A stretch of DNA of 51,525 bases, counting the filler, from Jimgerdemannia flammicorona (taxonomy: Eukaryota): assembly GCA_003990765.1 (NCBI GenBank). It is 2 parts of 2 records of this genome, joined end to end, with 100 filler letters (N's around TTAATTAATTAA, not from the genome) between each part and the next. Parts side by side here need not be neighbours in the genome. Positions count along the whole stretch, not along the records: positions 25,819 to 51,525 come from RBNJ01000801.1; 1 more part is not named here. The stretch is one strand, 5' to 3'. The translations under genes were made by a program, and so were the position numbers. Under the pieces are notes generated by a model. It did no database searches. It was given only the letters and a program-made list of their open reading frames with translations, and was not told the origin of the DNA. Positions 1-51,525 of the stretch are shown here, in pieces; within the stretch, counting starts at the first letter, position 1, and every line of letters begins with the position of its first letter.

Positions 1-3000
1 CCCTCATCCCCACTCAATGAAAGGCCACTTTGTCTAACATTATCTCCACCTATCCACTACTCTGTTCACAGATCCTTTCTACCAGACTACAACATCACTC
101 ACTCTGGAGACCCCAACCTACCCACCACTCAGTCAGCAGATCCCCCATCAATCCCTCTCACCTTAACAACTTCTCTTGTAAACCCATCTGTCACCTCTCC
201 TCAAAAACAAAAAGCCAATATCTAGTCAGTCCCACTCATACTGATAAAACCCACCCTACAGTGAGCCAACTATTGTCTACACCACCTACTAGCTGAGATT
301 TCAAATCCTTCCAGCAGCCTCTCACACCATCTGGCCTCTTCTCTACACTCAGCCTATTTCCTACTTCTATCCAAAAGTCCCCCAAAACCTCACTCTCTCA
401 GCCAATGTTTCAGCATCTGCACAAATCCCCCAACTTGCCCTATATTATAATACTCCTCACAATCTAATCAGCCACCTTCCACCAGATGCCCTGTATGGAA
501 ATTCAACATGACATTCCTCTGCAGCATCCTCCACTATATCACCCAGAACTTGGAAGGAAGCCACCTCTGCACCTCAGCACTCCATGACCAGACACCTGCC
601 CAGTCTCACTCCTCGCCAATCCTTGTCACCTGCCAGCCACTCAGCCAAAGATCCTGGCCAAGACCCTGCTGATACTTCACTCCATCCCAAATATCAAACT
701 CAGCAAGCGGAGCACCCCCTAGAAGCAGTCTGTCCCATCACCATATATCTGAACCCTACATCATCTCCCCCTCATTGCCTCACCAGTGCAGGCCAATTCT
801 GTATGCTCCATCCACTATCCCCCACTAAAAGCCCTTAAACTGCAGCTGTCGACTTCTATTCAGCCCCACCAAAGAGAGCAAATCTCCTGAGGACCCTCAA
901 GGAGAGGATCTCATCTCCTACACCTTCTACAACAGCGGTACCCAATCCCCTCCCTGCAGTTCAACAGCCCTCTTCAACCACTAGGCTCACAGGCAGTATA
1001 ACCTCTTGGGGAAATCCACAAGGCCTAGACCTCCCCTAACCACCAGTGTTGCAAGAGTATCTCAACTGATCTGGAACCTCCTCCCTGCTCAAATCTAATC
1101 TCTAGCCATCTTCATTAGCCTCTTCACCACCCAAGCTGGAAAGTCTAGGTGATAGGCCACGTACCATAACTTGGAGAACCAGTAGACATTCAGAATTGAC
1201 ACCTGCTCCACCAGAGAGATATGGTGGCCCTCCCACCCTCTAAGGGCCTCCCCCCAAATAGTCACCCTGCTCTCCCACCACACTCATAGCAAGACAGATC
1301 CATATATAGAAAGAAAGATACCCAGATACTACACCACCTCACCAGTAGGGACAATTGTTCCAATAATGTCTCCACTCACTAGCCCATTCTCTAGCACTAT
1401 TGTCTCACACTTATGCCAGTTGAGCTTTGCCCCAGAGTGTGCCTCATACTATTCCACTGTCTCCTTAAGTGTCTCAACATCTGCCACAGAACCAAGTCCA
1501 ACTACTATGTCATTAGCAAAGGCCCCCACCTTCCACACTATACCATATATAGAGAGCCCTGCCACCTTCTGATGAATTCTATCCATCAAAGGTTCTAATG
1601 AAAGGGTATAGAGAATAGAGGACAGTGGGTCCCTCTGAGGAACTCCTCTTCCCAAGGGAAATGCCAGACCTTGGTGACCATTATACATCAGTACTGCCTG
1701 ACTGCCCTCCAATAGATTCAATATAGAAGCCCAAAATCATGGGGGGACACCAATTTTATCCAACACCTTGCCCAGCCAAACTCACCATACACAGTCATAG
1801 GCCTTCTCCTGGTCTAAAAAGATCAATCTACCATCCAGTCCACAAGTCCAGGCCCCTTCAATGATACCATACACCCATGCAGTCTCATCCCTTATAAGCC
1901 TGCCTCCAACAAAGCCCTGCTGCTCCTCACTCAGTACCTGTTGGACAACTTTCTGTAGCCTTGCAACAATCATCTTAGTCACCATCTTCCTGTCCATATC
2001 CAGAAGCATGATCAGTCTCCAGTTCTTCCAGTCCTCCCTCCTCCCCTTGTCTTTGTACAATAAGACCACCAGCCCCAAGTTCTGCTCTCCAACCTACTTG
2101 CCATTCAGAAGAATATGGTCACAGAGAGCAGCCATCTCACCCAATATATCAGAGACCTTCACCATCTTCTTCCAGAAGTCCCAAGATAACCCATCTTCTT
2201 CTGGCACTGTTCCAAGCTTGGTTGCTGCAAGAATACTCTTGATCTCCTCCTCTTGGACTAGTTCAATCAAGTCACCAAGCCCCTCTACTTGTGGTGGAAC
2301 CCACTCCTTCAGTGTATCACCAATTGCCTCTTCATCTGCACCCCCTTTCTTCTCACTCTACAGACCCCTCTATTGCTCCTTCAGTACCCCCAAGATCAGC
2401 TGCATGCCACACACTATGTCCCCCTCAGCATCAAAGACCCCATCCCATTGATTTCATACCCTCCTAGCTTAGAGAAGCCTAGACAAGTACCTCATAGGCC
2501 TCTTGCCCTCCTCAAGCCCCTGCCACTACAGTCTGGCAGCCATTTCTTTCAAACAGATCTCCTCCCCTTCTCTCAATATCTGTTGCAACTCCACTATCTC
2601 CAATTTTGCCCTCACCAACCTCCAATTCTCCACCCCTTCAGAAGAAAGCAAATCAGCCCATTCTATCTGCAATCTAATCAGCCTATTAGAAGCATACCTC
2701 ACTCACTTTCTTCTCTGCCTCCCAGCCTCTCTACCAGCTTCTCCCCAATAAACCCTTGTAGTCTCCTTCAACTGTATCCAGCGGTTGCCCACAGATGAAT
2801 TCTCATGTATCCAGTGGGTGATCTTCTCCTGGATTTCCTCCACTCATGGGTCCCACAACCCCTTCTCAGCCAGCAGGGAGGAGTTAAGGCACTAATGTCT
2901 GAGTCCATCTCCACTCCCTCCAAACTGTCCCTGCCCCAACAGCCCCCAGTGATTGGACTATAGGCACCACTCCACCTCTAGAGTTCTCCAAACATTAACT

Positions 3001-3629
3001 CCCCAACATTCAGCTATCAGAATCCAGTCAATTTTTGTACCCAGCCCATTCACTCAGTATGTATAGACCCTCCAGTTGCCCCACCATATCCTCCCCATAT
3101 CTCCTAAGGAGCTAAGGTTCTCTGCCTCCTCCTACTTATCCAGACCACCACTCCTCCTGCCCACACTCCTCCCACTATCAGTTCTATCTAGCTGTAGATC
3201 CTGCACCATATTAAAGTCACCTCTCAGAATATTGATGCCCTCCTCTAAGAGAATGCTCTCCTTCAAAAGATCCTTAATCCACTCAATCTGCTCACCCCTA
3301 ACTGCAGGGCAGTAGCAGGAGCTGACCTTAACTGATTCCCACCCTGGCCTATGCCATTCTCCCCAGACTAAGTGGTCACCCCAGCTCCTGATTCTGCCCA
3401 AATCTCCTCTACCCTTCCTCACCAGAATCACTACTTTGCCAATCCAAGCAGTAGCTCCTCCCCATTCTCTAGTCCACTTTACTTGATCTTCCTCACCCTC
3501 ATACCATACATCCTGCAGTAAGAAGAGATCAGCCTCCAGTCTCTTAAGCTAAGTAAAAATGTTCTTATGCCATCCAGTATCCTGCAATCCATTCACATTT
3601 AGAGAGAAAATGTTAGTTGTACTATTCAT
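1..3629 (-). pseudogene. LINE ORF2 (APE endonuclease-reverse transcriptase), many stops
   Basis: ORF-track fragments 3132-3431, 1782-2078, 1449-1721 and 1095-1283 carry EN and RT motifs in the expected order. Confidence 0.9.
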
Positions 3630-3659
3630 TAGGAATAATGTTGATTATCTATCACAGCC

Positions 3660-5650
3660 TCTACAAATCCACATTCAACTCCTCTTATACCAAGTCCAAG
3701 TCATGTTCAGCAGCCAGCACCTTCCCCTCAGCTGCCTGTGCTTCCAACCCTTCCAGAAGTTCAGCCATCACCCCATCCTCCTTTTTCTCAAAGTCCTTAT
3801 AATACTTCAGACATGCCTCCTGCCAGAGCTATAAACTATGCCACTCAGCCCAACAGTAGGCAGCCTACTTACCAGCAACAACCATAAGCTCTGCCTCTCT
3901 CTCCTTATTAACCTCATAGCCCTCCTCCTCTAGGAAAATCACAAGAATCTCTGCCTTCAGTGCCCCCACCACCCCCTCTCCCTACAGAATCCCTGCCCAA
4001 TGCTCCTCACTCATCACTTGCAGGTCCACTTCCCCCAACTCCTCAGCTATGAGGTTATATATCACCTTGCTCATCTACAGCAGGTTCCCCACCTCCTTCC
4101 CTCCTGGCATCCCCAGCCTTCCTGTATCCAGCATCATAGTATCAGCCCCTATACTGGCAGTCTCATCCCATCCCTCCTCAGGGACATCCACCAGCTCATC
4201 CTCACCAATGGCCACCACCTGTCCACCCTTTGCCACATCAGGAATCCCAAAGTGTACCCTCTGAGCACCCCACATCAGCTTGTTCTCTGCCACCTGACTG
4301 GACCTCTTCTGATCAGAGGGGGAGTGTCATCCATGACTGGGTCCCAGACCTCAAAAGTACCATCAGCAAACAGGTCTTTGGGCAGCGCCTTCTCAGCTCC
4401 TTCCAGGCCCTTCTTCCTATCACCTCCTCTCAGTCACTTGCCTCCACTCCCCCAGACTTCGCAGGGCCCCCAGTTGTCATCTTAACCCCTCCTTTCATGC
4501 TCGCTAGCAACTCCCTCTGTCTCATGCACCCTTGAGCCCTCTCTTACTGTCTCTTGTCAGTGTGAATATACTTTCCATCAATAATCTCCAGATGTGTTGA
4601 CTCTATATACAATTTCCAGACCTTCACCCTCCTCTCAACAGCACCACTCAACTCCTCCAGAGCCTCTAACAAGTCCTCTTCCTCCTCTTCACTCCCTCTC
4701 ACCCTTGATACCTTACAGACAAAAGTCCCCCACATCAACACCAAGGGTCAGTCGCTTGTCTTCCCCATGGCCTCTCTTCCAGCCAGTCTAATCCTCATAT
4801 CCATATCACCTGTCCTGATGGAGGTCCCCTCCCACATCTGGAAACTAACATCCACCATATCACCATACTCTGCCATCACCTCCTCCACCCTCCTCCTAGT
4901 CTCCTCTTTCATCACTATAGGCACCCCCTTTACCAGCAGCTATACCACCCAGGGGTCCCACCTCAGGCAGTGCACTATGGGGACCACCACTTCCCCAACT
5001 ACCACTCTAGTCTTCAGAGCCTCTTCCAGTGGGCCTGCCTCCTCAAAGCCCACCTCAACCCCCTCCAGACCCTTCAGAAACTTCACCGAGGCGGCCTCAG
5101 CCATCTGCTTTAAGATAAGCCCCAAGACCATTCTCACCATCACTGCCAAGCCCCAGAAGCACAGTGTCACCACAAACTCTGAGATCAATTTCCAGAGTAA
5201 TAGTGCCCCATTATACTATCAGCCAGATCCCCCTTCCACATTGGGAACCCCTGCCCCACTCTACCATCAGCTGTCATATCTCTTTTTTTTTCCTAATTCT
5301 CTGTCACACTTTCATCAGCAGTCCCACCCCCAGCCACAGCACCTCTAGCACCTATACTTGCATCTCCCACCTGAGTACCTCCCCCCCTCCCTAGGCTTGC
5401 CTTGTCCTTTCCTTCAGTAGCACCAGCCCTAGATCCAGCCAGCCACCCACTCTCCTTCACCTTATCTGCAAAGCTTAGGGGGTCAGGCCTTCTCCCATTG
5501 CCACCAGATACTAGTCCACCTCCAGAGCTCTCTCCACCCTTCATCCCTCCAAAGGCCCCCATCTCTAGACCATAACCCCTTCCCACATTCTGCCAGCTGA
5601 AAGCCCCAGATCCACCTGACCCAGCATGTCTGTCTGAACTCTTGCTTAAT
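3660..5650 (-). pseudogene. LINE ORF1 remnant
   Basis: ISEFVVTLCFWGLAVMVRMVLGL...HCLRWDPWVV matches LEFMVTMCFWGLAVMARMILGL in ORF1 of the 33924-39699 copy. Confidence 0.8.
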
Positions 5651-6360
5651 GATATTTTTATAATATCTTTTCTCTGAGTTATGTTGAAAACCATTGCTTG
5701 AAGTTAGTGTAATGTGAATTATACAGAAGAAAGGTAGTATCAAATATATTTTACTATACCTTATTGGGTTATTCTTTGCCTAAGTATCTTGTTGATTAAT
5801 TATAGTATTTCTTTTTCTGCAATGTTCAGTATTATATATTCTAGATAAATATATAGTATCCTCTTTGTTTGCTATATATTCTAGGTTTTAGAGCTATAGT
5901 TCCTTCCTTTACTAGAGAGTGAGTATTTCTATATAGTCTCAGAGGACTTTATAAGCATTCTCCAGAACTTCTTTTTTTTCCCAGATAGTATCATAGATGG
6001 GATAATCCTTCCACTTGATGAGAAAAAGCTGCTTGACTGTTTTGTCATATTTGCAGACCTTGTAATTATATATTTCCTTGATTTTGAATTCCTCATAGTT
6101 ATTGATCCTAATTGGAAGTAGTGGTACTCAGGAAAGGAGTTCTCATGATAGTCCACCAATTGGCTGATATATAATACTGGATGTACTTGAATATTGTAGA
6201 GAAGTTGCAACTTATAGTTAACTTTACTGATTTTTTCCACAATTTTGTATAGTCTAATTCTTCTAGTACAGAGTTTCTTGGTAGGTTATTGTACTAGAGT
6301 ATCTGGATGGAGATAGTCTGTTCTAAGCATGACCATGTCACCAATATTATAGGAGACTTC
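5650..6360 (-). mobile_element. Chromovirus (Ty3/Gypsy) 3' fragment: integrase C-terminus, chromodomain, PPT and start of the 3' LTR
   Basis: YNIGDMVML...KIVEKISKVNYKLQL...VHPVLYISQL, then after a frameshift the chromodomain EEFKIKEIYNYK...FLIKWKDYPIYDTIWEKKEVLENA (~5945-6095). A purine tract AAAGGAAGGAA lies at 5900-5910. Confidence 0.8.
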
Positions 6361-7590
6361 TCTTCACTTCAAGTTTATATACTTCCTTGATATCTTCCTC
6401 CAAAAGCTTCTCAAGGACTGCCTGGAACCAATCTTTAGTCATAATTACTAGAGACCCAGAAGTAGCAGACCTTGGGGCCCTACTTAACTCCTGAAGCAAT
6501 TCTCTATCAGTAGAAACAACTGAAGCAACCTCTTTCATTTCATCCTCCTCTGAAATATTTTCAAACCTCACTACCTCACTAGTCTCCAGGTACTTTCAGT
6601 ATATATTTCCAGCCCCAGCTATATGGGTGTCCTCCATCTGGATCTCAGAGACTACCTCAATGACCTCTCTAAAACTCAACTCTCTCATCTCCTCCTTGTC
6701 AGCCCAATTTCCCTTTACTAATATATAAATAGAATCCTCCACACCTTCTAGCAGTAAGAAGGATATCTTAGCTACTTCTATCTCTTCTATCTGATTATGG
6801 GCAATCTCAGCCCTTACAATTTTCTCCTCCTTAGTTCTCTGTAATACTGCCTGCAAATGCTCCTAATTCTCCTTATGTCATTGTCTTCTCTTTCTATCCA
6901 GACCCAGTCCTTGGCAAACTCCTTCCACTTCTTCTTCTATATATAAGGCCTTTACTGTCTCTCTCTCCTTTAGGGCAATTAGCAGCTTCTTCTCCTCCTG
7001 TTTAGACCTCTTCCTCCTCCAAATCTGGTACTCTTGACCTTTAATATAAATAACCTTAGGCCAGTCTTACCCCAGCCCCATTGCCTTCTTTCTCTTCAAC
7101 CACACTATCATCTCACAATTGCTATTCTACAGTTTTATACTCTCCCAAAATATAAACCCAAAATCCACAATCTCACCAAAACCCTCCAGAGCTTTAGTTA
7201 CTATTGTTTTAGTCTCCTGTCTGCTCAGAGTCAGTAACCTCTCAACCAGATATACTATATGAGAGTTCCACCTCAGACATCTTACCATTTACACCATGAT
7301 GCTCTTGACCATCAACCTCTTCTCCAAAGCCTTCATCATTACATTCTTCTTAATAAAGCCAACCTCTACTATCTCTGCTAATGGAATAAACCTCAAAGAC
7401 TCTGCTCCAGCAATTTTCTCACCCATTAGTCACAGAACTTTCCAGGCTGACAACCCTAGCCCTAAGAAGTTGGCAGAGATTGCTCATATTGACACCAACT
7501 TATAAAAGAATGGATACACTACCAGCTTACCAGTCTCTATCACTAAGGCTATCTTACTCTTACCTCTGGAAACTCCAGCCATTACCTCTC
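6360..7590 (-). mobile_element. 5' (ORF1) fragment of a third, diverged LINE
   Basis: ISANFLGLGLSAWKVL*LMGEKIAGAESLRFIPLAEIVEVGF...MVRCLRWNSHIVY aligns by eye to the ORF1 block of LINE-a/b (CFWGLAV...SVKFL...VEVGF...HCLRWDP). Confidence 0.65.
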
Positions 7591-9200
7591 TTTTTTTTTT
7601 TTTTTTTTTTTTTTAAACAGACTCAAGTCCCACAGATTTTTGTTGAAAGGAAATCTAGACTATATAGGCCAAAAATCTCCCCCACCACCTATCAAATACT
7701 GTACCCTCATTAACCTAGGCTAGCTATTGTCTAGCAGCTCAACTATGCCAGGCACAGTAGGGCCTATATTGGCCCACACCTCATTCTATGCACTATACTC
7801 TCCCTACCACCAGGGAAACTCAGCCATATGCCAATAACCAAAAGCACATGCCCAAGACCCCAACATATATATAAGGCCATACCTGAGCTGAATAGAATAG
7901 CCCCTGCCACCTCAAAGAGAATGATAGCTAAAGAAAAAACCTTCATCAAAGTATATCATAGTGGGTAGGACCTGGTTCTCTCAGTTGAGATGAGTAAAGG
8001 ACTTACACATAAGGCAGGAGGAGATTCCCAATACCTCACTACTCAAGTCTGTAGGCCTCAATTATGTTGCCATGTCAGCTCCCAGTTCTAGTTGAGTGTA
8101 GCCAAGATACCTGAAATAGGTAGCATTGGGCCCCCCAATCCCTCCCAATGACTGAGACCCAATCTGCCAAATTGCCAAAAGAAGCCAAGAGTGACACCTA
8201 CTACCTAACTGCTCCACACTAATCAAAAGGCCCCACCAAAGCAGCACCCACCCCAGCCCTGATGACCACCCCCAGCCTGGTACCCTACCAGTTCACTGTT
8301 ATCACTCTTCCTCCTATCTGTAGTAGCCATCTTCCCTCCTATCCCAACAACATCCAAAAAGCAGTTACCTACACCAGAACCATGCTCACTGGGAAGCTCA
8401 CCAAAGCCAGAGGGCCCCACTACAGATACTGAGGACCTGCAGGTAATCTATATTGAGCACTTAACACCCAAGGTCAGCTGACTCCCTACACAGCCTATGA
8501 TACACTGAGACAGCACCTTATTGGCAATGGCAAAAGGAAGAAGGCACTGTACCAAAATGAATATACCTCAGATGCAGCTAAAGGCACTAGAAACTACAAA
8601 AAAGTGGAGAAGATACTGATCCAATACTGATAAAGGGACAACTCATCACCATTACCTTTCCCCCACTGTCCTGCAATAGGTACAGCAAACCAACCTGAGG
8701 TAGAGGGGATAATAGTTGTGGAAAGTAGACTTGGAAGATTGTCTACCAAACCATTGTGACCAGTAAGGTAGCAGAGAAAGGGGTGAGCTATCACCTCTCT
8801 AGTTACTACTAACTCTTCAATAGTCACATTACTAGCCACTGATCTAGCCCCAGAAATACTAGTCTCAGTAGTTCCACCACTAGACCCCTGATCCCTGACA
8901 GGCCTCTGACCAGTCACCTGACCCATCACCTGACTCTTTCTTCTATTAATACTATATCTCCCCTACTCTCTCACTATAGGTCTAGTAGTAGTCCTCTTGC
9001 CCCCACTATAGTATACCAGCCCTCAATATCAGTAGCTTGCTCCTGACCACTAATTCTTTTCCAAGTATCACCAGCCTCTGCTATAGTAGCAAAACTCTTA
9101 GAAAGATTCAGACCAGGTCTCTTCCTCTCTAAGTGCTTAGAGCTTGAGGAGCTTTAACTTACCATAGTATCAAAAGTTAATAGATTTCAATAAAACTTAT
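7591..9200 (-). mobile_element. Short poly(A)-tailed, probably internally deleted LINE derivative
   Basis: A 24-nt T run at 7591-7614 is the minus-strand poly(A) tail. There is an FRYLG motif (~8100), CLMC (~8005) and LGSWACAFGYW resembling LINE ORF2 C-termini. A homologous second fragment lies at 19800-20070. Confidence 0.55.
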
Positions 9201-9370
9201 TGTATATTATAGCTAGACTTCTACTGCATCTAGTATACTAGTATAGTGTGACAACCCAGAATGTACTACCTGAATTATAACTTAGCTAGATGACATGAAT
9301 ATATAGCATAGTAACCAGCAACCATTGCTGCAGAAAGCTATATAAATAGCCAGACTACTAGATGAGGTAT

Positions 9371-9446
9371 ACCTGTATAAGACCTACACACCTATATAAG
9401 ACCTACACATCTGTGCAAGACCTACACACCTGTGCAAAACCTGCAT
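9371..9446 (+). repeat. 4 x 19-bp tandem repeat (ACCTGTGTAAGACCTACAC-like) in U3 of LTR A
   Basis: Units read directly from the sequence; also present at 18381-18456. Confidence 0.85.
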
Positions 9447-9943
9447 ACTTGCCATAGATAGTAATCTATAATTAGCAATATAGTAACCAGATGGCAATCA
9501 ACTTGTATAAATTACCCCAGAGACAAGAGTGAATAAACCTCAGTTCTGAAATATAAAGCAAAAGACAAGTCTGCCTACTATACTTCAAGAGATACACCTG
9601 CCAAAAGCCAATTAATCCAGGAAGGATTGCAATACTTAGGAGAAATATCTGCTCTATAGCCACTACTAGGAGATTGTGAGCTTTGCCCCTTTTCTACTCT
9701 GGTCTACTTTCCAATACAAAGAACAAGTCTATTTTTGGTTTGCTTGCCAGATAAGCCTGAAGTTTGCCACCAAGTTCAAGAAAGAACTTTGTCACTGTTT
9801 TTAAGTTATTTGCTGCATTCCCAGAAAGCTACCTTGCTCAAGCCAGTTTCTGATACAACTTTGCAATAATCCATTCATGCAAATAAAGCCAGTCTTTGAT
9901 GCAACTTTGCTAAGAGACTCTTTCCAAGAAGCTGCTAGTATGT

Positions 9944-10135
9944 TTCCCAGTTGAAGCTGCTGATTCAGGAAGAATTCATACTATCATATTTCCAGAAGAG
10001 CCTGATTCAGAAAGAATCCACACCATCCGAGTAGTATTCTTAGTTGAAGCTGCCAATTCAGAAGAATCTATGCCATCTGAGTTATTTCCCAGAAAGCTGC
10101 TGATTTAGGAAGAATCCACAATATCTGAGTAATCT
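9944..10135 (+). repeat. ~4 degenerate 45-48-bp repeats (TTCCCAG...GATTCAG.AAGAATC) in LTR A
   Basis: Recurring TTCCCAGTTGAAGC/TTCCCAGAAAGC...AAGAATC units, mirrored at ~18953-19145. Confidence 0.7.
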
Positions 10136-10685
10136 GAGTTATCTGCCACCAAGTTATCCATTGTTCTCAGTGAGCCAATTCAGAAGAAGCCATACCAAAC
10201 TAAGTCATCTACCAGAAACCATATACTTTTGGAGATTATTGCACTATACAGAGATCATTGCTCTAAGATCGTCATACAGAAATCACATAAGGAAAGCCAC
10301 TAAATTGCCAGATCATCCTGTATAAGGAACCCAGTTGCACTACACAAGATCATCACATAAAGATTGACTGTCACTCAAGAAAGAAAACCACTAAATTCCT
10401 AGACCATCATGTATAAGGAAATTGTCATGCTACATATAAAATTCTACTAATTTCCAGTTGACCCAAGAAGGAAAAGATATACAAATTGCCACTATACCCA
10501 GTGAACTGTCCAAATAAGAAAACTGCTCACAGATATCTAGCTTTGACTATTATACTACTAAATACCAAGGACCTCAGGAATCTTAGAACATTTTATTGCT
10601 TTTTGACAAAGTAACTGGAGGCTCAAGCCAAACTACATCAACCCCCAATCTTGTAATTTGCCTCTATTGAGCCAGATATGTTATA

Positions 10686-10705
10686 TTTGGGGGCTCAACT
10701 GAGAA
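10686..10705 (+). promoter_or_regulatory. Primer-binding site, tRNA-Pro-like
   Basis: TGGGGGCTCAACTGAGAA follows the LTR and resembles the known tRNA-Pro PBS TGGGGGCTCGTCCGGGAT. A near-identical PBS occurs at 51228. Confidence 0.75.
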
Positions 10706-11243
10706 GATTTCAAAATTGACATAACTTTTCAACTCACAAGAACCCACAGTCAAACTGGATACATTTAATATAATACCAATCTCTGCCACTACAGGAGAAC
10801 CAGTTATCACCAAAATTTGGACAGGAAGAGAAGTAATCACCTCAAGACTTGCCAACTACCTAGTATCAGAAGGATCCCAACCAGAACCAGAAAGCAGTAC
10901 AGCCCAAAATCTCCAACCAGATCAACCAGATAATACAGGTGGCCCTGTTGGAGATTTTGAAGAACTTGCACAAGAACTAGAAGATCTTATTACACAAGTC
11001 TGAGATCTTATAGCCAGATACCCCATACTAGTCCCATCAATCTCACCAATAGAACCTTTATCACAATCTCTTGCAGAATTGAAAGTAGCTCCTATAAGAA
11101 TACCTAGGCTCATTCTACTTCATCCAAGGTCCAGAACTCTATCCTCAGGATACCCAAGCACCCCCATCTCCAGTGATAGCTCAGAAAATGAATCAGAATC
11201 AGAATCCAGACCAGAACCAGAATTAGAAGAAAGTGATGATAAA

Positions 11244-12200
11244 ATGGCCACCTCATTGCCAATCTTTGTAGGATACTCCAAGGAAGATCCCAGAGAATTC
11301 CTTGATGGAATTGAAGGAATTGCAGCCCTGAGGAATCTCTCAGATGAAAGAAAAATAGCCATCTATAAGGCTTAGCTCAGAGAACCAGCTAGAGGAATTT
11401 TCCACTGAACAGCAGATAACTCTGATTCAGAATTGGCAAGACAGATACAAGCAGCAATGTCTTATGAGCTAGAATATGTAGCCATGGTCCACTGGCTCAT
11501 TGAAAAGTATACAGGAAATGAAACCTGCCACAAGACACAAGAATCCATTATGGAGATGAAGATGAATCTTAGAGAATTGTCCAGAGCCTTCTTCACAAGA
11601 ATTCAGAAGAGAATGCATACTGCCGGGTTCAATGCCACCAACCAGGACATCATAGGTCCAATGACCTTCATGAATGGAATTCCCCCAAACATTGCCCAGC
11701 ATGTCCATACTCTAGGCATCAGAAGGTCTGAAAAGCAAGTTGATGTAACCTAAGGATTCTTTGATGTCAGACAAGGAACTACCTGGAGTGACCATGATAA
11801 GAAAGAAGATAAAGAAGACATCTTGGTCAAAGCCCTGCAAGGACTCCTCCAAGGACAAGAGAGATCTGAAGAAAGAAGGCCAGCCAAAGAAGGAAAGAAG
11901 AACAGGAGCAAAATCCAAGACCTCAGCTTCAAGTTGGACCAATTGATTGGACAGATTGAAAAACTCACCATATGCAAAAATCAGAGCTACCAAGACAACA
12001 GAGGATACCCACCACAGAGGAGTCAGGGTTATCTACTAAGAGATAATAAGAGCTACCACTAAGAGGAAAGAAGGTACTCTGTCTAAGACAGAGCATAAGT
12101 TCAATACTTCCACTGTGAATAATTTGGACACTATGCTACCAAATGTGACAACAAAAGAAGTGACTGAAGAGACTCAGAACCACCAAATCGAAGAAATGAC
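11244..12200 (+). pseudogene. gag: Element A gag
   Basis: MATSLPIFVGYSKEDPREFLDGIE (P-x-F-x-G capsid start) and a decayed CCHC knuckle YFHCE*FGHYATKC at ~12105-12147. Confidence 0.8.
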
Positions 12201-12759
12201 ACTCAGTACAAGAAGACTGAAGCCCATCCTGTTGAAGATTTTGAGGAAGTAAGTAACAGTGAAGACTACAGTGACCTAGACTTGTAACCTACCAAGGTTA
12301 TTGCCCAGAAAACAGTCTATCCAGCAGAGAAAAGGAAGAGACCTGTAGAAAGACTATCCAGGAATATCAGCAGAAGAATCACCCAAGAGGGAGATGAAGA
12401 ACATGAAGAGAAACAAATAGAAACACCTCTCCAGACTCCTTTATCTTTTGTTTCCAAGATAAATGAGCTACTATCAGAGAATGAGGAAATGAAACAAGAA
12501 GAATGGAAACCTGCTGCTTCAAAGCCCAAGAAGAAGTACATCCTGAAGACTATACCTAGAGACATCTATAATGAAGCCTGGCAGAAGATTTAAGAGGCCA
12601 AGATGGAAGTCCCTCTTCTGCAGTTCCTGCAACTAATACCAGCTGGAGTCTGAAATAAATTGCTGAGAACAACCAGATCTAGTACTGGCTAAATCCCAAT
12701 CTCACAGCAAGAACCAGCTCCCATCCCTGTCCAAGCAGCTGAAAGATATGTCAGCACCT

Positions 12760-13110
12760 ACTTACATGGAGATATTGGAGGACAAAAAGTGAAAATCCTC
12801 ATAGATATAGGAGCAGCTGTCTGTATTATTGCCAAATGATTCTTGGACACCCTCCAATGGCCCATTGATGAACCATCCAACCTCAGCATCATAGTAGCAG
12901 ATGGAGCCCGAACTCAACCCCTTGGAGAAGTATGAAATATCACTATCTCTCTTGGACACATTCAGTTCTCTATCCCAAAAGCTGTTGTCACTGAAGCTGT
13001 CACCTATGATATGATCCTTGGTACCAACTGGATGAAGAAAATGAATGCAGTTGTTGATATTGGTTAACAAGTACTCAAGTTTGACTACTGAGGCAAAAAG
13101 TACAGAGTTA
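12760..13110 (+). pseudogene. Element A aspartic protease
   Basis: KILIDIGAAVCII (DTG decayed to DIG, 12804) and YDMILGTNWMKK. Confidence 0.85.
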
Positions 13111-14427
13111 AGGTGAACAGCTATAAGCAATTGAAGAAGAAGAAGAAGATCACTATTCAGGAAGAATATGTCAGCAGTGAGAAGTCTAACACAGAGGAGG
13201 AAGAAGAATCTGAAGACATAAATGACCCCAGGCTCAATCCCTGAATTAATCTGGTAGATGACAGACCAGAAGACAATGTGTGGGCCAAGAACACCATCCC
13301 TATTACCATTGGAGTCATTGTAGGAGAAATCAAAGGATGCCCTATCTGCCTCAAGAGATACAAGTGTCCTGAGCATTTCTCCAAGATCATGGAAACAAGG
13401 AAATCACCTGGTGCAGCCTGCTCCAAGTATAGAAAGAAGAAGAAGAAATGCAGACATACTCCAGAAACACCTACAGCTAAAGCTGTAGAAGTGCAAACAA
13501 TTTGGAGACAAGAATTATTGGAGGAAGAAGAAGTTCCTGACAAAGAAGTTCCTGAACAAGAAGTACCTGAAGAGGAAGAAGTCCCCAAACTCATTCCCTG
13601 GGATGACCCTCACTGGACACTACCTGAAGACAATGACCCTTGGAATATAGAAGAAGGACCCAGTATAATCACCATATCCCCAAGAAAGAAACTCACCAAG
13701 AAAAAGCTTTTCAGCTAGGAAGATGCCCACACCAAATGATCTTCTACTCTCTCTAAGACTACTGCTATCAGTGTCATTTACTAGACCAACAGGAGAGACA
13801 AAGACCCCAGAGACCTGAACTCCCAAACACAGTTATACAGTCAACCACCTTCCAAGAAGTTACTACCAAATTGCAAAGCCAATTCAGAGGACAAGGCCTC
13901 TTCACCTGGACAGAAGTATACCCCTTATCTACTCTTCCACCAACCTATGACCAAGATGGGAATTGATTCCTGAGACAATAAGAAATCAACAACTGAGAAC
14001 ATCATTTCTGAGCAATGGAATATTGCAACCATGGAAGACATTCTGACTGCTGAGACTGCAGATATCAGAAGATTCACCTCAGTCATAATATTGCAATCCA
14101 TACTTTGAAGAGAGGAGACAATAGAGGCCAGATCTGAAAGAGCCAGACCAAGAAGCCAGAAAGAAGAATCCTCAAGATCTACAATTTGGAAGAAGACATC
14201 CTAGCTCTCATCAGACATGCAACCCACTAAGGATGGGCAGAAGATGCCACCAACTTCATGGAAGCCCTAGACCCTACAGAAAGAAGAGGAATCAACTACC
14301 TCTGAGATCCCCTCACTGGAGCCAGATGGCCACACCTCAACCTCAGAGTCTGGAGGCTCTCTGCTAGTAGAGCTTCAGCCTTAGGAAAGCCTGAACACAG
14401 CAAGGATATTACCCAGTATGCCCTGCT

Positions 14428-14820
14428 GCATCCTAAGGCCAAACCCTCAACCAAAGCCCACCCAGAAGATGTAGGGTATGATCTTCACAGTCTGGAGGAT
14501 GAATCTATTAAACCTGGAAAAACCTTCATGATCAGAACTGAATTAGCCATGCAGCCACTCCAAGGAGCTTACATCCAACTGACCTCAAGGTCTGGACTTG
14601 CCAGACAAGGAATAACTGTAGAAGAAGGAACCATTGACCCAGGATATATAGGCGAAATCAAGGTTATCCTACACAACAGCAGTGCAGAATGGCACTGAAT
14701 TATTAGAGAACAGAAGATTGCCCAAGCAGTCTTTATAAAGATCAGGACCTCATAATTATAAAAAGTCTCTGAATTGACTGAGGGGATAAGACAAGCCAAA
14801 GGATTTGGAAGTTCAGATAA
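14428..14820 (+). pseudogene. dut: Element A dUTPase
   Basis: All five trimeric dUTPase motifs: VGYDL, RSGLA, GTIDPGYIGEI, KIAQAV, RQAKGFGSS. Confidence 0.92.
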
Positions 14821-15249
14821 GAAGGAAGTACATCTCCTTCAAGTCAACCACCTCAAGAGGAATGTTTCCCAGCAAGTGTACCAGCAATCAGTCAGACTGC
14901 ACAAGAATCTTATCCTGGAGCCTGGAGAACAAACTATCTTCGAAATCTTTGCACCACCCGACCCCAGAAATCTTTTCTTTGAACCTAAGGAAGATATCCC
15001 ACACCTGGACATAGAGGGACATACATTTCCTGACAAGATGAATCCAGTACACTTCCAAGCAACCAACCAAAGTTGAAAAACCATCATCTTGCCAAAAGAA
15101 ATCATCATAGGACACCTGGTATCTTTTCTCAACTGAACTTATAGGGAAGTTTATGAACTAAACCTATTGGGAAATGGCAAAAGATCTCAGAAGAAAGGAA
15201 AGGCCCCTCTGTGACCCAGGAGACAGTGAAGCCTTCCACCAACATTGGA

Positions 15250-17716
15250 GAAGAATTGACACTCCAACAACAGCAACAACTAGTAGAACTTCTCAACAAA
15301 TATCAAGATATCTTCACCACCAATTATGGCAATCTGCCATACAACCCATCATATCACTACAGCATAAATACAGGAAATACAACACCCATCTAGCAGAAAT
15401 CCTATAGAATACCCCATCACTTGAAAACATTTGAAAAAGAGCATATTCAAGAACTCTTAGACAATAGAGTCATCCAACCCTCTACCAGCCCCTGGACCAG
15501 CCCTATACTTATTGTACCAAAGAAAGGAGGATAGTGACTTTGTGTGGATTACAGGAAACTCAATTCAGTCACTGAAAAGAATGCCTATCCTTTGCTCAGA
15601 ATCAATGACCTTTTAGATCAGTTACAAGATGCCAGATACTTCAGCAGTATGGACCTCTTTGTAAGATTCCATGAGATCTCTATGGACCTTAAGGACATTC
15701 AAAAGACAGTCTTCCTTACTCTAGGAAAACTGTTTGAATACCTCTGAATGCCCTTTGGACTTTGCAATACACCCCCTACCTTTCAGAGGATGATGAATTC
15801 AGTCTATGCCCCCTTGATCCACTACTGTCTAATTGTATACATGGATGATTCCAACATCTACTTAGCAAATTTTGAAGAACACCTATACTACCTAGAGGAA
15901 TTCTTCAAGCTCACCAGTAAGAACTACTTGAGACTGAATGCAAAGAAATGCTACTTTGGAAAACAGAAACTCAAATTCCTTAGATTCATAGTTTCAAAAG
16001 AAGGAACTCATGCAGACTCAAAGAAAACTGAAAAGATCAACAATTGGCCAGTACCCAAGACTCCAAAGGAAACATTATCATTCCTGATACTGGTATCCTA
16101 CTACAGAAGATTTATCAAGGACTTCACCCAAATTGCTGCCCCAATCTGAATCCTTCTCAAGAAAGAAGTGCCATTCAAATAGACAAAATCACAAGAAAAA
16201 GCCTTCAAAGAACTCAAGAACTGCATGACTACTATATCAATTCTTGTATGCCCCAATCTACAGAAGCCATTCATCTTGTATACAGATGCTTCTAAAGATA
16301 GCCTTGGAGCAGTTCTAGCCCAAGAAGGACCTGACCAACAACACTATATGATAGCTTATATAAGCTGAGCTACCAATCAACAGCAGATGAACTATGGTAG
16401 CACCAAACTGGAATGCCTTGCAGTCATATGGGTGGTCACCCTATTCAAGCATTACCTTATTAGAAAAAAGTTCACCCTGATCACAGACCATGCAGCCCTC
16501 AAATGGCTATTCAACTATAAGGAACCCACCAGAATTCTAATCCACTAGATCCTTATCCTTCAGGATTACAAAATCACCATCATCCACAAAGCAGGGAAAG
16601 CCCACAACAATGTTGATGTACTTTTCCACTAGCCCCAATGAACCAGAAGAAGGGTGTCCCAAGGAACTATACTCTAAAAGAAGCTCCTCAGACCATCAAG
16701 GCACAAGAAGATCTCATCCAAAAAGAACATCAGAAAGCCCACCAGAGACAGATAAATATAGAAGAGAAGCTGCAAACAACATACCAACATTGGCCCAACC
16801 TCAGAACACAAGTCTGGGATATACTTAAGAAATACAATACCTGCCAGAAGTACCAAGGAAGGAAGAACTATCAAGCACCATTGCAACCAATCATGTCACC
16901 AGACAACATCTTTCAGAGATGGGGAATAGACATAATTGAACCTCTACCAGTTATACCAAGAAGAAACAAATACATCCTTATATTTGTAGAACATCTGACC
17001 AAGTGGCCTGAGGCTTTCCAAATGGAAATTGCAGATGTCTTAACCATTGTAGGCCTTCTCCATGGACTCACACTCAGATATGAACTCCTAGAAGAACTCA
17101 TCTCTGACTGAGGCACAGAATTCATCAATAATATAATCACAAGTTATGCCCAAATTCACAAGATCCACCTTAAATAGACTACATCATACTACCCTCAGAC
17201 CAATGGCATGACAGAGGGAATGAACCAGACCATCAAGAAAGGACTTGCCCAAGTCAATTCTACCAATTGGGACCTCTGCTTACCTGAGATCCTATGAGAA
17301 ATTCAGAACACCCCTGCTGCCTCTACCAAACAAAAGCCATTCAAAATGATGTTTGCTAAGAAAACCAAAACTGCCAATCATGAGAATCTCAGAGATCTCC
17401 TCAAGAAGACAGAACAGTTATGTAATCAAGCCCGAGATCAGATTATCAAAGCCCAAGAAAGACAAAAGAAGTATTATAATCAGAAATAGAAGGATCAAGA
17501 GATCAAGATTGGAGATCAAGTACTAGTTTGGAGAAGCATAATTGAAACAAATTTTGCCACCAAATTGGAGCTCAAATGGGAAGGACCTTATCTTGTACAC
17601 AACATCAGAGGAACCAGCATCTATTTAAGAAACATAGATAGATGAACTCTGAAGACACCAGTACACATCAATTGTCTCAAGATATACCTTTCCCCATATC
17701 ATAAATCAGAGAGTTG
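15250..17716 (+). pseudogene. pol: Element A RT-RNase H-integrase
   Basis: SPWTSP, DYRKLN, MPFGLCNTPPTFQR, YMDD (15838), LYTDAS, WGIDII, LISD*GTEF, YYPQTNG and KWEGPY. Confidence 0.95.
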
Positions 17717-18216
17717 ACAACTGCCTTCAAACTCTTGTCCTTAGCTCATTTCAATCACTACCAATTCCCCTTTCCCAATTCTAAGAAGTCAATGAGAACA
17801 CTCTCCAGAAGATCCAGATTCATCAAGAGAATCTTGTCCTGGCCAGATGATTGCTATAGGTCCACCAACTCTAGGCCCATTATGCAATTGGAGAACAATT
17901 GCAGAACCTCCCAGTCTCAGAATAAATATACATCCAAAGCACCACAGGACTATCAAGAAGAGATGTCACTGCTGTAGACAGGCTCTATACTCTTTACAAA
18001 CATAACCCTGCAGCCTTATTACAAGCACAATTCTCCTAGTGAGATATATATAGAATGAACTTGGCCACCTACCTGAGTATCATCAATACTATCAAAATCC
18101 TATTTCCAGAAGAAGAAGAAGAACCCTTAGAATGGAGCAACCATGGTACAGATGATGAAGATGATGGAACAGATATTGATGTAGAAGATGCTTACCCACA
18201 CTGGAATGATGACTAA
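17701..18216 (+). pseudogene. Element A accessory ORF3 homolog (env position)
   Basis: One frame with several stops: HYAIGEQLQNL...GLSRRDVTAVDRLYTLYKHNPAAL, ending in an acidic tail. The start ATA sits in a TATCATA context, matching the TATCATG start of 27108. Confidence 0.7.
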
Positions 18217-18256
18217 AGAACAGTCTGAGGACAGATCATCCTTTAGTAGGAGCTGA

Positions 18257-19684
18257 TGTGACAAACCAGAACATACTACCCAAATTATAACTTAGCCAGA
18301 TAATATGAATATATAGTATAGTAATCAGCAACCATTGCTGTAGAAAGCTATATAAATAGCTAGACTACCAGATGAGGTATACCTGTGTAAGACCTATACA
18401 CCTGTGTAAGACCTACACACCTGTGTAAGACTTACACATCTGTGCAAAACCTGTATACTTGCCAAAAATAGTAATATATAATTAGCAATATAGTAACCAG
18501 ATGGCAACCAACTTGTATAAATTACCCCAGAGACAAGAGTGAATAAACCTCAGTTCTAAAATACAAAGCAAAAGACAAGTCTGCCTACTATACTTCAAGA
18601 GATATGCCTGCCAAAAGCCAATTGATCTAGGAAGGATAGCAATACTTAGGAGAAATGCCTGCTCTACAGCCACTACTAGGAGATTGTGAGCTTTGCTCCT
18701 TTCCCACTCCAGTCCACTTTCTAATATAAAGAACAAGTCTATTTTTGGTTTGCTTGTCAGATAAGTCTGAAGTTTGCTGCTGAGTTCAAGGAAGAACTTT
18801 GCTACCATTTCCAAGTTATTTGCCATATTCCCAGAAAGCCACCTTGCTTAAGCCAGTTTCTGACACAACTTCATAGTGATCTATTTGCACAAATGAAGCC
18901 AGTCTTTGACACAACTTTATCAAGAGACCCTTTCTAAGAAACTGCTAGCACATTTCCCAGTTAAAGCCACTGATTCAAAAAGAATCTGTATCATCATATT
19001 CCCAGAAGAGCCCAATTCAGAAAGAATCCATGCCATCTGAGTAGTATTCCCAGTTGAAGTCACCAATTCAGAAGAATCTACACCATCTGAGTTATTTCCC
19101 AGAAAGCCACTGATTTAGGAAGAATCTGTGATATCTGAGTAATCTGATGAGTTATCCATTGTTCCCAGTGAGCCAATTCAGAAGAAGCCATGCCAAACTA
19201 AGTCATTCACCAGAAACTGCATACTTTTGGAGATCATACTATACAGAGATCATTGCACCAAGATCGTCATGCAGAAATCACATAAGGAAAGCTGCTAAAT
19301 TGTCAGATTGTTCTGCATAAGAAACCCAGTCATGCTACATAAGATCATCATACAAAGATCACCTGCTACTCAAGAAGGAAAACTGTTAAATTCCTTGATC
19401 ATCACATATAAGGAGATCATTACACTATATATGAAATTCTACCAATTCCCAGTTGAGCTAAGAAGGAAAAGACATACAAATCACTGCTATGTATACCTAG
19501 AGAACTGTCTAAATAAAGAAACTGCTCACAGATATCCAGCTTTGACTATTATACCACTAAATATCAAGGACCTCAGGAATCTTAGAACATTTTGTTGCTT
19601 TTTGACAAAGTAACTGGGGACTCAAGCCAAACTACATCTACCCTCAACCTTGTAATTTGTCTCCATTGAGCCAGGCATATTACA
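18257..19684 (+). repeat. Element A 3' LTR (1428 bp), preceded by PPT AGTAGGAG
   Basis: Direct repeat of 9247-10685; TG...CA termini; followed by ATAG. Confidence 0.95.
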
Positions 19685-19799
19685 ATAGATAAAGTGAAAA
19701 CCTGAAAATATATTATTTTTTGCAAAAATATATCTATATGGCTTAGCTCACTTTGAGTAGTTTTGTGATATTATAGTAATACTAAGAGTAGCTGAGAGT

Positions 19800-20070
19800 G
19801 ATACCTATCACCTAATCACTCTACACTAATTAAAAGGTCCCATCAATGTAGCCCCTACCCTAGCCCCAATAACTGCTCCCAGTCTGATACTCCACTAGTT
19901 CACTATTATCACTATTTCTCTTATCTATAATAGCTACCTCTCAACTCTACTCAAAAAAACAATTATCTATACCAGAATCAATACTTACCAGGAAGCTTGC
20001 CAAAGCTCAGAGGGCCCAACCACAGATATCAAGGACTTACAGGTAACCTATACTGATACTTAATATCCAG
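19800..20070 (-). repeat. Second fragment of the 7591-9200 LINE derivative
   Basis: Visible nucleotide similarity to 8200-8480 (ACACTAATxAAAAGGxCCCA...AGAGGGCCC...AGGTAAxCTATA). Confidence 0.75.
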
Positions 20071-20830
20071 TAGTGGTGGCTAGAGTTGCTCAGAGTGGGG
20101 GAGAGAGCACTGAAGGACTATTCTTTAGTAGAGGCTATAGAATGAGCTAGGATAGATCTACTCAAGAGATGGCTAGTTGAATGGCAGATAGCTAGAATTG
20201 GGAAGGTATGAGAATGGAGTTGAGTTTGAGGTTGGGTGGCTATATTGAATAAGGTAGTACCTCTTAGATATTAAGTAATATAATAGCAATTCTTAAGAAA
20301 GAATGTAATATTAAACTACTAGATAGGCTGGATAGTAGTTGATGGGTACTGAGATTGTGAATAGTGTGCTAAAATCTCTGAAGAGGTAGTTCAGACTCTG
20401 GAGTATGTCTTGGTGGTCTGTCCTGGGATAAAAGGCTATTAGCAGACCTTAGAGGAATATTGGGGTTTTGAGAGAGAGTGGCCTGGGGATTCTATCAGTA
20501 TAGTTACTCAGAGAAGACTGGTGGGGGATATTGGTGATATTTGGGGTAATGTTGGGCAGATCCTGGGAGTATAGGTCTTGATGGCATCATAGTGACAGTG
20601 GGTCTTTGAAGGTAAATGTTAGATAGGAGTTAAGAACTTAGTAGAATATTGATATTGACTTATGAGAGAGATAGTACAAAAGTGGTAGTATCAGGAGAGG
20701 TGGTGGGAGTTGAGAGTAGTGAAGAAGGTATAAGACATTATTCTTGGAAGTTGGAGTCATTTGGTACTGGATAAGGGTGAGGTACAGTGGAAAATTAGAG
20801 TAGGTTGACAGATCTTACTGAGTTCAGTGA
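20070..20830 (+). mobile_element. LINE ORF2 3' fragment
   Basis: Decayed C-terminal zinc finger DCE*CAKISEEVVQTLEYVLVVC resembles ECEECFNVGQEEGVVQTSEHWLGKC at 39100. Confidence 0.65.
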
Positions 20831-21308
20831 GTCCCTTCAGTATAGTAGTGGGTAATCAATGAGACTTGTAAATTGAGGCATACTGCAACAAAACTAGACA
20901 AAGTAAACATTTAACATCACTTGATTATTTATTTTTACCACTACTTTGCTTGTAACTTTTTAATTATTCAATATTTACTATATAATTTGATTAGAGTAAG
21001 CAAACTAAAAGTATAACCTAATGTTCTCTATTTTTATACTTCTTTTAAAGTCTTCATTAATACTGATAGGACTTTGATACATCATAATTAGACAGAATAT
21101 AATTTTTTCAGAGAACATTTCTTCATTTTCATACTATAACTGGATTATTATTAGTAAAATATAAAAATCTGATATATTTCTTTCATTCGGAACCACCTTA
21201 AAGAAAAATAACCATTGTTTTTTTTTTTTACTAAAATAATCTATATACTTAATATAACCTTATAAAAAGAAATATATAAGTATATAAAAGAAAAATAAAT
21301 ATAAATTT

Positions 21309-22416
21309 ATGACAAAAAATATAATCAATGAACTCTAAGAGAGAAATAAAGAATTATTAAACTAAATCAAACAATTAAAGCACCATTATAAGTTAAGCAG
21401 TTAAATAATGAAGAAATTAAATAAGATATAATCAAATATTTAAGAGATGGATACATTACTTATGATCCTGATCTAGCAGTAGTTGATAAAATCATCCAAA
21501 TTAATAATGAAGAATACTGACCAAGATTTTGTGAGAATTATCTTGCTGAAAGTTCTTAGCAAAGATATATTTTCTTACTTTATCAATATATTCAATATTA
21601 TGATAATTGATTTAAACACTATAATGAAATAAATAATGTTAAAAAAGATATTTTCTCTACTCTGCAAGGTTTAGATTCAGAGAAAAGTGAGAAAATTATT
21701 GAAAAATAATTAGAAGAGGATATGATAAAAAAGGAACCATTTGAGGAAGAGTGAAGAGAAGAATACAGAAATAAATATAACCTCTATGATATTTCTTTGG
21801 AAAATATGGTAAAAGGTACATATTACTGAATAAACTACAAAAGTTAAAATTGAACATGAAAGTTTTAAGGGAATGTTTATTAGATTATTCTGAATTAACT
21901 GAAGAAAATATAGAAAATGAAAGAGTTTATTAGTTAGAAGAACTACAAGAATTATTAGAGAAAATCAAAAATAGTAAATTAGATAAACTTAATGAGATTG
22001 TTATGAGAATTATCAAGAAATGAAAAGTGGATGCCAAAACTCACTTTATCTCTTTTACTGAAATTAGTAAGGAATGGAATTATAAAAAGAAAGTATCTTT
22101 AAAAGAGAAAATTAGAGATGACTTAGAAATCATTTAGCAAAATCATATTATGATTAAAAATCAAGAAAGAGAAATTCAAAAATTGTAAGAGAAAGTGAGA
22201 GATAATGTAAAATTATTGAGAAAAGTAAGAGAAACAATTCAAATATCAGAAACACTGCTTAATTCAGCTAATAAGCCCTTGTTTTCTTTACCTAAAAAGC
22301 AAAACAGATTTCAATGCTTAGAAATAGAAATAAAGGTTAAGGCTCAAAAATTGGTAGAAAAAATTAAGTCTCAAACTTGAGAAATAGTTGCTCATATAGA
22401 AGTTAAGATTAAGTAG
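21309..22416 (+). pseudogene. MRE/Mollicutes-like hypothetical protein pseudogene 1
   Basis: AT-rich, intronless, K/E/N-rich frame with frameshifts. TGA falls in Trp-like contexts (EEY*PRF, DN*FKH, EEE*REEY, YY*INY, KK*KVD). It ends EIVAHIEVKIK*. Confidence 0.6.
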
Positions 22417-22417
22417 T

Positions 22418-22633
22418 ATGAAAGAACTACTTTATACTGTTTTAGAAATAGAGGAATGAGGCAAAGACATAACTTGCAACTTTTGCCCTGATTTCAATAA
22501 GAGAAATAAAGCAGTTTGTCAAATCAGAACTCAGAACAAAGTAAGTTATAGAATAGTTAGTAATGCTTGTACTTGTGAAAAGTATAAGGAAAAATTTGAG
22601 AATGATGAACTACCTAAATGTGAGAAATATTAA
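22418..22633 (+). pseudogene. MRE-like small Cys-rich protein (71 aa, open under genetic code 4)
   Basis: MKELLYTVLEIEE(TGA)GKDITCNFCPDF...ACTCEKY...KY*. Its only internal stop is TGA, and it starts 1 nt after the previous stop. Confidence 0.6.
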
Positions 22634-22648
22634 TAATTAAAGACTAGA

Positions 22649-22981
22649 ATGAGTTTTTACTATAATTATTCTAATAGTAATAAAAAAGAACTTCTGGTCT
22701 TACCTCATGAAGAAAGAGCATCTACTAGATATAAATGATAAATAAATACCTTACAAGAATAATTAAATAATGCTGAATTAACAATAGCCAAAGAAAGAGA
22801 AGCCCATGAGAATTTTATAGAAATATCTGAAGAGTGAAGTAAAAGACAGAAGTAAGAATTATAAGATAAGATTAAAGAATTAGAGGCAGAAGTAAGAAGG
22901 TTAAAAAAATTAAATAAATTAAAAGCCCAATTAGAGAAATAAAATAGCCAATTTACAACTTAAATTAAAGTTAAAAAGTAA
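22649..22981 (+). pseudogene. MRE-like coiled-coil protein pseudogene 3
   Basis: A 110-codon frame whose TAA stops fit decayed CAA. It ends KIKELEAEVRRLKK...QFTT(Q)IKVKK*. Confidence 0.6.
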
Positions 22982-23014
22982 TCTTGATCAAAAGTAAAGA
23001 AGTAAATATTTTTA

Positions 23015-25018
23015 TTTATTAATAGTATAAATTGGTTTTAGATAAGTAATATCTTTAAATACATCTCTAACAAATGGGCAAATATTGTGATAAAGATATT
23101 TCTGCCATTTTAATTCCATAGAAGGAGGTACTAGTACTGAAAATAACAAGGTCTTGATTATTTCTATAACTTTTGAAGTCTTGGATTTACTACTTTTTAA
23201 TAGTTTAAATTCTTAGAATAGACTATTGGCAATTTCTTATACTTTGACAGTACCTGGATTCACTCTAGTGAAAAGAAAATATTGAAACTTTTGCATACTA
23301 GATAGCTTCTTGAAGTATACTTCCAAACTACTCAGAATGTCAAAGTATTGGAAACCATCCCTGTTGTTATAATGCTGTGCTTTATTTAATCCAGTAATGC
23401 TAGATCTTTTTACTATATCAATGATATGATATACACAGTCCACTATAGTTTTACAATAAAGCCTTTTAATTAGGCCAAAACTATCATTATATTTAAATTT
23501 GGTATAGCCTAGAACCATGAAGTTCAATTTAATACTTTCATAATACCTGTAAATTACCAAATACAAATAAAACCAAAGAGTTATATTGTTTTTATTTTGT
23601 CTGCCCACATTATCATAAGTGATTTTTAAGTACTCTTCACCTTGGTTCAATTGCTTAATTCTATTAAAGACTAGGCTAAGTATACCATTTAGACCCTTTC
23701 TGAGAAGTTCATTCTCATCAAGAATATAATTAATTTGCTCATGGACTGCTTCATTTTAGATTTCAAACAAATGCACTTTATGGGCACTAAAGTAATACAC
23801 TTTGTCAATCTGTTGATTAGAATAAGATATATAGACATTTTGGGCTTAGTTATAACTATAATAAGCAACTGTATTAATACTATAGAATGATATCTTGTCT
23901 TTTAGTATAGAATAATTCTGGTCAATAAGTTTCCTTTGTTTTTCTGCCAATTTGATATTTCTGTTATAATAATTTTATTCTAGCTTGGCTTTAGTAAGAT
24001 ACTCTTTATATCTCTTTAATAAGTCTTGAGTCTTTTCTTATTTATGAGCTTCGAATTGTAAATTATTCTGCAAATATTGACAAGTATTGTATAAGTTAGT
24101 TTAAGGACTTATGATTTGGATATATAGAGTTAGCTGATGCCACAATTTGCAGAAGGCATCATATTTCAGAGTATATAGAGTACTATCTTTCAGTCTGGCT
24201 AAAAAGTTATAGTAAACAGATTTAAAACTCATTTCTACTGATAAAATAATTATTGATTGAGTCATATAATTAACTTTTCTTATCAGACTAGACAGCCTAA
24301 GAACTTCAGCATAATTCAAAAGAAAATTCTTAACAATAATAGCAATGTTCTGATCAATTATCATTTTAGTTTTTCACTGAGACATTCTTTTGATATTACT
24401 ATAGAGCTATAATAAAAGGCCATTTTTCAGCAGATAATCTTGTATATTTTCAAAATAGGTATGACCAATTCCTAATATATTTAAATAAGTTTTCTGGCAA
24501 AGAGATATATTGTGATCTCAGTAATATAAAGTTCTTTTATTAGCATGAGCTTTCTTCTTAAAATGATAACTAGTACTTATAGATCTACCATCTATGGCCT
24601 TAAGTTATACCATCAAAAAGATATCTTGTTCAGGCTTGGAAAGAGCTTGAAACATCTCATATATCTTAGCAAATACTTTTTTGGAAACTTTGGAAGAGCA
24701 ACTACAACTGCATCTAACTTCTAAAAATTGAAGTACTTTCTTGTATTTGGTTATAATTGTATCATTTATCATATATATATTTTTATATTCAGTTTCTCTA
24801 GTTTTGTAAAATTTCTTTTATGTAGCATATTAAAAATATAAAAAAATACAATCTTTCAATATTTTCATTTTTTGGTAAGTGGTATTTATGCTTTTATTAG
24901 GACTGAATATATAATTGTTGGTAAATTTCATTCTTTATCCAAATATTTTTACAGGACAATTTTCTCTCCTTGTTTTCTTTTCAAGATGCTTCTGATGGTG
25001 CTATAATTTTGGTTCCAT
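23015..25018 (-). pseudogene. Sola-like DDE/D DNA transposase pseudogene
   Basis: YDNVGRQNKN (DNCxGQNKN type), FMVLGYTKFKYNDSFGLIK (GHTxxxxDxxFG type), YSYN*AQN...QQIDKVYY and SP*TNLYNTC. No TIRs found. Confidence 0.72.
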
Positions 25019-25311
25019 AGTGGATTTAATATAAATTAGCTTTATATTCACATTATTTAACAAACAATATTTTATTTTCGGAACCCAACAGATATAACTA
25101 TGTATAAAAACTATACTTTTTTTTAAAAAAAAAGGTATGAACTGTGAGAATTACACGTTCAACCTTCCAATTTCCTCTCTCAATTTTTATCTTTTTGTTA
25201 AGTCTATTTTCTTACTTTTAATTTGACTTCTTGATTCCTGTAACAGTTCTTGCAAATGCTTATGTTCTAAAGTACCAAACTTCCACCACATACATCCCAC
25301 CACTTTGTACT

Positions 25312-25718
25312 CTAAAACTGCCCGGGATCTTGGCCATCAGCAGAAGTTTGATTCAGGCGAGGTGACCGACGAGGTTTCTTGAATTTGCCTATTTGGTAAC
25401 GATTTGTCAATTCCAAGATCAAGAAAAACATTAAAGTAACATGCATTCTTAAAGAGCGTATGCAAATTTATATACTCACCATTTTTGATGATAGGACGGA
25501 GACCAAGCATCTTCTTCAGGATGGCCATTTCATTTTCAAGTTCCTCCTTGTTTGAAGCTCTTTCCGAAAAGGCAAAATCAATAAACACGGCCTTGAATCC
25601 ATCGCGATGACGTTGGATAAGGATGTTCTCGGGGCGAATATCGTTGTGGAGAACACCATGATCGTGGATATCCGACAATGCGTTTACGATCTCGTTACGT
25701 TCCTGATCACTCAACTCT
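25312..25718 (-). CDS. 3' end of a host protein kinase-like gene (5' part lost in the gap), with a predicted intron at 25389-25479
   Basis: Catalytic loop HGVLHNDIRPENILI and IDFAFS. The intron is GTGAGT...AAATAG, and the spliced tail reads GKFKKPRRSPRLNQTSADGQDPGQF*. CpGs are retained. Confidence 0.78.
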
Positions 25719-25818
25719 NNNNNNNNNNNNNNNNNNNNNNNNNNNNNNNNNNNNNNNNNNNNTTAATTAATTAANNNNNNNNNNNNNNNNNNNNNNNNNN
25801 NNNNNNNNNNNNNNNNNN
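25719..25818. other. Artificial contig linker (N44-TTAATTAATTAA-N44)
   Basis: Symmetric N padding around a six-frame stop spacer at 25763-25774. Confidence 0.95.
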
Positions 25819-25925
25819 TTACAAGCCTATGATGTAACCATCGTACACCACCCTGGAAGAACAAATTCCAATGCAGATGCTCTCTCACGGACACCTCGAA
25901 CTACCTCCAACCAACAAATCAATCA

Positions 25926-27118
25926 TGAATAAGGAGCTCTACTACGGAATCATCACATACCTGGGACAGTGAAAGATGCCCCAACATCTGGAAGAATGGA
26001 CACAAACGATTATCAACAGGACATGGAAACAATTCGAAACCGACGGAGAAACACTGAAGAAAGGAAAGCTACTAGTCATACTAGAACACAAGAAGGAGCA
26101 AGCAATGAAATCAATACATGAACTTGGCCATCTAGGAGGAACAAATACATATGACAAGGCAAGGAGAACAATATGGTGGCCAGGAATGGAGGAAGATATC
26201 AGACAATTCATCAAGACCTGTGACAAATGCCAGAAACAGAAACAAGACCAACGAAATCAAGCCCCAGGATCAGCACACATAGAACCAGTACCATTCACCC
26301 ACATTGCAATAGATGTAATTGGCCCCCTACCCTTGACTTTGACTGGCAACCGATACATCATTGTCATCGTAGACCTTTTTACGAAATGGATAGAAGCAGG
26401 ACCCCTTATGGAAGCCAATGCACAGTCAATTGCCGATTTCTTCCACAAGGAAATCATCTGCCAGTTCAAGACCCCAACACAAGTAACTACAGATAGAGGA
26501 ACCGAATTCGTGAACCAGTTCTTCGAGGTTCTCTACAAGAAGTACAAGATCCAGCACATTCGGACCACAGCCTATCACCCTCAAGGAAATGGACAAGTAG
26601 AAAGGACCAACAAGACCCTCAAGAATGTTATCGCCAAGATCTGTGATAACTATGAGAACTGGGATCACTATCTACCAATAGCACTATCTGCTCTCCAGGA
26701 TATCTGATCACAAAGCACCCACTTTACCCCTTGAGAAATGCTGTTTGGAGAAGAATGTTCTCAAGGAACCCTATCATCCAATGGAGATGCTGTATGGAAA
26801 CATGTAGATATGGAAATACGGAGACTACACCAAATCAGGAAGAAGGCTGAGGATTACATAACCAAGGCACAGACACTACAATGGAGGAATACGGAAAAAA
26901 CCCACAAGCCCCTGGAGATTATCAAGATAGGAGACAAAGTCCTAGTTTATTGGAATATGGTAGAAGCTTCATGGTCATGAAAACTAGAGCCCAAGTAGGA
27001 AGGACCTTACCTTGTGCAAGATATAAAAGGGACCACCTTTTGGCTACGGAAACCCTCAGGCACAATAATCCCCACCACCATTCACCGAAACCGACTCAAG
27101 AAATATCATGGTCAGTAA
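25926..27118 (+). pseudogene. Element B integrase (few stops)
   Basis: HELGHLG...CDKC (HHCC), IAIDVIGP, TTDRGTEF, GQVERTN and a *EGPY C-terminal module. Confidence 0.93.
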
Positions 27119-27569
27119 CAAAAGTACTGCGATGGCACTCAAGATCACTAGTGCTGCCCAAAGGGCCATCGAAAGACAATGGCACACCACTGAGCCCCCG
27201 ACCATAGAGCCATTCTATGAGGATATTCAGAGTATTGTGCAGACTCATCTCTCTCAGATCTCACACTTTAGAGCCTATCAATATCATGCAGAATTTCAAG
27301 AGTACTTCAAGCTTGGACAGGTGCTCAATCAGGATCCAGCAAAGACCAAGGAGGACTGGATTGCTGAGTGTCAACTCTCCCACTCACAGATTACTATCGC
27401 CAAAAGGATCCACAAGTTATTCCGAGAAGATGAACTAGCCATAGACCACCTGAGAGGAGTAATCCCTACCGACTTTGAGAAAGTGAGGAGACATCATTGG
27501 GAAACAGTCATGCAGCAAATTGCACAGTACAAGACCATACAGACGGTTGAAGCCTGGGAGTTTGAATAG
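27108..27569 (+). CDS. Element B accessory ORF3, intact, 153 aa, unknown function
   Basis: Open frame overlapping the integrase stop and ending before the PPT; core EYFKLGQVL...LSHSQITIAKRIHKLF. Confidence 0.8.
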   Translation: MVSNKSTAMALKITSAAQRAIERQWHTTEPPTIEPFYEDIQSIVQTHLSQISHFRAYQYHAEFQEYFKLGQVLNQDPAKTKEDWIAECQLSHSQITIAKRIHKLFREDELAIDHLRGVIPTDFEKVRRHHWETVMQQIAQYKTIQTVEAWEFE

Positions 27570-27606
27570 ATGCCTCAGGGACGAGACCATCCATTCAGGA
27601 GGAAGT

Positions 27607-28019
27607 TGTGACAGTACAGCCGTATTTGGAAGAAGGAAATAGGGAATAGACACTTGATCGCACCCATTCCTAAAGTAGTATAGCCTTATAGTTAGCAGTC
27701 GTCGATTTCGACATTGTCTAAATTCTTAGACATTATCCGAATGTTTCGACAAAGTCCAAATGACTCATTTATTACTTAGCCACCCTCTCATAGCTAGCAA
27801 AACTTGTATAAATAACCCAGTATCTTCGAGTGAATAACCTCAGATCGAAATAGTTCAAAGCAAAGAGATAGCAAAGGAACTAGTAAGCCTGCGGGCAGAT
27901 ACTTCAAACTCACCCACCCTCCCCTGCCGCTTCAAGAGACTCTGCGAAAGTCAGAACAGTCAAGTTTCAAGATACAGAAATCTGACGTACTTTCAAGAGT
28001 AAGCATCCACTACGTTACA
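27607..28019 (+). repeat. Element B 3' LTR (413 bp)
   Basis: TGTGACA...GTTACA after the PPT, with TATAAAT at 27807. The partner LTR is not in the window. Confidence 0.8.
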
Positions 28020-29399
28020 ATATATATTGATATAAATATATCTATCTAAAGAATTTTATACTTACAGAATCTCTTTTTATTTTAGAAAATCTAAAATGAG
28101 ATCTGGCAAGATGTCTACAATAGATACAGTTTTTACACATTATAGGATAATGGTCAAATATTGGAAATGGGCTATTCAAGAAATTCAGACATTTATTTTT
28201 TTAGAGAATACCTTTCTAAACATTGATAATTATTATAATTTCATATAGCAATTACTTGCAAAGACACCACATATTGATCCAGCATCTAATCTTCTCTCAA
28301 AGGTATTTATTTATATATTATATATATTTAAATTGAAGTTTATTAATAATTGATATTATGTATATTAATTTTATTTTCATAAAATTTTATTTGATCATGA
28401 GATTTTACTAATATATAGAAAGTCAAAGGAAAAAATACAAAACTGTCTGCCTTTAGTTTTTCCAAATGTCAAGAATCTAATTAGTAGTACTCTCTATGAA
28501 CAATATTCTATAATTGTATATAAGACTATTCCAAAATTATTTTCAGAAGGCAAGATTCTCAAATTTATTTACTGTCTATCTATTTATACTTGGAATAGTA
28601 ATAGAGCTATTTAGCAAAATGATCAAGATGCAGAGATCATGATATATATTACCAATAAGGGATCCATATCATTCAGATTATATTATTAATATCTTCCAGT
28701 ATCTTTGGTTTAATTCTCAGAATGCTCAGTGAAAGGAATTTATATCTCAATCAATTACAGTTCAGCAGCTTGCATTTTTTTTGACTTTGGTAAGTTATTG
28801 CTATACTATTGAGTATATTGTACACAGTGTATATATATATAATTTATATAATTTATCTTTTATTATATATTATATATAGTTGGAATATTACTGCACAAAC
28901 TGATATAAAATTTGGAGAAAAATTAGATTAAAAAAATTACCATAAATGGATCAAAAATCTTGAAAAATATAGTACTAGTAAATTAGAGTTAGATCATCTT
29001 AAGAGTGAAATTAAATCAGTTTGCACAGAATTAGTTTGCAATGAGAAAAAGGGTATAGAATCTAAGTTAGGATCTGATGTTGATGATATACTTATAGAGT
29101 GGATTTAGTAATAGCTATATTGAGATAATATTTACATATTTGTAATAATATCTAGAATAAAAAAAAAAGTAATATATATAATATCTACTCTAAATTGAGA
29201 TATATATAATAATGATCTAGATGTTTTTATCAATGATTTAGATATTTTTTATCTATATCCCAGATCTTTTAAAAATATCTAAATCTTGTAAATTATATAT
29301 ATATTATATCTTATTTCTGAATATATGTTCCTATTGATCTAGAAATTCTATATCTATGATATTAGATATACCATTTCAGTTTTGTAATATGTTATTTGA

Positions 29400-30160
29400 G
29401 AAGTAGTTCTTTTGGGAGTTTCTTTAGAAATATGTCTTGAAATTTCTAAAGTAAAGATCTGATATAACTATTGACTTTGAAAATGTCTTTGAGGTACTCA
29501 GGTTCTCCTTTAGAAGATATATGAAGATAGCAAAGAGAGGACATTTCTTGGCTAATTTATTGAGTTGCAGTTTATTGATATAAGTGATCTTTAAACCTAC
29601 ATCACTAGAACTGAGTGTTTCCCTTTTGCCTTGCAGTTTGAAATTATAGCATCCTTTCTTAATAGTTAGAGAATAGTTCACCCAATCTATTATAGGGTTT
29701 TCTTATTTTAACCAGAGTATCCCACAGTTGATCTCATGGTCAGGAAGTGGTATAATTTGGCGAGTAATATATACTCAGTAGTTACTAATTTAGAAGAGTA
29801 GATTGTTGACTTCCTTGCTAATGATATGTAAGGTTCTATCAGCAGTAGCAACTTCTTGAGTTTGTTGTACTGGGGAAGTCAGAACCTTGAGAATATTTTC
29901 TGTTTTCTTATTGATAAAATTATCTAAGGCACTACTGTCTATTATCATCTTAATAAGTAATTAATTAACAAAAGCTTATGGGGAGAGTAGTTTGTCTGAT
30001 TCAATAGTAGTGATTTCAGTTATCAGAGATTTCCTTTTGTTAGCTCTTCTTTGGGCTAACATATTGATACATGAGAAGCAATTATCAATTATTTGAGAAG
30101 AGTCCATTCCAATACCAAGAGAGCATCATCTATTAGATACAAATCTATATTCTTCTTATT
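29400..30160 (-). mobile_element. Decayed Ty3/Gypsy protease-region fragment
   Basis: IKMIIDSSALDNFI (DSGA-like) and GILWLK*ENPIIDW. Confidence 0.65.
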
Positions 30161-30169
30161 CATAGTAGG

Positions 30170-33100
30170 TTGAGCTGGAGCCTTATTTGATGAGCAAAAT
30201 AATATATATCCTCAAATAGTAGGTAGTAATTCAGAGACTTTCTTAACTGTTAGGGTTGACTCAATTTTCTCAAATAGGATCTGGGCAATGTAATAACTAA
30301 TAGAGATCTTAAATAGTATTCAACTATGATTTCAGATTAGAATAATGATTTCATCTATATATATAATCTTTATCAATAACTCCTATTTCTACTGAGAATC
30401 CTTTTAATACTAGACTGCTGCAATAGCATATCCTTCCAATAAGTTCTTCAGAAATTTGAATACCAATTTTTCTATAGACTTGCTTAAATTCTTGATTGAA
30501 AAATATAGCTTCTTCAGCTATATATAGAACATATCTGACTACTTTTTGGCTTTCTTTGATTGGAGCCATAGCTGTTGTCGTTAATGTGATAAATTCTAGT
30601 ATCTTAGTAGTCAGATTGTTGAGATAATGCAGAGTGGTGACCATTGCTCATATTATAGTTTAGAGTTTTTGATTAGATGAGATACTGACTATATATCCTG
30701 TCTTTTGGTAATAAAAGTATACTCTACTTCTTTTGAGTTTATTCCTTTCTCCTTTGGTGAGTTTCTTGAAGATACTTAGCCAAGTAGGTTCAGAATTTCA
30801 GAGTGACTAAGAGGTAGATATATATAAGAGAGCTCAGAATGATTTATACTTAAGTTCTTCTTTCTTGGTCAATAACTTTTCTATATTATGAAATTGTTTT
30901 TGAGACAGAATTGGTCTAGCTATTAGGATTTGCTTTATTATGGTCTTGATTCTTATCAGGTACCAATGTCAGTAATCACAATCAACTAGGTATCCTTGTT
31001 ATCAGATCTTTCTTGTGAGTCATTCTGGTAGTATATCAAATAAATAGTCTGCTCTGATACTATTTTGTACTTCATCATTGACAATATATCCTAGACCAAT
31101 AGTGTTTCAAAGTGACTTGAGTTTTGTATAGAAGGTTATAAATTCCTCCTTACTATATATATTAAATTTGATATTACAGAGTTTGACTTGAGTTTCCACA
31201 ATTAGAGTTTCACTATAATATTGGACAATTATGAGTTGTTTGAGTCCAGAAGATTCAGGGTGTTCTCCACATTCAGGAGTAATATTTGCTATGTTTAGAG
31301 TAATAACTACAGGTCAGTTATCTCATATAAGAGGTTTTTTAGGAAGAGTTTATCACTATTCTTTAGTAGATCCTCAGAAGAATATAACAACTTAGTAGAT
31401 ATAAGCCATGATAGTAGTAAAGAGCTGTTCAATAGTATAGTATTAATTATTTGTTAGGAGATATCAGCAACTTGGTCATTGGTCTATTGATTGACTTTAA
31501 AATTAATATCTACTATATTAATGAAGCTTTGGACTTTTTGTACAGTACCATTAAAGGTAGGTAGACTTAGGCTTTTTGATGGCCAGGTCTGTTTAGCTAA
31601 AAATGTAATAGTTGCTGCCATTATAGCTTTCAGGGTCCTAAAGTCTAAGATTTATATTATTTATAAGAGATAGTTAAACTACTAATAGTAGAGTAACTGA
31701 TATGACTTGATATACTGGTACAGAGTATAATAGTATTCTCTGAGTTTGTATAAGTTACTGGAGTAACTATTGTAGATTTGGTATAAGAGCCTAATAGATA
31801 TCTGTCTATTGTTCTGTGTATTTATTTTGTCCTGAGATATGTAGATATATCTCCTTCAGTGGTATTTCAGAATCAAATTCAGTAAGATACCTCTCCTCTT
31901 TTTCACTTTAGTTTTCATGTATCTGAGATTGTTAAGTGTCAATTTAGATGGTACCTATTATATACTTAATTTCAGATAGACTTAAATCAAATGCTGGTTT
32001 AGATTTTAGTTCAGCTTTGGGTTCAGATAGAGTTCTAGCTGAGCCAGCTTCTGACTATAGGTCTGGTTATTAGAGAAGGATTTCTCTGACTTCTCCTTTA
32101 AGAAAATGACAGGTTTTGTATTTCTGGAAACAGTAGTATAGAGCAGTCTTAATCCTAGCATAGTGATAGTTAGTAGAGTTGAGCAACTTGGTTACAGAGG
32201 TTGGGGCTTCATGGAAAACAAAGACTAGGAAGATATCTGCTAGTTGTCCTAGATTGCTCAGATTTGTAGAACTTATCAAAAAGGCTTCTATAAGACTTTC
32301 TTTATCTTGACATATAGGATATAGAGTAAGGAGTTTATTGAATAGGGTTTTGTCTATCTACTAATTTAATTTCAGTACTTCTTTATATATATTAAGCTGT
32401 CTCACTTGTTGCAGACTTAGAGGTCTAATTGTTCTTATATATCAGGTTTAATTTACTCCAGATTGCTAGATAGTATGGAATAAATTCCAGTTCAGTGATT
32501 GGACTTTATACTAACTTAGAGAAATTTCTATAGTATTTTGTAGCTGGGTGGAAACATCTTGAAGCAGAATTGAATCATAAACCACTATTACTAAGTAATA
32601 AGAAGGTACTTTATTAGGATACTATTATGTAGTTCTGGAAGAATTTTCTGAAAGTTCTGAAAGTTCTGAATATTCTAGAAGATCATTTTCTTAAGATTAA
32701 GATCAATTTCATATAGAGTCCATCTCTTTACTTATTGATTTCAAGATTGGGTTAACATCTCAACTAAGTTCTTTTCCAGACTTATTCTAGATATTTAGAA
32801 TTTTCCTTATTTCAGAAAGTTTAAAAAACTAAGACCAGCTTAGTTGAATCAGTACATTACTGCAGTTAATATTCAATTAGGAAATTTCTGGATCTTTTTA
32901 GAAGTGGTATATAATATAGTATATGTAGATTTATATAAAGATAATATATGGGTTATTAAATAGGTTTATTCACTATTTATGATATTGCTATTGGCTAATA
33001 CTAGAAGTAGTATATAAAGAAATATTTATATGGAGAAGTATTCTTGTCTGTTCATATCTATTTATATCTATTTATATCAATTTATATCTATTTGTGTCTG

Positions 33101-33908
33101 AGTTTCTAATATCTAAGAAAGGGAGTATTTATACTAATGGAAGGCAATCTGAATACTTTTTGATAAGATTGCTATTGATGATATCATCTCTGATAAAGCA
33201 GTTATCTAGAAAAAGTGGTTCTGAGATTATATCTCTCTATTCATTTATATAGTAATATATTTGAATTAGGTCACTATTCCACAGGATGGCATCATCTATC
33301 TTATATATTGAGTATGGTGTTGGTAGATAGAGAAGGGGTCTTCACTTTCATCAAATTTACTATCAGTATACCTTCATTAGGTTATAGTACTATATATTAC
33401 AGAGTTGTAGTAAGCTGACAACTGTTTTTCATTTTACTCATTCTCAGATAGTGAGGTTATTGGTTTTATCTCCAGAGTTGTCTAAAGGTATAAGTTGTAT
33501 TCTCTGATCTCTTCATTATAGTTGAAGTAGTTAGATATAAATATAGATTAATACTCATATTAGTTGTCATTATTCCAATAGATCTTGTAAATAATTACGA
33601 ACTATTATAAGTTCTTTGGCAAGATTGGCAGAGTGATCAGAGTTAGTAGGAATCCTTGACTAGAGGTTATATTGGTATCAGAGTGATCATTGTCTTCTGC
33701 TTCATTACTGTCAAACTGAATTATATTATTGATATCCTTCATGATATGTATATTCAACTTGAGATATTTGTAGAATATAATCATCTAGATGCAAGAAGGG
33801 TCTGTCTGTGATTTGGACATACTTCATATATTTGTAGTTGAGTTTTTGCACCATATTATCAATTTGGCTATAAGTTAGAATAGTAACTTTTTCAGTAATA
33901 ATAACTTA
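30170..33908 (-). mobile_element. Element E: heavily decayed dUTPase Gypsy (gag remnant and probable 5' LTR), continuing at 39715-~40100 beyond the LINE insertion
   Basis: Gag-like SLPTFNGTVQKVQSFI at ~31530-31570, dUTPase downstream, and the LTR motif GTGAATAAACCT at 32962-32973 on the minus strand. Boundaries are uncertain. Confidence 0.5.
30175..30570 (-). pseudogene. dut: Element E dUTPase (decayed, frameshifted)
   Basis: APIKESQKVVRYVLY, GRICYCSSLVLKG, GVIDKDY/EIIILI, YIAQILFEKI and TI*GYILFCSS match the spacing of dUTPase motifs 1-5. Confidence 0.72.
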
Positions 33909-34012
33909 ATAGAAGAAAAAGATGACATCTCATTCTTTCACCAGTAACATTCAGGTGACACAAGACTCGGATAATACTTTTACTACATTTTTGGTGTCCA
34001 ATAACTATCGAC

Positions 34013-35919
34013 ATGGATGGCAATGATCAAACTGGTGAGCATACTGGCCAGGGGGGTGGTGGTGCCTTTGGCTGGCAGTAGGTAGAGAGGAGGGGAGATG
34101 GTTTGCGGATAATGGGGGCCTCGATGGCTAGCCAAGGCCCTGGTGGTGGAGGGAGGGGTGGTCTAAGGCAGAGAGGAGGAGAGAGGTCAACCTTTGTGGA
34201 CAAGGTCAGAATGGGAAAGATGGCCTCTGGTCTAGATGGTTGGCTGGGCCTGGGGAAGACATTGACAGCTGCTGATGGGGGACAGAGAGGTGTGCCCAGG
34301 GGAGTTTCTGATGGTAGGGGAGGAGTGGGAGTAGGGGCTGGAGATGTGACTATTGATGGAACTGTGACTGGGGATCTGGCAAAAAATCCAGATATGAAGG
34401 CAGTTGACAATTCAGGACAGAGAGTGGGCATGAGGCCCAGGGACCTGGCAGATAGGGTGATTGGCATGGTGTCAGCCCCATTACTCAAGAAGTTGAGGTT
34501 GGAATTCATGGTCACAATGTGTTTCTGGGGCTTGGCAGTGATGGCGAGGATGATTTTGGGGCTGGTGGTGTAGGAGGCAAAGGGAGTAGCATCAGTGAAG
34601 TTTTTGAAGGAGAAGGAAGGGGTTAAGGTGGGGTTCAAGAAGGAAGATGCCTTGCTGGCAGCCTTGGACAAGGGGGTGACAGTTGGCAGGGTTGTGGTCC
34701 CTATGGCCAGGTGTATATGCTGGGACCCCCGAGTGGTATAGTTGATGGTGTTGGATCTCTCTATGGTGTTGAAGGAGAGGATCAGGGAGTTAGTTGTGAG
34801 GCGATCAGGGAGTATGGGGAGATTGTGGATGTTGGGTGGGAGGATACGGAGCTTTGGACTGGTGATGTCAATGTCAGGGTGAGGCTGACTGGGAAGGAGA
34901 ATACAGGGAAGTCAAGGGACTGGCCAGCGATGCTGAGGTGGGGACCAGTGGAGTGCAAGTTCACAAGGGTGAAGGGGATCCAGGAGGAGGAGAAAGATCT
35001 GTTGGAGGCTCTGGAGGATCTGGAAGGGGCAGTTGTGAGGAGAAGATTGGCCTGGAAGGAGTTTGAGGCCAGGATGGTGGTGGGGGAGGTAAATGGAAAG
35101 AGGGTCCGGATGGAGAGGGGGGTCTGGGAGAAGATGCAGGGAAGGAAAATCCAGAAGGAGCTGCTGGTGAAGTTGGGTGTGGGTGGAGCCAGTGGAAGCT
35201 CAGGGGAGGGGGTTGTGGGATTGCAGGAGAGTAACTGGGCTGAGGGGAGTGACAGGGCCTGGGGTGGGGCTCAGATTGGAGTGGAGGAGGAGAGGGAAGG
35301 CACTATGGTGGCAGATGCAGAAATGAGCAAAGGTGTACACCCTCAGTATAGTGTCCCAGGTGGAGCTGAGGGGGAGGAGAAGCTGCTGGATATGCCAGAT
35401 GAGGTGTGGGATGAGTCAGTGAGGAGGAGCGCGCTGGTGGACCCCAAGGTAGATGGGGGACAAATTATTCAGGGTGTGGCAGAGGTGGTGGATAAGGAGA
35501 AGTGGATGTGGCAGACCCTGGAAGGGGTAGTGGCAGAAGAGCTGGGGGGAGAGGATTTCAGAGTTATGGAAGAGAGGCATTGGGAGGAGATCTTATGGTA
35601 GGAGGAGGTGCTGAGGAAGATGAGGAATGAGATCCTGGCTGTTCTCCTGGAGTCAGTGGAATATCAAGTTGATGATCAGAGAGAAGAGGAACTTAGGAGG
35701 ATTGTGAGTGACAGGGCATTATACTTGTGGAACTCGAGAAATGGACTGGAGAAGTGGTATGCAGTCTGCATAGATTATCGGTTGGAGATGGAGGTAGTGG
35801 ACAGGGTGGAATATCAGGAAATCTTGGAGGCACTAGATGCTCAGGCTAATGCAGAGGATGACTTGGAAGCTGAACAGCATTTGGATCTGGCTGGGGATGA
35901 GATGAGTATAGAATACTAG
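34013..35919 (+). pseudogene. LINE-b ORF1
   Basis: Consecutive ORF fragments 34103-34573, 34711-35601 and 35608-35919, homologous to LINE-a ORF1. Confidence 0.8.
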
Positions 35920-35950
35920 GCTGGGGTCTCTAATGTAACATTCTTTCAAT

Positions 35951-38900
35951 ATGAACTGTACAACTAGGTTATTCTCTTTGAACATAAATAGGTTACAGGG
36001 GGCAGCTAGGAGGAAGTATATATTTGGATGGCTTAAGGGACTGGATGCAGACCTCTTCTTATTACAGGATGTTTGTTATGAGGTAGATGTAGATTTACAG
36101 GATTGGACTAAGGAATGGGGGGGGGCAGCAGTATGGAGGGGGAAAGTGGGTATTCTCATTTGGAAAGGGATGGGGGATATTGGGGACATTGGACACTGGG
36201 GGTCTTAGGTGGTGTGGGGAGTGTGGAAGAGACCTGGATGGGACTCATTGACAGTTGGATCTTGTTACTGCTCAGCTGAGAGAGGGGAGAGAGTGGATTG
36301 GATTTGCAGATTGAAAGAGACCAGTGTCTTGGGAGAGGTTGGGTTGGACTGTATGGGGGGTGATTTCAACATAGTATGGGATAAGGCAATGGATAGAACA
36401 GATGGAGGGAGAGGCATGTAGAGCAAAAGTAGTGGATTGAGTGACTGGTTAGAGACAGAGAGATTGAGTTCTTTAGTGGACTAAGGAAGACAGTTTTGGG
36501 ACAATTGGAGGGTGTACACCCACTGGGCGGTAGGGCTGGGCTCCAGGATTGCCTGGGTTTTGACAGTGAAGTGTTGGGGAGCCAATGTCTGGATGGTGCT
36601 GGAGGTAGTTTGGTGTATGTGGTCTGATCACTGGGGGCTGCTTGGAGGGGGGAGGTTTGGGGGTAGTGAGGATGGGCCTGGACATTGGTGGCTAAATTCT
36701 TCCTTGTTGGAGGATAGGGCTTTGTGGGAGAGTTGGGAGACAGAGGTTGTCGAGAATATTGGAAGGTAGTGGGAATGGGGCCTGGGGATTGGGGACTGCT
36801 GGAGGAGACTGAAGGCAAATGATCAGGGGTATTGGAGGGAAGCAGGTAAAGGATGGTGTGCCCAGCAATGGCAGAGGGTGCTATGGGCCTCACAGTGTCT
36901 GGCGGCACTTATAGAGAGTTGGGCTAGTGCTCTAGAAGATGGGGAGGTGACTGATTGGTATATGTGAGAATTCAAAAGGAGGTGGAGGAGCTTAAAGGAG
37001 TGTTACTAAGAGAGGAGGAGGTGAGGATGCAGGGGATGGTGGCCTGACTGAGGTGGCAGAGGCTTGAGGAGGGTGAGAGGTCTACTAGGTTTTTGACATG
37101 GTTGTTACAAGCATGCTGAATGAAGCAGTGGTGGGAGGGAGTTCTGGATACAAATGGCAAGCTGGTGGTGGGGACTCTGGAGATTCTGGGTTTGCTGAGA
37201 ACCCATTGGGAGAATCTATGGAGTTAGGAGGAAGGAGGAGTGGATGCTTCAGACATTGAAAGACAGCTGGGGGATTGGCATCCAAACTCTGTGATAGGCC
37301 TTGGGGCTTTGGGGGACCCAGTGAGTGGAGAGAAAATTTGCAAGATTGTGGCCTCGACGAGTAAGGGGATGGGAGAATGGGCTTCCCTGGGATTTTTGGA
37401 AGATGGCTGGGGTGGGCAAGGTGCTAGAGGAAATGATCACTATGTGGGATGAGGTTCTTTGGTCTGGTGCTTGGATTGGGGGCCAGTGCCTAGGGCTAGT
37501 CTCCTTACTCTACAAGAATAAGGGGAGGTGGGAAGATTGGAAGAACTGGTAGCTGATCATGCTACTCAATATGGACCGCAAACTGGTGACAAAGATCTTG
37601 GTGATGAGACTGCAAGGAATCACTCAGCAGGTGCTTAGTGTGGAGCAGCATGGGTTTGTTGGTGGCCAGTTGATTAGCAATGGGACAGCTTGGGTATATG
37701 GAGTGATTGAAGGTGCCTGGGCTACAGGGGTAGATGGCCATTTGATATTTCTGGATCAAGAGAAGGCTTACGATAGAGTGCAGAGGATCTGGCTAGTGGG
37801 AGTACTGAAATGGATTAGTATCCCCCCGATGTTCTGAGGATCATTGATTGGCCTCTTGGAGGACAGTCAGGTGGCATTGGTCATCAATGACCACAGGGGA
37901 GTAACCTTTCCCTTGGGGCGTGGGGTACTGTAAGGGGACCCCTTGTCACTCATATTGTATGCCCTCTCCTTGGAGCCCCTACTGGACAGGATTCAGCATA
38001 AGATTGGGGGTTTGGACATTTTGGGGATTAATTGGAAGGTGGGGGCCTTTGCTGATGATATGGTGGTTGGGCTGGGCTCCTTGATAGATGTGGGGGAGTT
38101 GCAGAGGTCTGTGAAATGGTATGAGAGGGGATCTGGTGCTAAACTAAACTGGCACAAATGCAAGACTCTGGTGCTGGGTGCTGGAATTGTTGGTGGCAAT
38201 GTAATTGGAATGGTGGTACTGGCTGGTGAACCAGTGCATTATTTGGGGATCTACTTCTTAGTGTTCTGATCTCTTCTTCCCTGTGTATGGTGGAACCAAC
38301 AACTTCTAGAGTGGGGAAATGTTCTGCTATGATGGGGTGGTCAGCATTTGTCCCTAGCCAGCAGAGTGATGGTGCTGAATGTGTATTGGATGCCAAAGCT
38401 GTTGTATGTGAGATATCATTTGGATTTCCCATCTTGGGTGGTCTGGGGGCTGTTGAAGATGGCGAGGTTGTAGATCTGGGGAGGGCAGCAAAGCCAGGTG
38501 GGTTGGGAGGTGCTCACACTGTCCGTGGAAAGAGGTGGGCTGGGTTTGGTTGACTTTACTAAGCAGCTTCACTGCTTGAGAGCTTGGTGGTTGAGGAGAG
38601 TGAGTGAGCTAAGGGGCCAGGAGTGGGTGCCACTCATGCAGAGGGTGTGGGAGGTTCAGAATTCCCCTTGTGGTGACTCTGGTGACCTGCTTGCGATGGT
38701 GGTCATGGATGGGAGCAGGAGGATGCTGTTTATGGGCTTCTGGTGGGGGGTGGTGGATGGTACTAAGAAAATTGGACTTCAGTGGCGAGGTGATGAAGCT
38801 GAGGAGGATTGGGGACCACAGATGTAGCAGTGGGACAGGCTTCTACTGGGTGGTGTTCTGGTGGAGGATTTTCAGCTTAGAGAGAATATGGAGTGTTTGC

Positions 38901-39537
38901 AGAGCTTGGGTAGAGACCTGTGGCCCGAAGCTTGGCAGAGGGTTGGAATTAGTAAGAAGTGGGATTGGAATGGACTGTGGCTTTGGAGCAAGCAGGTGAG
39001 ACAGTGGCTGCCCCCCAAGTTCTGGGTGGTGTGGTGGTGAATCCTATAGTGGAATGTGATATTGAACTATCAGTCTGGGCACTTGGTAGACAGTGGAGTA
39101 TTCGAGTGTGAGGAATGTTTCAATGTTGGTCAGGAGGAAGGAGTGGTACAAACGTCTGAACATTGGCTTGGCAAGTGCAAGGTCTTGGAGGAGTTTTGGA
39201 GATATATCATGGACCAGTTAGGGCTGTGTGCCTTGGAGGGAGGGGAAGGGGGGAGATGGGGAGAGCTCCACCAGAGACTGGGGGGTGGGGTTGGAGAAGA
39301 ATGGCTGACCCTTGGTTGGGCTCTGGCCATGTAAGTTGGGTTGGTGGGGCATTGGATTCATGTATTTGAGGAGGGATAGTGGGTTGAGGTTGGGGACAAG
39401 GTGGCATATTGGGAATGGCTTTTGTTGGACATTTTGAATAGCTGGTAGTGAGGGTGGGGGCTAGGAGGGGGGAATTGTAGGGGTTTGATATAGTGTATCT
39501 CCTGGAAGAGTGGTGGGAGGATTCAGGTAGTGGGTGA
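35951..39537 (+). pseudogene. LINE-b ORF2 (APE endonuclease, RT, C-terminal CCHC)
   Basis: FSLNIN..LQD, GGDFN, SDH, FLDQEKAYDRV, GDPLS, FADD, YLGI, GGLGL and CEEC...H...C. Confidence 0.92.
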
Positions 39538-41051
39538 TTGGGTTGTGTTCAGGTAGTGGGAGGTTGAGGAGAGAGGGTTGGGTCCATGGGGCATTGGTTG
39601 AGGATTTGGGGTGTCATTATATTGTTAGATTTATAGATGGCAGTAATAAAGGACAGTCTAAGGAACTATAAAAAAAAATAAAAAAAAAATAAAAAAAAGA
39701 TAGAAGATAAAGGTACTATTTTAATAGAAGAGTTGTCAGTATTTGCAGATAATAAGTTTCTAGTATTGAGATATTTTAATAATATCTATATTATAGTAGT
39801 AGTTAACCATATCTTCCAGGAGGCAGCTAATTTAGTAGTAGCTTGAGATTTGTCTGATTCAGTAGATCTCATAAAGTATGTTTAGGATATTTTAATGAAC
39901 TTTTATGAAATAGAGGAGTGTCAGACTATAGATATTTATGAGAAACAGAGGAGCTATGGCTCAGTTGACAATGGTATTTCAAATGTTGGTACAGATGTTA
40001 TTATAGTCTTAGATAGTGATATCTGAGTAAGAGTTTGAGAGTTGTGATGGTGGTTTTCATTTATTATGATTTTTTGTTTTAATATACCATATATTCGGTA
40101 TATATGCTTTTAGTGCTAATTAGTAAGATTCCATTTTTATATATCATGTATTTTGTAACTTTAAGTTGACTTGTCTTTTTAATCTGTGACTTTGGTTTAA
40201 CTAAGCTTCATAATCTTATATGTAATTTCTAGATTTGTTCTAAGAGTGATATATATGTAATTTCAGTAGCTTAGAGATTGTGTGCATATATATATAAAGT
40301 ATGGTGAAATATAATATATATAAGAAAAAAATAGTTCAGTAAAATACTATTATTGATAGTAGCATTAAGAAGCTAAGATAAGTGATAAATCTGATATTAT
40401 CTTGAAGACTTCTTTTTTATAATAGAACTAAGTAGCAATGTCTGAAAATTTACAAAAAAAGGATAAAAAAAGGGGTCAGTAACTCTACTAGTTACAACTT
40501 TAGCAGAGATATCACTGATGATAGTCTGAGAAAACTTATAGACAAAGTGAAGCCTATAGTAAGTCTGAGAGCATCAGAGACCAATATAGCCAATCTAGAC
40601 CTCATGTTGTAGAGAACAGAGAACAGTTACTAGGAGATATGGGTTGAGAAACTTACAGAAAGCAAAGACCCAGACATTAGTATAGAGCAGAAAATATAAT
40701 GGAGAGAAGATTTTCAAATATTCTAAATAGATGAGTATGAGCCAGAAAGTAGAAAGAATAAGGAGATATTAGACAGTTAAGAAGGAAGAGGGATAGAGAA
40801 GAAAACTATTATAACAGTGACCTCAAAATGATGACATCAGTGCAGGAGATAGTCTTTCCTCTCAAGCCACCAGATCAGAGCACAAGAAGATCATATGGTA
40901 TATGAGATGAGTAATGATGACCAACTGTGAGTCATTGTGACCACAGTATAAGCATTCTGAAGAATATAAAAGAAAGATCAAGGAATCACAGTAGCAGCAA
41001 CCAATAAGAACCACCAATCCCAAAATAGCTCAAAGACTTATTACAAATGAA

Positions 41052-41840
41052 ATGTCTACTGCCTGCCAAACCTCAAGGTCAAGGAATCACCAAGATATCT
41101 CAGTTGAGGAAAGGATGTTCCAAGACATCTGAAGAGCTATGAGGACCCACTCAAGAAGGACTCCTAGTGTTAACCTGGGTACTGCAGATCTCTATCACTT
41201 TATCCTCTATTACTATGAAATGGAAACAAGGATCACTATTGCTACTGAATATCTCCAAATGTGGCAGGAGTACGAAATAGGAAACCTCCTCTGCTGGGAG
41301 TTCTCATAGGCCAGCCCTCAAGAGCTACAAGATGCCACTCCCATGGATATACATGAGATAAGAACAGCTAAGAAGATCCATCAGATCTTCAGGCATACAC
41401 TATGGTCAATCCCTAACTTGGAGTATATTAGAGTCTCAGACTTCAGAGACCTGTCATCCTACCATATCAATGTGCTAGAAGCCAGAGTGGCTACAGAAGC
41501 CCAGTCCACTATCACCCTCAATAGTGATGAAGTAGAAGACTTCTGGCATCCCATCCTTCAGGACAACCCAGACCAATTCCTGCAAGGATTGATCTCAGTA
41601 TTCCAAGGCCCAAGCATCCAGATTAGACCTCCCCAAGACCCCACATTTGTTCCTTATTTTGTGGAAGAGAACCTCATAGATTGGAGAGCCCCTGATTTCC
41701 CCACTAAATGTGATGATATTATTGGCGATGATGTCATCCCACATGATATCAAAGCATGTGAAAACAATGAATTTGCAGATCTCATCACCTTCAGTGATGA
41801 TGATGATGAAGCCCCCATGATCCTGAACTTTCTGCTCTAA
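41052..41840 (+). pseudogene. ORF3 copy inside the element C 5' LTR (2 stops)
   Basis: Same 789-nt frame as 46352-47140, with stops at 41130 and 41307. Confidence 0.85.
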
Positions 41841-41850
41841 GTTCTTTGTT

Positions 41851-41980
41851 ATACTGAATAATGCCAGCACTGATATTTTGATGTAACACTGGATAATGCC
41901 AGTACTGGCATTCTGAGGTGATGCAAAATTGTTCCAACACTGGTATTCTGATGTGACACTGAATTATACCAGCATCCTGA
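41851..41980 (+). repeat. ~3.5 x 35-bp tandem repeat in LTR C (also 47151-47280)
   Basis: A(T/C)ACTG(A/G)ATAATGCCAG.ACTG..ATT.TGA.GT. units. Confidence 0.75.
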
Positions 41981-42639
41981 ACCTGTCCAACAATCAGTGC
42001 CGACCCTAGAACTTAGTAGTTTTAGTTATTGAAATTTATATTTAGCTTTATATCTTAGCAACCATTAAATTATATTTTATATAAATACCTCTCTTATTTC
42101 CTCTGAAATAAAGTCAGTTCTATCTGGTTCACTTACATACTTCCTTGCAAGCAATCTAAGAAATAACAAGACAGTTTAAAGATAAGAAGTTTGAGGACTA
42201 TAAGACCTTAGAAAGGCACTCCAATAAGAACTTGCTTATAACAAACTTGAGTTAGTCTAAGAGATACACCTTGAAGAGAATCTGGCATATTTGAAGGACT
42301 CAGCAACCACTATGTGACAACTTGGTGCCCATTGGCTGGTGATTCAAGACAAATCCCTCACTTTCAAGCTGAAAAACGAACAACCCCCACAACAACTACC
42401 CTGACTACAAGAGTCACCCCTGCAAGAATTCAAGACAAGATGGAAATGTGTCCCCCCACATTCTATGGATATACTACCAAAGAGTCAATCCTGACCTTCA
42501 TTGAAGACTTTGAACAATTCACCACCATATGAGCCCTTGGTGTAGATGCTCAATTAGTCCTTCTACCAGTCAGTCTTAGAGGACCTGCCAGAGACAAAGG
42601 CTGACAGTGACAATGAGGAGGAACAAGAATCAGACATCA

Positions 42640-43055
42640 CCCCCAAGGTCAAGAAGTTTCACACCAAAGCCAAGATCTCAGAATACAAGACTGAAGGAGC
42701 CATAGGAATGGACCTTGCCAGTATTCAAGATACTACCCTCAAACCACAGACCACCACTCTACTTGGTACTGGAATTGGATTCAAGCTGCCAGAGAACCAT
42801 GCCAGAATTATCAAGACCAGGAGCAGTCTGGCCAAAAGTAAAATCTCAGTTGAAGGACGAGTAATTGACCCTAATTATACTGGCGAGATCTTCCTTATAG
42901 TCAGGAATCACAACCCCACCACCCTATTTGAAGTCAAGAAGCATTACAGGATTGGTCAGATGCTGATCTATGAAATCAAGAAGCCCAAGATCATGGAAGC
43001 CATTGAACTCATCAAGACCAAGAGAGGAGAACAAGGCTTTGGATCTACTGGAAGA
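42640..43055 (+). pseudogene. dut: Element C dUTPase
   Basis: AIGMDL, RSSLA, VIDPNYTGEI, RIGQML and RGEQGFGSTG. Confidence 0.93.
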
Positions 43056-43199
43056 GGAGCCTATACTGCCACCAAGATCACCAAACTTGAGCACAAGAAA
43101 GACAAGGACCAGAACAAGCACACATATACTATTGGAGAAAACTTTCCCCTAGAGGAACAACTTCTCAAGATCTTGTATCAGAATGAAGGAGTACTTGCT

Positions 43200-45780
43200 A
43201 TAGACTTCTGAGATATCCACAATCAAGAACCCAAGTACTACTATGAAGTTGACACTGGTGATATCAAGCCCATCTACCAGAAAGCCAGATCCATACCATC
43301 TGCCTATAGAGAATGGCTGTAAGCAGAACTCAAGGAAATGGAAGAAGCTGGAATCATCAAGGAAGCTATCAGCCCGTGGGCCTCACCTATTATTCTTGCC
43401 CCAAAGAAAGGAAGCAAGCCTGGAGAGTTTGCACCAACACTCTGCATTGACTACAGGAAGCTCAATGCCATCATCAAGAAGGATAGGCAGCCCTTGCCAA
43501 ATTTTCAAGAAATCCTTACCACTCTTGGAAGCAAAGCCAAATACTACACCACCTTGGATCTGTTCTCAGGCTTCCATCAGATTGGTCTCACTCAAGATGC
43601 CAGTGAGAAATCAGCCTTCATCACACCTGACACCACATATATCTATCTGCAAATACCATTTGAAATGTACAATGCCCTAGCAAGTTTCCAGTGAATGATG
43701 AACAGAGTCTTTAGCAACAAGATTGGAAAATGGCCTTTGTCTATGTTGATGATGTAATCATCTTCAGCAACACTGCACAGGAACATATCAATTACATACA
43801 GCTAGCCCTCAAGAAGCTCAAAGAGCATGGCCTCTCATCAAGCCTAAGAAATACAAGTTTGCAGCCCTGGAAATCGCCTACCTAGGACACCTCATCAACC
43901 AGACTGGAATCCACACAGACCCCATGAAGATTGAGGCTGTTGCAGCCTACCCAAGACCCAGAAAAACCACAGAAGTCCATGCCTTCCTTGGACTGGCCAG
44001 CTACAACAGAAGGTTCATCAAAGGATACTCCAATATTGCAGCACCCATCTATGAGCTACTGAAGAAGGAAACCAAATTTGAATGGATCAAGAAGTACCAA
44101 GAAACCTTCAATGAACTCAAGACCAGGTTGACCCAAGTACCTATCCTCAGAAGGCCAGATTGGAACCTAGAATTCATCCTGCAGACAGATGCAAGTGCTA
44201 TAGAACTTGGAGCAGTCCTAGCTCCAAAGAAAGATGGACATGAATATATCATCTCCTATGAAAGCCAAGGTACCTATGGAGCAGAACAGAACTATAAGTC
44301 ATGCAAGCTCAAATGCTTAGTAGTAGTCTGGGCAGTAGACAAGTTCCACTACTATCTAGCCAGGAAACACTTCACCATTCAAACAGACCACTCTGCTCTT
44401 GCCTGGCTATTCCACACTCTGAACCCCAAAGGAATATATGCCCTATGGATCTACAGATTATAAGAGTATAACTCTACTATCAAGCACCACTTAGGAAAGA
44501 CCAATACCAATTCAAGAACACCCCAAAACACCCCTATCAAGACTATTCAACATGAATAAGGAGCTATACTATAGATTAATCAGCTACCTTGGGCAGCAGA
44601 AGATGCCCAACCACCTCGAACTTGGACAATCACCATCATTAACTGAACTTGGAAACAGTTTGAATTAGACAACACTACACTCAGAAAAGGAGGAAAGCTA
44701 GTAATACCTGAATATAAGAAGTATTAAGTAATGAAGGAAGTATACAAGCAAGGACACTTAGGAGGAACCAATACATATGACAAAGCAAGAAGAACTATGT
44801 GGTGGCCCAAGATGGAAGAAGACCTGCACCAATTTGTCAAAGAGTATGATAAGTGCCAAAAACAGAAATAAGATCAGTAAGACCAGGCACCTGGGTCATC
44901 AAGAATTGAGTCTATCCCCTTCCACCACATTGCAATGGATATCATTGGGCCACTACCAGTAACAATATCAGAAAACCACTATATTATAGTTATTGTAGAC
45001 CTCTTTACCAAATGGATAGAGGCAGGAGTATTACAAGAAGCCAATGCCCTCTCTATAGCTGACTTCCTGCACCAAGAAATCATTTGCCACTACAAGACCC
45101 TGAAGCAAATCACAACAGACCATGGCATGGAATTTGTCAATGGATTCTACGAGATAATGTATCAGAAATACAAAATCCAGCACATCAAGACCACCACATA
45201 CCACCCTCAAGGAAATAGACAGATAGAGAGAACCAACAAGACTCTCAAGAACATCCTAGCAAAGATCTCAGAAATATATGTGAATTGGGATAACTATCTC
45301 CCAACTGCCCTCGCTGTCCTATGAGATATATGGTCACAGAGCACACACTTTACCCCAAGAGAGCTGCTCTTCATAGAAGAAGATTCTGATGAAACCTCAG
45401 CCACAAATCTAGACCTAACCTGGAGATGGGTTGATGCAGAAATCCAGAGACTACACCCAATCAGGAAGAAGGCTGATGATTACATCACTAAGTCACAAGT
45501 GCTGATAAGGAAGAATGTGGAAAAGAATCACAAGGCCCTAGAACCCATCCGAATTGGAGAAAGGTTCTACTTTATCGAAATATGGTAGAAGTCTCATGGT
45601 CATAAAAACTGGAGCCCAATTGAGAAGGACCCTTCTACATGCAAGATATCAAGGAAATCATCTTCTGGCTTAGAAAAATCTCAGAGACTATACTGCCCAC
45701 TACGGTACATAGGAATAGACTTAAGAAGTACTACAAACCTATACAAGAGAAGCAAAACATGATAACTCCCATGAGGTTCT
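43200..45780 (+). pseudogene. pol: Element C RT-RNase H-integrase
   Basis: SPWASP, IDYRKLN, YVDD (43742), LQTDAS, MDIIGP, TTDHGMEF and QIERTN. The integrase is closely similar to that of element B. Confidence 0.95.
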
Positions 45781-46109
45781 AGTCTGCAAATCATAACAGC
45801 ATGTCCCATGACCAGTAGGTTATCTGTCTGGACTATTCTCTAAGGGATACAGCACTGACAACTACTCATTCATGAGACTTTGGAAGTCAGAGGAATTTGA
45901 ACCATCAACTGATTGGTCAAGATCAGAATCAGGCCCTTACTCTATATGAAGAGAGTGACCCTTCACCATCATGCCAAAATACAAAGAGAAGATTCCAGTT
46001 CATAAACACCACTTTTCAACTCCTTACCAGAGGTTATGGGATCAGCAAATTTTTCAGGACTGGATCAATGAATAAGGATGCTCAAGAAGATCCTTATTCA
46101 GGAGGAAGA

Positions 46110-47618
46110 TGTAACAGTGATCTCAGAATGATGACATCAGTACAGGAGACAGCCTTTTCTCACAAGCCACCAGATCAGAGAACAAGGAGATCATACTGCA
46201 TATGAGATGAGCAATGATGACCAACAGTGAGTCATTGTGACCACAGTACAAGCATCCTGAAGAATATAAAAGAAAGATCAAGGAACTGCAGTACTAGCAA
46301 CCAATAAGAACCACCAATCCCAAAATAGCTCAAAGACTTACTACAAATAAAATGCCTGCTGTCCACCAAACCTCAAGGTCAAGAAATCACCAAGGCATCT
46401 CAGTTGAGGAAAGGATATTCCAAGACATCAGAAGAGCTATGAAGACCCACTCAAGAAAGACTCCTAGTGTCAACCTGGGTACTGCAGATCTCTATTACTT
46501 TATCCTCTACCACTGTGAAATGGAAACAAGGATCACCATTGCTACCAAATGCCTCCAAATATGGCAGGAGTATGAAATAGGAAACCTCCTCTGCCAGGAG
46601 TTCCCACAGGCCAGCCCTCAAGAGCTACAAGATGCCACTCCCATAGATATATGCAAGATAAGAACAGCTAAGAAGATCCATCAGATCTTCAGACATGCAC
46701 CATGGTCAATCCCCAACTTGGAGTATATTAGAGTTTCAGACTTCAGAGACCTATCATCCCACCATATCAATGCACTAGAAGCCAGGGTGGCTACAGAAGC
46801 CCAGTCCACTATCACCCTCAATAGTGATGAAGTAGAAGACTTCTGGCATCCCATCCTTCAGGACAACTCAGACCAATTTCTGCAAGAATTGATCTCAGTA
46901 TTCCAAGGCCCAAGCATCCAGGTTAGACCTCTCCAAGACCCCACATTTGTTCCTTATTTTGTGGAAGAGAACCTCATAGATTGGAGAGCCCCCAATTTCC
47001 CTGCCAAATGTGATGATGTCATCAGTGATAACATCATTCCACATGATATCGAAGTATGTGAAAATGATGAATTCGAGGATCTCATCTCCTTCAGTAATGA
47101 TGATGATGAAGCTCCCATGATTCTGAACTTTCTGCTTTAAGTTCTTTGTTATACTGAATAATGCCAGTACCAGTATTTTGATGTAATACTGAATAATGCC
47201 AGCACTGGCATTCTGAGATGATACAAAATTGTTCCAGCACCAGTATTCTGATGTGAAACTAAATTATACCAGCATCCTGAACCTGTACAACCATCAGTGC
47301 CAACCCTGGAACTTAGTAGTTTTAGTTATTAGAATTTATATTTAGCTTTATATCTTAGCAACTATTAAATTATATTTTGTATAAATACCCCTCTTATTTC
47401 CTCTGAAATAAAGTTAGTTCTACTGGTTTACTTATACACTTCCTTGTAAGCAATCTAAGAGATAACAAGACAGTTTAAAGATAAGAATTTTGAGGACTAT
47501 AAGACCTTGGGAAGGCACTCCAATAAGAACTTGCTTATAACAAACTTGAGTTAGTCTAAGAGATATACCTTGAAGAGAATCTAGTATATTTGAAGAACTC
47601 AGCGACCACTACATAACA
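46110..47618 (+). repeat. Element C 3' LTR (1509 bp)
   Basis: TGTAACA...ATAACA, followed by CTAT. Confidence 0.95.
46352..47140 (+). CDS. ORF3 inside the element C 3' LTR, intact, 262 aa, unknown function
   Basis: Open ATG-to-stop frame upstream of the LTR TATA box (47380); core WQEYEIGNLL...IRTAKKIHQIF and an acidic C-terminus. Confidence 0.82.
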   Translation: MPAVHQTSRSRNHQGISVEERIFQDIRRAMKTHSRKTPSVNLGTADLYYFILYHCEMETRITIATKCLQIWQEYEIGNLLCQEFPQASPQELQDATPIDICKIRTAKKIHQIFRHAPWSIPNLEYIRVSDFRDLSSHHINALEARVATEAQSTITLNSDEVEDFWHPILQDNSDQFLQELISVFQGPSIQVRPLQDPTFVPYFVEENLIDWRAPNFPAKCDDVISDNIIPHDIEVCENDEFEDLISFSNDDDEAPMILNFLL

Positions 47619-48971
47619 CTATATATAAAACTGAAGAAGAAATAATCAACCCCTCTGCTGAATCCTATAAAGAATAAGTAAAAGCCCTATAGTCTTAAGA
47701 ACAATATGAGAAATAATATACAAAATAACAAGAATTATATATATAATCTTTAATAGTCTAATCAATAGCTCTATTATAAGTGATATAATAATATACTCTG
47801 CAGACATTCTTTAGTAGTAGAGATGATATGGTAGGAGGCCAAGAGCATTCTATCAGTTGGATGAGTTTAGTAAAGAGTGAGACATATTAATAAAGAAGAG
47901 AAAAAAGATATAGCGATATGAGCTCTCTTTAATATATAGCTCAGACTATATAATCAGATTAAGAGAGAGAAGTAGTAATATAATATATATGAAATTTAAG
48001 ATAATAGTTAAGAAGTGCCTTCTATATATTGAAAGTTCAAATTTAATCAGATGAGATTATTTATATATTAGAAGAATGCAGAGAGATCAGTAAGATCTAG
48101 GAAGATATTATAGAGTATACTAAAGTATAGTTATAATAGTTATAGTAGTATTAGCAAATTAGGAAAATCTCTAACTATAGCTATCTCACAAGAATGTAAA
48201 ATATGCAATAATATAATAGGATCAATCTCTTCAATGAAATATAGATTGTGGGAAATGATGATGAAGAGGGATCAAAGGATCTATATACTTGCCCAAGTTA
48301 TATATATGAAAAGAATATAAAAGATCATAGGGATTCTAATAGGATTAATGTTCAAATACTTAGCAAGTAAACTGAAGTTATATATTATAGATAGAAAGCA
48401 AATATCTATCTGAAAGTATAGATACTTATAGAAATAAAGTCATTATTGTAAGTTATCTATTTGTCTATCATAGAGATAAAGTTATTGTCAGAAAGGTAAA
48501 CTGGTTGATATATATGTATTATAGAAGCCTGAAAAGGAGACCAAAGATATGGCTAACCAGTAGACAGAGACTAATCTCTGGTCAAAATAGAGTAAAGATC
48601 CTAAATTAGGTCTAGAGTTCAATATATACATAGATAATGTATTTAGATTATCTATTGAGTAGGGTTTATGGTATATAGAACTCTGAAAACAGTATTGTAA
48701 AGATAGCTATAGCTGAAACTAGTAGAAGTATAATATCTGAGTGGGTGGAGATAATGTAAATATATTGTGACATACACAATTGACAATGGAGTACTGGTGA
48801 CTGCTAAGGTCAGACGACATAATGGCGTGACAATCGAATAGACAGTCTGACCCATTAGGTGATCATCCCAAAGAAGACAAGATGATCTGAGCCAAAATGA
48901 AGACCACATTATTTAAGGAACCATACCCCATCTCAGGGATCGGCACCAAAGAACCAAGTACCCACTACACA

Positions 48972-49961
48972 ATGCCTCCCACTCGCCGAACCAACCAGAC
49001 CTCCCGCCGCTCTACCCCTCTGCCTGGCCCAAAGACCCTGATCTTTGAAGCTATCAAGAAGGCCATCTGGTGCCCAGATACTTCCGAACACTTGAACTTC
49101 TACACCGAGGACCTTGGATACTTCATCAACTACCGGTATATAATGACCCAACAGCTCAAAGATACTACTGAATGAATGACCCTCTGGCATGACTACGAAA
49201 TCGGACACTGCCTTCGCCAGGAGACTCAAGAAGACGACCGAGAAGACCTCATTACCGAAATGTTAACCACCAGCTGGCTAATCAAGAGAGCCCTCTGTGT
49301 CCACCAAATCTTCCACCATATTCCCTGGGCTATAGCACACTTACAAGGGGTGACTGCCAGCAGCCTCTCCTGCCTTTCAACTGAAGATGCTGACTGGATA
49401 GAATCTGAAGTAGCCAACTCTATTGGCAGCAACTGCGTTGCTGTAGGAAGTCAATAAACCGAACCTACTCAGCCAGGTTTCCACACCACCCCACTCTAAG
49501 ACAACCATCAAGGTCATCTAATGAGTCTTATGGAGATATTTGAAGGACCGCCCATTACCATAGAAGCACCCATTGGAGCTACCCCAACCACCCACCACCC
49601 TGTCAGCCACAATTCACATCTCATCATTTGGGAACCAAATCTAGAAGAAGCCCAAGAGGTCCCCATCTTTAAAGAGGAAGCCCAAGAACTCCAAGACCCC
49701 GCCCCTGAAGAAACCCCCTCTGATACTGAAACTAACGAGGCTCCAGAAGAAGAAGAGGAACAACAGAGAGTCTACCAGTCCTCTGTCTGCATTCAAGCTG
49801 TTCAAGGGTTGGAGAATGTTGTTGAAGATGACTGGTCACTTTTCTACCCCCTCACCTCTTGGCTGGCACTCCCCCCCTTTGAGGAGAGATATGATGAAGA
49901 AGAAATCGCAACCCAGCAAGATTTGCCCACCATGGACAAAGGGTACTACTATTCCCCCTAG
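48972..49961 (+). pseudogene. ORF3 homolog inside LTR D (329 codons, 3 in-frame stops)
   Basis: Aligns to 46352-47140: IFEAIKKA/IFQDIRRA, TEDLGYFINY/TADLYYFILY, WHDYEIG/WQEYEIG, VHQIFHHIPWAI/IHQIFRHAPWSI, IFEGPPI/VFQGPSI. Confidence 0.85.
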
Positions 49962-49999
49962 AAGTACCACCCGTCAGCCATGAGAATTGTGCAGCCTTC

Positions 50000-50262
50000 A
50001 TATCAGCAAGTCAGCAAGTCCGAATCCAGCATTGCTATCCAGTGCCACTGTTTTCAGCATTTTAGTCAGCAAGTCCATTTTCAGTGCTGCCACCCTCCAC
50101 AACCATTTCTGGCAACAATTATCATAGCAAGTCAGCAAGTCCGAATCCAGTGTTACCACCCACAACATCCATATCCAGCACTAGCACCCATCTTATCCAT
50201 ATTTGATGCAAACAATTGTCACACCCATTTTCAGCATTGCTATCCCCTACAACCCAATCCAT
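50000..50262 (+). repeat. Degenerate repeats (AGTCAGCAAGTCC, CATTTTCAG) in U3 of LTR D
   Basis: Three AGTCAGCAAGTCC copies plus related units. Confidence 0.65.
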
Positions 50263-50611
50263 AGTAAACAATAGCCTGCACCTCGCATCGTGCAAGCCAA
50301 TAGCATAACAGACGCTGCAACATAGTATACCTTAGCCTTAGTCGTTCCCCCCTCCCCCATAGCTAGCAAACTTGTATAAATAACCCATATTCTTAGAGTA
50401 AATAAACCTCAGTCAGTCAGCTTGTGTTTAAAAGTAAAAAGGATTACTAAGAAACCTCACTGCCTCTAAGAGACCAGATAAATTCTGAGAACAAGATAAC
50501 AACCTAGAGCAATGGATCGCTCAGAAGTTTGAGTTAAAGAATTTTCTCTTGCCATGGAAAGAAAACGTTCAAGATCCGCCACTAAGGAAAGCTGCACTAG
50601 ACTGCCGAAAA

Positions 50612-50790
50612 CCGACTGCTGCCATTCGAGACCCGGAAACCCAAGGATTCAAGACCAGAGCGCCATTCGGACCGCCATTCAGACCGCCATTCGAGACCCG
50701 AGACCCAGCCAAGGATTCAAGACTATGACCGCCACGCATTCGGACCGCGCATTCGACTGCCATTCGAGATTCAAGACCCAGAAAACCAAG
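50612..50790 (+). repeat. Short GACCGCCATTC / CCAAGGATTCAAGAC repeats downstream of the poly(A) signal in LTR D
   Basis: Multiple ~12-bp units read directly from the sequence. Confidence 0.7.
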
Positions 50791-51525
50791 GAACGACAAG
50801 GATACTAGACCACCAAAGACCGACCGTAGCCTAAGACCTGCCAAGATACCCAAACGACCGCCAGGAACCTTTCAAGTTAACTGAGATGGACGAGCAAGCT
50901 GTCAACCTATGTTTTCCCAACCTACTGTGCCACGAACTGTTTAAAGTCAAGACCATCGCCGAGTTTGTTGCCGAGTTTGCCACCAGGAAACTTAGCCAGC
51001 ATAATTGCCACCCTGATCCACTAAACAATTGAGCCATCGGCGTCCTGAGCCGTTGAACAACCGAACGACCTCCCCATTATTATTATCACACGAATCGAAC
51101 GACCTGTCATGTGACCAACGACCTGCGAAACATCACCAATGCCTTCAGTTATATACATTGTGTGTGTCATCTGTGACATATTGAGCCATACAGTCGAAGT
51201 TTTTTATACATAACCAACGCCACATTTTGGGGGCTCAACTGGGAAAGTTTTCAAAAGACTTGACCATTTGGCTCAAGAACCCAGTGATCTACAGTGGAGA
51301 ACTTAGCAGGACCAAGTCAGCAACCAAACCAGGGGCAGCAACAGCCCTCCTCAGCAGAAAAGAAAGCCCACACCCTTGTCAGAACAGTAGCCAGGACCCT
51401 ACTCAATACCAGTAGCCAGAAAACTGAATCAGAAGAAAGAAGTGACCCAGATTACGGTTTGACTTCAAGAGAAAGGAGACAACTCAGAGGGCAACCAGAA
51501 CCGCCCCTTCAGATCCAAGACTTAG

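Follow-up and report, generated by a model that had tools for sequence, protein, structure and literature searches.

ORF3, a probable additional protein gene in a dUTPase-bearing Ty3/Gypsy lineage of Jimgerdemannia flammicorona

Results

The DNA analysed here (the window, 51,525 nucleotides) consists of two parts of the Jimgerdemannia flammicorona assembly GCA_003990765.1, joined through 100 filler letters. It carries five copies of a gene, ORF3, spread over four LTR elements designated A to D (Table 1). Two of the five copies (B and C2) are open and three (A, C1 and D) are broken. An earlier, sequence-only reading had described the same protein core recurring across this DNA, and all of the peptides it quoted are present at the positions given for them. 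The recurrence was borne out by a search of the six-frame translation of the window with a profile (alignment A3) built without copies A, C1 and D but including B and C2. Exactly five sites were returned, corresponding to the five ORF3 copies, and the one further row (E = 3) was noise. The profile members scored 170.1 bits (B) and 300.2 bits (C2), and the non-members 280.0 bits (C1), 249.1 bits (D) and 23.1 bits (A), the last with an i-E of 1.8e-8 over the stretch 17791-18024. With a narrower earlier profile (A2), copy A reached only 2.1 bits (i-E 0.036). Pairwise BLASTP comparisons were in agreement (B/C2, 1e-6; D/C2, 2e-13; B/D, 5e-5). The span from [IL]G to F/Y, previously described as near-constant at 37-38 residues, was found by direct reading to be 37 residues in A and B and 38 in C2 and D, but it is longer in more distant relatives.

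Table 1. Coordinates of the LTR elements and ORF3 copies in the window.
Feature	Position	Strand	Description
Element A	9247..19684	+	LTRs 9247-10685 and 18257-19684 (86%), TSD ATAG, PBS 10686-10701
ORF3 A	17701-18216	+	7 in-frame stops in 171 codons, decayed, acidic tail
Element B integrase	25973..27118	+	H2C2 zinc-binding domain, rve core, SH3-like end
ORF3 B	27108-27569	+	Intact, 153 aa, ATG 27108 to TAG 27567-27569
Element B polypurine tract	27596..27606	+	Downstream of ORF3; motif GGAGGAAGT+TGTGACAGT
Element B 3' LTR	27607..28019	+	413 bp, TGTGACAG...GTTACA, TATAAATA at 27807
Element C 5' LTR	40810..42319	+	1510 bp; holds C1; TSD CTAT 40806-40809; PBS TTGGTGCCCATTGGCTGG 42322-42339
ORF3 C1	41052-41840	+	2 stops in 262 codons; altered start codon context
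Element C internal region	42320..46109	+	gag start, dUTPase 42558-43208, RT, RNase H, integrase, PPT 46101-46109
Element C 3' LTR	46110..47618	+	Intact C2 in U3; TSD CTAT 47619-47622
ORF3 C2	46352-47140	+	Intact, 262 aa
Element D 5' LTR	48766..51224	+	About 2.46 kb (putative start); ORF3 D in U3; TATAAATA at 50375
ORF3 D	48972-49961	+	3 stops in 329 codons

Element A specifies gag, in which a remnant of the CCHC knuckle survives, together with a protease (DIGA), dUTPase (14306-14695), RT and integrase, and its ORF3 copy ends 40 bp upstream of the 3' LTR. Element B is truncated on the upstream side by the run of Ns at 25719-25818. Its integrase (Pfam Integrase_H2C2, 6.9e-19; rve, 2e-13) carries a frameshift after 26707, and a chromodomain is missing from the B-type integrase. 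ORF3 B begins before pol ends (TAA 27116-27118), giving an overlap of 11 nt in a different frame; its start codon context shows A at -3 and also G at +4. The motif GGAGGAAGT+TGTGACAGT occurs twice in the window, in the polypurine tract (PPT) of B and at 46101 in C, against a chance expectation of 0.16. A stretch of about 30 nt surrounding the TATA box of the B 3' LTR is common to D (50358-50387) and to L001, a relative outside the window described below.

Element C retains the start of gag but has lost the remainder of gag and the protease by deletion, and is non-autonomous. Its LTRs align at 91% identity (40812-42312 with 46112-47611). The ORF3 copies at 41052 and 46352 thus belong to the 5' and 3' LTRs of one element and are not independent, and the number of elements is four. 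The 3' LTR also contains 35-nt repeats (47147-47274), 3' of C2, and TATAAATA near 47381. Two other readings of this element were rejected. ORF3 in the C LTR is not gag, as C keeps its gag start after the PBS, followed by the internal deletion, and A and L001 carry ordinary gag. Nor is C a tandem array with a common short LTR, since TSD, PBS and PPT all suit an LTR of 1.5 kb. Element D is represented in the window by a single LTR, the start of which was placed from a TGTGACA motif and a change in composition. A PBS-like TTTGGGGGCTCAACTGGG begins at about 51226, and the rest of the element lies beyond the window end.

The view that ORF3 is shared by four to five distinct Gypsy families with largely unrelated LTRs was not upheld. 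The elements with a visible pol all belong to one dUTPase-bearing Gypsy lineage, the dUTPase lying between PR and RT in A, C and the B-type relative L001. The integrases of B and C are 70% identical, and these two elements have a PPT/LTR-start motif in common; one PBS is common to A and D, and another to C and L001. ORF3 was found in 4/4 window elements of the lineage with a visible 3' end or LTR, and in the one outside locus. Because a single dUTPase lineage is involved, with LTR, PBS and PPT motifs in common, the sequences indicate that ORF3 was inherited vertically within one clade, and no sharing among unrelated families appears to be needed.

The placement of ORF3 was read from the PPT, LTR ends, TSD and PBS. 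A and C each show a pair of LTRs together with TSD, PBS and PPT; a PPT and an LTR were recognised in B, and an LTR and a PBS in D. The gene is located upstream of the PPT in A, B and L001, where it overlaps the pol stop or is just past it. Its location in C and D is downstream of the PPT, within the U3 of LTRs of 1.5 kb (C) and 2.46 kb (D, putatively), about 600 nt or more beyond pol and with intervening stops. In C, the PPT (46101-46109) is followed by the LTR (from 46110), the ATG of ORF3 (46352) and the TATA box (about 47381). An ORF3 located in U3, as in C and D, is present in each of the two LTRs. The position within the LTR had been missed in the sequence-only reading.

A metagenome locus search with the B-type alignment gave one locus, L001. 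This contig carries a near-intact relative of B in the order gag-PR-dUTPase-RT-RNH-IN, followed by ORF3, PPT and LTR; its gag (CCHC) and protease are separate from ORF3, and the integrases of B and L001 share 84% amino acid identity. In both, ORF3 is in the +1 frame and shares 11-44 nt with the end of pol. Viral contigs searched for ORF3 loci gave no match. A HMMER search of 1.84 billion representatives returned only 15 proteins at E <= 0.001. All are short metagenome ORFs without names, and none points to a cellular family. A further subfamily comprises nine members of 155-156 residues (Met to stop) with 64-86% identity. Transposon context among the ORF3 relatives was read for the window elements, L001 and the protein P0041, in which an integrase chromodomain (Pfam Chromo, 2.4e-14) leads without a stop into the ORF3 core in the same reading frame. 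The ORF3 subfamilies are 15-30% identical, and homology between them is detectable at the protein level only. Profile-profile similarity, which had been named as a check on the family, was found when three subfamily profiles were compared with hhalign (probability 88.9-94.3%, E 2.4e-6 to 1.1e-7).

Pfam searches with single ORFs and with 25 members (E <= 10) returned noise only, except for Chromo in one of the 25 (P0041), where it lies upstream of the ORF3 core; none was found within the core. The suggested likeness to DUF3102 or DUF1016-N was not supported, as neither family was matched in the 25 members at E <= 10, a range in which the HMMER filters lose most matches above about 0.1 and a remote likeness could escape. 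ORF3 is not of the Retrotrans_gag/CCHC type, as it is without a Pfam match and gag with CCHC is found elsewhere in A and L001. Searches of NCBIfam and PHROGs gave scattered noise and no ORF3 family match, a profile search of PDB sequences gave two rows (E 0.39 and 2.6), and in the ESM Atlas ORF3 B matched unnamed clusters at 0.95 with no common family, while a second query, P0053, gave no usable match. Consistent with the earlier expectation, no described env or accessory family was matched in Pfam, NCBIfam, PHROGs or PDB, and no account of the family was found in the open-access literature searched. ORF3 is a new protein family inside a known category, the additional ORFs of LTR retrotransposons. 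That it is seen, in the protein collections searched, only in unnamed metagenome ORFs may be due to repeat masking before annotation.

The ORF3 genes of B and L001 align without a gap over 153 codons, with 68% amino acid and 67% nucleotide identity. Their differences are distributed 32/28/90 over the three codon positions (90/150 at the third), and pN/pS for this one DNA pair is 0.24, compared with 1.29 and 1.50 in the shifted frames. The C LTR copies, which are expected to drift neutrally, gave 0.36, because 126 of the 138 differences between these LTRs are transitions; the neutral baseline of the NG86 method is therefore well below 1 here. At the four start sites read (B, L001, C2 and D) there is always an A at -3, and the N-termini are conserved (MAN.../MP...). 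Between B and L001, ORF3 is evolving faster than the integrase (pN 0.199 versus 0.075), and DNA identity is 81-88% over the integrase and 63-67% over ORF3. The earlier statement that the proteins lack the signal peptide and TM helix of env was confirmed, the maximum Kyte-Doolittle mean over 19 residues being <= 1.08 in ten proteins and the Pfam scans showing no env family. ORF3 is a sense-strand gene of LTR elements, apart from gag and pol, and is kept as coding (one DNA pair). These data, together with the structural model, argue that it is a real protein gene of no described family, and that its product is probably soluble, helical and kept by selection, as had been proposed.

The AlphaFold2 model of ORF3 B consists of seven helices (pLDDT 87.7, pTM 0.79); a first fold, of the 280-aa C2 frame, had a pLDDT of 49 and was excluded from searches. 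Foldseek searches of PDB and BFVD with the B model gave no match at E <= 0.001 (best E 0.7 and 0.48). In a VIA comparison over 48,161 chains the best match was a TetR regulator (Z 4.7), with none at Z >= 5, and on 618 Foldseek chains the best Z was 3.4. Among the best 50 of the 48,161 chains were four ParB-family DNA-binding domains (3vwb, Z 3.5; 3mkw, Z 3.5; 1zx4, Z 3.1; 1r71, Z 3.1), values in the chance range for helical models. All four align to model residues 61-153 (74-89 residues, rmsd 4.0-5.4), so that the HTH domains of ParB, KorB, SopB and VirB show a weak alignment with helices 81-88 and 92-105 and the helices that follow. An hhalign comparison with P1 ParB placed the same stretch on the HTH, but with a probability of 0.32% (E 0.19), and ORF3 differs from ParB-type proteins in being without the N-terminal or dimerisation domain and without a Pfam match. 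The ORF3 proteins are acidic overall (pI 4.4-6.8 in nine of ten), so DNA binding is not favoured. The HTH idea is a weak lead from the model, and the likeness to ParB would likewise be a lead rather than membership.

Discussion

On balance, we think it probable that ORF3 is an additional gene of one dUTPase-bearing Ty3/Gypsy lineage, read from its own AUG. As its most likely mode of action, it would specify an HTH-like adaptor acting in trans for the element. The conserved unit is a soluble domain of about 150 residues and seven helices, to which some lineages add a short basic stretch at the N-terminus and a long acidic tail. The gene is always 3'-terminal in the genomic RNA, with its position relative to the PPT varying, and would be expressed from a subgenomic message, from an internal promoter or, where it overlaps pol, by re-initiation. 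The adaptor may bind nucleic acid or chromatin, and the putative binding part would be formed by helices 81-88 and 92-105, with the conserved pattern [ST]xxQ...A[KR][KR][IV][HY]x[LI]F. It could then serve the element in LTR-driven expression or in steering integration, with the acidic tails as a possible recruiting module. A further lead towards such a role is P0041, with its chromodomain ahead of the ORF3 core.

Instead of binding nucleic acid of the element, ORF3 might counter host defence, be it by silencing, C-to-T hypermutation or restriction, which is the anti-silencing idea of the earlier reading. Such a role would be in keeping with the state of the window, where LTR pairs differ by 9-13%, most differences are transitions (181/191 and 126/138) and the CpG observed/expected ratio is 0.02-0.06. 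The rapid evolution of ORF3 relative to the integrase and its lineage-specific tails are also as in a host-conflict gene. However, family and structure searches showed no likeness to any known suppressor or inhibitor, and the overall pN/pS (one DNA pair) is well below 1, so that we consider such a role unlikely. It is also conceivable, if distinctly improbable, that ORF3 is a C-terminal extension of Pol or integrase, made by frameshifting or read-through, and serves as a targeting domain replacing or beside the chromodomain. The +1 overlap with pol in B and L001, the single reading frame of P0041 and the missing chromodomain of the B-type integrase all suit this. In C and D, however, ORF3 is far beyond pol, past the PPT and within U3, with stops between, and ORF3 start sites and N-termini are conserved; a weaker point is that, of 8000 candidates scored, none of 600-2000 aa matched the profile. 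Little speaks for a transduced host gene or a decaying passenger with no role. Capture is one origin given for such ORFs (PMC7264820), and the lower DNA identity of B and L001 over ORF3 than over the integrase fits an exchange of modules, but the search of 1.84 billion representatives gave short metagenome ORFs and no cellular family, and the gene is present in 4/4 visible window elements and L001 and is under constraint. Hardly credible is an origin of the frames by chance, or as conserved cis-acting DNA or RNA near the PPT and U3 with no protein, since, although ORF3 adjoins the PPT/LTR, where nucleotide constraint exists, and 3/5 window copies are broken, the ungapped, third-position-biased alignment of B with L001, the homology of subfamilies at protein level only and the confident fold prediction all speak for a protein.

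ORF3 has partial counterparts elsewhere. In retroviruses, the 3' accessory genes sag of MMTV and nef of primate lentiviruses are in or overlap U3, after the PPT, and are present in both LTRs. ORF3 of C and, putatively, of D resembles these in position only, being after the PPT, duplicated in the LTRs and at the 3' end of the genomic RNA, whereas ORF3 of A, B and L001 is not downstream of the PPT. No likeness in sequence or fold was found, and no such Pfam family was matched in the 25 members at E <= 10; sag and nef are vertebrate-virus genes of superantigen and receptor down-regulation function, for which ORF3 shows no counterpart. The aORFs of plant LTR retrotransposons, according to Vicient and Casacuberta (2020, PMC7264820), lie between pol and the 3' LTR in sense orientation, occur in most copies of a lineage and have no determined role. 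ORF3 is likewise a sense-strand extra 3' ORF outside the gag-pol cycle and found in most copies of its lineage, but both the hosts and the elements belong to other groups; ORF3 is not env-like, has no sequence family in common with them, and has moved into U3 in 2/4 elements here. Among fungal elements, some chromoviruses are drawn with an 'add. ORF' of unknown function, and Gypsy elements with a dUTPase, once between PR and RT as here, are described by Novikova et al. (2010, PMC2864245). That text gives the extra ORF without sequence, position or family, so the comparison is by description only, and the B-type integrase here is without a chromodomain. In bdelloid rotifers, a captured third ORF is reported to be common to several related families of LTR retrotransposons (PMC5408684); ORF3 is similar in occurring as a third ORF across related families, but is without a match to a catalytic domain.

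ORF3, for which Pfam, NCBIfam, PHROGs and PDB sequences gave no counterpart, is a compact, well-folding family bound to one element lineage. Plants and animals have yielded most of the known extra genes of LTR retrotransposons, and hardly any of these has been assigned a function. The shift across the PPT provides natural variants, with ORF3 either single-copy and internal or duplicated in both LTRs, and these offer a handle on how such genes are expressed and how they benefit the element. A broader proposal, that ORF3 represents a novel type of retroelement regulator, HTH-like and acting in trans for the whole clade, which by its move behind the PPT has made the LTR a gene carrier, is doubtful at present. 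If true, any C- or D-type LTR could serve as an expression unit driven by a promoter of its own lying upstream. This would extend to solo LTRs and to those of non-autonomous copies that lack gag, such as C, and host machinery would be recruited through the acidic DLIxF/LNF tails. If ORF3 does bind DNA or chromatin, it would give Gypsy elements of the fungal type a means of regulation or targeting that does not involve a chromodomain.

Copies of ORF3 and relatives in metagenomes

ORF3 is a real, conserved accessory gene at the 3' end of Gypsy-type retrotransposons. A profile (A3) of 25 window and metagenome sequences, including the ORF3 of element B and the copy in the 3' long terminal repeat (LTR) of element C (C2), and leaving out A, D and the copy in the 5' LTR of C (C1), matched five places in the six-frame translation of the window, plus one noise row (E = 3). 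An earlier, narrower profile left A marginal (2.1 bits, i-E 0.036), so that its membership of the family depends on the broader profile. BLASTP also paired B with C2 (E = 1e-6, 27% over 77 aa), D with C2 (2e-13) and B with D (5e-5). The peptides quoted in the sequence-only reading were all found in place, and no copy other than B and C2 is open.

A word-indexed protein search returned 21 proteins at E <= 0.01 (1231 candidates), the indexed search with a broader profile 21 (4019 candidates), and HMMER over 1.84 billion representatives 15 at E <= 0.001, 8 at <= 1e-10 and 7 at <= 1e-30. All relatives found originate in metagenome or run assemblies (JGI, ENA, SRC, Logan); their names say nothing beyond 'hypothetical protein', with no precomputed Pfam domain attached to any of them. 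The subfamilies are a B-type of 153 aa, a type of 155-156 aa with nine members (64-86% identity, all running from Met to stop), C- and D-types with long tails, and several singletons. The homology that had been proposed for the copies is upheld by profile-profile alignment of B-type with C/D-type (probability 92.3%, E 5.7e-7, 116 columns), B-type with 156-aa type (88.9%, 2.4e-6, 95 columns) and C/D-type with 156-aa type (94.3%, 1.1e-7, 92 columns).

The single outside locus analysed at the DNA level is L001, a 6479-bp metagenome contig carrying a nearly intact B-type element. It has an LTR, a primer-binding site (PBS) identical to that of C, and a gag(CCHC)-protease-dUTPase-RT-RNase H frame of 1281 aa followed by integrase; at the 3' end come the ORF3 ATG (5795), the pol stop in the other frame (5836-5838), the polypurine tract (PPT) and the LTR. 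The contig starts with the tail of another ORF3, a PPT and an LTR, and the order ORF3-PPT-LTR is therefore observed twice. The pol region has one frame change between RNase H and integrase (4504-4619) and a single in-frame stop in the integrase, at a Trp position (5074-5076), and is otherwise open, which points either to two lesions in a young copy or to assembly errors.

Coordinates of ORF3 copies and associated features (window positions, except L001, numbered along its contig)
Feature	Position	Strand	Remarks
ORF3, A	17701-18216		7 in-frame stops in 171 codons; A3 23.1 bits, i-E 1.8e-8 (not in profile)
ORF3, B	27108-27569		open, 153 codons; A3 170.1 bits (in profile)
ORF3, C1	41052-41840		2 in-frame stops in 262 codons; A3 280.0 bits (not in profile)
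ORF3, C2	46352-47140		open; A3 300.2 bits (in profile)
ORF3, D	48972-49961		3 in-frame stops in 329 codons; A3 249.1 bits (not in profile)
A LTRs	9247-10685, 18257-19684		86% identical; target-site duplication (TSD) ATAG; PBS at 10686
B PPT	27596-27606		downstream of ORF3 stop
B LTR	27607-28019		413 bp, TGTGACAG...GTTACA; after PPT
C LTRs	40810-42319, 46110-47618		1.5-kb direct repeats, 91% identical
D LTR-like start	48766		TGTGACATAC at AT-rich/GC-rich border
dUTPase, A	14306-14695	+	Pfam 1.5e-14
dUTPase, C	42558-43208	+	Pfam 1.9e-24
dUTPase, decayed AT-rich element	30354-30647	-	Pfam 1.7e-5
dUTPase, L001	about 2700-3250
Tandem repeats, C	41847-41974, 47147-47274		35-nt units
Tandem repeats, D	50621-50792		~65-nt units
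Tandem repeats, L001	6410-6479		18-nt units
DUF7869 frame	23240-23755	-	Pfam 1.3e-13; AT-rich stretch upstream of B
Protein-kinase fragment	25340-25762	-	Pfam 2.7e-9; AT-rich stretch upstream of B

Genomic setting and position of ORF3

The window is 51.5 kb of repeat-rich eukaryotic DNA, with a GC content of 0.40-0.53 in the retroelements versus 0.22-0.31 in the AT-rich surroundings. Of 177 stop-to-stop frames of at least 70 aa, the 150 longest were scanned with Pfam, which recognised fragments of integrase, RT, RNase H and dUTPase from several Ty3/Gypsy elements. A second retroelement type has RT fragments at 37553-38266 and, in inverted orientation, near 1785-2093, and the ORF3 profile gave no match to it in the six-frame translation. 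The blocks 1-8000 and 34000-40000 hold two copies of another RT-bearing element, 65% identical and inverted relative to each other, with strong and opposite GC skew (-0.26 to -0.54 and +0.39 to +0.58, respectively).

In element A, gag still has a CCHC remnant and the protease shows the motif DIGA; dUTPase, RT and integrase are also present, and ORF3 ends 40 bp upstream of the 3' LTR. Element B is truncated upstream by two runs of N (25719-25762 and 25775-25818, 44 bases each), into which the kinase frame also runs. The ORF3 ATG of B (27108) overlaps the end of pol, the integrase stop TAA (27116-27118) lying in another frame.

The LTRs of C are flanked on both sides by CTAT, with a PBS downstream (42322-42339). 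The PPT motif seen in B precedes the 3' LTR (46101-46109) and occurs twice in the window, where chance alone would give 0.16. The C2 ATG is upstream of a TATA box near 47381. These LTR limits, TSD, PBS and PPT positions place the ORF3 of C within the LTR, in U3, and C1 and C2, previously counted as separate copies, belong to the two LTRs of a single insertion. The internal region (42320-46109) has the gag start just after the PBS and then jumps to the dUTPase. Lacking the rest of gag and the protease, yet having matching LTRs, CTAT as its TSD and an ORF3 that is intact in the 3' LTR, element C is a gag/protease-deleted, non-autonomous copy whose mobilisation must have relied on proteins provided in trans. 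D has the same arrangement, with ORF3 followed by a TATA box at 50375 and an LTR end near 51224, after which comes TTTGGGGGCTCAACTGGG, the PBS of element A; since the rest of D lies outside the window, its LTR start is a putative one. Tandem repeats occur downstream of ORF3 in U3 or near the LTR start in C, D and L001, and could be enhancer-like.

Relationship of the ORF3-carrying elements

A dUTPase lies between protease and RT in A, C and L001, and likewise in the decayed AT-rich element on the minus strand, an arrangement also on record for a basidiomycete element in a fungal Gypsy survey (PMC2864245), and this pol-internal dUTPase marks the ORF3-carrying lineage. Integrase identity is 84% for B/L001, 70% for B/C and 25-37% for A against B, C and L001. 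B and C have a PPT/LTR-start motif in common; some 30 nt surrounding the TATA box recur in B, D and L001; one PBS is common to A and D, another to C and L001. The host elements had been taken for distinct families with largely unrelated LTRs, but the dUTPase placement, integrase identity and LTR, PPT, TATA and PBS motifs point to one clade. The simplest reading is that ORF3 is an old, fast-evolving gene of one dUTPase-bearing Gypsy lineage. Between B and L001, DNA identity falls from 81-88% over the integrase to 63-67% over ORF3 (27173-27472), and synonymous difference is 0.84 in ORF3 against 0.48 in the integrase, which makes module exchange between lineages possible; ORF3 may either have been exchanged in this way or mutate faster.

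Coding constraint and mutation

The ORF3 genes of B and L001, the one DNA pair used for the selection estimate, align without gaps over 153 codons (67% DNA, 68% protein identity), with 32/28/90 differences at codon positions 1/2/3. Their pN/pS is 0.24 (NG86), versus 1.29 and 1.50 in the shifted frames; that of the integrase is 0.157 (NG86). The two LTR copies in C give 0.36 (26/15/33 differences by codon position). Because 126 of the 138 C LTR differences are transitions, the neutral baseline here is below 1, and the value of 0.24 for one pair is to be read against it; a ratio near 1, which would speak against the selection proposed earlier, was not seen. The third-position excess in this pair, together with the conserved length of the 156-aa subfamily, nevertheless argues for a coding constraint.

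The LTR pairs diverge by 13% (A) and 9% (C). Transitions also make up 181 of the 191 differences in A, in both elements most often at C before A, and the elements are poor in CpG (observed/expected 0.02-0.06). Together this is a C-to-T hypermutation signature, for which RIP-like and methylation-driven processes are both candidates.

Protein features and predicted structure

No membrane span was found in ten family proteins (maximum 19-residue hydropathy <= 1.08), which are therefore not env-like, in agreement with the sequence-only reading. The AlphaFold2 model of B (25 aligned sequences; pLDDT 87.7, pTM 0.79) has seven helices (3-23, 40-75, 81-88, 92-105, 109-114, 120-124, 128-151); the longer C2 frame is predicted to fold poorly (pLDDT 49), with a disordered tail. 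The first motif of the conserved core, Y[YFE]x[ILM]G, stands where the long helix ends. Next come a short helix, a turn of three residues and a helix that bears [ST]xxQ...A[KR][KR][IV][HY]x[LI]F, and the core continues with P.A[IL]..[LI].G[VI]. N-termini of C- and D-types are basic (net +2 to +6 over the first 30 residues in C2 and the metagenome relatives P0002 and P0009), and the long forms have acidic tails (C2, net -15 over the last 60 residues). DLIxF and xLNF, which look like short linear interaction motifs, occur in each of the seven C-type proteins whose tail is complete, and are absent from A, B and D types. They stand in the acidic runs that close the C-type tails (in C2, residues 243-262, 47078-47137), the second as xLNF(LL), and they are doubled in the relative P0023.

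Searches of Pfam, NCBIfam and PHROGs returned no known family, and neither did a PDB sequence search or Foldseek against PDB and BFVD. VIA-align of the B model against 48,161 chains gave no match with Z >= 5 (best 4.7). The 50 matches listed include DNA-binding domains of four ParB-family proteins, each aligned to model residues 61-153: VirB (3vwb; Z 3.5, rmsd 5.2, 83 residues), SopB (3mkw; 3.5, 4.8, 89), P1 ParB (1zx4; 3.1, 5.4, 81) and KorB (1r71; 3.1, 4.0, 74). In hhalign, the family profile placed ORF3 61-101 on the HTH stretch 145-188 of P1 ParB (probability 0.32%, E 0.19). This agreement of two weak methods on a ParB-like HTH register is a lead, not a result.

Expression and possible role

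An A stands at -3 of the AUG in B, L001, C2 and D, the four ORF3 start sites read; the N-termini are conserved as MAN... and MP..., and in C and D the PPT and stops stand between pol and ORF3. From these conserved starts and intervening signals, our main reading is that translation would begin at ORF3's own AUG and yield a free protein, either on a message that is subgenomic or driven by an internal promoter or, at the pol overlap, by re-initiation. Where ORF3 lies in U3, its 3' copy stays within the genomic RNA and its 5' copy lies upstream of the LTR promoter. In the relative P0041, the core follows an integrase chromodomain in frame, so some lineages may have a Pol-fused form, with a loose tie to integrase function.

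Tentatively, the most likely role would be that of a nucleic-acid- or chromatin-binding adaptor for LTR expression or integration; the overall acidity of the proteins speaks against simple DNA binding. The main alternative is an antagonist of host defence.

The retroviral genes MMTV sag and nef lie inside U3, like ORF3 in C and D. Plants have a recognised category of additional ORFs, placed between pol and the 3' LTR (PMC7264820), and the fungal survey draws an 'add. ORF' without assigned function (PMC2864245). No description of the ORF3 protein family was found in the open-access literature; it is a new protein family, although the 'add. ORF' of the survey may be an earlier record of it. ORF3 belongs to a known category of element add-ons, and what is unusual is that its position varies across the polypurine tract.

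What the first reader, a model, noticed from the sequence alone, without database searches (positions are those of the whole stretch)
46352..47140. A complete 262-aa gene embedded in the LTR U3 of element C and duplicated in both LTRs
Seen: the ORF lies wholly within the 1.51-kb direct repeat, downstream of the PPT/TG start (46110) and upstream of the TATA/AATAAA module (47380-47412). It is intact in the 3' LTR and has two stops in the 5' LTR, while pol is riddled with stops. Known: U3-encoded genes occur in retroviruses (MMTV sag, part of HIV nef) but are not a standard feature of fungal LTR retrotransposons. Inference: every solo LTR would deposit a copy of the gene, and it needs its own promoter in the first ~240 bp of U3 or a spliced RNA.
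Basis: partly seen in the sequence, partly recalled or inferred. Interest (0 to 1): 0.82.

Follow-up and report, generated by a model that had tools for sequence, protein, structure and literature searches.

The report
Accessory gene inside a retrotransposon's LTR
A decayed Ty3/gypsy-type retrotransposon carries a real, conserved 262-codon gene of unknown function inside each of its long terminal repeats, whereas a sister element keeps the same gene just outside the repeat.

Summary
Element C (40812-47618) has two 1.51-kb LTRs that are 91% identical, a CTAT target duplication, a PPT and a PBS. The 262-aa ORF (46352-47140) lies wholly in U3. It is intact in the 3' LTR and has two stops in the 5' LTR. 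None of 2000 shuffles of the LTR gives an ORF this long.

It is a real gene family, which I call ORFx. Metagenome proteins 62-85% identical share its start and stop. There is no Pfam or PDB relative.

A second, divergent LTR in the window (D, 48766-51224) has the same layout, and a metagenome contig (L002) is colinear with C.

In sister element B, whose integrase is 69% identical, and in contig L001, a shorter homologue lies outside the LTR. It overlaps the end of pol and sits upstream of the same PPT/LTR junction, followed by a 413-bp LTR (about 455 bp in L001). The homology has hhalign probability 92.7%. So the gene has changed sides of the PPT/U3 boundary at least once.

This resembles MMTV sag in layout only. 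Function and expression route are untested. I propose a nucleic-acid-binding regulator expressed from a U3-internal TATA-like box. This copy is dead and its open frame is compatible with chance (P about 0.22). The host is an unidentified AT-rich, CpG-depleted soil eukaryote.

The parts
40812..47618 (+). Element C, a degenerate Ty3/gypsy-type LTR retrotransposon with CTAT target duplications at 40808-40811 and 47619-47622
   Evidence: LTR pair. Flanks read. Pfam order dUTPase, RT, RNase H, integrase. Contig cover in 4 of 4 runs falls to about 0 outside these ends.
40812..42319 (+). 5' LTR (starts TA, mutated from TG; ends CA)
46112..47618 (+). 3' LTR (TG...CA), 1507 bp
46352..47140 (+). ORFx, 262 aa, intact copy in U3 of the 3' LTR
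   Evidence: Homologues. 0 of 2000 shuffles reach this length.
41052..41840 (+). ORFx copy in U3 of the 5' LTR, with stops at codons 27 and 86; 84% aa and 90.6% nt identical to the 3' copy
46102..46111 (+). Polypurine tract AGGAGGAAGA, abutting the 3' LTR start. The junction sequence is conserved in B, L001 and L002.
42322..42339 (+). Primer-binding-site-like sequence TTGGTGCCCATTGGCTGG, 2 nt after the 5' LTR. The same sequence follows the LTR of L001.
46265..46277 (+). TATA-like box TATAAAAGAAAGA, 87 nt upstream of the ORFx ATG. It also lies at 40965-40977 in the 5' LTR, and a near-identical box is in L002. Candidate U3-internal promoter (inferred).
47147..47274 (+). 35-bp tandem repeat (3.7 copies) between the ORFx stop and the LTR TATA box. 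It holds the 8-2-8 palindrome AATGCCAG NN CTGGCATT at 47195-47212. The 5' LTR equivalent is 41847-41974.
47380..47411 (+). LTR promoter and polyadenylation module (TATAAATA, about 20 nt, AATAA). The 5' LTR equivalent is near 42080-42111.
42439..42600 (+). Start of gag, followed by an internal deletion near 42597-42600 that removes most of gag and the protease in this copy
   Evidence: Sequence. Loose ends at 42597/42600 in runs X3 and X6. The intact relative L001 has CCHC and protease before dUTPase.
42708..45324 (+). Decayed pol: dUTPase 42708-43211, RT 43338-43694, RNase H 43924-44463, integrase core 44935-45324
48766..51224 (+). Element D 5' LTR (about 2.46 kb). It starts TGTGACA after AT-rich DNA, with a TATTTAAGG box at 48910-48918 and a TATA/AATAA module at 50375-50405. 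It ends CCACA, followed by a PBS and leader like that of element A.
   Evidence: The boundaries are read from one copy only.
48972..49778 (+). ORFx homologue of element D (about 30% aa identity to C, 3 internal stops), inside the D LTR, 206 nt from its start
   Evidence: tblastn E 2.5e-17. HMM E 5e-69. Translation.
27108..27569 (+). ORFx homologue of element B (short form, intact). Its ATG overlaps the pol stop (27116-27118). It lies upstream of the PPT, that is outside the LTR.
   Evidence: hhalign probability 92.7%, E 4.1e-7.
27597..28019 (+). Element B PPT (AGGAGGAAG, 27597-27605) and 413-bp 3' LTR (27607-28019). Both LTR termini resemble those of the C LTR.

Best explanation
SHOWN. Element C is a dead Ty3/gypsy-type LTR retrotransposon with a dUTPase domain. 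Its 1.5-kb LTRs are genuine, defined by a target duplication, PPT, PBS and TG..CA ends. Each contains a whole protein-coding gene, ORFx, in U3. The gene sits 240 nt after the LTR start and 240 nt before the LTR TATA/AATAA module. ORFx is a lineage-restricted accessory gene of this clade of elements, with a conserved start (MP..R..QTSR), a conserved stop (..LNFLL) and no known domain. In the sister subfamily (B in the window, L001 in a metagenome) a shorter homologue lies immediately 3' of pol, overlapping its stop codon. It sits upstream of the same conserved PPT/LTR junction and is followed by a short LTR (413 bp in B, about 455 bp in L001). In subfamilies C and D the gene lies downstream of that junction.

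INFERRED. On the genomic RNA, ORFx is the 3'-terminal gene in both layouts. The only change is on which side of the plus-strand primer and U3 start it lies. In C and D, reverse transcription therefore copies it into both LTRs, and any solo LTR would keep it.

PROPOSED, UNTESTED. A TATA-like box 87 nt upstream of the ATG, also present in L002 and with a counterpart 62 nt upstream in D, starts a short mRNA. That mRNA would end at the LTR's own AATAA signal, so each LTR would be a self-contained gene cassette. The protein has a helical core with weak helix-turn-helix-like resemblance. The C-type form adds an acidic C-terminal tail (14 D+E against 1 K+R in 47 residues). I propose that it is a nucleic-acid-binding regulator of the element, possibly a transcriptional activator acting on the palindrome-bearing 35-bp repeats between its stop codon and the LTR TATA box. 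My odds: about 0.85 for the structural reading, about 0.5 for the U3-internal promoter, about 0.25 for the activator function.
For: LTR structure. Searches give 91% identity over 1501 bases. Searches show the TSD, PPT, PBS and termini.

Family ends. In 4 of 4 public runs, summed contig depth goes from 4.6/0.43/1.8/3.0 in bin 40568-40851 to 809/70/103/32 in bin 40852-41135. It is 0 from 47668 onward in all runs, except 0.13 in one bin of X2.

Real gene. 0 of 2000 shuffles give an ORF of 262 aa or more. Five proteins among 137 candidates matched at E 4.5e-125 to 2.3e-34, at 64-83% identity by BLASTP and 62-85% in the alignment. The three that reach the C-terminus intact end in LNFLL, a fourth ends LNILL, and the fifth (P0005) diverges at its end. 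One has the same N-terminus. Five representatives among 1.84 billion proteins matched at E 0.001 or less, including two at 37-41% identity with the same MP..R start.

Same layout elsewhere. D has an HMM hit at E 5e-69, an LTR start after AT-rich DNA, and the TATA module and a PBS-like leader downstream. L002 is 84% identical to C 44392-46472, with PPT, LTR start and the ORFx ATG in the same order.

Different layout in the sister subfamily. The B and C integrases are 69% identical. The B ORFx lies at 27108-27569, with PPT and LTR start at 27597-27607. L001 has the same order with an intact 153-aa ORFx. Homology of the two forms: hhalign probability 92.7%, E 4.1e-7, over 115 columns. There are reciprocal tblastn and HMM hits inside the window.

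Promoter lead. Repeats and palindrome. Charge of the tail. Weak HTH-like fold rows (SopB, VirB, ParB, KorB, sigma region 4, DeoR) at Z 4.0-4.5.
Against: This copy shows no evidence of present function. Pol is riddled with stops, and gag and the protease are deleted. The 5' ORFx copy has two stops. The open 3' copy is expected by chance in 22% of simulations. dN/dS between the two LTR copies is 0.35, against a neutral simulation mean of 0.53 (5-95% range 0.34-0.78), and 5.4% of simulations are as low. That is not significant, and CpG context was not modelled.

The D LTR boundaries rest on one copy and on resemblance only. No 5' LTR of B was seen. L001 carries an ORFx end and a PPT in front of its 5' LTR, so it is a tandem pair or a chimeric assembly. 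It therefore does not by itself fix the B-type LTR start.

No transcript data exist for start sites or splicing.

The function is poorly supported. Both AF2 models are poor (mean pLDDT 51.8 and 60.8). Foldseek found nothing at E 0.001 or less. The best VIA Z is 4.9, below the tool's stated noise level for helical models. Pfam and PDB sequence searches were empty. Atlas hits are leads only.
Confidence: 0.75

Rival explanations
1. The long repeat is not the LTR. The true LTR is only the last 480 bp or so, and the ORF-bearing part is repeated because of a tandem, nested or recombinant arrangement of two elements.
For: The sister subfamily really has a short LTR (413 bp in B, about 455 bp in L001) with the gene outside it. 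The 35-bp repeats after the ORF contain TGTAACACTG and TGTGACACTG, which resemble the LTR 5' terminus TGTAACAGTG. L001 shows that element-LTR-element joins or chimeric assemblies occur.
Against: The 5' copy of the ORF is preceded by the same LTR start and then directly by AT-rich non-element DNA. It carries a 4-bp duplication that matches the 3' end, and no pol or PPT lies upstream. Contig cover in 4 of 4 runs stops at 40812. The conserved PPT/LTR junction lies upstream of the ORF in both C and L002. There is no purine tract before 47140.
Confidence: 0.03
2. ORFx is not an element gene of long standing. It is a piece of a host gene that was captured (transduced) into the LTR of one lineage.
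For: There is no Pfam or PDB relative, and very few database relatives, all from metagenomes without context. Capture of extra ORFs by LTR retrotransposons is described in the abstract of PMC5408684 (search listing).
Against: Homologues occur in three, and possibly four, divergent element subfamilies. They are always at the 3' end of the element, in the same orientation, and next to pol or the LTR start. No homologue longer than 459 aa was found among 570 candidates. All 5 representative hits in 1.84 billion proteins are of ORFx size, 138-342 aa. If it was a capture, it predates the split of these subfamilies.
Confidence: 0.1
3. Same structure but a different expression route. ORFx is translated from a spliced subgenomic RNA, or by re-initiation, driven by the 5' LTR promoter, as env-type third ORFs are. 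The copy in the 5' LTR and copies in solo LTRs would then be silent passengers.
For: In B and L001 the ORFx ATG overlaps the end of pol (11 nt in B). That suits coupled translation or a nearby splice acceptor, not an own promoter. On the genomic RNA, the C-type ORFx is still the 3'-terminal gene (inference).
Against: In C the ATG is about 610 nt beyond the pol stop, so coupling is unlikely. A TATA-like box is conserved 62-87 nt upstream of the ATG in C (both LTRs), L002 and D. Neither point is decisive.
Confidence: 0.35
4. The frame is a chance or non-coding feature, conserved only because LTR DNA is conserved.
For: This copy is not under detectable selection. Both structure models are of low confidence.
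Against: 0 of 2000 shuffles reach the length. The frame, start and stop are kept at 62-85% protein identity. The domain is recognisable at 22-41% identity in D, P0007-P0009 and the B type, where the DNA no longer aligns.
Confidence: 0.02

Closest known systems
MMTV sag, the 'LTR ORF' of mouse mammary tumour virus (a betaretrovirus)
   Same: A complete protein-coding frame lies in U3 of a long LTR of about 1.3-1.5 kb. It is downstream of the PPT and upstream of the LTR promoter, and so is present in both LTRs. The abstracts of PMC2118998 and others in the listing name the ORF of the 3' LTR. The rest is recalled. Betaretroviruses also carry a dUTPase (recalled).
   Different: There is no sequence relationship: Pfam returned no hit for ORFx. 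The host is not a vertebrate. No env is present. ORFx has no predicted membrane segment in the models, which are helical and acidic. Here a sister subfamily shows the same gene outside U3, which to my knowledge has not been described for sag (recalled).
Additional ORFs (aORFs) of LTR retrotransposons, e.g. in plant Ty3/gypsy and bdelloid rotifer elements
   Same: A lineage-specific extra gene of unknown function lies 3' of pol and evolves much faster than pol. Sources: abstracts of PMC7264820 and PMC5408684 in the listing; and a figure legend of PMC2864245 that mentions an 'add. ORF' in fungal elements, seen as a passage.
   Different: As far as I saw, the positions described are between the LTRs. 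A word search of PMC7264820 for 'in/inside/within the LTR', 'LTR region' and 'overlap' found 0 places. In PMC5408684 the one hit was irrelevant. In elements C and D the gene lies inside the LTR.
Accessory genes that overlap U3 in complex retroviruses (lentiviral nef, spumaviral bel/bet) and the spumaviral activator Tas
   Same: A 3'-terminal accessory gene shares sequence with U3. Tas is a DNA-binding activator with an acidic activation region that acts on its own LTR, which is the working model proposed here. All of this is recalled, not from a call.
   Different: Those genes only overlap U3, whereas here the whole gene is inside it. No homology was found. DNA binding and activation by ORFx are untested.
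Cassandra TRIM elements, which carry a 5S RNA gene in each LTR (recalled, not from a call)
   Same: A self-contained gene with its own promoter lies inside both LTRs of an LTR retrotransposon, so every LTR copy spreads it.
   Different: That is a pol III RNA gene in a non-autonomous element. Here it is a protein-coding gene in an element with gag-pol. Rfam found no RNA family in the window.

Membership tests
Ty3/gypsy (Metaviridae) LTR retrotransposon | Direct LTRs with TG..CA termini and a short target-site duplication | tested here: met
   The LTRs are 91% identical. The termini are TG (TA in the 5' copy) and CA, with a 4-bp CTAT duplication.
Ty3/gypsy (Metaviridae) LTR retrotransposon | Pol domain order protease, RT, RNase H, integrase | tested here: met
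   C has dUTPase, RVT_1, RT_RNaseH and rve in that order, with the protease deleted. The relative L001 has CCHC, aspartyl protease, dUTPase, RVT_1, RT_RNaseH and Integrase_H2C2.
Ty3/gypsy (Metaviridae) LTR retrotransposon | PBS next to the 5' LTR and PPT next to the 3' LTR | tested here: met
   Both were read. The same PBS and PPT junctions occur in L001 and L002. The priming tRNA was not identified.
LTR-retrotransposon additional ORF (aORF) | An ORF other than gag/pol that recurs in related elements at a fixed place | tested here: met
   It was found in C (twice), D, B, L001 and L002, always at the 3' end in sense orientation.
MMTV Sag family | Sequence homology to Sag | tested here: not met
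   Pfam scans of ORFx and of 17 family members gave no Sag family hit. The PDB profile search was empty.
MMTV Sag family | Whole ORF inside U3, between the PPT and the LTR promoter (layout only) | tested here: met
   The ORF spans LTR positions 241-1029 of 1507, and the TATA module lies at position 1269.
Helix-turn-helix DNA-binding regulators | HTH fold | tested here: inconclusive
   The AF2 model of P0010 has pLDDT of about 64-86 over residues 60-140. Foldseek gave no match at E 0.001 or less. VIA gave rows for SopB, VirB, ParB, KorB, sigma region 4 and DeoR at Z 4.0-4.5, below the tool's noise level for helical models. One of 17 members hit HTH_Tnp_Mu_2 at E 0.031.
Helix-turn-helix DNA-binding regulators | Sequence-specific binding to DNA | not testable with these tools
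   A candidate site exists, the 8-2-8 palindrome in the 35-bp repeats, but binding needs an experiment.

The most novel reading that the evidence does not exclude
ORFx is an element-encoded transcriptional activator with its own promoter and polyadenylation signal inside a single LTR. Every LTR of the C and D subfamilies, solo LTRs included, would then be an autonomous gene that can switch on all other LTRs of the family in trans through the palindromic U3 repeats. Moving the gene across the PPT would have turned a 3' accessory gene into a self-spreading regulatory cassette. That would be a natural intermediate for how retroviral U3 genes such as sag or nef arise.
Probability: 0.15. Interest if true: 0.8.

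Novelty: new variant of a known kind. Interest (0 to 1): 0.58.

Why it matters
Genes inside U3 are known from complex retroviruses. In my searches they are not described for LTR retrotransposons. Searches turned up only MMTV for 'LTR ORF'-type phrases among the listed papers whose abstracts bore on it. Three listed papers that use the phrase 'LTR ORF' (Talaromyces, Tasmanian devil, Heliconius) were not opened.

Here the same accessory gene is seen on both sides of the PPT/U3 boundary in sister subfamilies. That makes the step 'gene moves into the LTR' directly comparable. It would also mean that solo LTRs can leave behind whole genes, which is relevant to annotating orphan genes in repeat-rich genomes.

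The gene itself is a family without any known domain, and it appears to be abundant in soil sequence data.

Tried and rejected
No whole genome is held for the window, so copies and solo LTRs could not be counted. Earlier findings were not open.

RNA evidence. The look-up of sequencing runs listed 10 runs, with no RNA holder among them. Expression, start sites and splicing could therefore not be examined.

The read laying depths are sums over contigs and were not used as copy numbers.

Collection scans. A metagenome scan with the ORFx alignment matched 250 pattern stretches, 0 confirmed. A viral-contig scan matched 39, 0 confirmed. The scan with the integrase alignment gave 7 loci. Only L001 and L002 are close relatives. 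L003-L007 (35-43% identity) gave no ORFx hit better than E 1.6.

A search for longer, fused forms of ORFx found 0 among 570 candidates.

Structure and family searches. The model of the 262-aa protein was too poor to search with (pLDDT 51.8). Fold searches with the P0010 model gave nothing significant. Atlas rows (Translat_reg, HTH_3, DUF3102 and others, sharing 145 or fewer features) are leads only. Rfam found no family in the window.

Selection on the two LTR copies is not significant.

I looked for a remnant of a B-like ORFx between the C pol end and the PPT (45740-46101) and found none by tblastn. I looked by eye for a splice acceptor before the ATG and found nothing convincing.

The host was not identified. 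The window's composition (AT-rich background, CpG observed/expected 0.01-0.17 in most 5-kb blocks) does not name a taxon.
Full report
1. WHAT IS THERE

The 262-aa ORF at 46352-47140 (+) exists as described. It lies inside a direct repeat, 40812-42319 and 46112-47618, that is 91% identical over 1501 aligned bases.

The repeat behaves as a true LTR pair:
- It begins TG (TA in the 5' copy) and ends CA.
- The 3' copy is preceded directly by AGGAGGAAGA (46102-46111).
- The 5' copy is followed, after two bases, by TTGGTGCCCATTGGCTGG (42322-42339).
- CTAT flanks both outer ends.

Between the LTRs, Pfam finds dUTPase, RT, RNase H and integrase in that order. All are broken by stops. Only about 270 nt separate the gag ATG (42439) from the dUTPase domain. 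Contigs from other copies diverge at 42597/42600, and the intact relative L001 has about 1.6 kb more there, holding CCHC and the protease. So this copy has lost most of gag and the protease.

The LTR promoter and polyadenylation module (TATAAATA, about 20 nt, AATAA) is at 47380-47411. The ORF therefore sits wholly in U3, at LTR positions 241-1029 of 1507. The 5' LTR copy (41052-41840) has stops at codons 27 and 86.

2. IS IT MORE THAN CHANCE?

None of 2000 dinucleotide-preserving shuffles of the LTR gave an ATG ORF of 262 aa or more; the mean was 67 and the maximum 147. The frame was therefore a real coding frame in the ancestor of both LTRs.

That the 3' copy is still open says little. With 37 substitutions of the observed spectrum it stays open in 22% of 5000 simulations.

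The two LTRs differ mostly by transitions (125 of 138 differences), largely as TG/CA pairs. CpG observed/expected is 0.01-0.17 in most 5-kb blocks of the window. This points to decay of methylated CpG after insertion. dN/dS between the two copies is 0.35, against a neutral simulation mean of 0.53 (5-95% range 0.34-0.78). That is not significant, and CpG context was not modelled. This copy is dead.

3. A GENE FAMILY

The protein search returned 5 relatives among 137 candidates (E 4.5e-125 to 2.3e-34; 64-83% identity by BLASTP, 62-85% in the alignment). All come from short metagenome contigs. The three that reach the C-terminus intact end in LNFLL, a fourth ends LNILL, and the fifth (P0005) diverges at its end. 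One shares the N-terminus. No longer or fused form was found among 570 candidates.

The exhaustive profile search of 1.84 billion representatives found only 5 proteins at E 0.001 or less. Among them are P0007 and P0008 (37-41% identity, same MP..R start) and P0009 (27%).

Pfam, the PDB sequence search and Rfam gave nothing.

The family is abundant in soil data. In 4 of 4 runs, hundreds to thousands of short contigs lie on the element. Cover stops at the LTR ends: 4.6 against 809 in run X1 across 40812, and 0 beyond 47668 except for 0.13 in one bin of X2. One loose end in X3 at 41702, read by eye, encodes the ATAERDDVID variant seen in P0001 and keeps its CpGs. So younger copies exist.

4. THE SAME GENE ELSEWHERE IN THE WINDOW, IN TWO LAYOUTS

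A profile of the family finds four clear copies in the window. They are the two in C, one at 48972-49778 (element D, E 5e-69, about 30% identity, three stops), and one at 27294-33 within the ORF 27108-27569 (element B, E 7.5e-6).

Element D. AT-rich DNA gives way at 48766 to TGTGACA. The ATG follows 206 nt later. The TATA/AATAA module is at 50375-50405. The repeat ends CCACA at 51224. It is followed by a PBS and leader that resemble the sequence just after element A's 5' LTR. No pol lies upstream. D is thus a second, divergent 5' LTR with the gene in U3, but its boundaries rest on one copy.

Element B. Its integrase is 69% identical to that of C. The ORFx ATG (27108) overlaps the pol stop (27116-27118), and the ORF ends at 27569. 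Only then come ATTCAGGAGGAAGT and TGTGACAG (LTR start 27607). This is almost the same junction as in C. A 413-bp LTR follows, and its end (CCACTACGTTACA, to 28019) also matches the C LTR end.

Two metagenome contigs add independent copies:
- L002 is 84% identical to C 44392-46472. It shows pol end, PPT, LTR start and the ORFx ATG in the C order, with the frame open to the end of the contig.
- L001 is 79% identical to B, with near-intact gag-pol carrying CCHC, protease, dUTPase, RT, RNase H and integrase. It shows the B order, with an intact 153-aa ORFx overlapping the pol end. Its LTR of about 455 bp abuts the same PBS as in C.

The B-type family has 9 relatives among 12 candidates. It aligns to residues 14-150 of the C type with hhalign probability 92.7%, E 4.1e-7.

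A weak hit (E 0.017) lies between pol and the 3' LTR of the distant element A.

Conclusion: ORFx is an accessory gene of this clade, and it has changed sides of the PPT/U3 boundary at least once. The direction of the change is unknown.

It fails for C. The 5' ORF copy is preceded by the LTR start, a TSD and non-element DNA, and the conserved PPT/LTR junction lies upstream of the ORF in both C and L002.

The short-LTR state is real, but it belongs to the sister subfamily. The 35-bp repeats just after the C ORF contain words resembling the LTR 5' terminus. This could be a trace of an older LTR start, but it is too short to weigh.

One caveat: L001 carries an ORFx end and a PPT in front of its 5' LTR, so it is a tandem pair or a chimeric assembly.

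6. HOW IT LIKELY WORKS

On the genomic RNA, ORFx is the last gene in both layouts. In C and D it lies downstream of the plus-strand primer, so reverse transcription copies it into both LTRs. This is an inference from standard LTR replication.

Expression route:
- In B and L001 the overlap with pol suits coupled translation or a nearby acceptor.
- In C the ATG is about 610 nt past pol.
- A TATA-like box (TATAAAAGAAAGA) lies 87 nt upstream in both LTRs.
- A near-identical box is present in L002, and TATTTAAGG lies 62 nt upstream in D.
- The AATAA signal lies about 30 nt after the main TATA box. It would probably be absent from, or sit at the very 5' end of, genomic RNA started in the 5' LTR. An RNA started upstream of ORFx would carry it.

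Each LTR could therefore be a promoter-ORF-polyadenylation cassette. This is proposed, not shown.

Function:
- The models are helical and of low confidence.
- The better-modelled core gives only weak rows for HTH DNA-binding domains, at Z 4.0-4.5.
- The C-type tail is acidic, with 14 D+E against 1 K+R in 47 residues, and has conserved hydrophobic residues.
- Between the stop codon and the TATA box lie 3.7 copies of a 35-bp repeat with an 8-2-8 palindrome.

I commit to a nucleic-acid-binding regulator of the element, possibly an activator acting on these repeats, at about 0.25.

7. COMPARISON AND NOVELTY

In layout the closest case is the LTR ORF (sag) of MMTV. There is no homology.

Additional ORFs of LTR retrotransposons are well known, but in what I read they lie between the LTRs. 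What I read was: the abstracts of PMC7264820 and PMC5408684; word searches of both texts; passages of PMC2864245 on dUTPase and 'add. ORF'; and passages of PMC10787394, where the variable U3 is under 200 bp and no ORF is mentioned.

Phrase searches for an ORF in or within the LTR returned 36 papers. The 30 listed were dominated by MMTV. Three listed non-retroviral papers were not opened. Supplements were not consulted.

I rate this a new variant of a known kind: an aORF placed inside U3, with a sister lineage showing the other placement.

That the host is a fungus is not established by any search.

Noticed in passing
window 25885-28019: Element B is a 3' fragment of a related element that follows two runs of N (25719-25762 and 25775-25818). 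It has an intact integrase ORF, an intact short ORFx and a 413-bp LTR. It keeps many CpGs (observed/expected 0.46 in its 5-kb block), unlike its neighbours.
   Followed up: yes
window 9247-19682: Element A is a distant dUTPase-bearing Ty3/gypsy element (integrase 31% identical to B) with LTRs of about 1.43 kb (9247-10683 and 18257-19682). The TATA module lies only about 255 bp into the LTR, so R-U5 is about 1.1 kb. A weak ORFx-like hit lies at 17866-18021 (E 0.017), between pol and the 3' LTR.
   Followed up: partly
window 1-5000 and 34000-40000: There are blocks with extreme GC skew: about -0.5 on one side and +0.5 on the other. GC is about 0.5 and CpG observed/expected is 0.01-0.09. They hold RT fragments on opposite strands (1785-2093 minus, 37934-38266 plus). 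This looks like another decayed retroelement family in two orientations. The cause of the skew was not examined.
   Followed up: no
window 46895-47263 (-) and 41595-41963 (-): A 122-aa stop-to-stop antisense frame overlaps the 3' end of ORFx in both LTRs. It was not tested for homologues.
   Followed up: no
window 23240-23755 (-): An ORF matches Pfam DUF7869 (E 1.3e-13) in the AT-rich stretch between elements.
   Followed up: no
L001 1-130 and 6221-6351: The contig begins with an ORFx end and a PPT in front of its 5' LTR. That piece differs from the copy at its 3' end. Either two elements share one LTR in tandem, or the assembly is chimeric.
   Followed up: partly
window 50619-50781: Tandem repeats of 73 bp (2.4 copies) and 12 bp (3.1 copies), rich in CpG, lie in the presumed R-U5 of the D LTR. 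L001 has 21-bp repeats in its U3 (174-277).
   Followed up: no
window 42708-43211: The dUTPase domain lies between the protease and RT in this clade (C, A, L001). Passages of PMC2864245 report that placement for one Postia placenta family.
   Followed up: partly
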